Positions 1 through 64,000 of a DNA stretch of 64,000 nt are shown piece by piece (position 1 is the stretch's first letter; every line of letters begins with the position of its first letter). The stretch comes from an uncultured Bacteroidota bacterium. GTDB taxonomy: Bacteria; CLD3; SB21. The notes below the pieces were generated by a model. The model did no database searches. It was given only the letters and a program-made list of their open reading frames with translations, and was not told the origin of the DNA. The stretch is taken from the NCBI GenBank assembly GCA_964563165.1, contig CAZLWA010000097.1, forward strand, positions 71,893 to 135,892, in the 5' to 3' direction. Both the position numbers and the translations under genes were made by a program.

Positions 1-393
1 TACTTCGATATGCGCTAGTTTTTCGATGGCGCACGCGGCGCCCCAATTGGCATTCATCGAACCCAAATAATCCATGCGGTCCGTGAATGGTACGATTTGC
101 TGGTACGTGCGGTTCTCGGAAATCTTCTCGAACGTACGATGCAAAAAACCCAGATCCGGATCGCATTTTTTTACCACCTCGCCTTCCATCGTCATTATCA
201 GACGCAAAACTCCGTGGGTACTGGGATGCTGCGGACCGACGTTGAGAAGATATTCCTCCGTCTTCTCGTCATCCGGCCGGCCGCGCAAGATTTGTTTTTT
301 GCGCAGCGGCATCTGATCGATCAACGGAATGTCCGCCCGGAATTGTTCGGACTTCAGGTGGGCGGAAGGAGTATGTGATTTTTCGTTGGTCAT
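1..393 (-). CDS. nuoD: NADH-quinone oxidoreductase subunit D (49 kDa subunit), N-terminal 131 codons; the 3' end lies beyond the window start
   Basis: The reverse-strand translation from the ATG at 391-393 reads [18 protein letters not shown]...[17 protein letters not shown]. The GPQHP(S/A)xHGVLRL motif is the NuoD/Nqo4 signature. It lies immediately downstream of nuoC in the same orientation. Confidence 0.85.
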
Positions 394-409
394 GATGATG
401 GTTGTGGTC

Positions 410-871
410 TCAGAAATCCGGTTTCTTTACAAAGAATCCGGGACGCGAGTAATCTTTGCGCAATCCATGGCCGATAAAATCAGGCGGAGTCAGGATACGC
501 CGTTGATCGGGATGCCCTTCAAAATTCACACCCATCAAGTCAAATACTTCGCGCTCCGTCCAGTTGGCCGCCGCCCAATAGCGCGTCAGCGACGGAATGG
601 ATGGATTTTGGCGGTCCAATTTCACTTTAACAAGCAGATAATGTTTGTGACGATAGGAATAGAAACCGTAGATCATGTGGATCTGATTCTCACCGGGATG
701 ATCCGAAGCGGTCAGAAGATCGAGAACGTCGATTTTTAATGCAGAGGCAGTCCGGATAAATTCAACAAAGGGAATGAAATCTTCCTTGGCAACGACCAAA
801 TTCTTTTCAAATTCCGTTTCCGTTCGAGGAAATTTTTCCTTAACCAGTTCACCAACCGTCAGAAATGTCAT
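410..871 (-). CDS. nuoC: NADH-quinone oxidoreductase subunit C (30 kDa subunit)
   Basis: The 153 aa ORF has a typical NuoC length and sequence (…[19 protein letters not shown]…[24 protein letters not shown]…). It sits between nuoB and nuoD. Confidence 0.85.
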
Positions 872-900
872 ATCCTGTTTCAGTCCTATTGTGTAATTCC

Positions 901-1434
901 CTATGCCTCATCCACGGTCGTAGGTTTTTTCCTAAGAACGCCTTCTTTCTCAATTTTCTTTTGCAGCTGCATAATGCCGTCGATCAGCGTTTCGGGGCGC
1001 GGCGGACAGCCGGGCAAATACACGTCCACCGGAATGATCTGGTCAACGCCCTTCATCACCGTGTAGGAGTCGTAATAGAACGGGCCGCCGCCGATCGCAC
1101 AGGAACCCATCGCAATCACGTATTTCGGTTCCGGCATTTGATCGTAAAGCAGTTTCACGCGCGGCGCCATTTTTTCCGTAACGGTTCCCGCCACGATCAT
1201 CAAATCCGCCTGCCGCGGCGAAGCACGCATCACTTCCGCGCCAAACCTCGACACGTCGAATTTTGACATCATCGTCGCCATCATTTCTATCGCACAGCAG
1301 GCTAATCCGAATCCCAGCGGCCACAGCGAATTCTTAGTGCCCCAGCTGAAGAATTTATCGATCGAAGTGATAATAATCTCGCCTCCGGGAAATTTTTCTA
1401 TTTTCGGGAAAAGGTCTTCATTGATCACTCCCAT
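901..1434 (-). CDS. nuoB: NADH-quinone oxidoreductase subunit B (20 kDa, Fe-S)
   Basis: Motifs [12 protein letters not shown] and PGCPPRPE are present. The track ORF extends to 1524, but the likely start is the internal Met (MGVINEDLF…) at 1434. That start removes the overlap with nuoA. Confidence 0.85.
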
Positions 1435-1784
1435 TCGAGAGCTCCTTTCTTCCAAGCATAAAACAAGCCGATACCCAGAACGGCAGAAAAAAATGTTATT
1501 TCCACGAACGCTACGGCCGGCCAATGATCAAAAACTTTAACGAGCGGAATGAAAAACACCACTTCCACATCGAAGATGACAAACAACAGCGCAAAAAGAT
1601 AGTAACGAATATTGAATTGGAAATAGGAATCCGCCTGAGCCGGCGATTCCCCGCATTCGTACGGCGTCAGTTTCGCTTTCGACGGCCTGCTCGGACGCAG
1701 CGCCCACGAAGTGACCATGCCGCTGAGCACCATCCCGATGCCTCCGGCAATAAAAACCAAAACGTACAGATAATTTTCAGCCAT
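1425..1784 (-). CDS. nuoA: NADH-quinone oxidoreductase subunit A
   Basis: 119 aa with 3 predicted TM helices; it is the first gene of the nuoABCD order on the minus strand. Confidence 0.8.
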
Positions 1785-1862
1785 GTGGAATTTTAATTGA
1801 GAAAACCGTAAACAGACTTTTGAATATAGAAATTAAAATATTCCGATGCAAGAACGGATACG

Positions 1863-2627
1863 TTAAAAATGCTTTGACAGCCCGACCCGGATTTCATAAT
1901 CACGGGCTCCTGCCGCCCATAGATTCGGAATGACGTCGACGTGAAACCCGTAAGTATGATTTTTTTGGTTCTCTTTGTACACGCGGGCCGTATTGATCGC
2001 GCTCAAAATGTGATTGATAAAGATCCCGTAATACAGATACTGTGCGTAGCGTTCATGCTGGCGGCTGGAAATCCTCATGCGTTCGTATTGATTCTGATGC
2101 GACGCTCCGTCCCACCTCCAATACGTGTTCTGCGTTTCGGCATACAGGTTTTCCGTACCCGTCAGCCGCCGCTGCGTTTCGTTATAACTGTAAATGTCGG
2201 AAAATTTTCCAACGTTGATGTAGTACCGGGACGGCTTGGGTGCACGGACATCCACGCCCGCATACTGCGCCGCCAGAGAGCGTGCGTCGCTCTCTACCCA
2301 CCGGCTGTAACTGTGAAAATAAAAATGTCCTGCCCACATCAGGAACTCGGCGCCAAAAAAATATTTTCCCGACCCCCAGGTGTCGAATTTCCCGCCGTTG
2401 AGATACCATTCGCCCAGGCCGGGAACGATCAGTGAAAACAAAACCGCCTTTTTTTTGGACTTGGCAGACACCGGATCTGAAATTTGAAATACGGTCAGTC
2501 CGGCTCCGGCACCTGGAGACAAGGTCTGATCAAAATGAAATTTCGTCTTTTCAAATTTTTTCGGGTGATCCGCCGCCTGAGCCATAGCGGAAACCAGGAA
2601 TAAAACGACCAACGCCCTACGCAACAT
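1863..2627 (-). CDS. hypothetical secreted protein (signal peptide; possible DUF5683-like SLIVPGLG motif)
   Basis: The N-terminus MLRRALVVLFLVSAMAQA is a signal peptide. I recognise no catalytic motif. It is aromatic-rich. Confidence 0.45.
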   Translation of the reverse strand: MLRRALVVLFLVSAMAQAADHPKKFEKTKFHFDQTLSPGAGAGLTVFQISDPVSAKSKKKAVLFSLIVPGLGEWYLNGGKFDTWGSGKYFFGAEFLMWAGHFYFHSYSRWVESDARSLAAQYAGVDVRAPKPSRYYINVGKFSDIYSYNETQRRLTGTENLYAETQNTYWRWDGASHQNQYERMRISSRQHERYAQYLYYGIFINHILSAINTARVYKENQKNHTYGFHVDVIPNLWAAGARDYEIRVGLSKHF

Positions 2628-2682
2628 GAAGACTTCCTTCTAAGTTATAACGCGGCATGCGCGAAATCCTGAAAAAAGACGA

Positions 2683-4113
2683 TCACCCTTCGGTTTCGTT
2701 CCTCGGAAACAGCAGCATGCATCGTGTGCCGTGATGCTCATCCGACACAATACGGATATCGCCGTGATTTTCCTCAACCAATTTTTTTACGATCGCCAAG
2801 CCCAGGCCCGATCCGCGTTCTTTCGTCGTGAAGAACGGGTCGAAAATTTTTTCTTTGATATTTTCTTCAATGCCGGGACCGTTGTCCTCGATGACCAGTT
2901 CTACCCGGTCGTTTCGCCCCTGCGTCGCGACGGCGATCTTTCCGTTACCGTTCAGCGACTGAATGGAGTTTTCGATCAAATTGACCAGGATCTGCCGCAA
3001 ATGGCCGGGGTCGACATAGGTCTGCTTCACGAGAATCGTCGTTTTAAATTCAATGCCTTTCTGCTCGATATCCTGGCTAAAAATCACGCGCACTTCGTCG
3101 ATCAATTTTTCTATGTTGCACATTTCCGGCTGCGGATTCTGCGGCCGCGCAAATTCCAGGAAATCGGTGAGAATTTTCTTCATGACGTCCACTTCGCGGA
3201 TAATTTTCTGAACGTAGTTTTTTTTGTTATCCGTTTCGCTCAGTTCCTTCTTCAATAAATGTGAAAAGATCTCTACTCCGCCCAGCGGATTCCTGAGTTC
3301 GTGCGCCACGCCCGCCAGCATGGTCTTCAAATACTGATCGCGTTTCAAAATATTCTTCCGCATTTTTTCCATGGTCTCACCGAGAAATCCGACTTCATCG
3401 CGGCTTTGGATCTGAATTTCCGTATCGAGCTTTCCCTCGCCGATCTTTTCCGCTTCTACCATCAGTTGCTTGACGGGATTGCTTATCGAGCGCGAAAAGT
3501 AAAATCCGATGAGGATCGAGATAATGACCCCGACCAGCCCTACGGTAAACAAGTGCCATTCGATGCGTTTGATCAGATACAAAAAGGTCGCGCTGCCGTC
3601 CACGGCAATGATGCCGCGCACTTCGTTATTGACGGTGAGCGGAACAAAAGCGGTCTTGTATAATTTGCCGTCATAGGTTTCAAACAACATCGAATGCGAA
3701 GGCAGCCCTTTGAGCGTCCGTTCAAATTCATATTGGTTGAATTTCATGAACGGATATTCATAATTGATTTTCACTCCGTCCTGGGTGTCCAGTAAACTGC
3801 TGCCGCGCAGGTCCATGATAAAAATACGCTCGACGTCCGTCGCATCGCGCAATTCCACCAGTTTTTTCTTGAAACGCCTGTACGTGCGGCGGTTCTCGTC
3901 GCCGGGCGTGAGTTTGGATACCAGTTCCGTATTCACCTGTAAACTGGCGGCCTGCGCCACCGCGAGCAGTTTTTTTCCGAGCTCTTCATCCAAACTGCTT
4001 TCGGTGTACCAATAGTGCAAAAACCCGCTGACGCTGAATATCGCCAGACAAAATACGCTGAATATCAGAATTAATTTATTTTGAATCTTCGAATGGATAC
4101 GGCGAAATTTCAT
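2683..4113 (-). CDS. sensor histidine kinase (two TM helices, periplasmic sensor, HAMP, HisKA, HATPase_c); no adjacent response regulator
   Basis: It has the H-box HELRNPLGGV and the G2 box GSGLGLAIV, plus an N-terminal TM segment and a second TM around residue 190. Confidence 0.8.
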   Translation of the reverse strand: MKFRRIHSKIQNKLILIFSVFCLAIFSVSGFLHYWYTESSLDEELGKKLLAVAQAASLQVNTELVSKLTPGDENRRTYRRFKKKLVELRDATDVERIFIMDLRGSSLLDTQDGVKINYEYPFMKFNQYEFERTLKGLPSHSMLFETYDGKLYKTAFVPLTVNNEVRGIIAVDGSATFLYLIKRIEWHLFTVGLVGVIISILIGFYFSRSISNPVKQLMVEAEKIGEGKLDTEIQIQSRDEVGFLGETMEKMRKNILKRDQYLKTMLAGVAHELRNPLGGVEIFSHLLKKELSETDNKKNYVQKIIREVDVMKKILTDFLEFARPQNPQPEMCNIEKLIDEVRVIFSQDIEQKGIEFKTTILVKQTYVDPGHLRQILVNLIENSIQSLNGNGKIAVATQGRNDRVELVIEDNGPGIEENIKEKIFDPFFTTKERGSGLGLAIVKKLVEENHGDIRIVSDEHHGTRCMLLFPRNETEG

Positions 4114-4200
4114 AAGGCACTCTTCATGGATTCGCTAATATTAGTAGCCCAGAATTAATTTACGAACAATTTGGTCACTATACAAAAGGAATCTAACCCC

Positions 4201-5094
4201 TTATTTCCTCGGATGAAATGTCCTGTGAACCTCTTTCAGATATTCACGGTCGATATGGGTGTATATTTGCGTCGTCGAAATATCCGAATGGCCCAGCAAT
4301 TCCTGCACCACGCGCAGGTCCGCGCCGCCTTCCAGCAAATGCGTCGCAAATGAATGACGAAACGTATGCGGTGTCACTTCCTTTTTGATACCGGCCGACT
4401 CGGTATATTTCTTCAAGATTTTCCAAAAACCCATGCGGCTCATTTTCTTTCCGCGGGAATTGAGAAATAATACGTCGTCTGACTTTTGATTGCCAATGAG
4501 ATGCGGACGGACTTTTTCCTGATACAATACGATCCAATTCATTGCGATCTCTCCGACCGGCACGAGCCGTTCCTTGGATCCTTTTCCGAAAACCCGGATG
4601 AACCCGGCGTCGGAATGAAATGCAATTTGCTTGATCGAAAGCAATTCCGAAATGCGCAGCCCGCATGCATAAAGCAATTCCAGCATCGCGCGATCGCGCA
4701 CGCCGAGATGTTCCAGCGTATCCGGCTGCTCCAAAACCCTTTCCACTTCGGCGATCTCCAAAACCGAAGGCAAGGTCTTCGCCAATTTCGGCAGATCCAC
4801 GTTTTCCGCAGGATCTTCTTCGAGAAGCTCTTCGTTCATCAGATACTTATGGAACGAACGGATCGCCGAAAGATTCCTCGAAATACTCTTGGCCGTTAGA
4901 CCCAGACCGCTCAATAGTTGGATCAGCGCGGAAATATCTTTGTGGGTGATCTGTTTGGGATCGGTGTATTTTTTTTCCGTTTTCAGGAATGTGAGATAAC
5001 GGCGGAGATCATTGCGGTAGGAATCAATAGTATTGGGAGACAGATTTTCTTCGATCGAAAGGTAGTCTAAAAAATTTTCAAGGAGATGCTGCAC
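4201..5094 (-). CDS. xerD: tyrosine site-specific recombinase XerD/XerC family
   Basis: It carries the C-terminal catalytic signature [36 protein letters not shown] and an N-terminal core-binding domain. The length, 297 aa, is typical for XerD. Confidence 0.8.
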
Positions 5095-5118
5095 AAATGG
5101 CCGATCGATTCGATGAGT

Positions 5119-5814
5119 TCACATCTTTTGAAACACAAAATAGAATTTTCGGGTCAAAAGCCCCCGAAGAAATCCCGGAAGCTTCAGCGTAATGGTCTTC
5201 TTCGCAAAAACGCTTAGAAGGAAATTAATTCCAAAACCGGCTGAACTGTGCATTTCGATCTTACATTCAAACCCAGCATGGCGCAGCGCCTGCAGCAAAG
5301 ACCGGTATGTAAAAAATCTATAATGATACCCCTCCGCCCGAATCGGCCGGCCAAACATCATTGGTAACCTATGCCAAATAGAATAGGGATTCGGAGTACT
5401 CAGGACCAAATACCCGTTGGGCTTGAGTATTCTGTATGTTTCTCTTAGAAATAATTCGGCTTTGGGAATATGCTCGATCACTTCCAGCATGAATGCGCCG
5501 TCATACTTCCCGTCCCCGACCTGAGCCAATGGTTCATTGAGGTCCGCAACAAATCCGTTAAAACCGGATTCCTCCAGCCACTTGATGTTGTCGCTGTTGA
5601 TATCGACGCACGTAACGTCATAGCCAAGTTCACGCAGTAATCTTGAAAACTCTCCTCTTCCCGAACCGAATTCAGCAACGCGTTTTTGAGAGGGCCGTAA
5701 AACCCGCAGCATTTTCAACGCATAGCGATATTGCGGACGATCAAAGTTTTCACCCCGCAATTCTCTTTCCATCTCCAGGACCCGGTCGGAAACCGAGACA
5801 TGTTCCGTAACCAA
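5119..5814 (-). CDS. class I SAM-dependent methyltransferase
   Basis: Motif I is VAEFGSGRGEF, with post-I acidic D and a LVLSTPNP-type motif. Confidence 0.65.
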   Translation of the reverse strand: MVTEHVSVSDRVLEMERELRGENFDRPQYRYALKMLRVLRPSQKRVAEFGSGRGEFSRLLRELGYDVTCVDINSDNIKWLEESGFNGFVADLNEPLAQVGDGKYDGAFMLEVIEHIPKAELFLRETYRILKPNGYLVLSTPNPYSIWHRLPMMFGRPIRAEGYHYRFFTYRSLLQALRHAGFECKIEMHSSAGFGINFLLSVFAKKTITLKLPGFLRGLLTRKFYFVFQKM

Positions 5815-5841
5815 TACTGCTCCTTGTGATTCAGTGTATGA

Positions 5842-6954
5842 TTAACTGACGGCGGCCTTGTCGTCAATATAGGAGGATTCAAAGCCGTACGCCTGCAATT
5901 CCGCCAACGCTTCATTTAAGAGTACCACGCGCTCGCGGTACGAAAGAAAAGCGCTTTTGAAACCGTTAATGATGATATTGCAGACATCATCCAGCGTCAG
6001 GTCAAACGTCTTGGCTGCCAGATAAATTTCTTTCGTGACCGAGGTAGCCGACATCAGGCGGTTGTCGGTATTGATCGTTACGCGTAAACCGTAATCGTAG
6101 TAGATCCGCAAAGGATGCGACGCAAAATCTTTCACGGCTTTGGTCTGGACATTGCTCGATAGACAAATCTCCAGCGGAATGCGGTGGTCGTTGACATAAT
6201 TCAGCAGATCGCCGTCTTCGATCAGACGCGTGCCGTGCCCGATGCGGTGCGCGCCGCAATCGTGAATGGCCTGCTTGATGCTGTCCGGGCCGTAGGCTTC
6301 CCCGGCGTGCGCCGTGGTGTTGACGTTATTTTTCAAGATCAACGCGAAAGCTTCCTGATGATCTTTCGCGGGATAACTGTCTTCCTGCCCGGCCAGGTCG
6401 AATGCCATGACTTTCTTGTTTTTGTAGGCTACCGTTAATTCCGCGAGGCGCAGGGACGTTTCCGGGTTGATATTACGCATGCCGCAAATGATAATGCCGG
6501 TTTTGATCTTATAATTGGCTTCCGCGCGCGTGAGTCCGCGAACAACCGCATCCAAAATTTCCGTGATACGCATACCTTTATTGATATGCAGGATCGGGGA
6601 AAACCGCACCTCCAAATAGCGCACGTTTTCTTTAGCGGCATCCTCCGCCAATTCGTACGCAATGCGCTCAATGGCCGGCGTTTCCTGCATCACCGAGAGC
6701 GTCACGGCAAACCCTTTTAGATAATCCACAAGATTTTTTGCTTTATCCCCGACTTCCAAATGTTCGCGCAGCCGGTCGTGATCATCGAACGGTAGTTTCA
6801 CATTTTGTTCTTTGGCCAGTTCCAGCAGCGTTTGGACCCGGCAGCTTCCGTCCAGATGACAATGCAATTCCGTTTTCGGAAGTTTGTGAATCAGTTCTTC
6901 CGTCACGGCGATGGTGTTCAATTGATTTTTTGAATTATCTTTTTTTGTTGCCAT
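5842..6954 (-). CDS. add: adenosine deaminase family protein
   Basis: It has the LPKTELHCHLDGS metal-binding motif, HAGE and a TINTDN(R) C-terminal motif. These are characteristic of adenosine/adenine deaminases. Confidence 0.7.
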   Translation of the reverse strand: MATKKDNSKNQLNTIAVTEELIHKLPKTELHCHLDGSCRVQTLLELAKEQNVKLPFDDHDRLREHLEVGDKAKNLVDYLKGFAVTLSVMQETPAIERIAYELAEDAAKENVRYLEVRFSPILHINKGMRITEILDAVVRGLTRAEANYKIKTGIIICGMRNINPETSLRLAELTVAYKNKKVMAFDLAGQEDSYPAKDHQEAFALILKNNVNTTAHAGEAYGPDSIKQAIHDCGAHRIGHGTRLIEDGDLLNYVNDHRIPLEICLSSNVQTKAVKDFASHPLRIYYDYGLRVTINTDNRLMSATSVTKEIYLAAKTFDLTLDDVCNIIINGFKSAFLSYRERVVLLNEALAELQAYGFESSYIDDKAAVS

Positions 6955-6999
6955 AGGGGTTGTTTCCTTTTCTTCTCCGGCAGGGGAGAAAATTCTTTT

Positions 7000-8217
7000 T
7001 TAGCGGGCCCGCATGGATTCCACGACGAGCCGCGCCGCATCGGAAAGTTCGTTCGCCACTTTCATCGGAATCCCTGAATGACGCAGGATCTCTTTCGCCT
7101 CTTCGGCGTTGGTTCCTTTTAACCGCACAATGAGCGGCACGCGTATTTTTACGTTTTTCGCCGCCTGTACGACGCCGGTGGCAATGCGGTCGCAGCGAAC
7201 GATCCCGCCGAATATATTGATCAAAATGGCTTTGACATTCGGGTCTGACAAAATAATTTTGAATCCATTTTCCACGGTCTGAGGATTGGCTCCGCCGCCC
7301 ACGTCCAAAAAATTGGCCGGTTCCGCGCCGGCCAACTTGATAATATCCATCGTGGCCATGGCCAATCCCGCACCGTTGACCATACAGCCCACGTTGCCGT
7401 CTAATTTCACGTAGTTCAAATTATATTTTGCCGCTTCCACTTCGAGGGGATCCTCTTCGTCTTTGTCGCGCAGGGCGGCTAAATCCGGATGACGGTACAG
7501 CGAATTATCATCCAAATTAATTTTCGCATCCAGTGCCACTACACGTTTGTCCTTGGTAATAGCCAGCGGATTGATTTCAAATAACGACGCGTCCGTGCCG
7601 ACAAAGGCGTCCCAAAGTGCGGCGGTAAATTTTACGAAGTTCTTTTGAATATCGCCATCCAGTCCCAAAGCGAACGCCAACCGCGCTGCTTGAAACGCGC
7701 GAAACCCTACTGCCGGATCCACATATTCCTTGATAATTTTTTCCGGGTGCTCTGCGGCAACTTTTTCAATCTCGACGCCGCCTTCGGTCGAAGCCATGAT
7801 CACGTACTGCGATCTCGTCCGATCCAGGACAACCCCCACATATAATTCGCGTTCGATCTCCAATCCTTCCGCGACCAAAATTTTCTTAATGACTTTTCCG
7901 TTAGGTCCGGTTTGATGCGTCACCAAGACGTTTTTCAGCATTTTTTCGGCGTATTCCCGGACTTTTTCAATGTCCGTCGTGAATTTTACACCGCCGTGCA
8001 GAATGACTTCATTTCGCTCTTTATGATGATAAATAGTGCCTTTCCCGCGTCCTCCGGCATGAATTTGCGCCTTGACAACCCACGCGTTGAAGCCTTGGGC
8101 TTTCAGGGCTTTCGCCGCTTCAACCGCTTCAGTCACCGTGGACGCCGCAATGCCTTCCTGAATGGGCACACCGAATTTTTTCAAAATTTCCTTGCCTTGA
8201 TATTCATGAATATTCAT
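7000..8217 (-). CDS. sucC: succinate--CoA ligase (ADP-forming) beta subunit
   Basis: It starts MNIHEYQGKEILKKFGVP… and has an ATP-grasp N-terminal part. The track ORF has a spurious 16-codon extension, and the likely ATG is at 8215-8217. No sucD is adjacent. Confidence 0.85.
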   Translation of the reverse strand: MNIHEYQGKEILKKFGVPIQEGIAASTVTEAVEAAKALKAQGFNAWVVKAQIHAGGRGKGTIYHHKERNEVILHGGVKFTTDIEKVREYAEKMLKNVLVTHQTGPNGKVIKKILVAEGLEIERELYVGVVLDRTRSQYVIMASTEGGVEIEKVAAEHPEKIIKEYVDPAVGFRAFQAARLAFALGLDGDIQKNFVKFTAALWDAFVGTDASLFEINPLAITKDKRVVALDAKINLDDNSLYRHPDLAALRDKDEEDPLEVEAAKYNLNYVKLDGNVGCMVNGAGLAMATMDIIKLAGAEPANFLDVGGGANPQTVENGFKIILSDPNVKAILINIFGGIVRCDRIATGVVQAAKNVKIRVPLIVRLKGTNAEEAKEILRHSGIPMKVANELSDAARLVVESMRAR

Positions 8218-8433
8218 GCTCGACATCCTCCGCCAGGTGAAACGATCATCATGACCTTTTCGCACGTTCCCAAAAATTTGAAGAATATAACATAAACATA
8301 CGGATTATCAAAATCTTTTTTTACAGTTACCGGATTCACTGTGCGCGTCCGCGCGCATCGGAGGATTCTATGGCAGAACTTAACCAATTTCTTCTCTTGC
8401 ACGTGGTTTTAGTTTTGCGTAATATTCCCCTCG

Positions 8434-9696
8434 TTGAATCACATTGGAGTTATGATCATGGCGCAAAGAATCCAACGGCTTTTAGCCATTGTGGAAATCG
8501 GTAAAATCCTCAACTCGACGCTGCATCTCGATAGAATTCTTGAGATCATCTTAGACACCGCATTAGAGCAATTGAAGGCCCACCGTGGCACGGTCTATTT
8601 AATTGACTACGAGAAGAAAGAACTCTGGTCAAAAGTTCTCAAGGCAGGGACGTTAGTGGAGATACGTCTTCCCATCGGAAAAGGAATCGCCGGGTTTGTT
8701 GCGAAAACAGGAAACAAAATTGTTCTAAAAGACGCGTATCAGGACGCCCGGTTTAATCCGGAAGTGGACCGGGAAACGGGTTATCACACCAAGACCATGC
8801 TCTGCACTCCGATGAACGATCGTAACCAAAAAAGAATCGGGGTATTTCAAATCATCAATAAGAAAAAAGGCTTTTTTAATCAGGACGATATTAAATTCCT
8901 CGATTTGCTTTCTGTGCACGCCAGTATCGCCATCGAAAACGCGCGGCTGTACCAAGAGACCATAGAGATGGAAAGACTGCAAAAAGAACTGGAAGTCGCG
9001 GCCACCATCCAAAAAATGATTCTGCCGAAGGAGATCCCGCAGCCGGAAGGATTTGAAATTACCGGGCTCAACGTTCCAAGTAAACAGGTGGGCGGCGATT
9101 ATTACGATGTGATCGATCTGCCGTTTGGAGAGATCGCGCTGGTGATCGCGGATGTATCGGGCAAAAGCGTTTCGGGCGCTTTGCTGGTTTCCACGCTGCA
9201 AGCTTCCCTGCGCGCATATCTGGAAGGCAGCTTTGAGCTGACCAATCTGGTTGGTAAATTAAACCGGATCATCCTGAACGATTCGACGGCAGAAAAATTT
9301 ATTACATTTTTTATCGCCATTCTCGATCCGCGATCCCGTATTTTAAAAACCGTGAATGCCGGCCACAACGCTCCGCTCCTGGTGCGTAACGGACAGCTCA
9401 TGAAGCTGAGCCAGGGAGGAGTGCCCTTGGGATGCGTCGAATTTGACCGGTACCAAAGCGAACAATATCAGCTGCAGCCGGAGGATCTTCTGGTCATGTT
9501 TACGGACGGAATTACCGAAGCCACCAATCTCAAAGATAAATTGTATGACGACGCACGCCTGGAGAAGCTCGTATTGGCCAATGCCCATCGATCTGCCTCT
9601 GAATTGAAAGATGTCGTCTACGAAGATGTGAAAAATTTTGTGGGCAAGGCAGAACAGTCGGATGACATCACCATGTTGGTTTTGAAAGCGAAATAG
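8434..9696 (+). CDS. GAF-domain PP2C-family (SpoIIE/RsbU-type) Ser/Thr phosphatase
   Basis: An N-terminal GAF domain (…GKGIAGFVAKTGNKIVLKDAYQDARFNPEVD…) is followed by a PP2C domain with GGDYYDV and ADVSGKSVSGALL motifs. The start could be 8434, 8452 or 8458. Confidence 0.75.
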   Translation: MNHIGVMIMAQRIQRLLAIVEIGKILNSTLHLDRILEIILDTALEQLKAHRGTVYLIDYEKKELWSKVLKAGTLVEIRLPIGKGIAGFVAKTGNKIVLKDAYQDARFNPEVDRETGYHTKTMLCTPMNDRNQKRIGVFQIINKKKGFFNQDDIKFLDLLSVHASIAIENARLYQETIEMERLQKELEVAATIQKMILPKEIPQPEGFEITGLNVPSKQVGGDYYDVIDLPFGEIALVIADVSGKSVSGALLVSTLQASLRAYLEGSFELTNLVGKLNRIILNDSTAEKFITFFIAILDPRSRILKTVNAGHNAPLLVRNGQLMKLSQGGVPLGCVEFDRYQSEQYQLQPEDLLVMFTDGITEATNLKDKLYDDARLEKLVLANAHRSASELKDVVYEDVKNFVGKAEQSDDITMLVLKAK

Positions 9697-9806
9697 GCGG
9701 AAAAAACAGGATTTGTTAATGAAAAATGGGTTGCTTTTGATGAACAAATATGCTATTATGCGGTCGGTTCTATTTATCTCAATCACTTTGCAAAGAGAAG
9801 GTCACT

Positions 9807-10886
9807 ATGGTTGCTGAAAGAATTACATTCGTTGATCGGGATCCCATATCTCTGATTGACGAAATGAAACTAAAAGTTGTCGAATATTTCCAGACGAACG
9901 GAAAGTCTCAGAACGCGAATGCCGGAATGATTTTCAAAACCTTCGCCATTTTGACTCTGACGTTCGGCTCGTACGGTCTTATTCTTACGAATTATTTTTC
10001 TCCGTGGGTCATGCTTCTCCTCGCTATTCTTTTCGGCATCGGCATGGCGGGTATCGGGTTTTCGATATCGCATGACGCCTTGCACGGCGCCTATTCATCG
10101 AATTCTACGATCAATCGTATCATCGGTTTCTCTTTCGAACTGCTCGGCGCGAGCGGCTATATGTGGAAACTCACGCACAACGTCATTCATCACACGTACA
10201 CCAATATTCAAGGCATTGACGAGGACCTGGAAGTATCGCCGCTGCTGCGGTTATCTCCGAAATCCGAACACAAATGGTTTCACCGGTACCAGCACTTTTA
10301 TGCCTTGTTGGCTTACAGTTTTGCCACTATTTTTTGGGTGTTTGTTAAGGATTACAAATATTTCTTGCAGCGCGATATCGGACCTTATAAGGATAAAAAA
10401 CACCCGACCTCCGAAGTGGTCATACTCATGATATCAAAAATCGTTTATTACACCTATGCGATCATTATTCCTCTTCTTGTTTTAAACATCACGTGGTGGC
10501 AATTTGCAATTGGCTTTTTAGCAATGCACCTTACGGCAGGAATGATCCTGGGAATTATATTTCAATTGGCGCACGTCGTGGAAGGCACGGAATACCCGAC
10601 CCCGGACTCCGCAGGCGTGATCGACAAAGGATGGATTATTCATGAAATGGAAACGACGTCCGATTTCGCGCGCAATAACAAACTTCTGTCCTGGTACATC
10701 GGCGGCCTCAATTTTCAGATCGAGCATCATCTGTTCCCTAAGGTCTGCAGCGTACACTATCCCGCCATTAGCCGTATCGTTCAGGAAGTTGCCGAAAAAC
10801 ATTCCGTGCGTTACAACCACCATGAGACATTGAGTGAAGCCATTCGCTCGCATTTTAAGATGCTGAGACAATACGCCCGCGGATAA
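9807..10886 (+). CDS. membrane fatty-acid desaturase (three His-box di-iron enzyme)
   Basis: His boxes HDALH, HNVIHH and QIEHHLFP are present with multiple TM helices. The start MVAERITF at 9807 is preceded by an AGAGAAGG ribosome-binding site. Confidence 0.75.
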   Translation: MVAERITFVDRDPISLIDEMKLKVVEYFQTNGKSQNANAGMIFKTFAILTLTFGSYGLILTNYFSPWVMLLLAILFGIGMAGIGFSISHDALHGAYSSNSTINRIIGFSFELLGASGYMWKLTHNVIHHTYTNIQGIDEDLEVSPLLRLSPKSEHKWFHRYQHFYALLAYSFATIFWVFVKDYKYFLQRDIGPYKDKKHPTSEVVILMISKIVYYTYAIIIPLLVLNITWWQFAIGFLAMHLTAGMILGIIFQLAHVVEGTEYPTPDSAGVIDKGWIIHEMETTSDFARNNKLLSWYIGGLNFQIEHHLFPKVCSVHYPAISRIVQEVAEKHSVRYNHHETLSEAIRSHFKMLRQYARG

Positions 10887-10981
10887 GTACGGTTTATTCT
10901 TGATTATATTTATGACCCTCATGCCTGAACGGATGAGGGTTTTTTTATGAATGGAAACGGCAGCGATTATGCAACGGGCTC

Positions 10982-11695
10982 TTACATCTTCTTTTTTATC
11001 TGTTTTTTCTCGATGAGATGACGCTGGGGCCTGACGGTGATCTCCGAAATAATCGTTCCTTCCGGCTGCAGCAAAATAGTTTCGATCAGCCGGGCAATCG
11101 TGTCCGCAGTAAGATAGCTTTCCGGATCCTCATGCTCTTTGAAGTTCGACCGGTCGTAAAAACTCGTTTTTGTGATATCCGGATTGATCGTCACGACCTT
11201 GACACCGCTTTTGCGCACTTCATCAAACAGCGAATTACCGAAATGCCTCAAACCCGCTTTCGTTGCGGCATAAGCGCAGCCGAATACACTCGTCTTCAGC
11301 GCGGCGACCGAAGAGACCGTGATTACAAAACCTTTGCTCCTTTTCAATTCGCGTAGTAATAATTTGGTCAGAACCAGCGGCGCCAGCAAATTCGTCTGCA
11401 CCATGCGTTCTATCTGCGCTACCGGAATTTCCTCATGCGGAGCGAAATACCCCACGCCTGCATTATTGATCAACACGTGAACGGCGCTTTCAGTTTCCAG
11501 AATATCTTTGACGACGCGTTCCAATTGACGGAGGTCTGTGACGTCGCATACCACCGGTAGAAAATTCCTGGCGCTGAATTTTGATTTTGAGAAATCGCGC
11601 GCAAGACCGTAGACTTTGTAATTGAGCTCGATCAATTTCCGGGCTGCGCTCAAACCGATACCGGAGGAAGCGCCGGTGACAATGGCTGTTTTCAT
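10982..11695 (-). CDS. short-chain dehydrogenase/reductase (SDR) family oxidoreductase
   Basis: It has TGASSGIG at the N-terminus of the true start (MKTAIVTGASSGIG, ATG at 11693-11695) and the catalytic YAATK motif. The track ORF has a 49-codon upstream extension. Confidence 0.75.
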   Translation of the reverse strand: MKTAIVTGASSGIGLSAARKLIELNYKVYGLARDFSKSKFSARNFLPVVCDVTDLRQLERVVKDILETESAVHVLINNAGVGYFAPHEEIPVAQIERMVQTNLLAPLVLTKLLLRELKRSKGFVITVSSVAALKTSVFGCAYAATKAGLRHFGNSLFDEVRKSGVKVVTINPDITKTSFYDRSNFKEHEDPESYLTADTIARLIETILLQPEGTIISEITVRPQRHLIEKKQIKKKM

Positions 11696-11729
11696 ATTGG
11701 AACCTCTGACTGTGAAAAGACTCAATGAT

Positions 11730-12758
11730 TTACATGAAGATTTTTTGTTCCGGAAGATACTCCGATAATAACCCGGACACAAATGCCAGGGCTTCCCGTC
11801 TCTCCTGCTCGCCGTAAGACACCGAATGGCCGTTAACCTCAAACGGATAGTGCAGAAGGTCCGAATCGTTTCGCTGCTTCTTCATCTTCCGCAAATACTC
11901 CGCATTCATGCGGAACACACCCGCGCTGACATCGTAAATTTTCGCGGGCTGAATTCGGCTGAACGTTTCTCGAATGCACTTCTCATAAGAGGCTTGCCAG
12001 CCGGGCGACAAAAGAATCGGATCGAAGCACAAGCGAACTTTCCACCCGTCTTCCGTCGCCTGCCGCACCGCTTCCAACCTCCTCAGAAATGAAGGCGCGC
12101 CGTTTTCCTGAGTTGAAGCGATTGCTCCAGGCGACAGCGTCCATGCCAGTACAACATTTTCGGCCGGTTTCATACGCTGAATCGCTTTATAATTGCCGCT
12201 TTTGGTACGAATTTCAACGGTTAATTCCTCTTTATCCCGCGCAAAATCGATCCACGCCGCGCTGTACGGCACGATATTTTCGAAAGCCAATAGATCCGTG
12301 TCGTAAGAAATAGCCAGATATACCGGGTGGCTCTGCAGTTTTTTTGAAACCGCGTCAAAAAAGTCATCCCCGTTGACGAAGACGACGACATTTGCCGACG
12401 GATACATACCCTGCAAATAACAATATGAGCAATTATAAACGCAATTTAATATCAATGAATTATAATAGAAATGCTTATGCCCCATCCGCTGACTGAAATC
12501 CGATCCTTCGTATAGGAAATGATCTTTCTTTACGGCGAGAATTAATTTCATCGAATGCTTCTGCAATTGAAAATCCTGATTCGGACGATTGAAAATATTT
12601 TTGTAATGACCGACGGGTATGCATTCGGCGTGCGGAAATTTGGCCAGTATGCGTTGCGCGGCAGGATAGCGCAGCGCGGCCTCTTCAAAATAGACATGTG
12701 AAAAATGATTATTGAATAAGGATTTGCCGGATACGGTCGAAGGCATGCTTGTTGTCAC
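11730..12758 (-). CDS. spore photoproduct lyase (SplB)-like radical SAM DNA repair enzyme
   Basis: The ORF is 342 aa. The cluster motif C-VYN-C-S-Y-C-Y matches the SPL C91-x3-C95-x-Y97-C98-Y99 arrangement. Confidence 0.6.
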   Translation of the reverse strand: MTTSMPSTVSGKSLFNNHFSHVYFEEAALRYPAAQRILAKFPHAECIPVGHYKNIFNRPNQDFQLQKHSMKLILAVKKDHFLYEGSDFSQRMGHKHFYYNSLILNCVYNCSYCYLQGMYPSANVVVFVNGDDFFDAVSKKLQSHPVYLAISYDTDLLAFENIVPYSAAWIDFARDKEELTVEIRTKSGNYKAIQRMKPAENVVLAWTLSPGAIASTQENGAPSFLRRLEAVRQATEDGWKVRLCFDPILLSPGWQASYEKCIRETFSRIQPAKIYDVSAGVFRMNAEYLRKMKKQRNDSDLLHYPFEVNGHSVSYGEQERREALAFVSGLLSEYLPEQKIFM

Positions 12759-13611
12759 TTTTAGTTTGAATGTCGATCGTTAAGAAAGTCCTTAACACGG
12801 CCAGCTCGCTTTGATTTCTCACTTTGTAGCTTTTGGACCAGTCCTGCAGTTGACGGAATTGCGTTTCCGTTAATCGCAGCCGCGTGCGAATGCTTGCGAG
12901 TAATTCAACTTCACTTTCAGAAAAAATGAGAGCCGGCAAAGGACTCACCTCCTGAAGGTGCCGAATACATTTCTCAATGTACGGCAGATTCTTTTCCACC
13001 AGCCCGCTGATGAATTCTTTTGAAATGTGGGATAGTTCGAGAAAATCGGAAATGATTTTCAAACACACTATCCGATGCGGCCCAAGGAACATCGCCGCCG
13101 CCTGAAAAAAACCGGAAGCCTCCATGTCCACCAAATCCAAATTCATTCCTGAAATATTCTCCGTAACCACCGGCCGGTCAAAGGTCACTAAAGAGGACTC
13201 GGGAAATTCGATTTTCCGGATCGGATCCGGAAAAAATTCCCGCCCGCTTGCGTGGTCGGTAACCTTGTTTATAACGCACACGTCACCGATCTTTCTTTGT
13301 GCATTCGCACTTCCGCAAATACCGAAATTAATGACCGCCGCGTGCTCGGACCTGTTATTCAATACGCATGTCGTCGCGACCGCGGACCTGATTTTCCCCA
13401 TTCCGCTGACGATCAAAGTAATTTCGGCGTTGCGAAACAGATCAAATTGAGTTGAGGATGGATCTTTTTTTAAATCAAATAAAGAGATCAACGGTTTGGC
13501 TTCGCAGTGCAGGGCCGTGACGATATCAATCAAAGGAATTTCAACTTTCTTTTTTTTTTTCGCATAATTCCAAAAGAACACCTCCGGTAGATTTGGGATG
13601 AACAAACGCAA
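12709..13611 (-). CDS. PNP/UDP-fold nucleosidase (MTA/SAH or 5'-deoxyadenosine nucleosidase / futalosine hydrolase family) with a ~90 aa C-terminal extension
   Basis: It has the MTAN-type motif LVDMEASGFFQAAAMF…ISDF and an N-terminal ALHCEAK region. The 5' 70 nt of the track ORF overlap the preceding VOC gene, so the true start is probably internal (e.g. TTG near 13533). The stop overlaps the SplB-like gene start by 50 nt. Confidence 0.5.
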   Translation of the reverse strand: MRLFIPNLPEVFFWNYAKKKKKVEIPLIDIVTALHCEAKPLISLFDLKKDPSSTQFDLFRNAEITLIVSGMGKIRSAVATTCVLNNRSEHAAVINFGICGSANAQRKIGDVCVINKVTDHASGREFFPDPIRKIEFPESSLVTFDRPVVTENISGMNLDLVDMEASGFFQAAAMFLGPHRIVCLKIISDFLELSHISKEFISGLVEKNLPYIEKCIRHLQEVSPLPALIFSESEVELLASIRTRLRLTETQFRQLQDWSKSYKVRNQSELAVLRTFLTIDIQTKSDNKHAFDRIRQILIQ

Positions 13612-13966
13612 TTTTAGAACCGTGCGCGCCGTTCTTAGGAAAACTGTCGATCAACTGAAAGCCTTTCTGCTTAAGGTCGGTCAATTTGGATTCGATATCC
13701 GTCACTTCAATCGCGATATGCGCGATGCCTCCTTTACCGCCGTGGCCGGCGATAAACTTGGCGATCGGGCTCGCCGGGTCCGTCGCTGCGAGTAATTCGA
13801 TCTTCGATTCACCGATCTGAAAAAACGCCGTTTCAACTTTTTGATCTGCAATGATCTCACGGCCCTGATACGTAAACCCCATCGCCCGGTAAATTTCAAT
13901 TGCCGATTCCAAATTGGTCACGGCAATACCAATGTGATCAATTTTATTAAGCTTCATGCTTCTCAT
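13541..13966 (-). CDS. mce: VOC/glyoxalase-fold methylmalonyl-CoA epimerase-like protein
   Basis: It starts MKLNKIDHIGIAVTNLESAIEIY… and has …GGIAHIAIEV…, a typical epimerase of about 135 aa. The C-terminal EKKKES is encoded by an A11 homopolymer. Confidence 0.65.
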   Translation of the reverse strand: MRSMKLNKIDHIGIAVTNLESAIEIYRAMGFTYQGREIIADQKVETAFFQIGESKIELLAATDPASPIAKFIAGHGGKGGIAHIAIEVTDIESKLTDLKQKGFQLIDSFPKNGAHGSKIAFVHPKSTGGVLLELCEKKKES

Positions 13967-14843
13967 TATTAGATTGTACGGCCGCTTTCAACGTATTTTT
14001 TAGCAGCATCGCAATCGTCATGGGACCTACACCGCCCGGTACCGGGGTGATCGCGGAGGCGACCTCTTTCGCGGAATCAAAATGCACATCGCCGACCAGC
14101 CGCGTTCCGGACTTCGTAGTGGGATCGTCGATACGATTGATCCCTACGTCTATAACGACCGCGCCTTTTTTGAGCATAGCGCCCGTGAGCATCTCCGGTT
14201 TCCCCGCCGCAGCGATCACGATGTCGGCTTGTTTTGTAAAATAGGCCATATCCGGCGTTCCGGTGTGACAAACCGTTACGGTCGCATTAGCGCCCTTGGA
14301 TTTTTGTATCAGCATGTTGGCAAGCGGTTTGCCGACAATATTGCTGCGCCCCACGATCACCGTGTGTTTTCCATCCGTATCGATCCCGCTGCGAGTCAAT
14401 AATTCCTGAATGCCGGCAGGCGTGCACGGAAGAAAGATCGGATCGCCCATGGCCATTTTACCAACGTTGTACGGGTGAAAACAATCCACATCTTTGTGCG
14501 GCGCGATCGCGTTGATAACGGCGCTTTCGCGAATGTGCTTCGGCAAGGGCAGCTGAACCAAAATGCCGGAAACCTTTTTATCGTCGTTCAATTGCCGAAT
14601 GAGATCAAGCAATTTTGTTTCCTCGGTCTCGGCCGGTAAATGAATGGTTTCGTGATCCATACCCGCTTCCACACACGCTTTGCCTTTATTTCGCACATAG
14701 ACCTGGGATGCAGGATTCTCGCCGACCAATACGGCCGTGAGCTTCGGAATGATATTCCTTTTTTTCAGCGCCTCTACTTCCTGTTTGATTTCCAACTTGA
14801 TTTCCTCGGCAATTTTTTTTCCGTCAATGATCACTGCGCTCAA
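13947..14843 (-). CDS. folD: bifunctional methylenetetrahydrofolate dehydrogenase / methenyltetrahydrofolate cyclohydrolase
   Basis: It starts MSAVIIDGKKIAEEIK… and has …LVGENPASQVYVRNK…. The ORF is 298 aa. Confidence 0.9.
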   Translation of the reverse strand: MSAVIIDGKKIAEEIKLEIKQEVEALKKRNIIPKLTAVLVGENPASQVYVRNKGKACVEAGMDHETIHLPAETEETKLLDLIRQLNDDKKVSGILVQLPLPKHIRESAVINAIAPHKDVDCFHPYNVGKMAMGDPIFLPCTPAGIQELLTRSGIDTDGKHTVIVGRSNIVGKPLANMLIQKSKGANATVTVCHTGTPDMAYFTKQADIVIAAAGKPEMLTGAMLKKGAVVIDVGINRIDDPTTKSGTRLVGDVHFDSAKEVASAITPVPGGVGPMTIAMLLKNTLKAAVQSNNEKHEA

Positions 14844-14859
14844 ACCGATGGCTCCTTGG

Positions 14860-15654
14860 TTACGTGTGGTCTATTCTGATTCTTTCGATATGCGTCGCTT
14901 TCCCGGTTTCCGTATCGACTGTAAAAAACGCCCCGTGCAATTTCAGCTCACCCTGCGACGGCTCGAATTTAAAATACGTTTGTAAAATGAATTTACTGAT
15001 TGCCGCTTCTTTTTGCATTCCGATCACGCCGTCGTGCGGACCCGTCATGCCGACGTCCGTAATAAATGCGGTGCCTTCCCGCGTAATGTGCTCATCGGCC
15101 GTCTGCACGTGGGTATGCGTGCCGAGGATCGCGCTGACTTTACCGTCTACGTAATGTTTGAACGCGATCTTTTCCGCCGTCGCTTCCGCATGAAAATCCA
15201 CGATGATCACATTCGTCTGACGTTTCAAGACCTCGATCTCGCGCTCGCCCGTACGAAACGGACATTCAAGATCATACATATACGTTCGTCCCTGCAAATT
15301 CAGGACCCCTACTTTAACACCGCCGGGCAATTTGAAAATAGCGGAACCTTTGCCGGGATTGCCGACCGGGTAATTATGCGGACGCAGTAAATAATTCTGA
15401 ATTTTCGGACTTTCGGCATAAAAAGTTTTTTTCCGGTCCCAAATGTGATTACCGCTGGTGATGACGTGCACCCCGAGCGTGAACAATTCCTCACACATGG
15501 TCTCGGTGATCCCTTTGCCTTCCAGCACATTTTCCCCGTTAGCCACGACAAAATCTGCCCGCCGGTCCTTGATGAGATTCGGCAGCAGCGCTCTGACGAG
15601 ATCCATTCCCGGCTTGCCGAAAATATCGGCAATGTGTAAACATCGTATTTCCAT
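14860..15654 (-). CDS. ymdB: YmdB-like calcineurin-type metallophosphoesterase (TIGR00282 family)
   Basis: It starts MEIRCLHIADIFGKPG… and has …VVANGEN…SGNHIWD…. The track ORF begins 23 codons upstream at 15723, but the MEIR start at 15654 matches the family. Confidence 0.75.
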   Translation of the reverse strand: MEIRCLHIADIFGKPGMDLVRALLPNLIKDRRADFVVANGENVLEGKGITETMCEELFTLGVHVITSGNHIWDRKKTFYAESPKIQNYLLRPHNYPVGNPGKGSAIFKLPGGVKVGVLNLQGRTYMYDLECPFRTGEREIEVLKRQTNVIIVDFHAEATAEKIAFKHYVDGKVSAILGTHTHVQTADEHITREGTAFITDVGMTGPHDGVIGMQKEAAISKFILQTYFKFEPSQGELKLHGAFFTVDTETGKATHIERIRIDHT

Positions 15655-15720
15655 TGAACTCCGTTTTTCAGATAATGTACAAAAACCGAACACATAAACA
15701 AGAATTGAAAGACATTGCAT

Positions 15721-15803
15721 CATTTGGTCATTTAGTCATTCGGTCATTTTGTGATTGAAATTCGAAAATGACAAAATGACTTAATGGTCAAATGACTAAA
15801 TAA
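15721..15803. promoter_or_regulatory. ~85-bp imperfect palindrome built from four GTCATTT / AAATGAC half-sites per arm, between the ubiD-like stop and the ymdB-like start
   Basis: ATTTGGTCATTTAGTCATTCGGTCATTTTGTGATT-gaaattcg-AAAATGACAAAATGACTTAATGGTCAAATGACTAAAT. The arms match at about 30 of 38 positions. Confidence 0.5.
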
Positions 15804-17631
15804 TGCCATGCAGGCTTTTCCCGGGCGCAGCCAGAGCGTCGACACGCTTCGTGATTTCCGGATCTTCCTCCAACGGCGGCGCGTGATGCGGTTTCATGCG
15901 CGCATCGATCACGAGCGGTCCCCGGCAGCCCCAGTGCTTATCGTAAACGAACGGGTCGACGCCGCTGATATCCGCCGCCGGATTAGAGCGCGTGAATGCG
16001 ACCCATAAAAAGTTATTCAGCGTTTTTGCCGCAAATTCACTGTCATCCGTTAATACGATAAGCGGAAACGCTTCAAAATATTTTTTATCCGAAAAAAACT
16101 GACAAAATAATTCCCGGCCTTTTTCGCCTTTGATCTTATCCCGGTACGCCGGCGCACCGACCGTCAGCACTCCGGGCATTACGATTTTGGGATGATGAAA
16201 TCCGTCCGGCATGGAAAGTTCCCGGGGCAGACTCGTACCGAGCTCCCGGCGAACGCCTCCCGCCGCCGCGATCACGACCTTCGAACCCTCATTTAAACCG
16301 GCGCCTGAATAGTCAAGCGTATCGATCGTCGTGCGGGTCTCAAAATGCAGATCCGTTTCCCAATTTACGCGCTGAAGCGCATGAATTAAGAATTCCTGAA
16401 TGTTATGAATATTCAGATCCGGATCATCTTCCTTCGCAATGATGAACAGGTATTTCGCCAGGGAAATCTGACCCTGCCCTAAGAGTGCATGAGCGATCGT
16501 CAATATTTCCTGCGGCCGTCTCTCGCCGTAAGGTACGTAACGCTCGCTTCCGATTGCCAGCAGCAGCGGGTGCACGCCCGCCGCGTCCACCGCATGAACG
16601 GCATGGAGCCCGGGAATGAGAGTCGGGATCACCGGTCCGGCAATTTCATGCACGAGTTCACCGAACGTTGTGTCTTCCTGCGGCGGCCTCCCAACCACGG
16701 TGAACGGCCAAATCGCATCGCGGCGATGAAAAATCTTTTCTATTTTCATTACGGGAAATTCATGCGTTAAACTGTAATATCCCAGATGATCCCCGAACGG
16801 GCCTTCCGGCAGCATGGTGTGCGGATCAACCGTTCCGATCATACAAAAATCCGCATCGCAGGCGAGCACGTAGCCTTCCGAATTTTTCACATAGCGAAAC
16901 CTTCTTCCGCCGAGCGCGCCGGCAAATGCAAGTTCTGAAAGACCTTCCGGTAAAGGCATCACGGCGGCCACCGCCAGAGCGGGCGCACCCCCCACGAAGA
17001 CGCTGACCTTCAATTTTTCGCCGCGTCGAATGGCTGCGTGATGATGAACGCCGATCCCACGATGAATTTGATAATGTAAACCGGCTTGTTCATTAGGTGC
17101 ATACTTGCCGCCGGAAATCTGGATCCGGTACATGCCGAGATTCGACATGGTCCTGCCTGGAAAATCCGGATGTTCGGTGTAGACCTGGGGCAGCGTGATA
17201 AAAGCGCCGCCGTCTTTAGGCCAGCATTGGATCTGCGGAAGTTGGTCGGCGCGGCATTGATGCGCAAACACAGCTCCCGACAACCTTCTCATCGGGAGTA
17301 GATTCAGCACACTCAGCGACAACGAAGAATAACGAAGCGGTTTCTTAAGTAAAAGCGAGGGATCAATTTTTAGTTCGACCAGTTTCTTTACGGCTTCGAG
17401 CGTATCGCGAAAAATAAATCGCGTCCGCTCCATCGTTCCGAATATATTGGACGCGCACGGAAAGGGCGTTCCCTTCACGTTCATATACCACAGCGCCGGT
17501 CCTCTGGCTTGGTATACCCTGCGTTGGATCTCTGCCATTTCCAGAAACGGATCCACTTCCTCCGTGATGCGGACGAGATGGCCGTTTCTTTCAAGATCGA
17601 GCAAACACGCGCGCAAGTTTTTATATGCCAT
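15796..17631 (-). CDS. UbiD-family (prenylated-FMN dependent) decarboxylase; longer than typical (611 aa vs ~490)
   Basis: The N-terminus MAYKNLRACLLDLERNGHLVRITEEVDPFLEMAEI is typical of UbiD and the C-terminal region is family-like. There is an internal insertion of roughly 100 aa. Confidence 0.75.
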   Translation of the reverse strand: MAYKNLRACLLDLERNGHLVRITEEVDPFLEMAEIQRRVYQARGPALWYMNVKGTPFPCASNIFGTMERTRFIFRDTLEAVKKLVELKIDPSLLLKKPLRYSSLSLSVLNLLPMRRLSGAVFAHQCRADQLPQIQCWPKDGGAFITLPQVYTEHPDFPGRTMSNLGMYRIQISGGKYAPNEQAGLHYQIHRGIGVHHHAAIRRGEKLKVSVFVGGAPALAVAAVMPLPEGLSELAFAGALGGRRFRYVKNSEGYVLACDADFCMIGTVDPHTMLPEGPFGDHLGYYSLTHEFPVMKIEKIFHRRDAIWPFTVVGRPPQEDTTFGELVHEIAGPVIPTLIPGLHAVHAVDAAGVHPLLLAIGSERYVPYGERRPQEILTIAHALLGQGQISLAKYLFIIAKEDDPDLNIHNIQEFLIHALQRVNWETDLHFETRTTIDTLDYSGAGLNEGSKVVIAAAGGVRRELGTSLPRELSMPDGFHHPKIVMPGVLTVGAPAYRDKIKGEKGRELFCQFFSDKKYFEAFPLIVLTDDSEFAAKTLNNFLWVAFTRSNPAADISGVDPFVYDKHWGCRGPLVIDARMKPHHAPPLEEDPEITKRVDALAAPGKSLHGII

Positions 17632-17768
17632 GGTAAATATCCTGTAACGTCAGCCATGTTAATAAAATTCATTGATAAATAAAATAGACAAATCGCACGA
17701 CGACATTTTAGTTGTTTATGGTTTCCGCGTTGAGTATTCTCCTTCACAACGCTTTGATCGGTGTAAAA

Positions 17769-19163
17769 ATGGAAAATCACTCTCTCGTCTGGCTCCGCCG
17801 CGACCTGCGGCTCGCGGATAACACCGCCCTGAACAATGCTATGCAGGAAAGCAATAAAGTGTCACTCATTTTTATTTTCGATGTCCATATTGTTAACGGA
17901 CTTCCTAAAAATGACCGGCGGATCTCGTTCATCTGGGAATCGCTCGAAGATATGAATGTTCAATTAGCTAAGAAAGGCGCGGATCCGATCGCCATAATAT
18001 TTGGAAAGCCGGAAGAGATCATACCTCAAATTCTACTGAGGACTTCCTTTACGGCCCTCTATCTCAATCATGACTATGAGCCCTATGCCATCGGTCGTGA
18101 TTCGATAATTGAGAAGTTCTGCCGTCGGAATCACATCTCCTTTCACGCATTTAAAGATCAGGTCATGTTTGACACATCCGAGATCATCAAAGACGATGGA
18201 ACCCCGTATAGAGTTTTCACTGCGTATAAGAACAAATGGCTGTTGGAATTAGAAAAATCCCCGCCGGATGCAGCTGCTACAAAAGCTTTCGTCTGGAAAA
18301 AAGTAGTACGTTTAAAAATTAATGACAAATCAGTTAACTCCCTGACCGATTTGGGATTTGATTCGCAAACAAATATTCTTACGGGTGGAGAAACGTCGGC
18401 TTTAAGAACGTGGAAAGCGTTCCAAAATAATTCTCTCGCCGGCTATTATAGAGTTCGCGATCTGCCGGCATTGAACCGAACTTCGCACCTATCCCCTTAT
18501 TTGCGGTTTGGCAATATTTCGATTCGCAGGCTGGTCCGTTATTTGGCGCCGCAAAAATCCGCCGGTGCGAGGGTTTTCTTGTCCGAGCTGATCTGGCGTG
18601 AATTTTTTATGATGATTCTTTTCCACTTCCGGCATGTTGTGACCGGTAACTTCAATTCTCAATATGACGGTATTCCATGGATAAATAACAAGCGCTGGTT
18701 TCGGGCATGGTGCACGGGCAGGACGGGATTTCCAATCGTGGACGCGGGCATGCGCGAACTCAATTCCACCGGTTACATGCATAACCGCGTGCGAATGATC
18801 GTCGCTTCATTTTTGGTTAAACATTTGCATGTGGACTGGCGATGGGGAGAAAAATATTTTGCCAAAAACCTGCTCGATTTTGAGTTGTCCAGCAACAATG
18901 GTAATTGGCAATGGGCGGCGGGAACCGGCGTGGATGCCGCTCCCTATTTTAGGATCTTCAATCCGCTGACCCAAAGTAAAAAATTCGATCCGGATGGAAT
19001 TTACATAAAAAAATGGATCCCGGAATTGCGCGGCCTCTCATCGAAAGAGATTCACGATCCGATGGATGCCGTGAGATCTGAATATCCAACGGCGATGATC
19101 GACCTGGGCAAAGAAAGACAAATTTGTTTGCAGCTCTACAGTACAATAAAAAAGCCCCGCTGA
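17769..19163 (+). CDS. phrB: deoxyribodipyrimidine (CPD) photolyase, class I
   Basis: It starts MENHSLVWLRRDLRLADNTAL and has the FAD-binding domain motifs WREFF, NNGNWQWAAG and YFRIFNP. The track ORF starts 19 codons earlier at 17712. Confidence 0.85.
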   Translation: MENHSLVWLRRDLRLADNTALNNAMQESNKVSLIFIFDVHIVNGLPKNDRRISFIWESLEDMNVQLAKKGADPIAIIFGKPEEIIPQILLRTSFTALYLNHDYEPYAIGRDSIIEKFCRRNHISFHAFKDQVMFDTSEIIKDDGTPYRVFTAYKNKWLLELEKSPPDAAATKAFVWKKVVRLKINDKSVNSLTDLGFDSQTNILTGGETSALRTWKAFQNNSLAGYYRVRDLPALNRTSHLSPYLRFGNISIRRLVRYLAPQKSAGARVFLSELIWREFFMMILFHFRHVVTGNFNSQYDGIPWINNKRWFRAWCTGRTGFPIVDAGMRELNSTGYMHNRVRMIVASFLVKHLHVDWRWGEKYFAKNLLDFELSSNNGNWQWAAGTGVDAAPYFRIFNPLTQSKKFDPDGIYIKKWIPELRGLSSKEIHDPMDAVRSEYPTAMIDLGKERQICLQLYSTIKKPR

Positions 19164-19230
19164 ATAACGGGACTCTTGAAAGAATCATGTGAAAGTTCAC
19201 ATTCAATTAAATTCATTGTTGATGAAAACC
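19164..19230. terminator. candidate bidirectional hairpin (ATGTGAA-ag-TTCACAT) between convergent genes
   Basis: It is a 7-bp perfect stem with a 2-nt loop between the photolyase stop and the convergent gene stop. It has a weak T-tract. Confidence 0.3.
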
Positions 19231-20097
19231 TTAGAAATTATAAAGTAACCCGACGGCGATCACTTCTTTGAACTGGATCTTCGACTTGCCATTCGAATTT
19301 TTCACGTTGTGATCTTTGATCAGCTGCGTGCTGACGCTCGAACTGACGATCTTGTTGACTTTCAGAAGCAACAGATTCTCCCAATTGACGACTACGTGTT
19401 TGAGGTCGTCGTAGGAATCAAACAAATTCAATTTCGTCTGAAAATCCACGCCTTCCATAAGTTTGGTTTTGTAGCCGCTGTTGATCTGCCATCCGAACTG
19501 CATCAGCGTCTTCTTTCCGGCCTTCACGCCGAAAGCTCCGTGCGCCGATAACGAATCATCGGTGACGATCGTCGCTTTGCCGGTTATTGGCGAGATGAGT
19601 GCGAAGAAGTGGTCATTGGGCCTGTATTCCGCGCCAAGGGAGAGCGTCAAATAACCCGGCGCCATGAATTTGGATATGAGTGTTTTTGGCGAAGTGTTGA
19701 AATCATAGCCCTTCGCAAATTGAGTGCGGAAGTCCAGAAGCCCGCTGTATCCCCAGGCACCAACCAGCGAACGGCCATACTTTGACGTGAAAATCAACTT
19801 ATCATCGCTTTTCCGTACGGAATTTTTTCCCTGCTTAACGATTCCGTAACCCAGGTCCAACGTATTGTCCCACGCAACGTTATCTTTTTTCATATTTGCA
19901 AACAAGCTCACTAGTCCGTTAGTCGCCAGCGAGTTATCCCCGCCCGCTGCCCAATTTTTCAGGCTCACCTGGCTGAGATTCAAACCGATCGCGCCTCCGG
20001 TTTTCCACGTGGTGTCTTTTTTGGCTTCCTGGCCGGTCTCCTGGGAAAAAGCGACAGATGTAAAGAACAGCAGGCTGAGAATTGATCTCATTTTCAT
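19231..20097 (-). CDS. hypothetical secreted / outer-membrane beta-barrel-like protein
   Basis: It has a signal peptide MKMRSILSLLFFTSVAFSQ, alternating hydrophobic beta-strand patterns and a C-terminal aromatic residue (…LLYNF). Confidence 0.4.
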   Translation of the reverse strand: MKMRSILSLLFFTSVAFSQETGQEAKKDTTWKTGGAIGLNLSQVSLKNWAAGGDNSLATNGLVSLFANMKKDNVAWDNTLDLGYGIVKQGKNSVRKSDDKLIFTSKYGRSLVGAWGYSGLLDFRTQFAKGYDFNTSPKTLISKFMAPGYLTLSLGAEYRPNDHFFALISPITGKATIVTDDSLSAHGAFGVKAGKKTLMQFGWQINSGYKTKLMEGVDFQTKLNLFDSYDDLKHVVVNWENLLLLKVNKIVSSSVSTQLIKDHNVKNSNGKSKIQFKEVIAVGLLYNF

Positions 20098-20133
20098 ACT
20101 TCAACTCCTGTATAGTTTTGTGGTTTCGTTGGC

Positions 20134-20436
20134 TTAATCAACTTTGGTGTACGATCCTATATGTGATTCGAATTCCATAAGCGGCTCCATCCGTTCGTCT
20201 ATGGCCTTGTATTCGTCCAGCCGTTGTTTTCTAAACTGATCGTAAGCTTCTTTGGAGGCCCATCTGTCCACACTGATATACTGGCCGCTGTCCTGAATAT
20301 CAGTCAAGAGTTCGGTGCCGAGATAACCCTGGCCGTTCTTAAAAAACATCGCCCATTCACCGGACGGGCCGTACGCTTTTTCAAAATCCTTTTCACTGCC
20401 CTCCTTTACCGTGAATTTCCAAATAATGATGTACAT
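20134..20436 (-). CDS. antibiotic-biosynthesis-monooxygenase (ABM/Dabb) domain protein
   Basis: It is about 100 aa with the ferredoxin-like ABM pattern (MYIIIWKFTVKEG…FEKAYGPSGEWAMFF…). Confidence 0.5.
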   Translation of the reverse strand: MYIIIWKFTVKEGSEKDFEKAYGPSGEWAMFFKNGQGYLGTELLTDIQDSGQYISVDRWASKEAYDQFRKQRLDEYKAIDERMEPLMEFESHIGSYTKVD

Positions 20437-20472
20437 GAATTCGTTCTCCGATCGTAGATGGTTGATTATCTC

Positions 20473-21894
20473 TTAGTACAATGGTCTGTTTGCTGAAATC
20501 CGCTCTGCGAGATATCCCGTTACAAATCCGGCGACCGCAAAGATGAGTCCGAACACAATATATTCCAAACCGTTTTCCTTAATTGACTTGGAAATTGAAA
20601 CCGTGATCCAATGATGAGAACTATTGAAGTAAAAAAAAACAGTGCCCAAAAAGCCCGAGAGACTCGACCAATAAACCGCACGAACGGGAATGGCGCCGCC
20701 TATCGTGGACAGGACGGGAATGGCCACGGTCGTGCTTAATATTCCCGACGAAAGATAGAAAATATCCCAGAGAGAATCAACATTCAACGCTACAAAAAAC
20801 GTAATGGCCAAAACGCACGCGTTCGAGACTTTAGATTGGAAAAGATTCTTGATCTTCAGTACATCGCGGCCGATATTCAAGCTGACGATATTCGTACAGG
20901 TATCGATCGTGCTCATCGCTGCCGTCAATAAGCCCAAACCTAAAAAACCGACCAACACGGGATTCTGATAAGGAGCAATGATGGCGGAAATAATTTTTTC
21001 CGCGTTGTGGCCGATAAGTTCCGCCGATCCGGCAACCTGCGGCGGAAAAAGATTTAATGCACTCACGGCGATGGCTGCGGGCACGATACCGACAAACAAA
21101 AATGAATTGATTAAGCCGATGCCTGCGGCTTTGCGGGCCTCTTTCGCATCCCTTGCCGCCTGAATACGCAGCCACAAATCTGCTTCGCTGAGCCAGCCCG
21201 GAAAATACGCGCAGGCCGTGATCACGATCAGAACGATCAGTTGTGTATCAGGCACCATCGAATGAGCTTTGGCGGGCTTTAATGATAACCATTCAATGTT
21301 TCCTACCCGATCCACCGCCATCAGCGAAACGGCCAGCAAATACGCCGCGACAAAAACAAATTGAAATTTATCCGTCTTAACCACCGCCGAAAACCCGCCC
21401 CACGTCGAATAAATACCGATGGTAAGCGTGATCAGGAACATGATCGTCTTTTTATCGATCCCAAGCGGCGCCTCCAATAGATTACCCGCCACATAAACCT
21501 CCGCGCCCGCCCAAATAAGAAATACGACGATCTGCGCGACACTGATCACGAGCGAGGCCCGATTTCCAAATCGCTGGCGCACCATTTCCGGCTGACTGAA
21601 TGCCGGCATCTTGTGGTATCGCGTCGATAAGAAATAAATCCCGCTCAAACCGGCCATCCACGGCACGGTCATTAGAAGGAATCCTGAAAAACCATACCAA
21701 TAAAATACCTGAATGGCGTACACGCACGACCAGGAGATAGACATGAATCCTGCCGACAAAGAAAACCCTGCCGACCAGCCGGTTAAAGATTTTCCCGCCG
21801 TCCAGAAATCCTCACCCGTTTTGGCGCCGCGGCTGCTGAATCCGAGGTAAATGAGATAGGACAGAAATAGTATGAAAATGATCCAAGTAATCAT
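20473..21894 (-). CDS. sodium:solute symporter (SSS) family transporter
   Basis: It is 473 aa with about 13 TM helices and an N-terminal GAKTGEDFWTAGKSL region, characteristic of SSS transporters. Confidence 0.75.
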   Translation of the reverse strand: MITWIIFILFLSYLIYLGFSSRGAKTGEDFWTAGKSLTGWSAGFSLSAGFMSISWSCVYAIQVFYWYGFSGFLLMTVPWMAGLSGIYFLSTRYHKMPAFSQPEMVRQRFGNRASLVISVAQIVVFLIWAGAEVYVAGNLLEAPLGIDKKTIMFLITLTIGIYSTWGGFSAVVKTDKFQFVFVAAYLLAVSLMAVDRVGNIEWLSLKPAKAHSMVPDTQLIVLIVITACAYFPGWLSEADLWLRIQAARDAKEARKAAGIGLINSFLFVGIVPAAIAVSALNLFPPQVAGSAELIGHNAEKIISAIIAPYQNPVLVGFLGLGLLTAAMSTIDTCTNIVSLNIGRDVLKIKNLFQSKVSNACVLAITFFVALNVDSLWDIFYLSSGILSTTVAIPVLSTIGGAIPVRAVYWSSLSGFLGTVFFYFNSSHHWITVSISKSIKENGLEYIVFGLIFAVAGFVTGYLAERISANRPLY

Positions 21895-21900
21895 TTTTAG

Positions 21901-21935
21901 TTATCAGTTATCAGTTGTCAGTTGTCAGTTGTCAG
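21901..21935. repeat. tandem heptamer repeat (TTATCAG x2, TTGTCAG x3) abutting the transporter start codon
   Basis: Read directly: ttatcag ttatcag ttgtcag ttgtcag ttgtcag. It lies 7 nt upstream of the ATG (21892-21894, minus strand). Confidence 0.8.
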
Positions 21936-22007
21936 TTATTAACTATCAATTGTACTGACGCGATTTGAATTCTTAGGATGGAAATGCAAGGCAGGACAAG
22001 CTTTAAA

Positions 22008-24149
22008 TTACTCGAATTTGTATTCGACTTTGGTCGTGATTTCCGGGCGTACGCGTACGGTGATCTCGTAAAATTTTGAGAAATTGGGGTGCGTGAACCG
22101 GATCTTGTGAAAACCCGGCTGAATTTCAATGACGCCGGGCGTTTGGCCATCGTCGCGCAAAACCGTATTGATGTAAATTTGTGCACCGGGCGGGTTGGTC
22201 GTACATTCCAGAAATCCGTTCGGATTTAAGAAAACAACCGTCGTTTGCGTCGTATCGTTTTTATCAACCTTGACCGACTTTATTTTCTTCTCCTTCTTAT
22301 TAACTGCTTTGATTTTATGTATGCTCGCCAGAAGCCTGGGAATATACACCGGCGCAGTTCCTGCCAGTGTTTCGCTGTCGTCCAGATAAACTTCGGCTCC
22401 CGTCGGATTGGATTTGACCAGCAGGACTCCGTACATCGGCTTCAAGGAGTCCGATAACTCAATGGTTGAATCCGCTTTGATGAAAAGTTTTCTCTCCACA
22501 TCTTCATATCCGTCCAGGTGCACGATGACATTTTGCTCGCCGACTTCGACGCTGTACTTGTTGGATTTGGAATTACGATACATCTTTTTTCCGCCGACGA
22601 TCAATGACACGGTTTCCGGGAAGGCTTTTTCAAGGGAAACCGTTCCGCGTAATTTCTCAAGAAATGCATCTATTTGGTTCAACCGGTATTTCCGGAGCGA
22701 AACGTTCTTCTTGGTGGTCACATGATCTTCTTTGGAAAATAACAACGTGTAATTTCCTCCCGGAAAAGGAAAATTCTCTATCGGCGTATAACCGATAAAT
22801 CTTCCGGAACTCGTTTCCACTTTCGCCATTTTGGGTACCGACGTAATCGTGAAATACGACGTATCGATGCCCGGCCGGATTTCCACAGGAGACAATTTGA
22901 GGTTGGCGTTCACTTCTTTGCCTTCACCCGTCGCAAAAATCAAGTCCGTCTCATACGTATCATAAAATTCGCGTTTAATGACGAGTCTATGTTCACCGCT
23001 GCCGATGCTGTCGATCCTCAAGATATTTCCGGCGGCAGCTATTTCGGTGCCGTCAATCGTGACCGTTGCATCCGGCACATTGATGGTCACCAGCAGCGAC
23101 GCGGGTTTTTTACCCGATTTCGATAAACTGCTTGAAGTCGAGCGGCCAAATGTGACCATCACAATGAGAAGTGCGGTGGCAATAAATGAATAAATAGACA
23201 GGCCAACCAGGAGCTGTTTGTAATCCAGGACCTCAAGGGCTTTTCGGATAACCGTATCGGTAAGATTCTCATTCTTGGCTTTGTCCGCGGCGGGAGCAGG
23301 CTGGGTCATGGTCAGCGTGAGTTCAACCCGGCGAATGTCCTGTGCCAAAAAATCCACCGTGCGGTAGCGTTCATCGGCATTACGGCGCAGCGCGCGCGAA
23401 ATGATAGTGTCAAAAACGGGTGGCACCAGCGGATTCACGACGCTGACCGGCGTTGGGTTTTCGTTGACGACCTTGTACATAACTTCCGTTAAATTGGCGC
23501 CCGTGAAGGCCTTGCGCTGAGTCAGTAATTCATAGAATACGGCGCCAAGTGAAAAGATATCCGCGCGATGATCGACCGGTCTTCCGGTGATCTGCTCCGG
23601 CGACATATATCCCGGCGTACCGAGAATCGTTCCGACCACAGTGTTAGTCGAGGTGGTCACTTTCGCAATTCCGAAATCCATGATCTTGGCGCTGCCGTCG
23701 TTCGTCACAATGACATTCGCAGGCTTGATATCGCGGTGAATCACGCCATTTTTGTGTGCGTAGCTCAAGCCGTCGCAAATGTGGAGCATGATCTCGATCA
23801 TACGATTGACCGGCAGCTCCGGTTCGTTTTCGATGATCTGTTCCAGCGTTTTTCCTTCGACGTATTCCATCGCGATGTATGTGGTGTCGCCGTCCTCTTC
23901 CACATCAAATATGGTGACAATATTGGGATGCGACAGCTTGCCGGCAAATTGCGCCTCGTGAAGAAACCGTTCACGAAATTCTTTAATTCTTTCCTCGGGT
24001 ACTTCCCCTTGCAGCTGCAGCGTTTTGATCGCAACGACGCGGTCGATCTTTTCATCCAGCGCTTTATACACGATCCCCATCGCGCCCTGGCCGAGCACGC
24101 TGACGATCTTAAACCGGCCGAGTCTCTCAATTTTAGAATCGTTGGGCAT
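22008..24149 (-). CDS. Hanks-type Ser/Thr protein kinase with a TM segment and C-terminal PEGA-like repeats
   Basis: Kinase motifs are GQGAMGIVYKA, VAIK, HRDIKPANV, DFGIAK and GTPGYMSPE. A TM helix lies around residue 310. The C-terminal repeats are of the type SNPTGAEVYLD… and TNPPGAQIYIN…. Confidence 0.8.
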   Translation of the reverse strand: MPNDSKIERLGRFKIVSVLGQGAMGIVYKALDEKIDRVVAIKTLQLQGEVPEERIKEFRERFLHEAQFAGKLSHPNIVTIFDVEEDGDTTYIAMEYVEGKTLEQIIENEPELPVNRMIEIMLHICDGLSYAHKNGVIHRDIKPANVIVTNDGSAKIMDFGIAKVTTSTNTVVGTILGTPGYMSPEQITGRPVDHRADIFSLGAVFYELLTQRKAFTGANLTEVMYKVVNENPTPVSVVNPLVPPVFDTIISRALRRNADERYRTVDFLAQDIRRVELTLTMTQPAPAADKAKNENLTDTVIRKALEVLDYKQLLVGLSIYSFIATALLIVMVTFGRSTSSSLSKSGKKPASLLVTINVPDATVTIDGTEIAAAGNILRIDSIGSGEHRLVIKREFYDTYETDLIFATGEGKEVNANLKLSPVEIRPGIDTSYFTITSVPKMAKVETSSGRFIGYTPIENFPFPGGNYTLLFSKEDHVTTKKNVSLRKYRLNQIDAFLEKLRGTVSLEKAFPETVSLIVGGKKMYRNSKSNKYSVEVGEQNVIVHLDGYEDVERKLFIKADSTIELSDSLKPMYGVLLVKSNPTGAEVYLDDSETLAGTAPVYIPRLLASIHKIKAVNKKEKKIKSVKVDKNDTTQTTVVFLNPNGFLECTTNPPGAQIYINTVLRDDGQTPGVIEIQPGFHKIRFTHPNFSKFYEITVRVRPEITTKVEYKFE

Positions 24150-24531
24150 TACGTTGTATAAGTTTATTATTATGAAAGGAAAATCATATAAAGATAAAAT
24201 TTATATTCCACGATGGCAAGACAAAAACCAAGGTTTTGAAAAAATCAAATTGCTGGAAATCTTCCTGATGCGCGGTTGACATTTGATTTTCTTATGAATA
24301 ACTTCCGGTAAAGAAAAGAGGTGATGGTATGAATGAGGTCAAAAGCTTGACGGCAAACAAAATTTCTTAAGAAACTCAATGAATGTCATAAGTGATTCGG
24401 AAGGCATGAATTTGAAAAATATTTTGCAATGCTTGAATCATTTTTCAAACCATTTGTTGTACAAATAAAGAAGTTGGAAGACCCGGGGCCTACCATTTAA
24501 CCGGGCCGCCACGATTTCCAGTTCAACGCTA

Positions 24532-25179
24532 CTATTTCGTATTTTTCGTCAAATATTCTGTGACCAACTTCCTATACGCTTGCCATTTTTCATCTTTCAA
24601 AGTATACTTGAAGTGCCGGTATATCGGAATCAAAGGACGCCCGAGTTTGTTTGAACTTTTTGGAAATGGGACTTTGTGTTTTGCGCTGTAAATATTTTTC
24701 GCTGAGCCTGGTTTGACGCCGTCTTTTAGCAGAACCTTCACAATAATTTCAGCCGTAGCTATAACCGGAATGTTTTTGTCAAAATTTGCGTCCAGTTCCA
24801 TTTTAAGATAGGGTATCCATACTTTTGCCGCCTTCGTCCAGTCTTTTTCATGTTCGCCTGTCTCTTTCTCGAAATAGTTTTGACAGACGTTTTGAACGTA
24901 AATATCTTTCATTGAAAGGCCGATGAGATTGAGATTATCTTCAATGCCTTTAAAATACCGATCATCCCCCGGCTTATTCGGATCCAAATCAAAAACAAAA
25001 CTGAATGTTTTTCCTTCCTTATTCGAGGGATCGGCTCCGAGAACAATAGCGCGAACGCTCTCGGGAGAAATGCAGAAGGGACTGGGCGGAGCGACATCAT
25101 ACTTCCCAGTAATTTTCAGTTTTTCACTAAGCTGTTTGTAAATTGCTTTGATGTCCGCGTTTTCAAGTTTTTTTAACAT
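24532..25179 (-). CDS. hypothetical protein in a low-GC islet (weak UDG-superfamily-like GxDP / H..P motifs, unverified)
   Basis: The 215 aa ORF has visibly AT-rich coding sequence compared with its neighbours. It is flanked by 380 bp and 480 bp non-coding regions. I am not certain of any domain match. Confidence 0.4.
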   Translation of the reverse strand: MLKKLENADIKAIYKQLSEKLKITGKYDVAPPSPFCISPESVRAIVLGADPSNKEGKTFSFVFDLDPNKPGDDRYFKGIEDNLNLIGLSMKDIYVQNVCQNYFEKETGEHEKDWTKAAKVWIPYLKMELDANFDKNIPVIATAEIIVKVLLKDGVKPGSAKNIYSAKHKVPFPKSSNKLGRPLIPIYRHFKYTLKDEKWQAYRKLVTEYLTKNTK

Positions 25180-25657
25180 AATTCACCTCTATGTTATTTT
25201 TTGTTTTTCCATATTGAGATGCTCTAAAAGGCTCTTAAGATATTTTGACTTGGTGAGGAAGGGATGGCCATCTGTCTCTATTAATCGCTGTTTTTATGGT
25301 TTTACGATCCAACGCAAAATTGAAAATACAGGCGGGAATGGGAATCCCCCGCGACTTTTGTCCTAAGTTGGATGAGAATCCTTCCCCCTTTAATAAAGGG
25401 GGGTGGCAATTCCGGGGGGATTAAATTCGCGGGTGAAATTACAGGTCACCCCTACGGGGTTCTGAATTTTTTATTTTACATTCAGCTACACACAGTTCGC
25501 CCCTACGGGGCTTACTTGCGGAAAGGGTGAGATTCTCAGCCAGAACTCCAGCGTAATGAATAATGAGCAATGAATAATGAGTAATAGAAAGATCTACCCG
25601 ATCAACGTCCATTAATCATTACTCATTATTAATTATTCATTATGAAGCGGAGAGGGT

Positions 25658-25744
25658 GGGATTCGAACCCACGGTAGATTTGCACCCACACCGGTTTTCG
25701 AGACCGGCTCCTTCAACCACTCGGACACCTCTCCCACAACTTAA
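25658..25744 (-). tRNA. tRNA-Ser (anticodon CGA), class II with a long variable arm
   Basis: The minus strand reads GGAGAGGTGTCCGAGTGGTTGAAGGAGCCGGTCTCGAAAACCGGTGTGGGTGCAAATCTACCGTGGGTTCGAATCCCACCCTCTCCG. The anticodon stem is CCGGT/ACCGG, the loop is CTCGAAA, and the T-arm is GTGGG-TTCGAAT-CCCAC. Confidence 0.85.
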
Positions 25745-25810
25745 AATTTGCTGGCTCCTTTGCGCCATAGGCGCATCAGCCTCAGCCAGAGGCTGACGGG
25801 TCCGGCTGAA

Positions 25811-25830
25811 AACCACTCGGACACCTCTCC
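25811..25830 (-). repeat. exact 20-nt duplicate of the tRNA-Ser 5' end (GGAGAGGTGTCCGAGTGGTT) followed by two hairpins; not a functional tRNA
   Basis: AACCACTCGGACACCTCTCC occurs at 25725-25744 and again at 25811-25830. Downstream (minus-strand sense) are the hairpins TCAGCCTC-TGGC-GAGGCTGA and TGCGCC-TATG-GCGCA. Confidence 0.7.
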
Positions 25831-25872
25831 TAATAAGCCCGCAAGGATAAGAAATTAATCTCTTTTCTGCAA

Positions 25873-27357
25873 TTATTTTTTCAATATCTCTTCTCCGCAA
25901 TTGACAACCGCTTTGATCAACATATCGAAATCCTCATACCGGCTGCGATGATTGACGATCGCGACGCGTAATACGAATTTGCCGTTGAGTGTCGTACCGG
26001 ACGGAACAGCGATCCCGCTCTCCTGCACGCGAATCAGGATCTCCTCATTAATTTTATTTAGTTCGTCTTCATTCAATCCATCTGAGAGATACCGGAAACA
26101 AACCACATTGAGCGGGACGGGCCCCGCCAGCTCTAAGTTGGGATGCTGCTTGATCCGGTCTGCGAGATATTTCGCCTGATCTACATTTTGCCGAATGAGA
26201 TCCGTAAACGCGTTCATGCCGTAGGCCTTGATCGTCATCCAGGCCTTGAGCGCTTTGAAACCACGCGTGAGTTCGATGCCGCGCTCCGCAAAAGGCAGTC
26301 CTCCGGCAATGACACCGCGTGATGTTTCAGCGATGTAACTGGCGCCGCTGGCAAATGTTTTGCGATGCTGCTCCCCGTCGCGTATGAGCACGCAGGCAAT
26401 TTCATAAGGAAGATACATCCATTTATGAAGGTCAAATGCGATCGAATCGGCTTTTTCAATTCCGGCAACCAGCGGCTTCAACTCCGGAACTATTCTCGCA
26501 AGCGCTCCAAAGGCTCCGTCAACGTGAAACCATAATTTTTCGTCATAACACAAACGCGCCAGAGATTCCAAATCATCTATCGCGCCCGTATTGACCGTGC
26601 CGGCATTGCCGATCACGCAAAACGGCTGAAGTCCACTGCGCCGGTCTTCGCTGATGGAAATACGCAAAGCCTGTAAATCTATCCGGTATTCTCCGTCCAC
26701 GGGAATGCGATGAAAAGAATTTCGTCCAAGCCCCAAAAGTTCTGCCGCCGATTCCGCCCAGCGATGCGTTTCGGTTGAACCGTACAAAATGAGTTTCCGG
26801 TGTTTTTCGTTTTGCAATCCTTCGTCACGTATATTGAACCCGGCTTTTGCATTTCGCGCAACAACCAGCGCTGTAATATTGGCCATGGTTCCTCCGCTGA
26901 CAAGAAGGCCGCTTGTTTCTTCGGGCATACCCATCAGTTCCGACATCCATGCCAACACCTGATGTTCGACAAGCACCGGAGCCTGATTGAATCCGGCCAA
27001 GTGGGGATTCAATCCGGAGGCCAACATATCGGCCATCATCGCCAACGGAATACCGGTTCCCTGCACCCAGCCCCAAAATCGCGGATGAATATTGCCGTTG
27101 GGATATGGCAAAATACTTTCTAAAAATTCCCGATAAACGGACTCCCCGCCTTCTCCTTCGGCGGGCAGCGGCTTATTGAAATTCTTTTTCACTTTATCCG
27201 GCATCGGCTGCCAAGCCGGCTTATTTCGAATGGATGAAAGATGGTTCAGCATGTCATCCAACATGGTGTGTCCAAGTTTTCGAAAAGCGTCCCAATCCGC
27301 AGGATCAAGCGTCCGTTCTGGTTGGGCCCTGTCAATAATAGATTCACCGGATTTCAT
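25873..27357 (-). CDS. pyridoxal-phosphate-dependent amino-acid decarboxylase, group II (DDC/GAD/HDC family)
   Basis: It has the PLP-lysine motif AFDLHKWMYLPYE and …SGGTMANITALVVAR…. The ORF is 494 aa. Confidence 0.75.
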   Translation of the reverse strand: MKSGESIIDRAQPERTLDPADWDAFRKLGHTMLDDMLNHLSSIRNKPAWQPMPDKVKKNFNKPLPAEGEGGESVYREFLESILPYPNGNIHPRFWGWVQGTGIPLAMMADMLASGLNPHLAGFNQAPVLVEHQVLAWMSELMGMPEETSGLLVSGGTMANITALVVARNAKAGFNIRDEGLQNEKHRKLILYGSTETHRWAESAAELLGLGRNSFHRIPVDGEYRIDLQALRISISEDRRSGLQPFCVIGNAGTVNTGAIDDLESLARLCYDEKLWFHVDGAFGALARIVPELKPLVAGIEKADSIAFDLHKWMYLPYEIACVLIRDGEQHRKTFASGASYIAETSRGVIAGGLPFAERGIELTRGFKALKAWMTIKAYGMNAFTDLIRQNVDQAKYLADRIKQHPNLELAGPVPLNVVCFRYLSDGLNEDELNKINEEILIRVQESGIAVPSGTTLNGKFVLRVAIVNHRSRYEDFDMLIKAVVNCGEEILKK

Positions 27358-27562
27358 TTTATGTCACCTTTCACTATGCCGCTCCGCATTTATTTTAATT
27401 TCTCAAGATATTATCAAAGAGGATAAATTTCCACCCGTTTCTTCCTTAGGCCTTAAACCCTGACTGTGAACGAATCTCAGACCCCTCCCTTTCTCCCTCC
27501 CCTTGGTAAGGGGAGGGACGGGGTGGGGTTCTGAATTTCTACTCGTTTCTTGCGTGACGTTA

Positions 27563-27595
27563 GAACCCTGAAGGTTCTCAGAACCTTCAGGGTTC
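27563..27595. repeat. 33-nt near-perfect palindrome (16-bp stem) in the divergent intergenic region
   Basis: GAACCCTGAAGGTTCT-C-AGAACCTTCAGGGTTC. A second strong hairpin CCCTCCCCTT-ggt-AAGGGGAGGG lies at about 27495-27517. Confidence 0.7.
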
Positions 27596-27701
27596 AATTC
27601 TGCCATGATAATATATTGAATTTTGCGCTCGTTTTACCTAAAATATGAGTAAATGATCCGTAATAACCAGACGCCATGTCCCATTTTAACCTCTACTCCT
27701 A

Positions 27702-29813
27702 ATGCCGATCAAAAATGACACGTTGGTTTCTGCCCTTCATGAGGTAGCTCATAATTTATGGTGGACGTGGAATCAAAAAGCCCAGTTCATTTTTAAAGAA
27801 CTCGCCACGCAAACATGGGAAGATTCCAATCACAATGCCGTCGCTGTTTTAAATGCGGTGACGCAATCCGAATTGCAGGCACGCATGCGGGAATCTGTTT
27901 TCGGAAAAAGAGTTCAGGAAATGCTGCAGGGTTTTCATGATTATATGCACCGTGAGAAGACCTGGGGCAGTGTCAATATGACGGAATTCAAAGATCATCC
28001 TATTGCCTACTTCAGCCCTGAATTTGCTTTGCACGAATGCCTGCCGATCTATTCCGGCGGCCTCGGCATTTTAGCCGGCGATCATATTAAATCCGCCAGC
28101 GACCTGGGTATTCCGATGGTCGGCATAGGGCTTTTTTATCGCCAGGGATATTTCCACCAAACGCTGGCCATGGACGGAATGCAGCATGAAGGTTATGACA
28201 ACAATGAACCTTCCAATTTACCGCTCCAACTTCTTTCGGACAAGAGCGGGAAACCGATCGTCACTTTTGTTGAAATCGGACACAGCATCGTCAAAATCTA
28301 TACCTGGAAACTTAACCTCGGCCGTATCACACTGTACTTGCTTGACAGCAATCATCCGGATAATGAGGAACACTATCGTGAACTGACTGCGCGCACTTAC
28401 GGCGGCGATATCACGACCCGGATATGCCAGGAAATTGTGATGGGCATCGGCGGCGTACGTCTGCTCAAAACGATCGGCATTGAACCCGCAGTCTATCATA
28501 TGAATGAAGGCCACAGTGCTTTCCTGGCGCTGGAATTGGCGCGTGAAAAACTGCTCGAGGGTAAATCGCTGGATGAAGCATTTGCCTGGGTCAAAGATCA
28601 TTGCGTATTTTCCACGCATACACCCGTTCCGGCGGGGCACGATCGCTTCTCCAAGGATCTGATGCTGTTCACCCTGTCGAATTACAGCGCCGTCATCGGC
28701 ATCTCCATTGACAAGATCATGGAACTCGGCCGCGTCCATGCGCAGGATGAAAAAGAGACCTTTTGCATGACGGTACTGGCTCTCAAGATGTCCAGAGCCG
28801 CCAACGCGGTCAGCGCGTTGCATAAGGACGTCACTCATAAAATGTGGCAATCGCTTTATCCGGACAAGCCCGTAGACCAGGTTCCGATCACCCACATTAC
28901 CAACGGCGTTCACATTTTAGGGTGGATGAACTATCCCACGCGAAAATTCTGGCAAAAATTTCTCGGCGACGACTGGGAATACCACATCATGCAGGGCGAT
29001 TTTTGGGGTAAAGTTTCCGATCCGAATTTCATACCGGATGAAGAGATCTGGGCCCTGCGTTATAATTTGCGGAGACTGCTCATTGAGTTTACCCGCATGC
29101 GGCTGCGGGAGCAGCAGCGCCGTGCCGGCAGCGACGGCATGCACTTGTTTGACTCGTTTTTATCGCCCGACGTGTTGACGATCGGATTTTCAAGACGGTT
29201 TGCGACCTACAAACGCGCCTCGCTTATTTTTTCGAACCTGGAAAAATCCATGGCGATGTTCAATGATCCCGACCGTCCGATTCAAATTATCTTTGCGGGA
29301 AAAGCGCATCCCAAAGACGATTACGGAAAAACGCTGATCAAACGCATCGTCGAATTAAGCAAACACCCTCAGCTATTCGGAAAAGTTGCCTTTATAGAAA
29401 ATTACGATATTAATGTAGCCCGTTATTTGATCTCCGGCTGCGATGTGTGGCTCAATAATCCGCGGCGCCCGCTCGAAGCCAGCGGAACGAGCGGACAGAA
29501 AATAGGCATTCACGGCGGATTGAATTTGAGCATTCTCGACGGCTGGTGGCGTGAAGGGTACGACGGCACGAACGGCTTTGCCATTGGCAAAGACGAGAAT
29601 CCGGACAACGAAGCCGAACAAGACCGGATCGACGAAGAAAATTTGTACCGCGCTTTGCAAAGTGAAGTGATCCCTGTATTTTATAACCGTGACGAAAACG
29701 ATATTCCCCGCCTCTGGATTCAAAAGATCCGGCGCGCGATGCAGACGCTTATTCCGCAATTCAACACCGACCGTATGGTGGCGGAATACGCGTTGAAAAT
29801 GTATAAGAAATAA
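27702..29813 (+). CDS. glgP: alpha-glucan (glycogen/maltodextrin) phosphorylase, GT35, short ~700 aa type with DUF3417-like N-terminus
   Basis: It has an N-terminal LWWTWN region and a phosphorylase core with a conserved PLP-site region (…FAGKAHPKD…). The ORF is 703 aa. Confidence 0.8.
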   Translation: MPIKNDTLVSALHEVAHNLWWTWNQKAQFIFKELATQTWEDSNHNAVAVLNAVTQSELQARMRESVFGKRVQEMLQGFHDYMHREKTWGSVNMTEFKDHPIAYFSPEFALHECLPIYSGGLGILAGDHIKSASDLGIPMVGIGLFYRQGYFHQTLAMDGMQHEGYDNNEPSNLPLQLLSDKSGKPIVTFVEIGHSIVKIYTWKLNLGRITLYLLDSNHPDNEEHYRELTARTYGGDITTRICQEIVMGIGGVRLLKTIGIEPAVYHMNEGHSAFLALELAREKLLEGKSLDEAFAWVKDHCVFSTHTPVPAGHDRFSKDLMLFTLSNYSAVIGISIDKIMELGRVHAQDEKETFCMTVLALKMSRAANAVSALHKDVTHKMWQSLYPDKPVDQVPITHITNGVHILGWMNYPTRKFWQKFLGDDWEYHIMQGDFWGKVSDPNFIPDEEIWALRYNLRRLLIEFTRMRLREQQRRAGSDGMHLFDSFLSPDVLTIGFSRRFATYKRASLIFSNLEKSMAMFNDPDRPIQIIFAGKAHPKDDYGKTLIKRIVELSKHPQLFGKVAFIENYDINVARYLISGCDVWLNNPRRPLEASGTSGQKIGIHGGLNLSILDGWWREGYDGTNGFAIGKDENPDNEAEQDRIDEENLYRALQSEVIPVFYNRDENDIPRLWIQKIRRAMQTLIPQFNTDRMVAEYALKMYKK

Positions 29814-29880
29814 TTACAAATTACGAATTAAGAATTACGACAAGCAAGTCGTAATTCGTAATTTGGCATTCGTAATTTAG
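29812..29880. repeat. AT-rich inverted-repeat element, family member 1 (AATTACAAATTACGAATTAAGAATTACGAC…GTCGTAATTCGTAATT)
   Basis: It has a perfect 10-bp stem GAATTACGAC/GTCGTAATTC plus additional ATTCGTAATT copies. It lies between the glgP stop and the ogt start, and shares a core of about 25 nt with the elements at 48301 and 61239. Confidence 0.75.
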
Positions 29881-29885
29881 GATTT

Positions 29886-30404
29886 ATGTCGGAACAAATC
29901 ATTTACAAATTAGTGAATACGCCTGTCGGAGAAATGGTTGCCGGTGCAACCGATCGGGGTCTCTGTTTATTGGAATTTCACCGTCCTGCGCGATGGAACG
30001 AAATGAAAAACAAGATTTCCGAAATTTATAAAGCTGAACTTATCGAAGGAACTGACGCGTTCATCGGGCGGGCGGAGAAGGAACTGCATGAATATTTTGA
30101 CAGAAAACGCAAGAAATTCAGCGTTCCTCTGGACGTTCGCGGAACGGATTTCGAAATTAAAGTTTGGAAACAATTGTCGAAAATCCGGTACGGTGAATTG
30201 ACAAGCTATAGCCGCATTGCCAAAGATATTGACAATCCTAAAGCGGTTCGCGCGGTAGGCGGCGCCAACGGCAGCAACCATATTGCGATTATCATTCCAT
30301 GTCATCGCGTGATCGGAGGTAACGGAAGTCTGACAGGCTATGGCGGCGGAATCGACAAGAAAACATTTTTACTCGCCTTGGAACGTGGAAATGGGTTTCT
30401 CTAA
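29886..30404 (+). CDS. ogt: methylated-DNA--protein-cysteine methyltransferase
   Basis: The active site IPCHRVIG is present, with …YGGG…K…LL afterwards. Confidence 0.85.
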   Translation: MSEQIIYKLVNTPVGEMVAGATDRGLCLLEFHRPARWNEMKNKISEIYKAELIEGTDAFIGRAEKELHEYFDRKRKKFSVPLDVRGTDFEIKVWKQLSKIRYGELTSYSRIAKDIDNPKAVRAVGGANGSNHIAIIIPCHRVIGGNGSLTGYGGGIDKKTFLLALERGNGFL

Positions 30405-30874
30405 AGCGTCTTCAGGACTTCAATGAACCTGTCTGCATGAACGTCCGCATCAAATTCATTGTGAACTACTTCCAGAATTTTCCCTTCCGGAGAAATGATA
30501 AACGTAACCCGCTTGTTACTTAAAAGTCCGCCTAATCTCTGAACTCCGAATTTTCCGCTCAGTGATTTATCGCCGTCATGAATGAGAGAAAAAGGCAGGT
30601 CATATTTTTCTGAAAAAGCATTGTGCTTTTCGTCCGGGTCCAGACTGATGCCAAAAACCGATCCGCCCAAAGCGCGGATCTCTTTATGGCGGTCTCGAAA
30701 GTGGCAGGCCTGGGACGTGCAAATCCGCGTAAAATCTTTCGGATAAAAATATAAGGCGAAGGCTTTGTGAGTCGAAAAATCTTTTAAATTATATTCCCTG
30801 CCTATGGAATCGTCAAACTCCAAATCCGAGATCATATCGCCTGTTTTAAGCATACATTTCCTCCTTGATAACAT
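30401..30874 (-). CDS. bcp: thiol peroxidase, Bcp-type peroxiredoxin (AhpC/TSA family)
   Basis: It has the FTRICTSQACHF peroxidatic/resolving Cys region and a thioredoxin fold. The ORF is 157 aa. Confidence 0.7.
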   Translation of the reverse strand: MLSRRKCMLKTGDMISDLEFDDSIGREYNLKDFSTHKAFALYFYPKDFTRICTSQACHFRDRHKEIRALGGSVFGISLDPDEKHNAFSEKYDLPFSLIHDGDKSLSGKFGVQRLGGLLSNKRVTFIISPEGKILEVVHNEFDADVHADRFIEVLKTL

Positions 30875-32192
30875 ATTCTTGATTTGATTCTATCTTCTCA
30901 ACGGCAAGATAAGCGCTTTTTACGGCGCTTTCAATAGTTGAAGGCAATCCTGTGTCGGTCCAGTCCCCGATTACAAAAAAATTCGCGATCGGCTGAGCCT
31001 GCCGTAAGGCAACCGAGGAAAAGGTCGCGCTCAGTTCCTTGATAATCTGAAAATGGCAGATCGAATTTTTATCGAATGATTGAAATAAAGATCCTAATTC
31101 CTGCGCAGCCAGACGCACCATTTCTGTTCTCGATAAGCCAAGCATGTTCTCCGCATTGCTGACGGTTAATCCTATACAGCGGTTTGATTTTTTGAATATC
31201 CACTGAATCGTCGTTCCGATGCATCCCACAAAATCCTCTTTAAAAAGTTCATCCACATCCCGGTTGAGCCAAAGATAGATCGAAACGATAGGCCCCGCGG
31301 TAAATCGGGCTGCGGAACCGAAATATTCGTTGAACATATTTTCAGTCAACATATGCTTAAGCACACCCGGCGTAACGGCCGATATATACACGCCGGCTTC
31401 CAGGCATTCTCCATTTTTCAAATAGACTCCCGTGACTACATCTTTTTCGATGCGAAGGCCTTCTACCTCCGCATGTAAGCGTATATTCCCGCCGTTGTTC
31501 TTGATCCATGACCGGGCAGGTTCGACGAATAATTCAGAAAGGCTGACGCGGGGTATGATAATCTTTGAAAAGTCTCTCCCCAGTAAGAACATTTGCCTGA
31601 TAGCCTTAAGAAACATTTTCGCCGAAGCCGTTTTCATGTTTTCGTTCATAACTGCTAAACAAACGGGATTCCAGAAATATTTCTTCAGACCGGCGCTTTG
31701 ATGCAGGCTGTCTAACCAGGCATCCACCGCGCCGGATACGCCGGCATCACTATTTCTCATTCTCAGACCGGCGTACAGCAGCCTGAGCCGGTCTGACAAA
31801 ATTAAACTTCTAAACCGCAAAACGCCGAATATCAGATGAAACGGGGAAACCAATTTTGGAAACGTCAGCGGATACAATTTTTTACCGGGCTCCCTGAACG
31901 GTATCTCGATCCGGTCTTCAATTTTAAGCTTAGCCGTCTGTCCGAGAAAATGGAGCCACCGCAACGTATAGGTATAGCAGCCCATTAAAATGTGCTGGCC
32001 GTTATCAATGACGAAATCCGTTTTCCGGTCCGCAAAAGAATACGTCCGCCCTCCGAGACGGCTGTTCTGTTCCAGCAGAGTAACGGTGTGGCCTTTATCC
32101 GCAAGCACCGTGGCCGCAGCCAGGCCGGCAACGCCTCCGCCGATAATAATTATGGTTTTGCGATCACGGTCGTCCATAGCGTCTTCCTTCAA
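30846..32192 (-). CDS. hpnE: FAD-dependent amine-oxidase-family desaturase, hydroxysqualene dehydroxylase (HpnE)-like
   Basis: It has the Rossmann motif IIIIGGGVAGLAAATVLADKGHTVTLLEQNSRLGGR. At 448 aa it is shorter than CrtI. It overlaps the preceding hpnD-like gene by 29 nt. Confidence 0.6.
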   Translation of the reverse strand: MKEDAMDDRDRKTIIIIGGGVAGLAAATVLADKGHTVTLLEQNSRLGGRTYSFADRKTDFVIDNGQHILMGCYTYTLRWLHFLGQTAKLKIEDRIEIPFREPGKKLYPLTFPKLVSPFHLIFGVLRFRSLILSDRLRLLYAGLRMRNSDAGVSGAVDAWLDSLHQSAGLKKYFWNPVCLAVMNENMKTASAKMFLKAIRQMFLLGRDFSKIIIPRVSLSELFVEPARSWIKNNGGNIRLHAEVEGLRIEKDVVTGVYLKNGECLEAGVYISAVTPGVLKHMLTENMFNEYFGSAARFTAGPIVSIYLWLNRDVDELFKEDFVGCIGTTIQWIFKKSNRCIGLTVSNAENMLGLSRTEMVRLAAQELGSLFQSFDKNSICHFQIIKELSATFSSVALRQAQPIANFFVIGDWTDTGLPSTIESAVKSAYLAVEKIESNQEYVIKEEMYA

Positions 32193-33009
32193 ACCAGGTT
32201 TTGATCACCACGTTGGCTTTCCGGGGTATGGGGATAGAAATTTTTTTTTCCGGCAGCCGGTCCAAATTTTTTTCGATCTTCAGGAGCAACTCGTAATAAA
32301 TATTCTGCATCGCTCGCGCGGGAAAAAGCGCCTGTGACCGTTCCTGTTGGTACCGCTCATTGGCCGCGTCGTAGTAGTCATGAGCCCTCCGGCACTGCAG
32401 CCTCATCAAACTCAAATAGGCGCCCGAATGAGCGGATAAATCGAGCTCAGAGCAAGCAAACAACTTCATTTCATCCGAAGGTAAATAGATCCGGTTCCTT
32501 CTGAGATCCGATGACACATCCCGGATGATATTCGTCAGTTGCATGGCAATACCTGCATCTACGGCATAAGCTTCGGCACCTGAACCGCCTTTGCCCAAAA
32601 TACGGATCGTCATTAAACCTACCGTGGAAGCGACTTTATAGCAATATGTGTATAATTCCTCAAACGTTTGGTAGCGCTTCTTTCGAAGATCCATTTCGAT
32701 CCCGCCGATCAACTCGAAGAATAGTTCAAATGGGATCGTAAATTTTCTGGCGACTGCCATGACCTGATTCAAGAACGGATAATCCGAATGACCTTCCACT
32801 GCCAGGCGGGATTCATCACTCCAATGCTGCAAAAACTGAAGAGAATTGAATGACGGATCCTCGGCCAATTGATCCGCGATGTCATCGGTGTAGCGGCAGA
32901 ATGCATAGACCGTCATGAGCGCTTTTCGTTTTTCTCTCGGCAGCACGAGCATAGGATAGTAAAAACTGCTCCGTGAGCGGCGGACGTAATTGGCGATGGA
33001 AATTTGCAT
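32164..33009 (-). CDS. hpnD: squalene/phytoene synthase family, presqualene-diphosphate synthase (HpnD)-like
   Basis: It has the Asp-rich motifs YAFCRYTDDIAD and a second D-rich box. It is the second of two tandem synthase paralogues. Confidence 0.6.
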   Translation of the reverse strand: MQISIANYVRRSRSSFYYPMLVLPREKRKALMTVYAFCRYTDDIADQLAEDPSFNSLQFLQHWSDESRLAVEGHSDYPFLNQVMAVARKFTIPFELFFELIGGIEMDLRKKRYQTFEELYTYCYKVASTVGLMTIRILGKGGSGAEAYAVDAGIAMQLTNIIRDVSSDLRRNRIYLPSDEMKLFACSELDLSAHSGAYLSLMRLQCRRAHDYYDAANERYQQERSQALFPARAMQNIYYELLLKIEKNLDRLPEKKISIPIPRKANVVIKTWFEGRRYGRP

Positions 33010-33024
33010 GAGGCTATCAGTTCT

Positions 33025-33927
33025 TTAGAATCTTTTGAACAACAACTTTCCCAGCACTATCATTTTGTCCCAACGCGTGAGGGTCGGACGAAAATTCAAC
33101 ACGTCGTAATCATTGTTTTCAATTTTCTCCAATATTCTCATTCCGCTGAGCCAAATCAAAGTTATTTCAAGGCGTTCGCGAAATCTGAGAAACGGCAATA
33201 AGATTTTGCCCTCGTTGAATAAATTCCGTGTACGGTTAATCTGAAATTTCATAAGCCGCCGGAACTGTTCATTGACGACCGGCGTCCCCCAATCGGATAT
33301 GGCATAGCCGCAAGTTTCCAGATCCTCGAGCGGAAGATACAACCGGCCGCTTTTCTGGTCCACAAAAACATCCTGCCAATGATTCGCTAACTGCAGGGCG
33401 GTGCATATGCGATCCGAAGCCGGCATCATGAGCCGCATCTCAGGGTGATGCGCATATCCGAGAATGTGCAACACCAGCCGGCCCACAGGATTTGCGGAAT
33501 AACGGCAATAGTCAAGCAATTCCTCAAACGTGCGATACCGCTGCTTGAAAAGGTCCACTTTGAAAGCGTTTAGAATATTGTCAAAAATTTCCTTTGGGAG
33601 CATCAATTCCTCGACCGAATGCTGCAAGGCAATGAAAATCGGATCCTCGGAGCGTCCCTCGCAGCACGCATCCAGTTTCGATTGCCATTGAGCCAGCCAT
33701 TCCAGCCGCCTGCTTATTTCAACCGATTTGTTATCCGTAAAATCATCTGCGGTGCGCATAAAGGCGTACGCCGCATGAAAATGCTTTCGCTTGTTTTTAG
33801 GAATAAAAAACGAAGCGACGGGAAAATTTTCGTAGTGATATCTCGCGAGTTGCTCGCAATAGGCATACGCTTCACTGACCTGAAGGGAAGTGTGGAATGT
33901 GCGTGGAAGATGTTTTTCCGCAATCAT
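33025..33927 (-). CDS. hpnC: squalene/phytoene synthase family, hydroxysqualene synthase (HpnC)-like
   Basis: It has the Asp-rich motif YAFMRTADDFTDN. It is the first of the tandem pair. Confidence 0.6.
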   Translation of the reverse strand: MIAEKHLPRTFHTSLQVSEAYAYCEQLARYHYENFPVASFFIPKNKRKHFHAAYAFMRTADDFTDNKSVEISRRLEWLAQWQSKLDACCEGRSEDPIFIALQHSVEELMLPKEIFDNILNAFKVDLFKQRYRTFEELLDYCRYSANPVGRLVLHILGYAHHPEMRLMMPASDRICTALQLANHWQDVFVDQKSGRLYLPLEDLETCGYAISDWGTPVVNEQFRRLMKFQINRTRNLFNEGKILLPFLRFRERLEITLIWLSGMRILEKIENNDYDVLNFRPTLTRWDKMIVLGKLLFKRF

Positions 33928-34412
33928 TTCTTTGTTGCAATCAGAAAAGTCAAACTCAGAGCTATAACTAGATTAACGGATACCGCCGCCGAATAGCGGC
34001 GATGCAGCCGATCGAATTCTTCTCTTTCGGGCCTCGTGTCTGCGTCACGCGGAATGTCAAAATTTTGTATGGCGGCGCGCAACGAGTCCATACGCGGTGT
34101 GATCATCTCGATGTAATAAAATAACGCCGCCGTCATGACGAGAGCCAGGCCCAGGCGGGCCAGACTTCCCTTATCTTTTTGAAAAACATATAACATCATC
34201 AATGAACCGGACAGCATGATTGCGGCGGCCCATTCGAGTTGGTTCATACGTTTAAGAATAATTCCGTTAAGTAATCCGGCCTGCGTTTTTGAGTCGAGAA
34301 CGTGAAAAATCGGTGCGGCCACGCCGAAGCCGAACAACAGTAACATACCCAGCCACACGCCGCACGACAATTGTGCGAGCCAACTAAAAATAGTTATGCG
34401 ATTGATGCTCAT
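33924..34412 (-). CDS. hypothetical integral membrane protein (4 TM), translationally coupled (ATGA overlap) to the hpnC-like gene
   Basis: Four hydrophobic helices; I recognise no motif. Confidence 0.4.
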   Translation of the reverse strand: MSINRITIFSWLAQLSCGVWLGMLLLFGFGVAAPIFHVLDSKTQAGLLNGIILKRMNQLEWAAAIMLSGSLMMLYVFQKDKGSLARLGLALVMTAALFYYIEMITPRMDSLRAAIQNFDIPRDADTRPEREEFDRLHRRYSAAVSVNLVIALSLTFLIATKK

Positions 34413-34552
34413 GCCCGTTCTCTTCGACGCTGATGATTATGATAGCTTATGAGAAGCGCTGAAATATTTTGTTCACGCAAATCTTGTAATCGGTATTTCT
34501 CAGCGTCCGTTGATTCTTCGCGCCCTTTGCGGCCTTTGCGGCTAGAAGGATT

Positions 34553-35683
34553 TCACGAAAACCGGCTGACCTGGAACGGCTGCATAAGCGGTGAAATCGA
34601 CTTATCCAAAATAAAATCCGCCATGAGTTTTGCCGTAATAGGCGTAAGTAGAATTCCGTTTCGATAATGACCGGTGGCGATGGTCAGATTGCTGAAGGGC
34701 GTTTCCCCCATCAGCGGATAGTGATCGGGGCTCACCGGACGCAGACCTACCCACGAGTCTAACTTTGTAAAATACACGGAATTGGGTATGATCTCCTGAA
34801 GACGCTGAATAAAACCGTCGATCACCTCGGCTGAAATACTTTTATCAAAACCGGCTTCTTCGGTCGTCGAACCGACGAGCAGCCGTCCGTCATTTTTCGG
34901 CACATAATAAAATTCATTGATGTAACCCGGATGACGAATGAAGGTGTTATTGGGCATTTGCAGCGCTACGATTTGACCGCGGACCGGCTTCACCGGAGGC
35001 AGCACTTCTTTCAAACTCGGAAACTGCGAGGACCAGGCACCCGTGCACAAAACATAATGGGCGGAAGACACCTCTTCATTACGGCACTTCACATGGGCGA
35101 CGGCGTCATTACGAATTTCAAAATCCTCCACTTCGTGATTTTCCAGAATCACGACATCGAGTTTTTTGCACGCTTCCGTCAGGGCGCGCGTTAATTTTCG
35201 ATTGTCAACTTGGTGATTATCCGGCAAATGTATGGCCGATAAGCCCTCAGCCAGAGCGGGTTCGTGGATGCTTGCCTCGTCTTCATTCCAATAATGTGCG
35301 CGCAGTCCAAGGCTTGCAAACCACGCCGTCAGTTTTTCCGGAGACTCTTTGGAAGGAATTAATGTAAGAATTCCTTCCGTACGGTATTCGCAGTTAATTT
35401 TACTCACCCATTCTATGCGGCGAATGTATTCTTCAAACATGATCTGACTTTCCAGACAGAGATTAAAAAATAACCTCTGCCGTTCTTGTGCTTTCCGGTC
35501 CGCGGTCGGACTCATGAGAAGCTGCGGCTCGAGCATGCCGACCGAAGCCGAGGAAGCCTCCTGTCCCGTTACGCCTTTATCTATCACCGCCACGCGCAGC
35601 TTTTCGCGGCGTAATTTCAATTCGCATGCTACCGACAGTCCGATGACGCCCGCACCGATCACCGTAATATCAAATGATTTCAC
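34553..35683 (-). CDS. FAD-dependent oxidoreductase, DAO family (glycine oxidase ThiO / D-amino-acid oxidase-like)
   Basis: It starts MKSFDITVIGAGVIGLSVACEL… and has a C-terminal …GHYRNGILL motif. Confidence 0.65.
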   Translation of the reverse strand: MKSFDITVIGAGVIGLSVACELKLRREKLRVAVIDKGVTGQEASSASVGMLEPQLLMSPTADRKAQERQRLFFNLCLESQIMFEEYIRRIEWVSKINCEYRTEGILTLIPSKESPEKLTAWFASLGLRAHYWNEDEASIHEPALAEGLSAIHLPDNHQVDNRKLTRALTEACKKLDVVILENHEVEDFEIRNDAVAHVKCRNEEVSSAHYVLCTGAWSSQFPSLKEVLPPVKPVRGQIVALQMPNNTFIRHPGYINEFYYVPKNDGRLLVGSTTEEAGFDKSISAEVIDGFIQRLQEIIPNSVYFTKLDSWVGLRPVSPDHYPLMGETPFSNLTIATGHYRNGILLTPITAKLMADFILDKSISPLMQPFQVSRFS

Positions 35684-36001
35684 GCATTCTCCTGACGTTT
35701 CAAGGATTCCAATATATTGAGAGATGTTTTGAAAATCAATAAAAGATAGTGCCGATGCGGTCGTTTCCGCGAATTCCGGATGGTCATTGGCGGTGTGAGG
35801 GCTGAAAGCCCCGGCGTGCCGAAGGAAGCCTTGTATGAATCGCTTGAAGGCCGGAATCCCTCAAATTATTTCTTGATAATAAAAAACGATTCGTATATAT
35901 TCATTTTCGCCCTTTAACAGGTCGCTAATCCCCAATCCGTGCAAATTCGGCGTCAAAATTTTCGATAAGACTTTCAGAAAATCCAACTCACCGGAGCGTG
36001 C

Positions 36002-38122
36002 GTGCCGATACAAAAACTTGGAAGATACGAAGTGGCAGAAGTTCTGGGCCAGGGCGCCATGGGCATCGTGTATAAAGGCATTGACCCGAAGATCGGACGC
36101 ACGGTAGCGCTCAAAACGCTCAAGACCACGGGAGAAATTCCTGCCGATCAGCTCTCCGAATTCAAACGCCGCTTTTCACAGGAAGCTCAATCCGCCGGAC
36201 GTCTCGCGCATCCTAATATTGTAACGATCTACGATGTCGGTGAAGAAGAAGGTCTCGCCTACATTGCCATGGAATTCATTAAAGGCAAGGCGCTCGACGA
36301 ATACATCGCTGAGAAGCATGCGTTCACGATCGACCAGATTGTGAGTATCATGACGCAGATTTGCGAAGGACTGGGCTACGCGCACAAGAACGGTGTCATT
36401 CATCGCGATATTAAACCGGCAAATATCGTTCTCACCGACGATAAGGTTGCCAAGATTACCGATTTCGGCATTGCAAAGATTACTTCCATGAGCGCCACGC
36501 AAAGCGGTGTGGTCGTCGGCACTCCCAGCTATATGTCACCGGAGCAAATTACGGGTAAAGGCGTGGACAACCGCTCGGATATTTTTTCGATCGGTGCGGT
36601 ATTTTATGAATTGCTGACTCACGAAAAAGCGTTTCCAGGCGACAATATCACGACCGTCATGTACCGTGTCGTGCACGAAAACCCCGCGCCGGTCACCAGC
36701 ATCAATATGGCGGTTCCGACGCAATTCACTCCCATACTGCTCAAAGCCATGGCAAAAAACCCTGCCGACCGTTACCCCGATGCGGAGACCATGTCAAAAG
36801 ATATTCAAAATTATAAGGCCTTCACGGCGATGCAATCGGGGGCCACACAGGTATTTCGCCCCGATTCGGCCGGAACGGTCATGATGACCGGCGCTGCGGA
36901 TGTTGGTGCAGTAACATCGGGCGGCATGCTGCAATCTGCGGTGAAAAACAAAAAGCTCCTGATACTTTCAGGCACAGCAGTGGCGGCGTTAATCGTTCTC
37001 TTATTTCTCGTTTTTGGAAATAAAGCGCCCTCGAATTCCGCGTCGCTCGAATTGAGTTTGAATATCTTTGACGGTACGGTGCGCGTCGATTCAGCGGATT
37101 TCAATATTGATAATGGAAAGCTGTTTATTCCCAAATTGGAAGCATCCGAACACTCCGTCAATATCAAGCACGAGGGCTACGAAGAATTCAAGACGAAACT
37201 CCTGTTCGCCGAAAACGAACAGAAAACATTCAATGTGGAAATGAAATTACTCCCTGTGCAGTTCCCTGCGGGTGTGGACACCGGCTTCATCACGGTCAAT
37301 GCGAAACCCGCAGTCGTAAAGGTTCTCACCAACGCCGGGGCTTTTATTTGTTACTCACCGGTGAACAAGCTGCCTTTTCCTGTTGGAAAGCGCACACTGG
37401 TTTTTTCGAGAGAGAATTATGTCAGTAAGGTGCTGGATATCGACCTGAGAAAGAAAAGAGAATTGAAACTTACACCTTCGCTCGATGCCAAGAAGGGACT
37501 TATTTCATTGGCCGATGTCAATCCGAAAAAAGTTCAAGTATTTGTGGATAATAATTTGCTCAAACCTGAAAAAGACGGCGTCACGTACACTCTGCAGATC
37601 GGAAAGCAGAAAATTCTACTGAAACAAGACGGTTTCAAGCCTCTCGAAAAGGAAATTACGGTTTCTGAAAAAGATGTTCTAAAGATCGACGCCAGCCTCG
37701 AACAGTTGTACGGCAAGCTTGCCATCACATCCAATCCGGACGGCGCCGATGTATTCATTGACGGCAGCAACGTAGGAAAGACTCCGCTCACTCTCGAATC
37801 CGTTGCAGCCGGTGTGCGCGACATTAAAGTTCAAAAAGGGGCGATGACGTCCATTAAAAAAATTACGGTGGCCGAGGGTAAAGAAAACTCCGCGGATTTT
37901 AAATTGCAGGCGCTAGTCGGGTACTTGAAATTTCTCATCAATCCGTGGGCAAAGATTTATATCGACGGCCGTGAATACGGCGCTTCGCCGCCGCTCGATA
38001 ACCTGGAATTGAAACCCGGAACGTATAAGATCAAGATGGAAAATCCTGCGTTCAAAGCGGTGACCAGGACAGTCACCATTACGGCCGGCGCGAGCGCAAC
38101 GCTGCAGTATGATTTCAAATAA
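36002..38122 (+). CDS. Hanks-type Ser/Thr protein kinase with a TM segment and C-terminal PEGA-like repeats (paralogue of 22008-24149)
   Basis: It has GQGAMGIVYKG, HRDIKPANIV, DFGIAK and GTPSYMSPE. A TM lies around residue 320. The C-terminal repeats are ITSNPDGADVFIDG… and INPWAKIYIDG…. Its N-terminal 300 aa are alignable by eye to the other kinase. Confidence 0.8.
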   Translation: MPIQKLGRYEVAEVLGQGAMGIVYKGIDPKIGRTVALKTLKTTGEIPADQLSEFKRRFSQEAQSAGRLAHPNIVTIYDVGEEEGLAYIAMEFIKGKALDEYIAEKHAFTIDQIVSIMTQICEGLGYAHKNGVIHRDIKPANIVLTDDKVAKITDFGIAKITSMSATQSGVVVGTPSYMSPEQITGKGVDNRSDIFSIGAVFYELLTHEKAFPGDNITTVMYRVVHENPAPVTSINMAVPTQFTPILLKAMAKNPADRYPDAETMSKDIQNYKAFTAMQSGATQVFRPDSAGTVMMTGAADVGAVTSGGMLQSAVKNKKLLILSGTAVAALIVLLFLVFGNKAPSNSASLELSLNIFDGTVRVDSADFNIDNGKLFIPKLEASEHSVNIKHEGYEEFKTKLLFAENEQKTFNVEMKLLPVQFPAGVDTGFITVNAKPAVVKVLTNAGAFICYSPVNKLPFPVGKRTLVFSRENYVSKVLDIDLRKKRELKLTPSLDAKKGLISLADVNPKKVQVFVDNNLLKPEKDGVTYTLQIGKQKILLKQDGFKPLEKEITVSEKDVLKIDASLEQLYGKLAITSNPDGADVFIDGSNVGKTPLTLESVAAGVRDIKVQKGAMTSIKKITVAEGKENSADFKLQALVGYLKFLINPWAKIYIDGREYGASPPLDNLELKPGTYKIKMENPAFKAVTRTVTITAGASATLQYDFK

Positions 38123-38137
38123 CTCAAAGGCAACGGT

Positions 38138-38836
38138 ATGAATAAGGGGTATATTATACTTTTTGTGCTTGTATGGACTTTAGCCGCGGGTTGCGGCACC
38201 GCATCCAAACAGGCGGTATCAAAAACCGAAAGGAAAGAAGATTCCGAAGCCTTGCTCAATCTAGGACTGGAAGCCTACAAAGCACGCAATTATGAAAATG
38301 CAAAGAATTTGTTGTTCAAAGCGTCCGGACAAAATCTCTCGGGCGATCAATTGATCTCCGCGCACAAGCATTTGGCCTTCATTCACGCTCTGCAGAAAAA
38401 TACCGGAGCCGCTACGAAAGAATTTCTAAAGGCCTTTTATCTGGACAAGGATTTCCAACTCGATAATTCGGAAACCGGCAATCCCCTATGGATGCCTTCC
38501 TTCATCGAGGCTGCGAAACAGTTCACGCAGACTCACGCCGCCGGCTCTGAGCTTTATTCGGAAGGAACGAACGCGTTTGAGAAGAGAAATTACAACGCCG
38601 CGCTTGCCTCGCTGGAAGCCGCCGTCAAGAAAGAGGATTTAAGCCGGGACAAAAAAGCGGCCGCTTACAAATTCATCGCGTTTATTTATTCCATTCAAAA
38701 AAAACCGGCCTATGCCAAAGCCGCGTTCCGAAAAGCTTTTAGATTGAATAACTCTTTTGAATTAGATAAATCGGAATACGGCAATCCTGCCTGGACGCCG
38801 CTATACGATGAAGTTAAGAAAGAATTTAAAAAATAA
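38138..38836 (+). CDS. lipoprotein with two internal ~90 aa TPR-like repeats
   Basis: The lipobox is LAAGC. Each repeat ends in the motif GNP(L/A)W(M/T)P. It lies 15 nt after the kinase stop. Confidence 0.6.
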   Translation: MNKGYIILFVLVWTLAAGCGTASKQAVSKTERKEDSEALLNLGLEAYKARNYENAKNLLFKASGQNLSGDQLISAHKHLAFIHALQKNTGAATKEFLKAFYLDKDFQLDNSETGNPLWMPSFIEAAKQFTQTHAAGSELYSEGTNAFEKRNYNAALASLEAAVKKEDLSRDKKAAAYKFIAFIYSIQKKPAYAKAAFRKAFRLNNSFELDKSEYGNPAWTPLYDEVKKEFKK

Positions 38837-38851
38837 TTCCCTGGAGAACCC

Positions 38852-40777
38852 GTGGCTTCTTTAGTTTTGGTCGACAAGGACAATACCGGTCAGCGTTTCA
38901 TCGTTGAAAAAAACGAAATGACGATCGGCCGCAAACCCGAAAACGATTTTCTTATTTCCAATGTGATGATATCCGGCAAGCACGCGAAAGTAACGAAAAA
39001 TAAAAGTCAATTTTTCATCACCGATCTCAACAGCACCAATGGCACGTTTGTTAACGGCACACGTATCGTGGCACAGACGGAAATCAAGCATAAGGACCGG
39101 ATAAACTTGGGCGCCGTCAACCTGATTTTTCTTGAAGACGACAGCGCCACCATTGAATTCGATAAACTTCAGGGACCGCCGAAAGAAACGCCGTTGATGA
39201 AGCCCGAAGACACAAGCTACGCGACGCAAGTGAATTCGGAAAAATTGGCAGCCATGGTGCAATCGCTGAAGACCATCGTTCTGAGCGGCGCGGCGGACCG
39301 AAACGCGCTCACAAATCAATTCACGGAATTGGAGCACTCCTTTCAGCTGCTCAACAATCAATTGAAAGAATCGGAGAAGTTTCAGCAGAAACTCAACGTG
39401 CTTTACGAAGTCGGTAAAATAATTAACCACATTCTCGACCAGGACGAATTATTAAAGACCATTCTAGATCTGGCGCTGAAAGTAATGAAGGCCGATTGCG
39501 GCTTTATCATGCTTTACAACGATAAGAACGAACTGGAAGCAAAGATTTCCCGCAAGATCGAGGCGGATGAAATCGGCACGTCTTCGGCGACATTCAGCAC
39601 GACGATTTCCAAGCGGGTCGCTGAAACGGCTGAGAGTATCTTGACGTCGGACGCTCAGAATGACGACCGCTTTCAAAGCGGTGCAAGCATTATCTCCCAT
39701 CACATTCGCTCCGTGATCTGCACGCCCATGAAAAATAAGGACCAGAAGATCATTGGCGTGATTTACGTCGGATCCAATGTGATGTCCAACGTGTTCTCCA
39801 AGAGCGACGTGGAATTGCTGGAAGCCTTTTCGAATCACGCGGCCATCTCGATCGAGAACGCCAAGTTGTACGAAGAACGGCGCCGTAAGGAACATCTGAA
39901 GAGCGCGCTGGAACGTTACGTATCCAAGCAAATTGCCGAAGCGATCATTGACAAAGACGGATCCGGCGAAGTTCGCTTTCAGCCGGAAAAAAAACAAGTC
40001 ACGCTCGTTTTCACCGACGTTCGCGGGTTTACAACCCTGGCCGAGGGAATGAGTCCTGAAGATATGGTTGAAATCCTGAACCGGTACTTCACGGAAATGA
40101 TCAAGATCATTTTCAAGTACGGCGGGACCTTGGACAAATTCATCGGCGATGCCATCATGGCGATGTTTGGGGCGCCCGCTTCAACCGGACAGGACGCGCC
40201 GAACGCCGTCATGGCGGCGCTGGAGATGCAGAAGGAACTCATCGTTTTTAATGAAGAACAGAGAAAGTTGAAAAAACCGGCAATAAAAATCGGCATCGGA
40301 ATCAATACGGGTACGGTGGTCGTTGGCAATATCGGATCCGATCAGCGTATGGAATATACGGCCATCGGTGATACGGTGAATTTGGCGTCGCGCCTGGAGG
40401 GAGCCAATAAAGAATACAGTACCAATATCATGATCAGTGAATGGACACTCGAAGCGGTCAGCCGCATTGTGATTACGCGTGAATTGGATCTAATACGCGT
40501 CAAAGGCAAGGAAAAACCTGTTAAAGTATTCGAAGTCCTGGGATCTGCCTCGGACGGCATATCCTCAGATATGAAGAAAACCACCGAGTTATTCAGCCAG
40601 GGTTTAGCCGCTTATCGAAAGCAGAAATGGGATGAGGCGATCGGCCACTTCAATGCCGCCCTGGAAGTCAAGCCGGATGACGGGCCGTCGAAAGTCTATG
40701 TCGAACGCTCCGAAGTATTCAAAAAGAACCCGCCGGCGGGAAAGTGGGACGGCGTATTCACGATGCTCACAAAATAA
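38852..40777 (+). CDS. FHA - coiled-coil - GAF - class III adenylyl cyclase - C-terminal TPR multidomain protein (GTG start)
   Basis: The FHA domain includes …TIGRKPENDFLISNVMISGKHAKV…TDLNSTNGTFVNG. The GAF domain includes LYEVGKIINHILDQDELL…. The cyclase domain has VTLVFTDVRGFT, …LDKFIGDAIMAMFG and …IGDTVNLASRLE. Lys in LDKFIGD occupies the adenine-specifying position. It lies 15 nt after the lipoprotein stop. Confidence 0.8.
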   Translation: MASLVLVDKDNTGQRFIVEKNEMTIGRKPENDFLISNVMISGKHAKVTKNKSQFFITDLNSTNGTFVNGTRIVAQTEIKHKDRINLGAVNLIFLEDDSATIEFDKLQGPPKETPLMKPEDTSYATQVNSEKLAAMVQSLKTIVLSGAADRNALTNQFTELEHSFQLLNNQLKESEKFQQKLNVLYEVGKIINHILDQDELLKTILDLALKVMKADCGFIMLYNDKNELEAKISRKIEADEIGTSSATFSTTISKRVAETAESILTSDAQNDDRFQSGASIISHHIRSVICTPMKNKDQKIIGVIYVGSNVMSNVFSKSDVELLEAFSNHAAISIENAKLYEERRRKEHLKSALERYVSKQIAEAIIDKDGSGEVRFQPEKKQVTLVFTDVRGFTTLAEGMSPEDMVEILNRYFTEMIKIIFKYGGTLDKFIGDAIMAMFGAPASTGQDAPNAVMAALEMQKELIVFNEEQRKLKKPAIKIGIGINTGTVVVGNIGSDQRMEYTAIGDTVNLASRLEGANKEYSTNIMISEWTLEAVSRIVITRELDLIRVKGKEKPVKVFEVLGSASDGISSDMKKTTELFSQGLAAYRKQKWDEAIGHFNAALEVKPDDGPSKVYVERSEVFKKNPPAGKWDGVFTMLTK

Positions 40778-40885
40778 CCTTACCCATTTCCGGATTCCTC
40801 TTTTTTCGTCTATTGATTCTTGCTTCCAAATCCACTATTTTCCGGACACACTCACTCTTTGCTTTCTCACTTTTTTGAAAGCCAT

Positions 40886-42106
40886 CCGATGAATCTGGAT
40901 GATCTCATTTATGATTGGAATCAGGAAGCCAATCGCGCGCATAAGCCTCCGCAGGCTTTTGAGCTGAATGACGAAACCCTGCGAGACGGACTGCAATCGC
41001 CTTCCGTCAACACGCCGACGCTTCCTCAAAAAATTGAGATATTGCATGCCATGGAACAATTGGGTATTCACGCCGCGGATATCGGATTGCCCGGAGCGGG
41101 CCCGCACGTACTTGAACACGTCGTTGCTTTGGCCAAAGAAATTGTTCAAAATAAATTCAAAATACAGCCGAACTGCGCCGCCCGCACGTTGAAAGCAGAT
41201 ATCGATCCGGTCATCGAAGCGTCTCAAAAAGCGGGCATTTCCATCCAGGTCTGCACTTTCATCGGCTCGAGCCCGATTCGTCAATACGCCGAAGGATGGA
41301 CGATAGATCAACTGCTCGCATTTACCGAAAGCGCCGTGTCGCACGCGGTAAAAAATAACCTGGACGTGATGTACGTGACCGAAGACACTACCCGCGCCCA
41401 TCCCGACGATATTCGCAGACTGTATCTTACGGCGATCCGGGCTGGAGCAAAGCGGGTCTGCCTTGCGGATACCGTGGGCAACGCCACGCCGGAAGGCGTG
41501 CGCCGCCTTGTTGATTACATGAAAGAAGTTGTGACGGAAAGCGGCGAAGCCGTCAAGATAGACTGGCACGGGCACAACGACCGCGGTCTCGCCGTTGCCA
41601 ACGCGATCGCGGCTTTACAGGCGGGTGCACACCGTATTCATGGCACCGGCATCGGCATCGGCGAGCGCATCGGAAATGTGCAGATGGATCAATTGATGGT
41701 CAATTTGAAACTCAAAGGGTGGATCGACAATGACCTGACGATGCTGCCCGTTTACTGCAAGAAAATTTCTGACTACACGGGCATTGCCATCCCGTGGAAT
41801 TATCCGATCTTCGGGCGCGATGCCTTTCGCACCGGCACGGGCGTTCACGCTTCCGCCATTTTGAAATCTTTGAACAAAGGAGACATGGATTTGGTAGACC
41901 GCGTGTATTCCAGCGTGCCTGCAAGCATGTTCGGGCTCGAACAAGTAGTGGAGATCGGTCCGCTCAGCGGCGAATCCAATGTCATCTATTGGCTCAAAAA
42001 GCGCAAGATCGAACCGCGCGATGAATTGGTAAAAAAGATCTTCGAGGCCGCTAAAAAATCAACGACGGTACTCTCCGACGAGCAAGTCTTCAGTTTGTGT
42101 AAATAA
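40886..42106 (+). CDS. 2-isopropylmalate / homocitrate / citramalate synthase family protein (HMGL-like TIM barrel), short form
   Basis: It has ETLRDGLQSP (compare TLRDGEQ) and HGHNDRGLAVANAIAALQAGA (the HxH…N metal site). The track ORF starts upstream, but MNLDDL at about 40886 is the likely start. Confidence 0.55.
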   Translation, partial: PMNLDDLIYDWNQEANRAHKPPQAFELNDETLRDGLQSPSVNTPTLPQKIEILHAMEQLGIHAADIGLPGAGPHVLEHVVALAKEIVQNKFKIQPNCAARTLKADIDPVIEASQKAGISIQVCTFIGSSPIRQYAEGWTIDQLLAFTESAVSHAVKNNLDVMYVTEDTTRAHPDDIRRLYLTAIRAGAKRVCLADTVGNATPEGVRRLVDYMKEVVTESGEAVKIDWHGHNDRGLAVANAIAALQAGAHRIHGTGIGIGERIGNVQMDQLMVNLKLKGWIDNDLTMLPVYCKKISDYTGIAIPWNYPIFGRDAFRTGTGVHASAILKSLNKGDMDLVDRVYSSVPASMFGLEQVVEIGPLSGESNVIYWLKKRKIEPRDELVKKIFEAAKKSTTVLSDEQVFSLCK

Positions 42107-42115
42107 AGGAACGGC

Positions 42116-43774
42116 ATGAAACTGCTTATGGCGCTGCTGGTTGTCGGATTCCTTAGTACAGACGAATCGGCTCATTCTCAAGACAAAAAGTACTGGATCT
42201 TTTTTCGCGATAAAGAAATTGACAAACCTTCCGAATTAAATCTTTCCAAAAGAACCCTCCAGCGCCGTTTGAAAGCAACGTCACCGGTCTCGGACGATTA
42301 CGACATTCCGGTCTCTCGTTCCTACATCGAGAAGATCCGCGCGATGAATGTTTCCGTGCACCATCAATCACGATGGCTCAATGCGGTGAGCGTGAACATG
42401 AACGATGAGCAGAGATCAGCGGTCATGCAATTGCCATTTGTGAAAGCGGTTAGGACGGTTGCGCGGGCGTTGAAAAATAAAACAGCAAAAATAAGCCGCG
42501 CCGTAAATCGTGGTTCATCCGTGGCCGTTCCGGATTACGGGTTCTCTCTTGTTCAAAACAAGATGATCAATACGGTTGCCGCGCATCAAATGGGGTACAG
42601 CGGCGTAGGTGTTGTCATCGGTATGATGGATACCGGATTTAATCTGGATCACAAAGCCCTTCGCTATATTCACGTCTCGGGTCAGTACGATTTTGTCGAT
42701 CAGGACACCATTGTTTCAGAAGGAATTCCGGGCGATAAACAGCGTCACAGTCACGGCACGCAGGTACTATCGGCGATAGCCGCCTATGATAATGGAAATT
42801 CTATCGGAACGGCTTTCGGGGCGTCGTATCTGTTAGCGCGCACCGAAAACGACGACGGCATAGGACAAAAGGCGGAAGAAGATCAATGGATAGCGGGATT
42901 GGAATGGCTTGAACAACAAGGCGCGGATATCGTCAGCAGCTCGATCAGTTTTTTCGACGATTTCCAAAATGCGTCCGACAATTATCATCTTTCCGATCTC
43001 GACGGTTCTACCGCACTCACAACCATTGCGACTGCCATCGCGTTTGACAAGGGCGTTCTCGTTCTCAATTCCGCCGGCAATATGGGTGACCGCGGGCCTA
43101 AATATTTAGGTACCCCTTCGGACGGAAAAAAAATGATCGCCGTGGGCGCCGTTTACAGCGACAGCACGGTCACCGACTTCAGCTCCCGCGGGCCCACAGC
43201 CGACGGCAGAAAAAAACCGGACCTTGCGGCCCTGGGTTCCAGCGTTGCCGTCGTGGATGCGGGTGATACCTCGGCGTATTCTTTCGAAGCCGGCACGTCG
43301 TTGTCTGCGCCGCTGGTTGCCGGACTGGCGGCATTGGTCCTGGAAGCTCATCCGGCATGGTCTGCGAGACAACTGTATAATGCAATCCGGAAAACTTCCA
43401 GCCGGGGTTCGCATCCGGATAACCTCATCGGGTACGGCATTCCTGACGCCGTCAAGGCCATTAATTATCTTTCATACAACCATTCAAATATTCAAATCCA
43501 GGATATCAGCAATTTTCCAAACCCGGGCAGCGAAACAATCTCTATTCAATTCAGATCGCTTTTGACAGCCGCATTTTCAATTCAAATCTACAACGCACTC
43601 GGACAATTAGTTGCGACCCTTGCAAAAAATGAACCGGCAGTAATAAATCAGACCATACGTAAAGTTTGGAGCGGAAGGAATGATCAGGGTATGAAGGTAA
43701 GTTCAGGAGTCTATTTCTATCAGATCACGATGGCCGGAGAGTCTATCACACAGAAAATTCTATTGGTGAAGTGA
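42116..43774 (+). CDS. subtilisin-like serine peptidase (S8) with a type IX secretion system C-terminal sorting domain
   Basis: It has a signal peptide. The catalytic motifs are D (MMDTGFNLDH), H (HGTQV) and S (GTSLSAPLVAG). The C-terminal ~80 aa (…NFPNPGSETISIQF…SGVYFYQITMAGESITQKILLVK) resemble a Por/T9SS CTD. Confidence 0.8.
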   Translation: MKLLMALLVVGFLSTDESAHSQDKKYWIFFRDKEIDKPSELNLSKRTLQRRLKATSPVSDDYDIPVSRSYIEKIRAMNVSVHHQSRWLNAVSVNMNDEQRSAVMQLPFVKAVRTVARALKNKTAKISRAVNRGSSVAVPDYGFSLVQNKMINTVAAHQMGYSGVGVVIGMMDTGFNLDHKALRYIHVSGQYDFVDQDTIVSEGIPGDKQRHSHGTQVLSAIAAYDNGNSIGTAFGASYLLARTENDDGIGQKAEEDQWIAGLEWLEQQGADIVSSSISFFDDFQNASDNYHLSDLDGSTALTTIATAIAFDKGVLVLNSAGNMGDRGPKYLGTPSDGKKMIAVGAVYSDSTVTDFSSRGPTADGRKKPDLAALGSSVAVVDAGDTSAYSFEAGTSLSAPLVAGLAALVLEAHPAWSARQLYNAIRKTSSRGSHPDNLIGYGIPDAVKAINYLSYNHSNIQIQDISNFPNPGSETISIQFRSLLTAAFSIQIYNALGQLVATLAKNEPAVINQTIRKVWSGRNDQGMKVSSGVYFYQITMAGESITQKILLVK

Positions 43775-43810
43775 ACCCTGCTTCCCCTTGAAGGGAATCG
43801 GGAAGAAACA

Positions 43811-44947
43811 TTACTTCATCTTCGCAATACAGTTTTTCAGCGTTTCCAGTATCACAGGAATATCTTCTTCTTTCGACGATCTTCCTAATGTTAGTCGAAT
43901 GGCGCCTCCCCGGACCCCGTCTTCCAACTTCATCGCCGTCAGCACATGTGAAGAAGATACCGCGCCGGACGTGCAGGCAGAACCTGTCGAAACCGCAATG
44001 CCGCCGAGATCGAGCAGCATTAATATTTCATCGCCCATGAGCCCTTTAAAAGAAATATTCAAATGCCCCGGCAAACGATTCTCCGGATGACCGTTTAATA
44101 CAGCAATGGAAATTTCCCGACGGATCGCCTGCCAAAGTTTTTCGTGCAGTGTGCGGAGCCGTTTCATCTCCGGTTCCAGACTCTCGCGGCACAATTCCGC
44201 CGCTTTGCCGAAACCAACAATACCGGCGACGTTCTCCGTTCCGGCACGCTGTCCCCTTTCCTGCGAACCGCCATAAATCTGCGGATGTAATTTCACGCCC
44301 CGGCGCACGAACAAAGCGCCAACCCCCTTCGGTCCGTAAATCTTATGAGCAGACGTCGAAACCAGATCAACGGACATGGCGTTCACATCCATAGGAATTT
44401 TTCCAAAACTCTGCACGGCATCCGTATGAAATAGAATGCCCCGCTGCCGGGCTATGGCGCCAATTTCATTTATAGGATTAATCGTTCCAACCTCGTTGTT
44501 GGCATGAATGATCGAGATCAATGCGGTATCCGGCCGGATCGCTTTTTCAATCGTCTCAGGATGAATCATTCCGTAGGGATCGCATTCGACTGCGGTTACG
44601 CTGAATCCATTTTCTTGCAGTACGTCAAACGAATGAAGAACAGCATGATGCTCTGTCCCGCTTGTGATGACGTGCTTTCCGCGTCCATTCGGCGCATGGA
44701 CGGCGCCGAAAATGGCCAAATTGTCCGCTTCCGTCCCTCCGGCTGTAAAAACAATTTCTCCCGCACTCGCATGTAGGACGCTGGCAATTTTTTCACGCGC
44801 CTCTTCCAAAGCGACCTTTGCCGTCCTGCCGAATCCGTGAATACTGGACGGATTTCCGAAGTCCTCGCTTAAAAAAGGAAGCATCGCATCCAGGACGCGT
44901 TTATCAACGGGCGTGGTTGCACTGTGATCTAGATAAAGCCTTTTCAT
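43811..44947 (-). CDS. cysteine desulfurase (NifS/IscS, class V aminotransferase)
   Basis: It starts MKRLYLDHSATTPVDKRVLDAM and has the PLP-lysine motif SAHKIYGPKGVGALF and an active-site Cys in …GSACTSG…. Confidence 0.8.
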   Translation of the reverse strand: MKRLYLDHSATTPVDKRVLDAMLPFLSEDFGNPSSIHGFGRTAKVALEEAREKIASVLHASAGEIVFTAGGTEADNLAIFGAVHAPNGRGKHVITSGTEHHAVLHSFDVLQENGFSVTAVECDPYGMIHPETIEKAIRPDTALISIIHANNEVGTINPINEIGAIARQRGILFHTDAVQSFGKIPMDVNAMSVDLVSTSAHKIYGPKGVGALFVRRGVKLHPQIYGGSQERGQRAGTENVAGIVGFGKAAELCRESLEPEMKRLRTLHEKLWQAIRREISIAVLNGHPENRLPGHLNISFKGLMGDEILMLLDLGGIAVSTGSACTSGAVSSSHVLTAMKLEDGVRGGAIRLTLGRSSKEEDIPVILETLKNCIAKMK

Positions 44948-45033
44948 ATGTTGCTGTAATGGTGATGAAGCTCGTCAAAGGGCATATTTTTACCGCGGCT
45001 AAAATAGTCAAATTTACATGGGATGTCAACAAT

Positions 45034-46170
45034 TCAATGTGTGTAAAGTCTCGGCACGCGGGCATTGATCATGCAGGTGATTTCATACGGAATCGTTCCG
45101 ATCTTTTCAGCTACTTCCGTCGCGGTAATCTCTTCCTGTCCCATTTTTCCGATCAACACTACTTCATCGCCGATCTCGACCTTATCGTCGCCGGTATTGA
45201 CCATCAATTGATCCATACACACGGCGCCGACAACCGGATAGCGTTTCCCCCGGATCAGAACTTCTCCTTTATTGGTGAGCAACCGTGAATAACCGTCGCC
45301 GTAACCGATAGGCACTGTAATGATGTTGGAGTCTCTCGCGGTGTAATATTTTAAACCATAGCTGATGCCCGTATTGGCAGGAACGCGCTTGATGAAAACA
45401 ACTTTCGATTTCAGGGACATTGCCGGCTTCAATTGCAGTGATTTTGAAACATGAGCCGATGGATAAATTCCATATAAGGAGATCCCCGGCCTGACCATGT
45501 CAAACGTAGCCTGATGAATGTCTGAGATCGCACCGCTATTGGCAATATGTTTCAATGGGATTTCAATGCCGCTTTTCTTCAGTTCGGAAACGATCGCGTC
45601 AAATCTTTCCAGCTGCGTATGCGTGAATGCCTTGTCGCCTTCGTCGGCCGTTGCAAAGTGTGAATATAGACCCACAATCTCGATATGTTTCATTAGTGCC
45701 ACGCGTTTAACGAATTCGACGGCGAACTTGTGCGTCACCCCGATCCGCTCCATGCCGGTATCTATTTTCAGATGAACGCGTGCTTTTTGATTGGTTAATT
45801 CGTCGTTAATATGCCTGGCGAGTTCCAAAGAGGAAATAGTGATTTCGAGATCGTTTTGAGTAAATTTTTTCAACTGATATCCGAGAATGCCGCCCATCAC
45901 GAGTATCGGCGCCTCGATGTCATTTTGCCTTAAGAAAATGCCTTCTTCCAAAAACCCCACACCGATATATTCGACGCCGTTCTTAACAACCGTCTGTGTC
46001 ACCTCCAAAATGCCGTGTCCGTAAGCATTGGCCTTAACGATCGCCATGATCTTCTTGTGGGCGATCTTCGAACGGATTTGCTGAATATTGTAAGCGATGG
46101 CGGACAGGTCAATGACGGCGTGCGTGGGTCGAATTTCCTTTAATATTTGAAAAAGACCGGTACTGTCCAT
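45034..46170 (-). CDS. alr: alanine racemase
   Basis: It has the PLP-lysine motif AIVKANAYGHG, an N-terminal TIM barrel and a C-terminal beta domain. The ORF is 378 aa. Confidence 0.85.
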   Translation of the reverse strand: MDSTGLFQILKEIRPTHAVIDLSAIAYNIQQIRSKIAHKKIMAIVKANAYGHGILEVTQTVVKNGVEYIGVGFLEEGIFLRQNDIEAPILVMGGILGYQLKKFTQNDLEITISSLELARHINDELTNQKARVHLKIDTGMERIGVTHKFAVEFVKRVALMKHIEIVGLYSHFATADEGDKAFTHTQLERFDAIVSELKKSGIEIPLKHIANSGAISDIHQATFDMVRPGISLYGIYPSAHVSKSLQLKPAMSLKSKVVFIKRVPANTGISYGLKYYTARDSNIITVPIGYGDGYSRLLTNKGEVLIRGKRYPVVGAVCMDQLMVNTGDDKVEIGDEVVLIGKMGQEEITATEVAEKIGTIPYEITCMINARVPRLYTH

Positions 46171-46261
46171 TTTTAAGCTGTGTTAGCCACAGAGATCACA
46201 GAGACAAATTAAGGACAGAAAACCTCTGTGTCTCTGTGACTCCGTGTTAAAGGAAGATTGT

Positions 46262-47083
46262 TTAAATTTGCCTGATAATTTCCGAGATCAATTTCTGAAA
46301 GTCATCTTTAACCCGATTTGCCGTTACGGTCACTTCTTCGTGGCTCAGCGGCGTTGAACTGATCCCCGTTCCTAAATTGGTTATGCAGCTGATGCCCAGC
46401 ACGCGCATGCCCTGATGCTTTGCAACAATGACTTCCGGAACCGTAGACATTCCTACGGCATCGGCCCCCATTCTTTGAAACATTTTCACTTCGGCGCGGG
46501 TTTCGTACGTCGGACCGGAACCGGCGCAATAAACGCCCCGCTGGGTTCTGATCCCGTATTCGAGCGCGGTGTTTTCCGCCAATCGGATATATTCGCGGTC
46601 GTAATCGCTTTCCATATCGGGAAAACGCGGACCGAACGATTCATCGTTAACGCCCTGGAGCGGGTTGGCAAACAAATGGTTGATATGGCTTGTGATGATC
46701 ATCAGGTCGCCGGGAGCAAAATTCGTATTGACCCCGCCGGCTGCGTTGGTCACGATCAGCGATCGGACGCCGAGCACATGCATCAGTCTCACCACATACG
46801 TGACCTCCTGCATGGAGTAGCCTTCGTAGTAATGCACACGGCCTTTCACGGCAAGAACATCTTTACCGTGCAATTTTCCAAAAACCAATGTTCCTTCATG
46901 TCCTTCCACGGTGGACTTGGCGTAATGAGGAATTTCGGATGTCGGAATTTCCGTACGGCTTTCCAACGTTCCGGCAAACGATCCCAAGCCGGATCCGAGA
47001 ATAATTCCGATCGAAGGCTTTGCAGGCGTTTTTTTCCGGATCCATTCAAGCGATTCTTTGGCGTTTTCTTCTAAGGCGGACAT
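46262..47083 (-). CDS. purine nucleoside phosphorylase (trimeric PNP/MTAP family)
   Basis: It has …IGIILGSGLG… and …VTNAAGG… motifs. The ORF is 273 aa. Confidence 0.8.
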   Translation of the reverse strand: MSALEENAKESLEWIRKKTPAKPSIGIILGSGLGSFAGTLESRTEIPTSEIPHYAKSTVEGHEGTLVFGKLHGKDVLAVKGRVHYYEGYSMQEVTYVVRLMHVLGVRSLIVTNAAGGVNTNFAPGDLMIITSHINHLFANPLQGVNDESFGPRFPDMESDYDREYIRLAENTALEYGIRTQRGVYCAGSGPTYETRAEVKMFQRMGADAVGMSTVPEVIVAKHQGMRVLGISCITNLGTGISSTPLSHEEVTVTANRVKDDFQKLISEIIRQI

Positions 47084-47095
47084 CCGTCAAATCAA

Positions 47096-48289
47096 TTAAG
47101 TGAACAACTTGATCACATCAAAAATCAGTTTCGGCCTGGCTTTCAAAGCCGCTTTGAATATACGCATCAGGCTGCGCTCGGGCATCGGGATCTTGAGAAC
47201 TTCTTTTGCCAATTTATTCAATTGCTCGTCGGTAAAGTCGAACACCGCTTCTTTGATCCTGTAAAACCGTTCGTGATCTTTGCCGATCGATTTACCCCAC
47301 TCTTTATCGTATTCCGACAGCCGCGCCGCAGAAAAATTCTTATCCTGTACGGCTCCCGCCGCAACTTTTCCAGCGACCATACCGGCATACATTCCCGACA
47401 CGATGCCGCCGCCGGAGATCGGATTCACCTGATGCGCCGCATCACCGACGAGCATATATCCTTCGCCCGAAATCTGCTTCCGCGTAAGCGCGCACGGTAC
47501 CCCACCGCAAAGGGTAGATAGAACGGGTTTTCCGGAAAAACGCTCCTCAACAAAATCCTTGAGATAGCTCAGCGCCGAACGTTTGCCCGCATATTCGCCC
47601 GAGATGCCGATGCCGACATTCGCCGTACGATTACCTTTCGGAAAAATCCAAAGATAGCCTCCCGGAACTTTCTTGTTAGAAAACACAAATTCACACGTAT
47701 CCTGATCCACGTTCAGGTCCGCAATGGTAAATTGTGCGCACGCCTCCATATCCCGCATTTTCGTAAACGTATTCTGCCCCGCCCAGCGGCCCACGCGCGT
47801 CTCGACGCCGTCGGCGCCGATCACGATCCCCGAGCGCACTTCAACGTTATCGCCCATGTGTTTCATCTTCACGCCGAGAACTTTTCCATTGTCATCTTTG
47901 ATCAAATCCGTCACGTAAGCTTTGGTGACCACTTCCGCACCGTCTTTTGCGGCAAGGTTGGCAAGTTCATAATCGAATACTTTTCGGTCGAGGCAATAAC
48001 CGCAATCACCCCAGCGCGCATCGACCGGCGATCCGTCGGGAGCAACCAATCGAAATCCCGTGATCGTCGCGGCGATCCATGACGCAGGAATATTTTGACC
48101 GAGAATGCGATGCAATCCCTTCGCTCCTACGCCCTCCGCACATCGCACCGGTACGCCTACTTCACGGTCCTTTTCCAGCAACAGGACTTTCGCACCGTTT
48201 TGAGCCGCGAATTTGGCCGCCGTACTACCCGCCGGCCCTGCACCTACGATTATTATGTCATAGTAATCTTTTTTGATCATGGTCACCAA
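47096..48289 (-). CDS. geranylgeranyl reductase family FAD-dependent oxidoreductase
   Basis: It starts YDIIIVGAGPAGSTAAKFAAQNGAKVLLLEKDREVGVPVRCAEGVG, the GGR-family N-terminus. The ORF is 397 aa. Confidence 0.7.
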   Translation of the reverse strand: MVTMIKKDYYDIIIVGAGPAGSTAAKFAAQNGAKVLLLEKDREVGVPVRCAEGVGAKGLHRILGQNIPASWIAATITGFRLVAPDGSPVDARWGDCGYCLDRKVFDYELANLAAKDGAEVVTKAYVTDLIKDDNGKVLGVKMKHMGDNVEVRSGIVIGADGVETRVGRWAGQNTFTKMRDMEACAQFTIADLNVDQDTCEFVFSNKKVPGGYLWIFPKGNRTANVGIGISGEYAGKRSALSYLKDFVEERFSGKPVLSTLCGGVPCALTRKQISGEGYMLVGDAAHQVNPISGGGIVSGMYAGMVAGKVAAGAVQDKNFSAARLSEYDKEWGKSIGKDHERFYRIKEAVFDFTDEQLNKLAKEVLKIPMPERSLMRIFKAALKARPKLIFDVIKLFT

Positions 48290-48300
48290 GTAAATTGGCG

Positions 48301-48370
48301 AATTACAAATTACGAATTAGGAATTAAGAATGATCCCTAAAATTCGTAATTCTTAATTCGTAATTCTTAA
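48301..48370. repeat. AT-rich inverted-repeat element, family member 2
   Basis: AATTACAAATTACGAATTAGGAATTAAGAAT…ATTCGTAATTCTTAATTCGTAATTCTTAATT. It lies between the recR stop and the upstream gene start. Confidence 0.75.
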
Positions 48371-48976
48371 TTAGATAGTTACTCTTCCTTCCATCGCCCG
48401 GGTCAGTGTGGTCATATCGGCGAATTCCAGATCGCTTCCGATCGGGATGCCCCGCGCTATTCTGGAGATCTTCATGCCGTGGAGTTTTTCGGCGATATAC
48501 ATGACCGTGGCGTCGCCAGGAACATTGGGATTGATTGCAAAAATGACTTCTTTTACGTCCTTATTTATCCTCTCGATCAACTCCCGGATTTTCAGATCTT
48601 CCGGGCCGACTCCTTCGAGCGGATTCAAAAGTCCGCCAAGCACATGATACACACCGCGAAACTGGTCAATACGCTCGAGCGCAAGCACATCGTTAGCTTC
48701 TTCCACAACGCAAATCGTCTGATGATCACGCTTGGAATTAGTGCAAATAATACAAGGATCGCCCTCCGTAACATTAAAGCATATCGAGCAGCGTCTGATT
48801 CTTTCCATCAAATTAACCAGCGCTTTGGAAAGGGTCAATACGTCTTCTTTTGGCTGCTTCAATAGGTGGAATGCCAATCTCTGAGCGGTTTTACGGCCGA
48901 TGCTCGGAAGCTTCGACAGTTCATTGATCAGCTGTTCTAACGATTCAGATGTATATTGCATAATTTCCAGCCACAC
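48371..48976 (-). CDS. recR: recombination protein RecR
   Basis: It has an N-terminal HhH, the C4 zinc finger CSICFNV…CIIC, and a Toprim domain. The ORF is 201 aa. Confidence 0.9.
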   Translation of the reverse strand: MWLEIMQYTSESLEQLINELSKLPSIGRKTAQRLAFHLLKQPKEDVLTLSKALVNLMERIRRCSICFNVTEGDPCIICTNSKRDHQTICVVEEANDVLALERIDQFRGVYHVLGGLLNPLEGVGPEDLKIRELIERINKDVKEVIFAINPNVPGDATVMYIAEKLHGMKISRIARGIPIGSDLEFADMTTLTRAMEGRVTI

Positions 48977-49031
48977 TGTCCCTAAGAGACTAACAAACTC
49001 TCGAGTCTTCGTGTCTTAGCGGTAAATATTT

Positions 49032-50801
49032 TCAATTCTTAAATGACACATCCACCAACTCCGCATCAAATAATTCAATCACCTTTTTCAAAGGGTTTTG
49101 TTCCTGCAGCTGGCGGACGTATTTGAATAATTCCGCTGCGTCTCCGTTCCCGTTTTTTTCCTGAACTCCGGCATCCACGGTCGGATACCGGTCGAATAGA
49201 TCTTCATCCGTTTTTTCAGACGCGGCACTGACCTGCTGGTTGGCGGCAATAGGCCTATCCAAATCGCATTGGATGCGAAACCGTTGACCAACGGCCTCCT
49301 TCAAAACGCCTGCAAGATAGTCTTTTTCTTTGTGAATAATCTCCGCATGAAAGTCGTTCATCTCCGAATTGATAAATCCGACGTGCACCGCGTCCGTTTT
49401 GACCGACACGGGAACGGAATGCTCCAAGATCGAACCGACGCGGCGCTTATCCGTTTTCACGCGCTCCACGATGACATTCCACTGCGCCTGGACCTGTTGC
49501 AGTGTAACTTCAGTTTTGGTCGTTGGAATTGATTTCCCGCCGGATTGAAGAAGAGACGGGACCGGCGCGGGATCGGTAACGGCAATATTTTGAGGTGGCG
49601 AATGTACTTCTACTGAATTAAGTTTTTTTTTTACGGCATCGGCCGGGGCGCCGGTGCCGGCCGTTTGGCCTATGGACTCGATGGTATCGATCAAGTCGGA
49701 AATCGCTACGGTATTTTCCATCTGAATCAATTTCATCAGCAGCAGTTCAAAAATAAATTTCTGTTTGATGCTCCATTTGATCCGTTGAATCGTCTCAGAA
49801 ACCAGATTCATCATACGCAGTAAGTCGGGTTCGGTGAAGTTCACGCACGTTTGCGCATACTGCGCCTGATAACTTTCGAACACCTCCGTCAGCGCCTTCG
49901 CGCCGCAGGCTTTCGCCATCAGCAGATTCCGAACATGCCCGAGAAATCCGTTCAGAAATTCCGTGATGTCCCAGCCGGCGTCCAAAACTTTTTCCGAAAA
50001 CGTAAACCCGTCGGCGATATTCTTTTTTTTGATGATCTCGGTAAGTTCGAAGTGCACATGTAAATTAATAATACCGAGCGATTGACGCACATCCGCAATC
50101 TTCACTTTCATTCCGCAAAATGAAACCACCTGATCCAGCAGCGTCAGCGCATCGCGCAATCCGCCATCCGACATCTGGGCAATGGCAAAAAGCGATTCTT
50201 CGTCCATTTCTATTTTTTCGACGTCACAAATGACCTTCAGGCGTCCGACGATTTTTTCAATCGGGACGCGCTTAAAATCGAAACGCTGACACCGCGACAA
50301 GATGGTCGGTAGGATCTTGTGCGGCTCGGTCGTGGCAAAAATAAAAATCACCTGCGGGGGCGGTTCTTCCAGCGTTTTCAAAAGAGCATTGAACGCATCC
50401 TTGGTGATCATATGAAATTCGTCGATGATGTAGATTTTGTATCCTCCGCGAACGGGCATGTAGCGCACGTTATCCCGGAGACTGCGAATTTCATCGATAC
50501 CGCGATTCGAAGCGCCGTCGATTTCCAGAACATCCAAACTGCGCCCGCCTGTAATTTCCGTACAGTTCACACATTCGTTGCAGGGCGTGATCGTCGGCCC
50601 GCCTTTCTCGCAGTTGATGGCTTTGGCGAAAATTCTCGCCGACGTCGTTTTTCCGACGCCGCGCGGACCGGAAAAAATATACGCATGCGCGATACGCTTT
50701 GATTCGATCGCGTTTTTTAGCGTCGTCGTGATGTGTTCCTGGCCGATCACATCATCGAAGACCATCGGACGATATTTGCGCGCAATAACTAGGTAAGACA
50801 T
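49032..50801 (-). CDS. dnaX: DNA polymerase III subunit tau/gamma
   Basis: It has the Walker A motif GPRGVGKTT, the zinc module CNECVNC and SRC-type motifs. It is 589 aa. An A10 run lies at codons ~389-392. Confidence 0.9.
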   Translation of the reverse strand: MSYLVIARKYRPMVFDDVIGQEHITTTLKNAIESKRIAHAYIFSGPRGVGKTTSARIFAKAINCEKGGPTITPCNECVNCTEITGGRSLDVLEIDGASNRGIDEIRSLRDNVRYMPVRGGYKIYIIDEFHMITKDAFNALLKTLEEPPPQVIFIFATTEPHKILPTILSRCQRFDFKRVPIEKIVGRLKVICDVEKIEMDEESLFAIAQMSDGGLRDALTLLDQVVSFCGMKVKIADVRQSLGIINLHVHFELTEIIKKKNIADGFTFSEKVLDAGWDITEFLNGFLGHVRNLLMAKACGAKALTEVFESYQAQYAQTCVNFTEPDLLRMMNLVSETIQRIKWSIKQKFIFELLLMKLIQMENTVAISDLIDTIESIGQTAGTGAPADAVKKKLNSVEVHSPPQNIAVTDPAPVPSLLQSGGKSIPTTKTEVTLQQVQAQWNVIVERVKTDKRRVGSILEHSVPVSVKTDAVHVGFINSEMNDFHAEIIHKEKDYLAGVLKEAVGQRFRIQCDLDRPIAANQQVSAASEKTDEDLFDRYPTVDAGVQEKNGNGDAAELFKYVRQLQEQNPLKKVIELFDAELVDVSFKN

Positions 50802-50849
50802 GACTTAAGCAATGAGACTTTCGTGTTTTTTGCCGGACCTATAAAAAAA

Positions 50850-50946
50850 GCCCAAGCTTGTTACGGCACATCCAAGGATACGCCTACCGTTGCTTCCTTC
50901 CGGACCTGGCGGGGTTCAGCTGCCTCAAATTGCGTAAGGCTCGGGC
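50850..50946 (-). ncRNA. ffs: signal recognition particle RNA (small bacterial 4.5S type)
   Basis: The minus strand carries the conserved domain IV motif CCAGGTCCGGAAGGAAGCAACGG. The 5' GCCCGAGC pairs with the 3' GCTTGGGC, followed by a T7 tract. Its position immediately upstream of dnaX is the common ffs-dnaX arrangement. Confidence 0.8.
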
Positions 50947-51067
50947 ATCTAGAAAATTTACTCCAGCGTACATTTTGTTGCAGCCAAAGTAATGAATCTG
51001 CCTTATTTTGTCAAGGTTTTATATGGGTGGGAAATCGAGGATTTAGTTGTTAGCGGATAACATCTAT

Positions 51068-52342
51068 TCAATTCTTATGAGGATCTCTATATCTCACGGT
51101 TCCCGTAAGGATCGGAATGGCGATGCTGACGAGTACTGTGAAGACAAACATACCCATTGCCCAGATGCCGAGACCGACGCATAATTCGACCCACGTCGGG
51201 GAATATTCGACGATCTTTCCCCACGGTCCGGGAATGAATCCTGGAACGATCAAACCCATCCCCTTTTCAATCCAGATACTGACAAAGAGTATCCCGCACG
51301 CGGGGAGCAGCCACTTACGATTGTTTCGAAGCGGGTGAAGAGTCAGAATTCCCGTCGCGATGAGATTCATCGAAATCGCCGTCCATATCCAGGGCTTCAA
51401 TCGGTCAAACCCCTCCAGTCCGAAAAACAGATACACGGCACTTTCACTGTGATGCGTGGGTTTGTAAAATTCTTTAAAGAGCTCAGAACCGAGCATAATC
51501 AGATTGATTTGCGCGGCGACGGTTACGATCAGGGCAATCTTGCCGATGGTTACATTTTCAACCCAATAGGCCGTGAATCTCCTGACTACGGAGAGCACAA
51601 TGATAATCAGCGCAGGACCCGCAGAAAATGCCGACGCCAAAAATCGCGGACCCAGTAACGACGAGTTCCAAAAAGGCCTCGCCGGTAAACCCGCGTATAA
51701 AAACGCCGTAACAAGGTGAATACAGAAAGCCCAAAAGACGGAAATGATCACGCCCGGTACGTACACCTTAGGATTAGGATGCTTGCCCTGGTAATGGCAC
51801 ATCAGAATATAAAACGGAATTGTCAGATTGAGAAACAAATATCCGTTAAGAACAAGGACGTCCCAGGTGAGCATGGAGCTGGGCCAGTTCAATAGTCCGA
51901 TGCCGGGAATCAAATGCCATGCGCGGGCCGGACCGCCTAAGTCAACTGTCACGAACGCCAGACACATGCACAACGCGCCCACCGCGACTCCTTCACCGAT
52001 CAATACTGCTTTTGAAAAATCCAGGTCCTTCAGAATATAGGTTGGCAATACGAGCATCACGGCAGCCGCCGCAACGCCTACGAGAAAAGTGAAATTGGAA
52101 ATGTAAAATCCCCAACTCACACGATCGTTCATACCGGTCACGCCTAAACCCTCACGCAGCTGAACGGAGTAGGCGTATACGCCAACCAGCATCACAAAAG
52201 TAAGCGTGCCCATCCAAACGTGATAAGCTAGGCCTCCGCGCGTAATGCTGTTGAAAGCATCTTTAATAAACGATAAGACGATCGTTGGCCTTATGTCGTC
52301 CGTGATTTTTCCGGCCGTGTGCGGCGATTCGGTGTGTTCCAT
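51068..52342 (-). CDS. NrfD/PsrC-family polytopic membrane quinol-interacting subunit
   Basis: It is 424 aa with about 10 TM helices. It lies 3 nt downstream of the Fe-S subunit gene. Confidence 0.75.
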   Translation of the reverse strand: MEHTESPHTAGKITDDIRPTIVLSFIKDAFNSITRGGLAYHVWMGTLTFVMLVGVYAYSVQLREGLGVTGMNDRVSWGFYISNFTFLVGVAAAAVMLVLPTYILKDLDFSKAVLIGEGVAVGALCMCLAFVTVDLGGPARAWHLIPGIGLLNWPSSMLTWDVLVLNGYLFLNLTIPFYILMCHYQGKHPNPKVYVPGVIISVFWAFCIHLVTAFLYAGLPARPFWNSSLLGPRFLASAFSAGPALIIIVLSVVRRFTAYWVENVTIGKIALIVTVAAQINLIMLGSELFKEFYKPTHHSESAVYLFFGLEGFDRLKPWIWTAISMNLIATGILTLHPLRNNRKWLLPACGILFVSIWIEKGMGLIVPGFIPGPWGKIVEYSPTWVELCVGLGIWAMGMFVFTVLVSIAIPILTGTVRYRDPHKN

Positions 52343-52345
52343 AAA

Positions 52346-53296
52346 CTAATCCATAAAGTACCAAAATTTGGGCTCTGTCCCGAGATCGTCCTTGAGCCGG
52401 AATACTTTCTTATTGGCCAGCACCCAACGAATTTCGCTATCGGGATCAAGTAAATTACCAAAAATACGCGCTCCCGTGGGACACGCTTCGACGCAGGCAG
52501 GATTCTTTCCTTCGCGCGTGCGCTGAATGCAGAATGTGCATTTTTCCATTACGCCCTTTTTGCGCAGCCGGTTGCCAAGATAGTGCTGGCTGTGATTGAT
52601 CTCATTTTCCGGAATAACAGGATCCGCCCAATTGAATCGCCGTGCATCGTACGGGCAAGCAGCCTCACAATAGCGGCATCCGATGCACCAATTGTAATCC
52701 ACGACGACGATACCGTCCTGTTCTTTCCAGGTTGCCTGCACGGGACACACATCCACACAAGGTGGATTTTCGCAGTGCATACATTGCGTTCCAATATAAA
52801 AATGCCCGTCCTGCGGTACTTCATGATAAAAATCATCGGGCGCGTGTTCAAAATTAAGCTGACCCTTCTTATGTTCATGGACGGTAATGTATTGCATCCC
52901 TGACTCGCGGTCCTGATTATTTTCACGGATACAACCGCGGATACACTCGAGGTAACCCCGGCACTTGGAAATATTAAATGCATACCCGTACAGCACACCC
53001 GGAATCGGACCTTTCGCAGAGATGTTTACATGCTGCCCCGTGTTTATTTCATACATTTTCTCGAGCCGGCGAACCGTTTCTTCTTTTTCTTTCTCACTCA
53101 TCACACGGAAATTACCCTGAAAATAATCATCCCAATCGAGCTGAGCCTTCTCTCTTTCTTCAGCAGGAGCGAAAGGATTGCAAGCCGTTTGCAGCAAACC
53201 CATGCCGGTCAATAAGCCGGCGGCCAGCCCTTTCAGGGCGTCCCGGCGATTCACGTCTTTACTGAATTCGTGATCGGCGGTCGTTTCTGTATTCAT
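52346..53296 (-). CDS. Tat-exported 4Fe-4S ferredoxin-type subunit (NrfC/PsrB/ActB-like)
   Basis: The twin-arginine signal is NRRDALKGLAAGLLTGMGLL. There are four CxxCxxCxxxCP-type clusters (e.g. CMHCENPPCVDVCP, CIGCRYCEAACP, CTFC…CVEACP). The track ORF extends 66 codons further, to 53494, and that extension would bury the Tat signal. The likely start is MNTETT. Confidence 0.7.
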   Translation of the reverse strand: MNTETTADHEFSKDVNRRDALKGLAAGLLTGMGLLQTACNPFAPAEEREKAQLDWDDYFQGNFRVMSEKEKEETVRRLEKMYEINTGQHVNISAKGPIPGVLYGYAFNISKCRGYLECIRGCIRENNQDRESGMQYITVHEHKKGQLNFEHAPDDFYHEVPQDGHFYIGTQCMHCENPPCVDVCPVQATWKEQDGIVVVDYNWCIGCRYCEAACPYDARRFNWADPVIPENEINHSQHYLGNRLRKKGVMEKCTFCIQRTREGKNPACVEACPTGARIFGNLLDPDSEIRWVLANKKVFRLKDDLGTEPKFWYFMD

Positions 53297-53535
53297 AGGC
53301 AGTAGCGCGGGTGATTCGGAATACTGACTCCACAACAAAACATGATGAAGGCTCGGGATTTGCTTTAGATAATTCATCTCATCATCGCGTTTGAGCCAAT
53401 CGCCTAAGACATTTTCGGCAAGCAATTCCTGAATGCCCTTCTTTCGCAAATCGTCTCGGGAGTTGTTGCAGTTGTTACCGTTGTCGTTGTTCATCTCTTT
53501 TGATACCCTATTGGAACAGGTGTGATCAATTTTCC

Positions 53536-54177
53536 TTATTTGTTGCTAATTAGTCTTTTCATTGTAAGACTCGGCTGCACCGGCCAACGTTTATCCCAGA
53601 GGGGTTGATGCGGGTTGTGGCACTCAATGCACAACTTGACGACGCGCGGCGGAGCCCAGCCTCCGACCCGTTTACCGTGAGCCCCGCCCTTCCAGTCCGA
53701 AAATTGCTTGAAATGACATTGCTGACACAATTGGTAACTATGATCAAGAGTAATTTCATTTCCTGTTATGGATCGCAATGTATTTAAGTTTGATTCATCA
53801 TGACAGACGACGCAGCTCAATATAGTTTCGGGTGCGTGCTGAAGGTGTATATCCCAGTGGGCCTTACGTCCGGCTGGATCAGTTGACTTCATTTCTCTGA
53901 GCGGCTTGCTGTGACAATTGATGCAGGGAAATTTCATCAGTTGAGTCAATTGGTCTGTTCGAGAAATAACGGAGAGCACACTCGACATTCCCAAAACCTG
54001 CACCAGCCTGGCTCCGTCAACCGAAGCATGAAGATGTGCATAGACCGTTGAGTCCATTTTAGTTATTATTTCAAGCCTGTCCAGCAAGCTTTCGTGCTCA
54101 ATTTTTTTTCGGCATGCGGCCAGGCTGACGAGAACCAGCGCACAGACTATTCCTTTGGTTTTGACGAAGTTCAGCAT
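53536..54177 (-). CDS. tetraheme c-type cytochrome, lipoprotein
   Basis: It has four CxxCH motifs (CINCH, CVVCH, CQQCH, CIECH) and the lipobox LAAC. Confidence 0.7.
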   Translation of the reverse strand: MLNFVKTKGIVCALVLVSLAACRKKIEHESLLDRLEIITKMDSTVYAHLHASVDGARLVQVLGMSSVLSVISRTDQLTQLMKFPCINCHSKPLREMKSTDPAGRKAHWDIHLQHAPETILSCVVCHDESNLNTLRSITGNEITLDHSYQLCQQCHFKQFSDWKGGAHGKRVGGWAPPRVVKLCIECHNPHQPLWDKRWPVQPSLTMKRLISNK

Positions 54178-54211
54178 ATTATTTTAGAATGTTTCAGCCG
54201 AAAAATCCAAA

Positions 54212-54913
54212 TCATTGCAAATTGGATGAAGGCCTTGTCCAATCGGATTCTTCTTGAACAACGGCGTGGCATTGACGGCAATTGATCCGGTCGGGATGAG
54301 GTGTTCGAATTTCCTTAACCGATCCCGGCCCGCCGTGACAAGCAAGACAATTCTCCCGCATCTGCACTATATGCGGTATCTGCGGCGGGCTTCCGGACAT
54401 GGCCGAACGATTGATTCTCGGCGGATCCAGCGTTTTCCAATTGGTCTGTTTAAATAGTTCCTTAGTGCGAATGGGCACATGGCACTGACGGCAGCTCAGG
54501 AATTCCGGGTGAGGTGTGACGGGCGCGTACGCATTGAACTTGGGAACGAACCCTCCGTGTTCATGGCATTGCAAGCAGGTCTTACCGCCAAAACTTTTTT
54601 CATCCGCTACCTCATGCGGAATCACAGGCGGCGCCCCATCAAACGCGCGGCGTTGATAAAAGATTGCGAGTGTGCGTGAGCCTTGTTCCTTCACCGATTC
54701 CAAATAAGACAATGCCTGCGCTGCCCGCCGAAACACGCCGGATTCCTGAGGCAAAACCGGAGCACCGGTAACGCTGGTCTGACGCACGCTTGCTTCTCTC
54801 TTCGCGTGCAACACACTTTGGCCAATCACGTAAATCGTCGCGGCCATCAGGATCACACTCAACGTGATGAAGATGACACGGTTTTCGGGAATCAGGAGCT
54901 TTCTGAAATTCAT
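54212..54913 (-). CDS. membrane-anchored tetraheme c-type cytochrome (NapC/NirT/NrfH-like)
   Basis: It has an N-terminal TM helix and four CxxCH motifs (CLQCH, CRQCH, CLACH, CRQCH). It overlaps the napA stop by 4 nt. Confidence 0.65.
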   Translation of the reverse strand: MNFRKLLIPENRVIFITLSVILMAATIYVIGQSVLHAKREASVRQTSVTGAPVLPQESGVFRRAAQALSYLESVKEQGSRTLAIFYQRRAFDGAPPVIPHEVADEKSFGGKTCLQCHEHGGFVPKFNAYAPVTPHPEFLSCRQCHVPIRTKELFKQTNWKTLDPPRINRSAMSGSPPQIPHIVQMRENCLACHGGPGSVKEIRTPHPDRINCRQCHAVVQEESDWTRPSSNLQ

Positions 54914-57219
54914 GCTTTTTCCACTTTAACCGCGCACTTCTTATAATCGGGTTGTTTAGAGATCGGACAAAACGCATCTAAAGTCAACTCGTTGATCAGA
55001 AAAGCTTCATCAAAGAATGGCACGAAGACCATTCCCTGCGCAGGCACTCCCCGCTCATTGATTGATGCTTTCATTACGATCATTCCCCGGCGCGACGTGA
55101 GGCGAACCTTTTCACCGTTGCGGATACCTAATTTCGCAGCGTCGTTCGGATTCAGTTCCACGTAGGATGAGGGCACTGCCTGATGCAGGACGGGGATTCT
55201 CTGTGTCATTGAACCGCTATGCCAATGTTCAAGAACGCGTCCCGTATTGAGCCAGAAAGGATACTCGCCATCGGGTTCCTCCGGCGGATGTTCGTACGGC
55301 CGAATCCAAATCCACGCCTTTCCGTCGGGTTTACCGTAAAAATCATACGAATCACCTTGAGCCGCCGGATCGTACAAAGCATTGTACCGCCATTTTGTTT
55401 CCTTTCCGTTAGGACACGGCCACAACACACCCGGACTGGCTTTCAGTGCGTCATACGTCGCCATTTCATGTTTAGGTCCTTCGTGGAACTTGCGATATTC
55501 GTTCCAAATTTCTTGAACATAATTATTCTTGTCCCAAGGAAATAAATTTTGATAGCCTAGTCGTCGTGCCACTTCAATCATCGCCCAGGCGTCCGCGATG
55601 CATTCACCGGGAGGCTGCAGCATTTGCTCAAAATGCTGTGTGCGACGCTCGGAATTGCCGAACATCCCTTCACGTTCAATCCACATCGCGCTTGGTAAAA
55701 TCACGTCGGCAATGTCGGTCGTCGGAGTCGGATAGACATCGGATACAACGATAAAGCGATCTTCCTTTTTTGCTGCGTCTCGATAACGTTTGAGTTTCGG
55801 CATAGTAACCATGGGATTAGTTACCTGAATCCACATGAATCGAATTTCTCCGCGGTCAAGCGCGCGGAACATTTCAACGGTGTGATAGGTTGGTTTTGAG
55901 GGAATTTTCTCGACCGGAACTTTCCAGATTTCTGCTGCAATCTTGCGGTCGTGTTCATCCGTTACCACTCCGTGAGGCAATCGGTTGGTGAAGCAACCCA
56001 CCTCGCGCGCGGTCCCGCAGGCGCTGGGTTGCCCTGTAAGCGAAAACGGACTGTTACCCGGAGAGGAGATTTTACCAAGAAGCAGATGAATATTATACAC
56101 CAGATTCTGAATCCAGGTTCCGCGGGTATGCTGATTCATTCCCATACACCAGAAACTCATTACTTTTTTGTTGGGATCCCCGTAAAGAGACGCCATGAAC
56201 TTGATGTCCTTCGAAGAAACACCGGAAATTTTCTCAACGGCTTCCGGCTTATAATCTTCTAAGAATTTCTTGTATTCTTCAAACGTCGCTTCTTTGGCTT
56301 GATCTTCAAAAGTAAATTTATCATCCAACCCGTACCCGATATCGGTTTTACCGCGTTTGAATACCGTGTGCTTCTCTATAAAGTTCTTGTTGATCCATCC
56401 GTTGCGAATGATTTCGTAACAAATGGAATTGGCGACGGCGAGATCGGTTTGCGGATTGAAAATGATCGAACGGTCGGCGGCCATGCTGGTGCGCGTAGTG
56501 CGCGTCGCAAAATCAATTATTTTGACGTCGCGGCGCAGCCGTTGGTCAAGTAATCTTGAAAACAAAACCGGGTGCATTTCCGCCATATTATTGCCCCACA
56601 GGAAAAAGACATCGGCGTAATCCATGTCATCATAGCAACCCATAGGTTCGTCCAATCCAAAAGTCGTCATAAATCCGGTTACCGCACTCGCCATGCAAAG
56701 GCGCGCATTGGATTCCAGATTATTAGTGCCGATTCCGCCCTTTAAGAATTTCGAAGCCACATAGCCGTCCGGAATCGTCCATTGGCCCGAACCGTAAATG
56801 GCGACGGCATCTTTACCATGCTGATCTATGGTCTCTTTCATTTTTTGAGCAATGAGGTCCAGTGCTTCTTCCATGGTCGTTTCAACCATCCTGCCGTTTT
56901 TACGCACCATTGGTTTCGTCAGGCGGTCCTTGCCGTATAACGCCATCACGGAATGGTAGCCTTTGACGCAACAAAGCCCGCGATTGACGGGGCTGGATAA
57001 ATCGCCTTGAACGGCAACCGCCCGCCCCTTAGAGAGCCCGATCAAGAGCCCGCAGCCCGTTCCGCAAAAACGGCAAGGTGATTTTTTCCACGTAATCGCC
57101 TCGTCCGGCAGCATGTTTTCCAGGCGGCTTTCCGAAAAAATAATGCCGGGAAAGAGAGAAGCGGCCGCGCTCATTGCAGTAAATGCAACCATGTCCTTTA
57201 GTGCTTTACGACGATTCAT
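54910..57219 (-). CDS. napA: periplasmic nitrate reductase catalytic subunit (molybdopterin, Tat substrate)
   Basis: The Tat signal is MNRRKALKDMVAF. The N-terminal [4Fe-4S] motif is SPCRFCGTGCGLLIG…GDLSSPVNRGLCCVKGYH, the NapA signature. At 769 aa it is in the size range of monomeric NapA. Confidence 0.85.
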   Translation of the reverse strand: MNRRKALKDMVAFTAMSAAASLFPGIIFSESRLENMLPDEAITWKKSPCRFCGTGCGLLIGLSKGRAVAVQGDLSSPVNRGLCCVKGYHSVMALYGKDRLTKPMVRKNGRMVETTMEEALDLIAQKMKETIDQHGKDAVAIYGSGQWTIPDGYVASKFLKGGIGTNNLESNARLCMASAVTGFMTTFGLDEPMGCYDDMDYADVFFLWGNNMAEMHPVLFSRLLDQRLRRDVKIIDFATRTTRTSMAADRSIIFNPQTDLAVANSICYEIIRNGWINKNFIEKHTVFKRGKTDIGYGLDDKFTFEDQAKEATFEEYKKFLEDYKPEAVEKISGVSSKDIKFMASLYGDPNKKVMSFWCMGMNQHTRGTWIQNLVYNIHLLLGKISSPGNSPFSLTGQPSACGTAREVGCFTNRLPHGVVTDEHDRKIAAEIWKVPVEKIPSKPTYHTVEMFRALDRGEIRFMWIQVTNPMVTMPKLKRYRDAAKKEDRFIVVSDVYPTPTTDIADVILPSAMWIEREGMFGNSERRTQHFEQMLQPPGECIADAWAMIEVARRLGYQNLFPWDKNNYVQEIWNEYRKFHEGPKHEMATYDALKASPGVLWPCPNGKETKWRYNALYDPAAQGDSYDFYGKPDGKAWIWIRPYEHPPEEPDGEYPFWLNTGRVLEHWHSGSMTQRIPVLHQAVPSSYVELNPNDAAKLGIRNGEKVRLTSRRGMIVMKASINERGVPAQGMVFVPFFDEAFLINELTLDAFCPISKQPDYKKCAVKVEKA

Positions 57220-57476
57220 GTTGAAACTCCAGTTGTTTCCGGCATCGGATCTTCTTCGTAACCCGACACCAGCGCCAAGAATTTAAGTTCGTTCACGGAC
57301 TGTAAGAGTTGTTCTAATTCCTCTTCGGACTCTTGGTTCGGCGTATCGGTGACCAAGATCAGGAGATATTGATTTTGAGACGGAATGACCTCACAGCCGG
57401 GAATATTGCCAAGAACCCGACTCAACTCACTCCGCTTTCCGTCCGTAGGATAAGCAAGATAGCTCTTGATTGGCAT
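57216..57476 (-). CDS. napD: NapD-like chaperone for NapA
   Basis: It is 86 aa with …IPGCEV… and an acidic C-terminal half. It overlaps the napA start (ATGA). Confidence 0.6.
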   Translation of the reverse strand: MPIKSYLAYPTDGKRSELSRVLGNIPGCEVIPSQNQYLLILVTDTPNQESEEELEQLLQSVNELKFLALVSGYEEDPMPETTGVST

Positions 57477-57510
57477 GAATTACGTAATGATTGACCTGAT
57501 ATGATGAAAT

Positions 57511-57525
57511 TTGGAAAAATTCCAA
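57511..57525. promoter_or_regulatory. palindrome TTGGA-AAAAT-TCCAA (FNR/CRP-family-like dyad) about 40 bp upstream of the napD start; second palindrome CATGAC-AAAA-GTCATG at 57566-57581
   Basis: Read directly; both lie in the 267 bp region upstream of the nap operon. Confidence 0.3.
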
Positions 57526-57686
57526 AGACTTGTAGAATAAGTTAAGAAATTAGCTTTCGCAAAACCATGACAAAAGTCATGTTATTTTGAATTTTTTAAC
57601 TTTTGAATGATTGAAATGCAGAAAGCTCAGAAACAGAGGTTAGATGGCTCGATCTTATCTTGCCAAAAGCTGATTCCATGCCTAAT

Positions 57687-57720
57687 GAAAAAAACCGGCG
57701 TCGATTTCTCAACGCCGGTT
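57687..57720 (-). terminator. rho-independent terminator downstream of the YbjN-like gene
   Basis: On the minus strand, AACCGGCGT-TGAGAAATCGA-ACGCCGGTT is followed by T7. It lies 24 nt after the stop. Confidence 0.55.
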
Positions 57721-57743
57721 CCTTTGTCATGCCAAGGCAATGC

Positions 57744-58307
57744 TTAGATCAAGCCCTTATTCATTGCTTCACGCGCCGTCATGCCGCCGGCCATTGCCAC
57801 TATCTGATTGTCATAATGATCGGCAATTCTTGCTACGGACTTGAGCGAGGCCGCTAATTCATTTTCATCCAGATGCGCGCCCGCCAAAGAATGGCCGAAT
57901 ACAATGGTTCCGTCATAGGTAATTCCAAACGCGCCGAAATGCAGTTTCGCATTTTCCCTCAATAAGAATTTCAATAATTCGTCATTCAAGCGTGCGTCTT
58001 GAACGACATACGCAAACGATTCCACAACGACATCGTCGCCGTGCCACGGGCGAAGAACCGTCTGTACGACTGTTGAACCTTCAAAGGTCAGGAAACGGCC
58101 ATCCTGCTTTTGGTAATTCTTCTTGTAAAGTTTCTTGATGAAGGCCTCGACTTTGATTTCAACGCTCTTCATCAATTGCGCATGGTTCATTTTGGGCGCT
58201 TTCTTGGCGGATTTCCTCGGGGCTGTCTTTTTTGCTTTCGGCTTTGCCTTTTTGCCTGCCTTTTTAGCCGCCGGCCGTTTCGCTTTTCTATTTTTTTTCT
58301 TTGCCAT
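57744..58307 (-). CDS. YbjN-like domain protein with a 39 aa lysine/alanine-rich histone-H1-like N-terminal tail
   Basis: The tail MAKKKNRKAKRPAAKKAGKKAKPKAKKTAPRKSAKKAPK has 20 K/R in 39 residues. The remaining ~145 aa resemble YbjN / T3SS-chaperone-like proteins. Confidence 0.5.
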   Translation of the reverse strand: MAKKKNRKAKRPAAKKAGKKAKPKAKKTAPRKSAKKAPKMNHAQLMKSVEIKVEAFIKKLYKKNYQKQDGRFLTFEGSTVVQTVLRPWHGDDVVVESFAYVVQDARLNDELLKFLLRENAKLHFGAFGITYDGTIVFGHSLAGAHLDENELAASLKSVARIADHYDNQIVAMAGGMTAREAMNKGLI

Positions 58308-58468
58308 AAGTCCTCCTCTAATTTGAATATGCTGAAAACTGAATTAAGTTGAGTTCATCAAGTGATTTTACAGGCGATTGGGAATTTAAACCGGCAATAA
58401 AATCCTAAAATAAACAGTAAAAGTCAAGTACACAATGGATTTGTTCACCCGTTTTCACCAAAGCCGCG

Positions 58469-59407
58469 TCAGTCCGGCGTCAAGTGAGACCATACGTGCT
58501 TTACGTTTCGGATGAAACCTGAAAATTTCGTTCGTTTCACCGCACTTTTCTTGAATCGCCTGCGAAATTCATCTTCGGTCATTTCATTTAGATCTTCAAG
58601 CACAGGACTTATGTTCTCCGGGCGAGGATGAAACTCATTCACCGGCGTTGCTTGCGAAAATTTTTCATTCCACGGGCATACGTCCTGGCAGACATCACAT
58701 CCGTAGATCCAATTCTCCAGTACCGTATTTTTTGCAAGTTTCTCACCGCGGTACTCGATGGTTAAATAGGAAATACATTTGTTGGAATCCACGACATACG
58801 GCTCCGTGATCGCATCCGTCGGACAGGCTTCGATGCACAGGCTGCACGTGCCGCAATAATCCTCGATCGGCGTATCGTATTCCAATGCAGTATCCAGAAT
58901 GACCTCTCCCAGAAAAACCCATGAGCCCATTTCGCGCGTGATGACATTGGTATGCTTCCCCTGCCAGCCGATGCCCGCCTGTACGGCCCAATATTTATCC
59001 ATCATCGGCGACGTGTCCACGCAGCATTTTCCATGGATCCCCGGATCCATCAATTGGATCTCACTGAGTAACCGATGCAATTTATTCTTCATCACCTCAT
59101 GATAATCGTCGCCCCAGGCGTAACGGGAAATCTTTCCCTTGTTGGCGTCATTCGAAATTTCCTGAGGGGCATAATAATTCAATGCAACGGCAATGACCGA
59201 CTCCGCACCGGGAAATAACTCACGCGGGTCAATGCGTTTTTCAAAATAGTTTTCCATCCAGTTCATGGTCCCATGGAAACCCATGTTCAGCCAATTCTCG
59301 AGTAATGAAGCGGACCTCACTTTATCTGCTTTCGCGATACCGACTCTTTCAAAGCCGATTTCTAATGCTTTCGATTTGATATAACTGGTCAGGATGTGTT
59401 TGTCCAT
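58469..59407 (-). CDS. queG: epoxyqueuosine reductase (tRNA queuosine biosynthesis)
   Basis: It has the 4Fe-4S motifs CGTCSLCIEACPTDAI and CDVCQDVCPWN, and the N-terminus MDKHILTSYIK…. Confidence 0.85.
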   Translation of the reverse strand: MDKHILTSYIKSKALEIGFERVGIAKADKVRSASLLENWLNMGFHGTMNWMENYFEKRIDPRELFPGAESVIAVALNYYAPQEISNDANKGKISRYAWGDDYHEVMKNKLHRLLSEIQLMDPGIHGKCCVDTSPMMDKYWAVQAGIGWQGKHTNVITREMGSWVFLGEVILDTALEYDTPIEDYCGTCSLCIEACPTDAITEPYVVDSNKCISYLTIEYRGEKLAKNTVLENWIYGCDVCQDVCPWNEKFSQATPVNEFHPRPENISPVLEDLNEMTEDEFRRRFKKSAVKRTKFSGFIRNVKHVWSHLTPD

Positions 59408-59491
59408 GACGTGAATCTATTCTAATCGTATGAGTCGAATGACCTTGACAAAGTAGGCGGCGTTATCTATATTGCCACGTCTAAAATTGTT

Positions 59492-59566
59492 CGGGGTGTA
59501 GCGCAGCCCGGTTAGCGCGCCTGTTTTGGGAGCAGGATGTCAGGAGTTCAAATCCCCTCACCCCGA
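59492..59566 (+). tRNA. tRNA-Pro (anticodon TGG)
   Basis: The sequence is CGGGGTG-TA-GCGC-AGCCCGGTTA-GCGC-G-CCTGT-TTTGGGA-GCAGG-ATGTC-AGGAG-TTCAAAT-CCCCT-CACCCCG-A. The T-stem has one mismatch. Confidence 0.8.
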
Positions 59567-59569
59567 CAC

Positions 59570-59599
59570 AGCCTCGTGAACAATCACGAGGCTTTTTTA
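59570..59599 (+). terminator. rho-independent terminator after tRNA-Pro
   Basis: AGCCTCGTGAACAATCACGAGGCT is followed by TTTTTT. Confidence 0.6.
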
Positions 59600-59625
59600 T
59601 TGAGATAGCAACCACCTTAACACAT

Positions 59626-59745
59626 AGCGCGTGGCGCCTCTGGCGCCAATGTCAGGAGTTCTGCGCCGAAGGTGCATCCGCCTTAGGCGGAAAATCCCCT
59701 CACCCCGACTTAGCCTCGTGAGAAATCACGAGGCTTTTTTATTGC
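59626..59745 (+). other. degenerate duplicate of the tRNA-Pro 3' half plus a second copy of the terminator (pseudo-tRNA)
   Basis: …TAGCGCG…ATGTCAGGAGTTC-[31-nt insert]-AAATCCCCTCACCCCGA is followed by AGCCTCGTGAGAAATCACGAGGCTTTTTT. It has no acceptor 5' strand. Confidence 0.65.
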
Positions 59746-59748
59746 AAG

Positions 59749-61104
59749 TTATTCGACCTGTTTCAAGGTTTTTAAAATAATCTCCGCCGCTTCGTCAATT
59801 TCCTTCGCAGAAATGTTGAGAGCCGGGCGCAACCGGATCGTTTTTTCTCCGCATTTAAGTATCAGCAACCCGTTCTCAGCCGCCTTCTTCACCATCTTGT
59901 CCCGAATCGATACCGAAGGCAAATCCCACGCACACATGAGGCCTGAGCCGCGGACATTCTCGACACTCGGAAATTCGTTTTGAATTTCATTCAACTTTTT
60001 TAATAAATAGCCGCCTTGAATCCGTGAGTTCTCAACCAATTTTTCATCATCAATGATCTTCAAATACCAGGTCGCGCGGTACATGTCCGCTAAATTACCG
60101 CCCCATGTAGAATTGATGCGTCCGGCCTGGGCAAAAACATTTTCTTTCACTTCATCAATGCGCTTTCCGGCAAGTACACCGCAAACCTGCATTTTCTTCC
60201 CAAAGGCCAACAGATCGGGCTTTACTCCGATTTTCTGATGAGCCCAAAAGGACCCGATAAGTCCAACGCCCGTTTGCACTTCATCATAAATAAATAACAT
60301 ATTGCTCTCATCGCAAATTTTTCTCAATGCCTGATGAAATTCGCTCCGAAAATGATTGTCTCCGCCTTCCGCCTGTATCGGCTCGAGAATCAAGCAGGCG
60401 ATTTGATCTTTATGCCGGGCTATCTGCTCACGGATAAAATGAAGCGATTCCTCTTCCCGTTTTTTAACGTCGGCTAAGCTTTTTTCATCCAGCGGGAATT
60501 TGATCTTCGGATTCGGCGCTTTGATCCAGTTGAATTTCGGGAAGTACTGTACTTTGTGACGATAGTACGTATTGGTCATCGTCAGCGTATATCCCGACCT
60601 CCCGTGAAACGCCTCATCGAAATAGATCACTTTCATGGAATTCACATAATTGTCTTCTTCCTCCGCCGATTTGAATCCGGACGGAAATTGTTTTCGAACT
60701 TTCCAGTCGAACGCCGTCTTGAGCGCATTTTCCACGGCCAACGCGCCGCCGGACACCAAAAACAAATGCGGAAGATATTCCGGAATCCCGACCCTTCCGA
60801 ATGTTTCAACAAACTCCGCCATCGCAATGGTATAAACGTCCGAATTCGCGGGATTGTTGGTTGCCGCTTCGACCAAGCCGTCTTTGAATTCCTGGGATTG
60901 CATGCGGGGATGATTCATGCCTATCGGGGCCGAACCGAAAAAAGAATAGAAATCCAAATACGTTTTACCGGTTTTCGCATCCACAATACGGGAACCGACG
61001 CTTTTTTTCGTGTCCAATACGAAATCAAATCCGTCCGCCAGCATGTGCTTTCGCAGCGTGCTGTGAACCTGCCCGGGACTAATATGAATATTCAACATGG
61101 TCAT
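59749..61104 (-). CDS. class III PLP-dependent aminotransferase (L-lysine 6-aminotransferase-like)
   Basis: The ORF is 451 aa with a class III fold (…FDEAFHGRSGYTL…, …DEVQTGVG…). Its family placement relative to LAT is an inference. Confidence 0.6.
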   Translation of the reverse strand: MTMLNIHISPGQVHSTLRKHMLADGFDFVLDTKKSVGSRIVDAKTGKTYLDFYSFFGSAPIGMNHPRMQSQEFKDGLVEAATNNPANSDVYTIAMAEFVETFGRVGIPEYLPHLFLVSGGALAVENALKTAFDWKVRKQFPSGFKSAEEEDNYVNSMKVIYFDEAFHGRSGYTLTMTNTYYRHKVQYFPKFNWIKAPNPKIKFPLDEKSLADVKKREEESLHFIREQIARHKDQIACLILEPIQAEGGDNHFRSEFHQALRKICDESNMLFIYDEVQTGVGLIGSFWAHQKIGVKPDLLAFGKKMQVCGVLAGKRIDEVKENVFAQAGRINSTWGGNLADMYRATWYLKIIDDEKLVENSRIQGGYLLKKLNEIQNEFPSVENVRGSGLMCAWDLPSVSIRDKMVKKAAENGLLILKCGEKTIRLRPALNISAKEIDEAAEIILKTLKQVE

Positions 61105-61238
61105 TCTCCTCTGGTTTTTAAATGATAGGACATTTAATCAAAAGGAGACGGTCACACGCGCCATTCGGGCTTAAGCAGACTGAGGCGGATGCTCATGAGG
61201 GCTATTGTAGAAGATACGTTCATTTTTGCAGCCTAATT

Positions 61239-61328
61239 CAATTACAAATCAATAATTAAGAATTAAAAATTCAAATTACCATTTCCGTTGCAAACTATTT
61301 AATAATTCTCAATTCTCAATTCTTAATT
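61239..61328. repeat. AT-rich inverted-repeat element, family member 3 (larger loop)
   Basis: AATTACAAATCAATAATTAAGAATTA…AATAATTCTCAATTCTCAATTCTTAATT. It lies between the aldehyde dehydrogenase stop and the aminotransferase start. Confidence 0.65.
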
Positions 61329-61332
61329 GTTT

Positions 61333-62829
61333 CTAGTAGTTGTCTATCTGTGCGCGTTGCAGTTTGTCGCTGTAATCGATATAAACCGTTTTAAGTTCAC
61401 TGAAAAATTCATAGACCGTCCAGCCGCCTTCACGATGACCGTTACCGGTTTCTTTCACGCCTCCAAACGGCAGGTGCGCCTCGGCGCCGATCGTCGGCGC
61501 ATTGATATACGTGATGCCCGCTTTAATATCGCGGATCGCTTTAAACGAGTCATTAATATTTTTCGTATACAGCGAAGATGAGAGACCGTAAACGGTTCCG
61601 TTGAGAACGCGGATCGCCTCATCAATATCTTTGACCTTGATAACGGACAGCACGGGGCCAAAAATTTCCTCCTGCTCAATACGCATGCCCTGCTTCACGC
61701 CGGTAAAAATCGTAGGCTTGTAGAACCAGCCCTTTTTAAGATCTCCGTCGGTCGCCCGCTCGCCGCCGCACATCAATTTGGCGCCCTCAGATTTGCCGAT
61801 CTGAACGTATTCATGGTCCGTATTCAATTGACCTTCATTAACGCAAGGCCCGACATCAACGCCGGCATCCAGGCCGAAACCAAGTTTCAATTTTTCAACA
61901 CGCTTGACGAGCATGTCGACAAATTTGTCGTGAATAGGTTCATGCAGGATCAATCGGCTGGTCGCGGTGCAGCGCTGACCGGTCGTTCCAAATGCGCCCC
62001 ACAGAACGCCGTCGAGCGCCAATTCCAAATTAGCATCGGCCATCACGATCTGTGCGTTTTTTCCGCCGAGTTCCAGAGACACGCGTTTCAATGTCTTTCC
62101 GCATTCCGCCGCGATCGTCTTACCTACTCCCGAGGACCCCGTGAAGCTGATCAAATGGACATCGGGATGATTTACGATTCTCATACCCACGCTTCCGCCG
62201 CCGCCATGGACTATATTCGCCACGCCTGCCGGCACTCCCGCATCCGCCAAGATCTCTATCAAGCTCGTTGCCGTTCGCGGCGTATCCGATGCGGGTTTAA
62301 AGACAACACAATTACCGCAGGCTAATGCGGGAAATATCTTCCAAGTGGGAATGGCCATCGGAAAATTCCACGGCGTTACAATACCGGCAATTCCAATAGG
62401 CGTACGAATGGCCATTGCAAATTTGTTGGGCAATTCCGAAGGCACGGTATGGCTGAAAAGCCTTCGCGTTTCACTGCCCGCATAATAGGCAGTGTCAATT
62501 CCTTCCTGTACGTCACCGCGCGTTTCGGCGATGACTTTTCCCATTTCGCGGGTCATTTCACGCGCCAGTTCTTCCTTGCGCGCCACCATGAGATCACCGA
62601 CCTTGCGCAGAATGTCGCCGCGTTTGGGAGCCGGCATCAGCCGCCATTCATCAAACGCATTGGAGGCTGCCGCAACGGCTTTGTCAACATCTTCTGGCCC
62701 GGATTTCGGAAACGTGCCAAGCACTTCTTCCCAATTAGCCGGATTACGATTCTCAAAAGTTTGACCGCCGATCGCATCTTGCCATTTTCCGTCAATATAA
62801 TTTTGAAACTTCTGAGCCATAACACTCAA
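61333..62829 (-). CDS. NAD(P)-dependent aldehyde dehydrogenase (candidate aminoadipate-semialdehyde / piperideine-6-carboxylate dehydrogenase, by context)
   Basis: It has the ALDH catalytic Cys region GQRCTATSR and the Glu motif LELGGKN. The ORF is 498 aa. Confidence 0.8.
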   Translation of the reverse strand: MSVMAQKFQNYIDGKWQDAIGGQTFENRNPANWEEVLGTFPKSGPEDVDKAVAAASNAFDEWRLMPAPKRGDILRKVGDLMVARKEELAREMTREMGKVIAETRGDVQEGIDTAYYAGSETRRLFSHTVPSELPNKFAMAIRTPIGIAGIVTPWNFPMAIPTWKIFPALACGNCVVFKPASDTPRTATSLIEILADAGVPAGVANIVHGGGGSVGMRIVNHPDVHLISFTGSSGVGKTIAAECGKTLKRVSLELGGKNAQIVMADANLELALDGVLWGAFGTTGQRCTATSRLILHEPIHDKFVDMLVKRVEKLKLGFGLDAGVDVGPCVNEGQLNTDHEYVQIGKSEGAKLMCGGERATDGDLKKGWFYKPTIFTGVKQGMRIEQEEIFGPVLSVIKVKDIDEAIRVLNGTVYGLSSSLYTKNINDSFKAIRDIKAGITYINAPTIGAEAHLPFGGVKETGNGHREGGWTVYEFFSELKTVYIDYSDKLQRAQIDNY

Positions 62830-62969
62830 TCTCCTGTCATTAGATTTTTCTTATCGCACGGCGTGCGAAAACAAATGCCCTTAGGGCAATAACAAATCGT
62901 AAGCGATTTCGGAATGATTTTTGTCAGCATGTGAGCCGCCGATAGAGGAAAGAAATCATGCCGACAAAA

Positions 62970-63161
62970 CTATAGATTTCTCTCAATTCGATTTCTGAAA
63001 CTGTCGCTCCCCATCGCTTTTTTCGCAACGACTCCGAAAAGTCCTATGACCAAACCTATGACTATTCCAAAAATGCTGAAACTGAATATGCTTTTCGCCA
63101 AAACAATCAACCCTAGAATCATCCACAGCCAGTATAATTTAATTGTCCACAGAAGAATCAT
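62970..63161 (-). CDS. small hypothetical membrane protein (2 TM, 63 aa)
   Basis: Two hydrophobic helices; no other support. Confidence 0.3.
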   Translation of the reverse strand: MILLWTIKLYWLWMILGLIVLAKSIFSFSIFGIVIGLVIGLFGVVAKKAMGSDSFRNRIERNL

Positions 63162-63190
63162 AAAAGTTTCCTTTCTAAAAAAGTGTTAAC

Positions 63191-63898
63191 TCACTGTTTT
63201 CCCGACCAGCTGTGCTCCAAAACAAACATGTTCTGAACGAGTGCGTAAAAATACGTTCGTTGATGAACGTCCCCTCCCTCATCCGTCGGATATTCCATTT
63301 CATCCACGCGCACTTTGTAGGACTCTTTATCGTTTGAGCGCATCAGAGAAATATTATAGGACGATTGCAATCCGCCTTTGGTGTCCAAAGAAAACAAGAC
63401 CGAAATTTTTTGCGATTCGCCGCCTGATAACTTGCTGATTCGGCAATATTTTTTTAACTGTACATCTTTAAGTATGGAATACACTTCCAGAGCTCCGTCA
63501 TTATCCACGTCAAGAACCTTCACTTCGAAAATACTGCCGCCGAGGCACCGGTTCAAAATCTCACAGCGCCATTGGTCTTCTTCCGAATAATACAACAATA
63601 CATAGTTGATTTGCCCGTCAATATTTCCGGCCACAATGAATTCGAACTGTCCGTTATGCATCAGATCCGCCGAAAATCCGCGATCGGTGCTGAAATGACA
63701 TTGATCGATCGGTTTATCGATCACGCCGGGGAAGTAAATTTGTGCGTCGCGAAAGGCGTCCTCAAGATATTTTCGCTCGTTCAGCGGCGACCCGGGTTGC
63801 CCCGGATTTCCGTCACTCACTTTGATTTCTGCAGCTGAAAGAGGCCAAACGAACGCGAAAGCGCCGATCCAAAAAAACTTCAAAATTGCTTCAATCAA
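63191..63898 (-). CDS. hypothetical secreted protein
   Basis: Signal peptide MIEAILKFFWIGAFAFVWPLSAAE; I recognise no motif. Confidence 0.45.
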   Translation of the reverse strand: MIEAILKFFWIGAFAFVWPLSAAEIKVSDGNPGQPGSPLNERKYLEDAFRDAQIYFPGVIDKPIDQCHFSTDRGFSADLMHNGQFEFIVAGNIDGQINYVLLYYSEEDQWRCEILNRCLGGSIFEVKVLDVDNDGALEVYSILKDVQLKKYCRISKLSGGESQKISVLFSLDTKGGLQSSYNISLMRSNDKESYKVRVDEMEYPTDEGGDVHQRTYFYALVQNMFVLEHSWSGKQ

Positions 63899-63915
63899 AA
63901 CTTTTTACCTTTTAA

Positions 63916-64000
63916 TTAATACGCGGCCAGTTCGCGCATCAGGTTAAGCATTTTATCTTTGTTTGGCAGAAAATGAGCTTCCAGCGGAGGGCTGTAAGGC
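63916..64000 (-). CDS. C-terminal 27 codons of an unidentified protein (…PYSPPLEAHFLPNKDKMLNLMRELAAY*), 5' part beyond the window end
   Basis: It is an open frame running off the window end. The stop TAA is at 63916-63918. Confidence 0.3.
   Translation of the reverse strand, partial: PYSPPLEAHFLPNKDKMLNLMRELAAY

Follow-up and report, generated by a model that had tools for sequence, protein, structure and literature searches.

A periplasmic nitrate reductase gene cluster probably wired through an NrfD-type membrane module and a NapB-like tandem cytochrome

What oxidises quinol and reduces NapA at a locus where napD and napA are followed by genes for two tetrahaem cytochromes, a ferredoxin and an NrfD-family membrane protein? 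We searched the whole 64-kb stretch of DNA that was analysed (the window) and found no homologue of NapC, NapG, NapH or NapF, in line, for the last three, with the original prediction that they are missing. With a probability of about 0.78, we favour a reading in which a single six-gene operon encodes a periplasmic nitrate reductase (Nap) tethered to the membrane, whose parts for quinol oxidation and electron transfer are of NrfBCD, DsrJOP or ACIII type rather than of NapC/NapGH type. The features on which this reading is built are as follows.

57566..57581, no strand: perfect palindrome CATGAC-TTTT-GTCATG with core TGAC-N4-GTCA, read directly in the sequence
57216..57476, minus strand: napD-like gene, 86 aa (Pfam NapD, orthologue matches, hhalign)
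54910..57219, minus strand: napA, 769 aa (NF010055, TIGR01706, Pfam domains, motifs)
54212..54913, minus strand: cyt1, tetrahaem cytochrome c, 233 aa (CXXCH motifs, Pfam NapB, hhalign of its repeats)
53536..54177, minus strand: cyt2, tetrahaem lipoprotein cytochrome c, 213 aa (lipobox, CXXCH motifs)
52346..53494, minus strand: Fe-S subunit, 382 aa (Pfam Fer4_11, NCBIfam, Cys groups, Tat motif)
51068..52342, minus strand: NrfD-family subunit, 424 aa (Pfam NrfD, NCBIfam DsrP, hydrophobic segments)

The six open reading frames are close-set on the minus strand (57476..51068). Coordinates and lengths matched those first listed for all six, and every motif listed earlier for NapA, both cytochromes, the ferredoxin and the NrfD-family protein was located. 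From napD to the NrfD-like gene, the intergenic gaps are -4, -4, 34, 41 and 3 bp, the 3' end of napD overlapping the start of napA by 4 bp, and none of these five gaps holds a terminator-like site. Internal promoters could lie in the 34- and 41-bp gaps; a consensus promoter scan was uninformative for the organism of the window. Median gaps elsewhere are 2, 4, -4, 11 and 18 bp (69-74 loci).

Judged by its sequence, the 769-aa protein is a true NapA, a Tat-exported catalytic subunit predicted to bind Mo-bisPGD and one [4Fe-4S] cluster. It passed both NapA equivalog cut-offs in NCBIfam (NF010055, 979 bits versus 904; TIGR01706, 953 versus 930.55), contains the Pfam domains Molybdop_Fe4S4, Molybdopterin and Molydop_binding, and shares 49.6% identity over 764 positions with E. 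coli NapA, a 42-aa insert of which it lacks. The protein has MNRRKALK as its Tat motif and C49-x2-C52-x3-C56...C84 as its cluster motif, and alignment with E. coli NapA showed that CRFCGTGCG, NARLC175MASAV, LTGQPSACGTAREVG and TGRVLEHWHSGSMT are kept; Cys49, 52, 56, 84 and 175 have no exception in 74 orthologues. The top solved structures are NapA from C. necator, E. coli and R. sphaeroides (758-809 bits), compared with 374 for FdhF. Fdh-alpha and NasA were both rejected as identities, scoring 491 (cut-off 666) and 386 (cut-off 1000) in NCBIfam, far under their thresholds, and the initial assignment to NapA over Nas or Fdh stands.

The 86-aa protein reads as NapD, as had been suggested, in a divergent form. 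Its own Pfam NapD score (19.3 bits) falls short of the gathering threshold (28), but the family is matched by 23 of 25 orthologues (best E 2.1e-07), hhalign against E. coli NapD returned 82% probability (E 1e-05; 66 columns, full length), and the family profile scored 19 bits on E. coli NapD. The gene lies 5' of napA in 72 loci, and its product is probably the cytoplasmic chaperone of the NapA Tat signal peptide.

The anchored tetrahaem cytochrome, cyt1, had been described as NapC/NirT-like, and NapB as absent; neither description held up. A Pfam search gave no Cytochrom_NNT match for cyt1, and its full family profile scored 3 bits on E. coli NapC, which rules out a NapC/NirT-like identity; the separate repeats scored 4-7 bits. 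The protein did match Pfam NapB (29.4 bits; cut-off 25.1). Residues 84-150 and 165-226 align with each other (hhalign probability 99.3%, E 1.9e-20), and each of these repeats matches E. coli NapB, at 27.2 and 22.1 bits. We read cyt1 from these matches as two NapB-like dihaem units in tandem duplication, and NapB is thus present in a fused form. A single N-terminal hydrophobic helix (residues ~13-31) precedes eight invariant His, four in CXXCH motifs and four more at positions 100, 135, 181 and 206, consistent with four bis-His haems. We propose that cyt1 docks on NapA as its direct electron donor. The AlphaFold2 model of cyt1 was poor (pLDDT 56.6). Public data hold more than 3,000 clusters of the protein at 90% identity.

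Matching genomes comprised 457 species, from which 80 loci were fetched. The six-gene order and strand are identical in every sufficiently long locus, and the order spans at least eight phylum-level groups, its carriers belonging to Bacteroidota (Flavobacteriaceae and Cyclobacteriaceae included), Ignavibacteria, Calditrichia, Gemmatimonadota, Rokubacteria, Acidobacteriota, Chloroflexota and SAR324. Carriers of the layout are common among Bacteroidota and in several further phyla. Almost no NapC, NapG, NapH or NapF was found in the flanks of these other loci. By the NapA scores and the retention of the six-gene order in other genomes, co-occurrence of the gene set is far beyond chance; such strict synteny fits the hybrid quinol-to-NapA route that was originally put forward. 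The NrfD-like protein of Tenacibaculum maritimum shares a 90%-identity cluster with that of the Hanstruepera flava locus; T. maritimum reduces nitrate, which its genome paper credits to 'NapAB' (PMC5561996). Also consistent with the favoured reading are molybdenum-cofactor biosynthesis genes adjoining the cluster in one locus (L002) and nrfHA directly behind it in three.

The most serious competitor, which we nonetheless consider unlikely, makes the last four genes a general quinol:cytochrome c oxidoreductase, a 'mini-ACIII', that merely sits beside napDA and would serve NrfA, NirK/S, NosZ and cbb3 oxidase, with NapA one client or none. The combination of cytochrome, Fe-S protein and NrfD is generic in ACIII, Qrc, Nhc and DsrJOP (PMC8076601), and similar MHC-4Fe4S-nrfD clusters occur by nar, nxr, cox, porin-cytochrome and nap genes (PMC10732223). 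Moreover, nrfHA lies immediately 3' of the cluster in three loci, although this adjacent nrfA comes with its own NrfH. Against a general role, the four genes trail napDA in fixed order and at near-zero spacing in every long-enough fetched locus, and cyt1 is specifically similar to NapB, the dedicated partner of NapA.

The second cytochrome, cyt2, carries the lipobox SLAAC22, with Cys22 kept in 99% of 74 orthologues. Its four CXXCH motifs are invariant, as are four other His (107, 114, 167 and 190), and each of its haems is apparently bis-His. By family-profile comparison, cyt2 is not meaningfully similar to either NapB or NapC of E. coli (2.5 bits on NapC). The faint NapC/NrfH-like signal in the cluster sits in cyt2, not cyt1, and is sub-threshold for both Cytochrom_NNT (19.2; cut-off 24.1) and NrfH (30.8; cut-off 134). 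These matches would favour cyt2 as the real quinol dehydrogenase in a cyt2-cyt1-NapA chain resembling NapC-NapB-NapA, with the Fe-S and NrfD-family subunits as accessories or a second entry point, as would the JGI name of some orthologues, 'nitrate/TMAO reductase-like tetraheme cytochrome c subunit', and precomputed PF03264 matches on many (JGI). We hold such a chain to be improbable. The quinol site of NapC/NrfH is carried by a transmembrane helix, in place of which cyt2 has its lipoprotein signal, and haem 1 of NrfH is not bis-His, in contrast to the apparent ligation of all cyt2 haems; the 2.5 bits on NapC point the same way. NrfD-family subunits, furthermore, are established quinone-interacting modules (PMC8076601). 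Our preferred reading makes cyt2 a proposed haem wire from the Fe-S subunit to cyt1; its AlphaFold2 model was again poor (pLDDT 53.9).

For the last two genes, a Tat-dependent NrfC/PsrB-type ferredoxin with four Cys groups and an NrfD-family subunit of about 10 transmembrane helices had been anticipated, and both were recovered. The ferredoxin matches Pfam Fer4_11 and has 15 invariant Cys in four groups, of which group I is C-x5-C-x3-C, Tyr181 replacing the second Cys; FS1, the most membrane-distal cluster, has only three Cys ligands and is probably [3Fe-4S]. Its twin-arginine motif, RRDALKGL, is at residue 83 rather than N-terminal. RR 83-84 is conserved among orthologues, and the long extension N-terminal to it keeps the frame open over a median of 75 codons across them. 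Cys105, directly past the hydrophobic region, is 91% conserved, and the subunit may be lipid-anchored. The 424-aa protein is a Pfam NrfD match (E 2.4e-30) with 10 hydrophobic segments (10 predicted helices) and no cofactor motifs; it is 61-87% identical across the 80 loci. We propose that it contains the menaquinol-oxidising site.

Which NrfD-type complex this pair resembles most was addressed by HMM and structure assignment. The top solved structures for the ferredoxin are PsrB (2VPW_B), ArrB (6CZ7_B) and ActB (6F0K_B), and the closest for the membrane subunit is ActC of ACIII (6F0K_C, E 3.6e-13). In NCBIfam, the ferredoxin scored highest on DsrO (193.7 bits, slightly under the cut-off of 200), followed by QrcC (151) and NrfC (125; cut-off 378), and the membrane subunit scored 406 on DsrP (cut-off 350), 50 on QrcD and 26 on TtrC. 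The module that had been termed Psr/Nrf/ACIII-type thus keeps its ACIII affinity, with DsrO/DsrP as best families and Psr and Nrf not at the top. These equivalog scores, together with the RefSeq label 'DsrMKJOP subunit DsrP' on membrane-subunit orthologues in Hanstruepera, Tenacibaculum, Aquimarina and Algibacter, might suggest that the pair is DsrO/DsrP and works in sulfur metabolism rather than nitrate reduction. We regard this as very improbable: no equivalent of dsrM, dsrK or dsrJ was recognised among or beside the six genes (80 loci, flanks of up to 8 kb), and the invariant neighbours are NapA and the NapB-like cytochrome. The carriers also include Flavobacteriaceae and Cyclobacteriaceae, mostly aerobic heterotrophs in which sulfate reduction is not known. 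DsrO reportedly holds four [4Fe-4S] clusters (PMC8076601); the window ferredoxin has 15 Cys rather than 16. The six-gene layout is partly mislabelled in databases. Least likely of all is a main substrate other than nitrate (chlorate, perchlorate or selenate): C. jejuni NapA accepts chlorate and perchlorate, showing that NapA can be promiscuous (PMC12769810), and RefSeq calls many NapA orthologues just 'molybdopterin-dependent oxidoreductase', but the NapA equivalog scores, the retained active-site motifs, nitrate reduction by the carrier T. maritimum and the adjoining nrfHA of some loci argue for nitrate.

The most likely electron route runs from menaquinol through the NrfD-like subunit, the Fe-S subunit and the cytochromes to NapA and nitrate. 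NapD would hold the NapA Tat signal peptide until cofactors are inserted, after which NapA would leave via the Tat pathway and reduce nitrate to nitrite in the periplasm. The cofactor-less NrfD-like subunit would oxidise menaquinol close to the periplasmic membrane face. The Tat-exported ferredoxin, with four clusters, would take up the electrons and pass them over four bis-His haems in lipoprotein cyt2 and four more in membrane-anchored cyt1, one NapB-like unit of which would dock on NapA in the manner of NapB and feed its [4Fe-4S] cluster and then the molybdenum centre. From synteny and homology we infer a single six-protein complex and this path, including the position of cyt2 before cyt1; any proton translocation or energy conservation by the assembly is conjectural.

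By analogy, the cluster is most likely a Nap wired in the manner of E. coli NrfABCD, in which NrfD-family quinol oxidation likewise feeds a Tat four-group ferredoxin, a multihaem cytochrome and a soluble periplasmic reductase. The terminal enzyme there is the haem protein NrfA rather than molybdenum-containing NapA, and soluble pentahaem NrfB takes the place of the anchored NapB-like and lipoprotein tetrahaems; the window ferredoxin is far below the NrfC equivalog threshold, its membrane partner has no NrfD equivalog match, and E. coli NrfD has 8 predicted helices (PMC8076601) rather than 10. Canonical Nap shares the adjacent NapD and NapA and a NapB-type haem domain as likely NapA donor. The window cluster differs in having no NapC, NapG, NapH, NapF, NapL or NapE, in its doubled, membrane-anchored NapB and in the assignment of quinol oxidation to an NrfCD-type pair. 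DsrJOP, besides supplying the best-scoring named families, also joins a periplasmic cytochrome c to a ferredoxin and to an NrfD-like subunit with 10 helices; DsrM, DsrK, trihaem DsrJ and a sulfur-metabolism context have no counterpart in the window cluster. In ACIII, whose subunits bear lipid anchors, quinol is oxidised and periplasmic c-type haems receive the electrons, as proposed for the window cluster. The window ferredoxin aligns to the C-terminal part of ActB, and each has one three-Cys group (group III in ActB, group I here). Unlike ACIII, the cluster has no molybdopterin-like domain on its ferredoxin and no ActD, ActE or ActF, and pentahaem ActA is unrelated to its cytochromes.

None of the four operon types in a 2026 Nap review (napEDABC; napFDAGHBC/napDAGHB; napAGHBFLD; napCMADGH) (PMC13223375) has this gene order, nor is the layout listed in a 2021 NrfD-family review; it is absent from current Nap reviews, though widespread in Bacteroidota and other phyla. 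Suarez et al. (2023) described MHC-4Fe4S-nrfD(-actD) clusters 3' of nap genes in MAGs of Planctomycetota and KSB1, an arrangement for which they saw no match among described NrfD complexes (PMC10732223). With a multihaem cytochrome, ferredoxin and NrfD-like gene by nap genes, it is possibly related; it differs in including actD, and it was noted in passing in two MAGs only, its cytochromes, distribution and mechanism unanalysed.

Transcription of the six genes would start from a single promoter 5' of napD, probably under a CRP/FNR-family regulator, for which the palindrome 103 bp 5' of the napD start is a candidate binding site. A TGAY-N4-RTCA palindrome lies within 270 bp 5' of napD in 35 of 68 upstream regions (the window and 67 loci), mostly 50-103 bp from the napD start; in shuffled upstream sequences the count averaged 1.3 and never exceeded 6.

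The six minus-strand genes at 51068-57476 are a widespread, uncharacterised and in part wrongly annotated variant of the Nap (periplasmic nitrate reductase) system. We recovered all six ORFs at exactly the coordinates given by the original prediction, encoding a NapD-like protein (86 aa), NapA (769 aa), a membrane-anchored tetrahaem cytochrome c (cyt1, 233 aa), a lipoprotein tetrahaem cytochrome c (cyt2, 213 aa), a Tat-exported ferredoxin (the Fe-S subunit, 382 aa) and an integral membrane NrfD-like subunit (424 aa), with successive spacings of -4, -4, 34, 41 and 3 bp. Taking the families, cofactor motifs, export and anchor signals, synteny and upstream palindrome as observed, this cassette is best read as a Nap with the wiring of E. 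coli NrfABCD. The NrfD-like subunit would oxidise menaquinol, and electrons would then pass from the ferredoxin to the lipoprotein cyt2, on to the anchored cyt1 and finally to NapA. We infer that the six proteins form one complex and that cyt2 precedes cyt1 in the path.

Housekeeping genes border the nap unit on both sides, with a YbjN-like gene upstream and an SRP RNA gene, dnaX and recR downstream.

57744-58307, minus strand: YbjN-like gene, 187 aa, its product rich in Lys and Ala at the N-terminus and carrying chaperone domains of YbjN/CesT type (precomputed Pfam)
50847-50946, minus strand: small bacterial SRP RNA gene (Rfam RF00169, 62.9 bits)

The YbjN-like gene, whose product had no match in an NCBIfam search, ends at 57744, directly upstream of the nap promoter region; the SRP RNA gene separates the last nap gene from dnaX-recR and marks the downstream operon boundary. 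The GC content of the cluster (0.47-0.50) is no different from that of the rest of the window and thus gives no sign of a recent genomic island. A hairpin and T-run, spotted by eye, follow the YbjN-like gene at about 57719-57688, and beyond them an A+T-rich spacer of about 200 bp holds the perfect palindrome CATGAC-TTTT-GTCATG (57581-57566). Of 68 regions (the window and 67 loci from other genomes), 35 contain the pattern TGAY-N4-RTCA in the 270 bp upstream of napD, mostly 50-103 bp from the napD start, against an average of 1.3 in shuffled sequences. This enrichment argues for a single regulated promoter ahead of napD. The palindrome fits the half-site spacing of CRP/FNR-family sites and is a candidate site of this kind; the regulator of the cassette would accordingly belong to that family. 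A consensus promoter and terminator scan was uninformative, returning fewer terminator-like sites than shuffled sequences did, all of them weak and none in the intergenic gaps of the cassette.

The arrangement is conserved far beyond the window. Public data hold more than 3000 clusters of the cyt1 family at 90% identity, and when one genome for each GTDB species was scanned with one narrow pattern probe, 457 genomes proved to have a relative. We fetched 80 of these loci and mapped them by tblastn with the six window proteins. Every locus long enough carried all six genes, with order and strand unchanged; the median intergenic gaps were 2, 4, -4, 11 and 18 bp.

Table. Identity of cassette proteins in the fetched loci to the window proteins (tblastn)
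NapA: 66-84%
NrfD-like subunit: 61-87%
Fe-S subunit: 55-81%
cyt1: 43-73%
cyt2: 35-59%
NapD: 32-65%

The loci closest to the window come from metagenome-assembled genomes labelled only 'bacterium' (L004-L006). Carriers include Flavobacteriaceae (Tenacibaculum, Tamlana, Algibacter, Zhouia, Hanstruepera and Mariniflexile), Cyclobacteriaceae, Cytophagales, Saprospiraceae and Chitinophagales, and extend to Ignavibacteria and Kapaibacterium, Calditrichia, Gemmatimonadota, Rokubacteria, SAR324, Acidobacteriota (Bryobacteraceae and relatives) and Chloroflexota (Caldilineaceae, Anaerolineae). Identity this high between phyla suggests horizontal transfer of the whole cassette. In three Flavobacteriaceae loci, nrfH-nrfA, for an ammonia-forming cytochrome c nitrite reductase, lie directly downstream of the NrfD-like gene (L044 11846-13957, L055 13120-15227 and L075 12080-14286), both genes scoring above their NCBIfam cut-offs in L044; nap cassette and nrfHA together would cover the whole reduction of nitrate to ammonium in one locus. 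In Hanstruepera flava (L002 1-5272), molybdenum-cofactor biosynthesis genes (MoaC/MoCF, MoaE, ThiF-rhodanese, ThiS-like, NTP_transf_3 and MoeA) occupy the opposite strand directly upstream of the cassette.

At the proposed entry point for electrons, the NrfD-like subunit has 10 hydrophobic segments, carries no haem or Fe-S motifs and matches Pfam NrfD PF03916 (E 2.4e-30, 106.7 against 25.8 bits). Its placement in the NrfD family therefore stands, while the affinity to Psr and Nrf originally suggested for it does not: the protein scored 406 bits on NCBIfam DsrP NF045798 (cut-off 350) as against 50 on QrcD and 26 on TtrC, its closest solved structure was ActC of alternative complex III (ACIII; 6F0K_C, E 3.6e-13), and PsrC was not among the three solved chains matched at E 0.001 or better. 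These scores place it, by homology, in the 10-helix ActC/DsrP group. The last four genes could be read as a general mini-ACIII, a reading weakened by their strict linkage to NapA and by cyt1's homology to NapB. Membership of ACIII itself is rejected. ActB chains run to about 930-1040 residues with a fused molybdopterin-like domain, whereas the 382-aa Fe-S subunit has no such domain and aligns only to the last 150-210 or so residues of ActB. ACIII also has a pentahaem ActA and ActD, ActE and ActF, whereas the operon holds neither a second NrfD-like gene nor an ActD/E equivalent.

The pair could instead be a true DsrOP, given that the NrfD-like subunit passes the DsrP cut-off and the best NCBIfam model of the Fe-S subunit is DsrO NF045797. 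The latter score falls just short (193.7 bits against 200), and the gene context of a sulfur complex is missing: in the 80 loci, taken with up to 8 kb of flank, no dsrM, dsrK, dsrJ or dsrO was found among or next to the six genes, and the invariant partners are NapA and a NapB-like cytochrome. This weakens the reading too, and the subunit should not be filed as DsrP. RefSeq nevertheless labels its Flavobacteriaceae orthologues, including those of Hanstruepera flava (WP_250436930.1), Tenacibaculum maritimum, Aquimarina and Algibacter, 'sulfate reduction electron transfer complex DsrMKJOP subunit DsrP', because the NF045798 cut-off is passed; beside nap genes the name is very probably a misannotation. 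NapA is often entered as 'molybdopterin-dependent oxidoreductase' and NapD as 'hypothetical protein'. With such labels, automated metabolic reconstructions can miss nitrate reduction or invent sulfur metabolism. Flavobacteriaceae are mostly aerobic heterotrophs.

For the Fe-S subunit, the NCBIfam models following DsrO were QrcC, ArrB, TtrB and NrfC, and the best solved relatives were PsrB, ArrB and the C-terminal part of ActB, in agreement with the NrfC/PsrB-type ferredoxin first proposed; on homology we assign it to that type. A NapGH identity for the membrane module found no support (5.5 bits for the Fe-S profile on E. coli NapG, -1.9 bits for the NrfD profile on NapH), and the reported absence of NapGH extends to the rest of the window, which holds no candidates. 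Fifteen Cys in four groups are invariant in the Fe-S subunit. Group I reads C-x5-C-x3-C, with a conserved Tyr replacing the usual second Cys, whereas ActB has lost a Cys in group III. In NarH, FdnH and PsrB, group I supplies the ligands of FS1, which of all the clusters lies most distant from the membrane subunit. Because this group is one Cys short, the cluster at the exit to the cytochromes is probably of the [3Fe-4S] type or has an unusual ligand.

The twin-arginine motif of the Fe-S subunit lies at residue 83, behind an extension of 82 residues in the window copy (median 55 aa in orthologues). Across 59 loci, the frame upstream of the motif runs on without a stop for 75 codons in the median case and for at least 39, exceeding the roughly 21 codons that we estimate for chance, so that the extension is probably real. 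It holds a Cys-rich CxC...C motif in 53 of 73 orthologues (for instance 'TCGCGNASGGCHS' in Hanstruepera flava and 'GGCGCGGGGCGC' in locus L034), which is degenerate in the window copy, with one Cys left. A Cys follows the hydrophobic region in 70/73 orthologues and suggests a Tat-exported lipoprotein.

The next predicted carrier, cyt2, has a lipobox Cys conserved at 99%, four invariant CXXCH motifs and four further invariant His. A third alternative makes cyt2 itself the quinol dehydrogenase. Its family signals do point towards such proteins, all of them below threshold (Cytochrom_NNT PF03264, 19.2 bits against 24.1; NrfH, 30.8 against 134), and they leave it outside the NapC/NirT/NrfH family; its lipoprotein nature weakens the proposal. 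Against E. coli NapB and NapC, cyt2 showed no real similarity. Matches of the two cytochromes to solved structures by sequence were marginal only (NapB 1OGY_B at E 0.12 and a Geobacter cytochrome at E 0.017), and we therefore relied on family profiles. AlphaFold2 models of cyt2 (30 sequences, mean pLDDT 53.9) and cyt1 (26-sequence alignment, mean pLDDT 56.6) were too low in confidence for fold searches.

In cyt1, the cytochrome predicted to face NapA, we found a tandem NapB-like protein where a NapC/NirT-like one had been expected. It has a single N-terminal hydrophobic helix, conserved as an anchor in the family, and four CXXCH motifs. No PF03264 match was seen, NrfH reached 22 bits against a cut-off of 134, and the family profiles of cyt1 and cyt2 scored 3 bits or less on E. 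coli NapC. The only above-threshold Pfam matches were NapB, Cytochrome_C7 and Cytochrom_c3_2, the match to NapB PF03892 (29.4 against 25.1 bits) covering only profile positions 40-73 of 127. The NapB hallmark PPxIPH...CxxCH...CxxCH occurs twice, and the two halves, 84-150 and 165-226, align with each other in hhalign at 99.3% probability (E 1.9e-20, 45% identity). Each half profile alone matched E. coli NapB (27.2 and 22.1 bits) and gave only 4-7 bits on NapC; conversely, E. coli NapB used in tblastn against the window matched both halves. Because cyt1 consists of two NapB-like halves, NapB is not absent as first thought: it is present, tandem-duplicated and tied to the membrane. Plain NapB is soluble with two haems, whereas cyt1 has four haems, tandem units and an N-terminal anchor, and should on these features be filed as a NapB-like tandem fusion. 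Invariant over 77 orthologues are eight haem-binding Cys, four proximal His and exactly four further His, with no invariant Met, a pattern that fits four bis-His haems.

At the end of the path, the 769-aa protein exceeds both NapA equivalog cut-offs (NF010055, 979 against 904 bits; TIGR01706, 953 against 930.55), and fell short on the Fdh-alpha NCBIfam model (491 against 666), NasA (386 against 1000) and NasC (380 against 1100). All of its nearest solved structures are NapA, from C. necator (809 bits), E. coli (802) and R. sphaeroides (758), followed by those of C. jejuni (685) and D. desulfuricans (616), with FdhF at 374. At 49.6% identity to E. coli NapA, it is shorter mainly by one 42-residue insert. 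It keeps the twin-arginine motif (RRKALK, residues 3-8), the N-terminal C-x2-C-x3-C...C [4Fe-4S] motif (Cys49, 52, 56 and 84) and Cys175 in NARLCMASAV, aligned with the same E. coli motif at the site of the molybdenum-ligand Cys; all are invariant in 74 orthologues. Since NapA cut-offs are passed, Fdh and Nas models fail and NapA motifs are kept, a position outside NapA is rejected, and the protein is, as originally called, NapA, a predicted nitrate reductase. Action of the molybdoenzyme on another substrate is weakened along with the three preceding alternatives. Against all four stand the NapA equivalog scores and the facts that the module is strictly linked to NapA, that cyt1 is homologous to NapB, that cyt2 is a lipoprotein and that Dsr partners are missing. 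Tenacibaculum maritimum, whose NrfD-like orthologue shares a 90%-identity cluster with that of Hanstruepera flava, reduces nitrate, and its genome paper, which ties the first genes of the cluster to that known activity, names them just 'NapAB' (PMC5561996).

The 86-aa ORF scored 19.3 bits on Pfam NapD PF03927, below the gathering score of 28. NapD was matched by 23 of 25 orthologues and no other family consistently, and the family aligned over its full length with E. coli NapD (hhalign 82% probability, E 1e-05; profile score 19 bits). It has no signal peptide, as fits a small cytoplasmic protein, overlaps napA by 4 bp and keeps its place upstream of napA in 72 loci. We therefore retain the NapD assignment, as a probable, divergent NapD by sequence comparison.

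Nap is usually taught as non-electrogenic and fed by NapC or NapGH, and surveys of environmental samples generally count napA and napB alone. Many bacteria from widely separated lineages would instead use a different, uncharacterised quinol-oxidising module for Nap, and NrfD-family complexes would gain a Nap member. A bolder proposal is that the cassette is a fifth major Nap class in which nitrate reduction is directly energy-conserving through the NrfD-like subunit; we consider this doubtful, at roughly three chances in ten. If true, the 10-helix subunit would couple menaquinol oxidation to proton translocation or an electrogenic proton path, and the membrane-tethered double-NapB and lipoprotein cytochromes would keep NapA in place within a supercomplex. 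The many Bacteroidota, Gemmatimonadota, Acidobacteriota and Chloroflexota with only such a Nap would then gain a proton motive force yield comparable to that of Nar. From standard midpoint potentials we estimate that electrons passing from menaquinol to nitrate have a driving force of about 0.5 V. Such coupling has been proposed for ACIII and Psr. Ion translocation has been proposed for all NrfD-family subunits (PMC8076601), and Qrc is reported to be electrogenic (PMC6303296). The energy yield of nitrate reduction may exceed assumptions in marine Flavobacteriaceae, the fish pathogen Tenacibaculum maritimum, soil Acidobacteriota and Gemmatimonadota, and Rokubacteria. Cultured carriers offer a tractable system in which to test proton translocation by NrfD-type subunits during quinol oxidation.

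We did not find this operon type described in the literature, where subscription-journal reviews were partly out of reach and an earlier mention is possible. None of the four Nap operon types in a 2026 review (napEDABC, napDAGHB, napCMADGH and napAGHBFLD) resembles the cassette (PMC13223375), a 2025 paper on NapA phylogeny mentions neither Bacteroidota nor NrfD, and none of the 15 complexes in a 2021 review of the NrfD family includes Nap (PMC8076601). Published nap layouts of Caldithrix, Thermosulfurimonas, Deferrivibrio and Desulfurivibrio differ from it. A 2023 study of metagenome-assembled genomes noted MHC-4Fe4S-nrfD clusters beside nap genes, unmatched by known complexes (PMC10732223).

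Elsewhere in the window, two Ser/Thr protein kinases with C-terminal PEGA domains and one FHA-GAF-adenylate/guanylate cyclase (22008-24149, minus strand; 36002-38122 and 38852-40777, plus strand) make up a neighbourhood rich in signalling genes that shows no evident tie to the nap genes. A subtilase at 42116-43774 on the plus strand ends in a C-terminal sorting domain for type IX secretion (Por_Secre_tail/CHU_C), which puts the source organism in or close to the FCB group. On the minus strand, 15796-17631 encodes a 611-aa decarboxylase of the UbiD family, perhaps connected with quinone biosynthesis.
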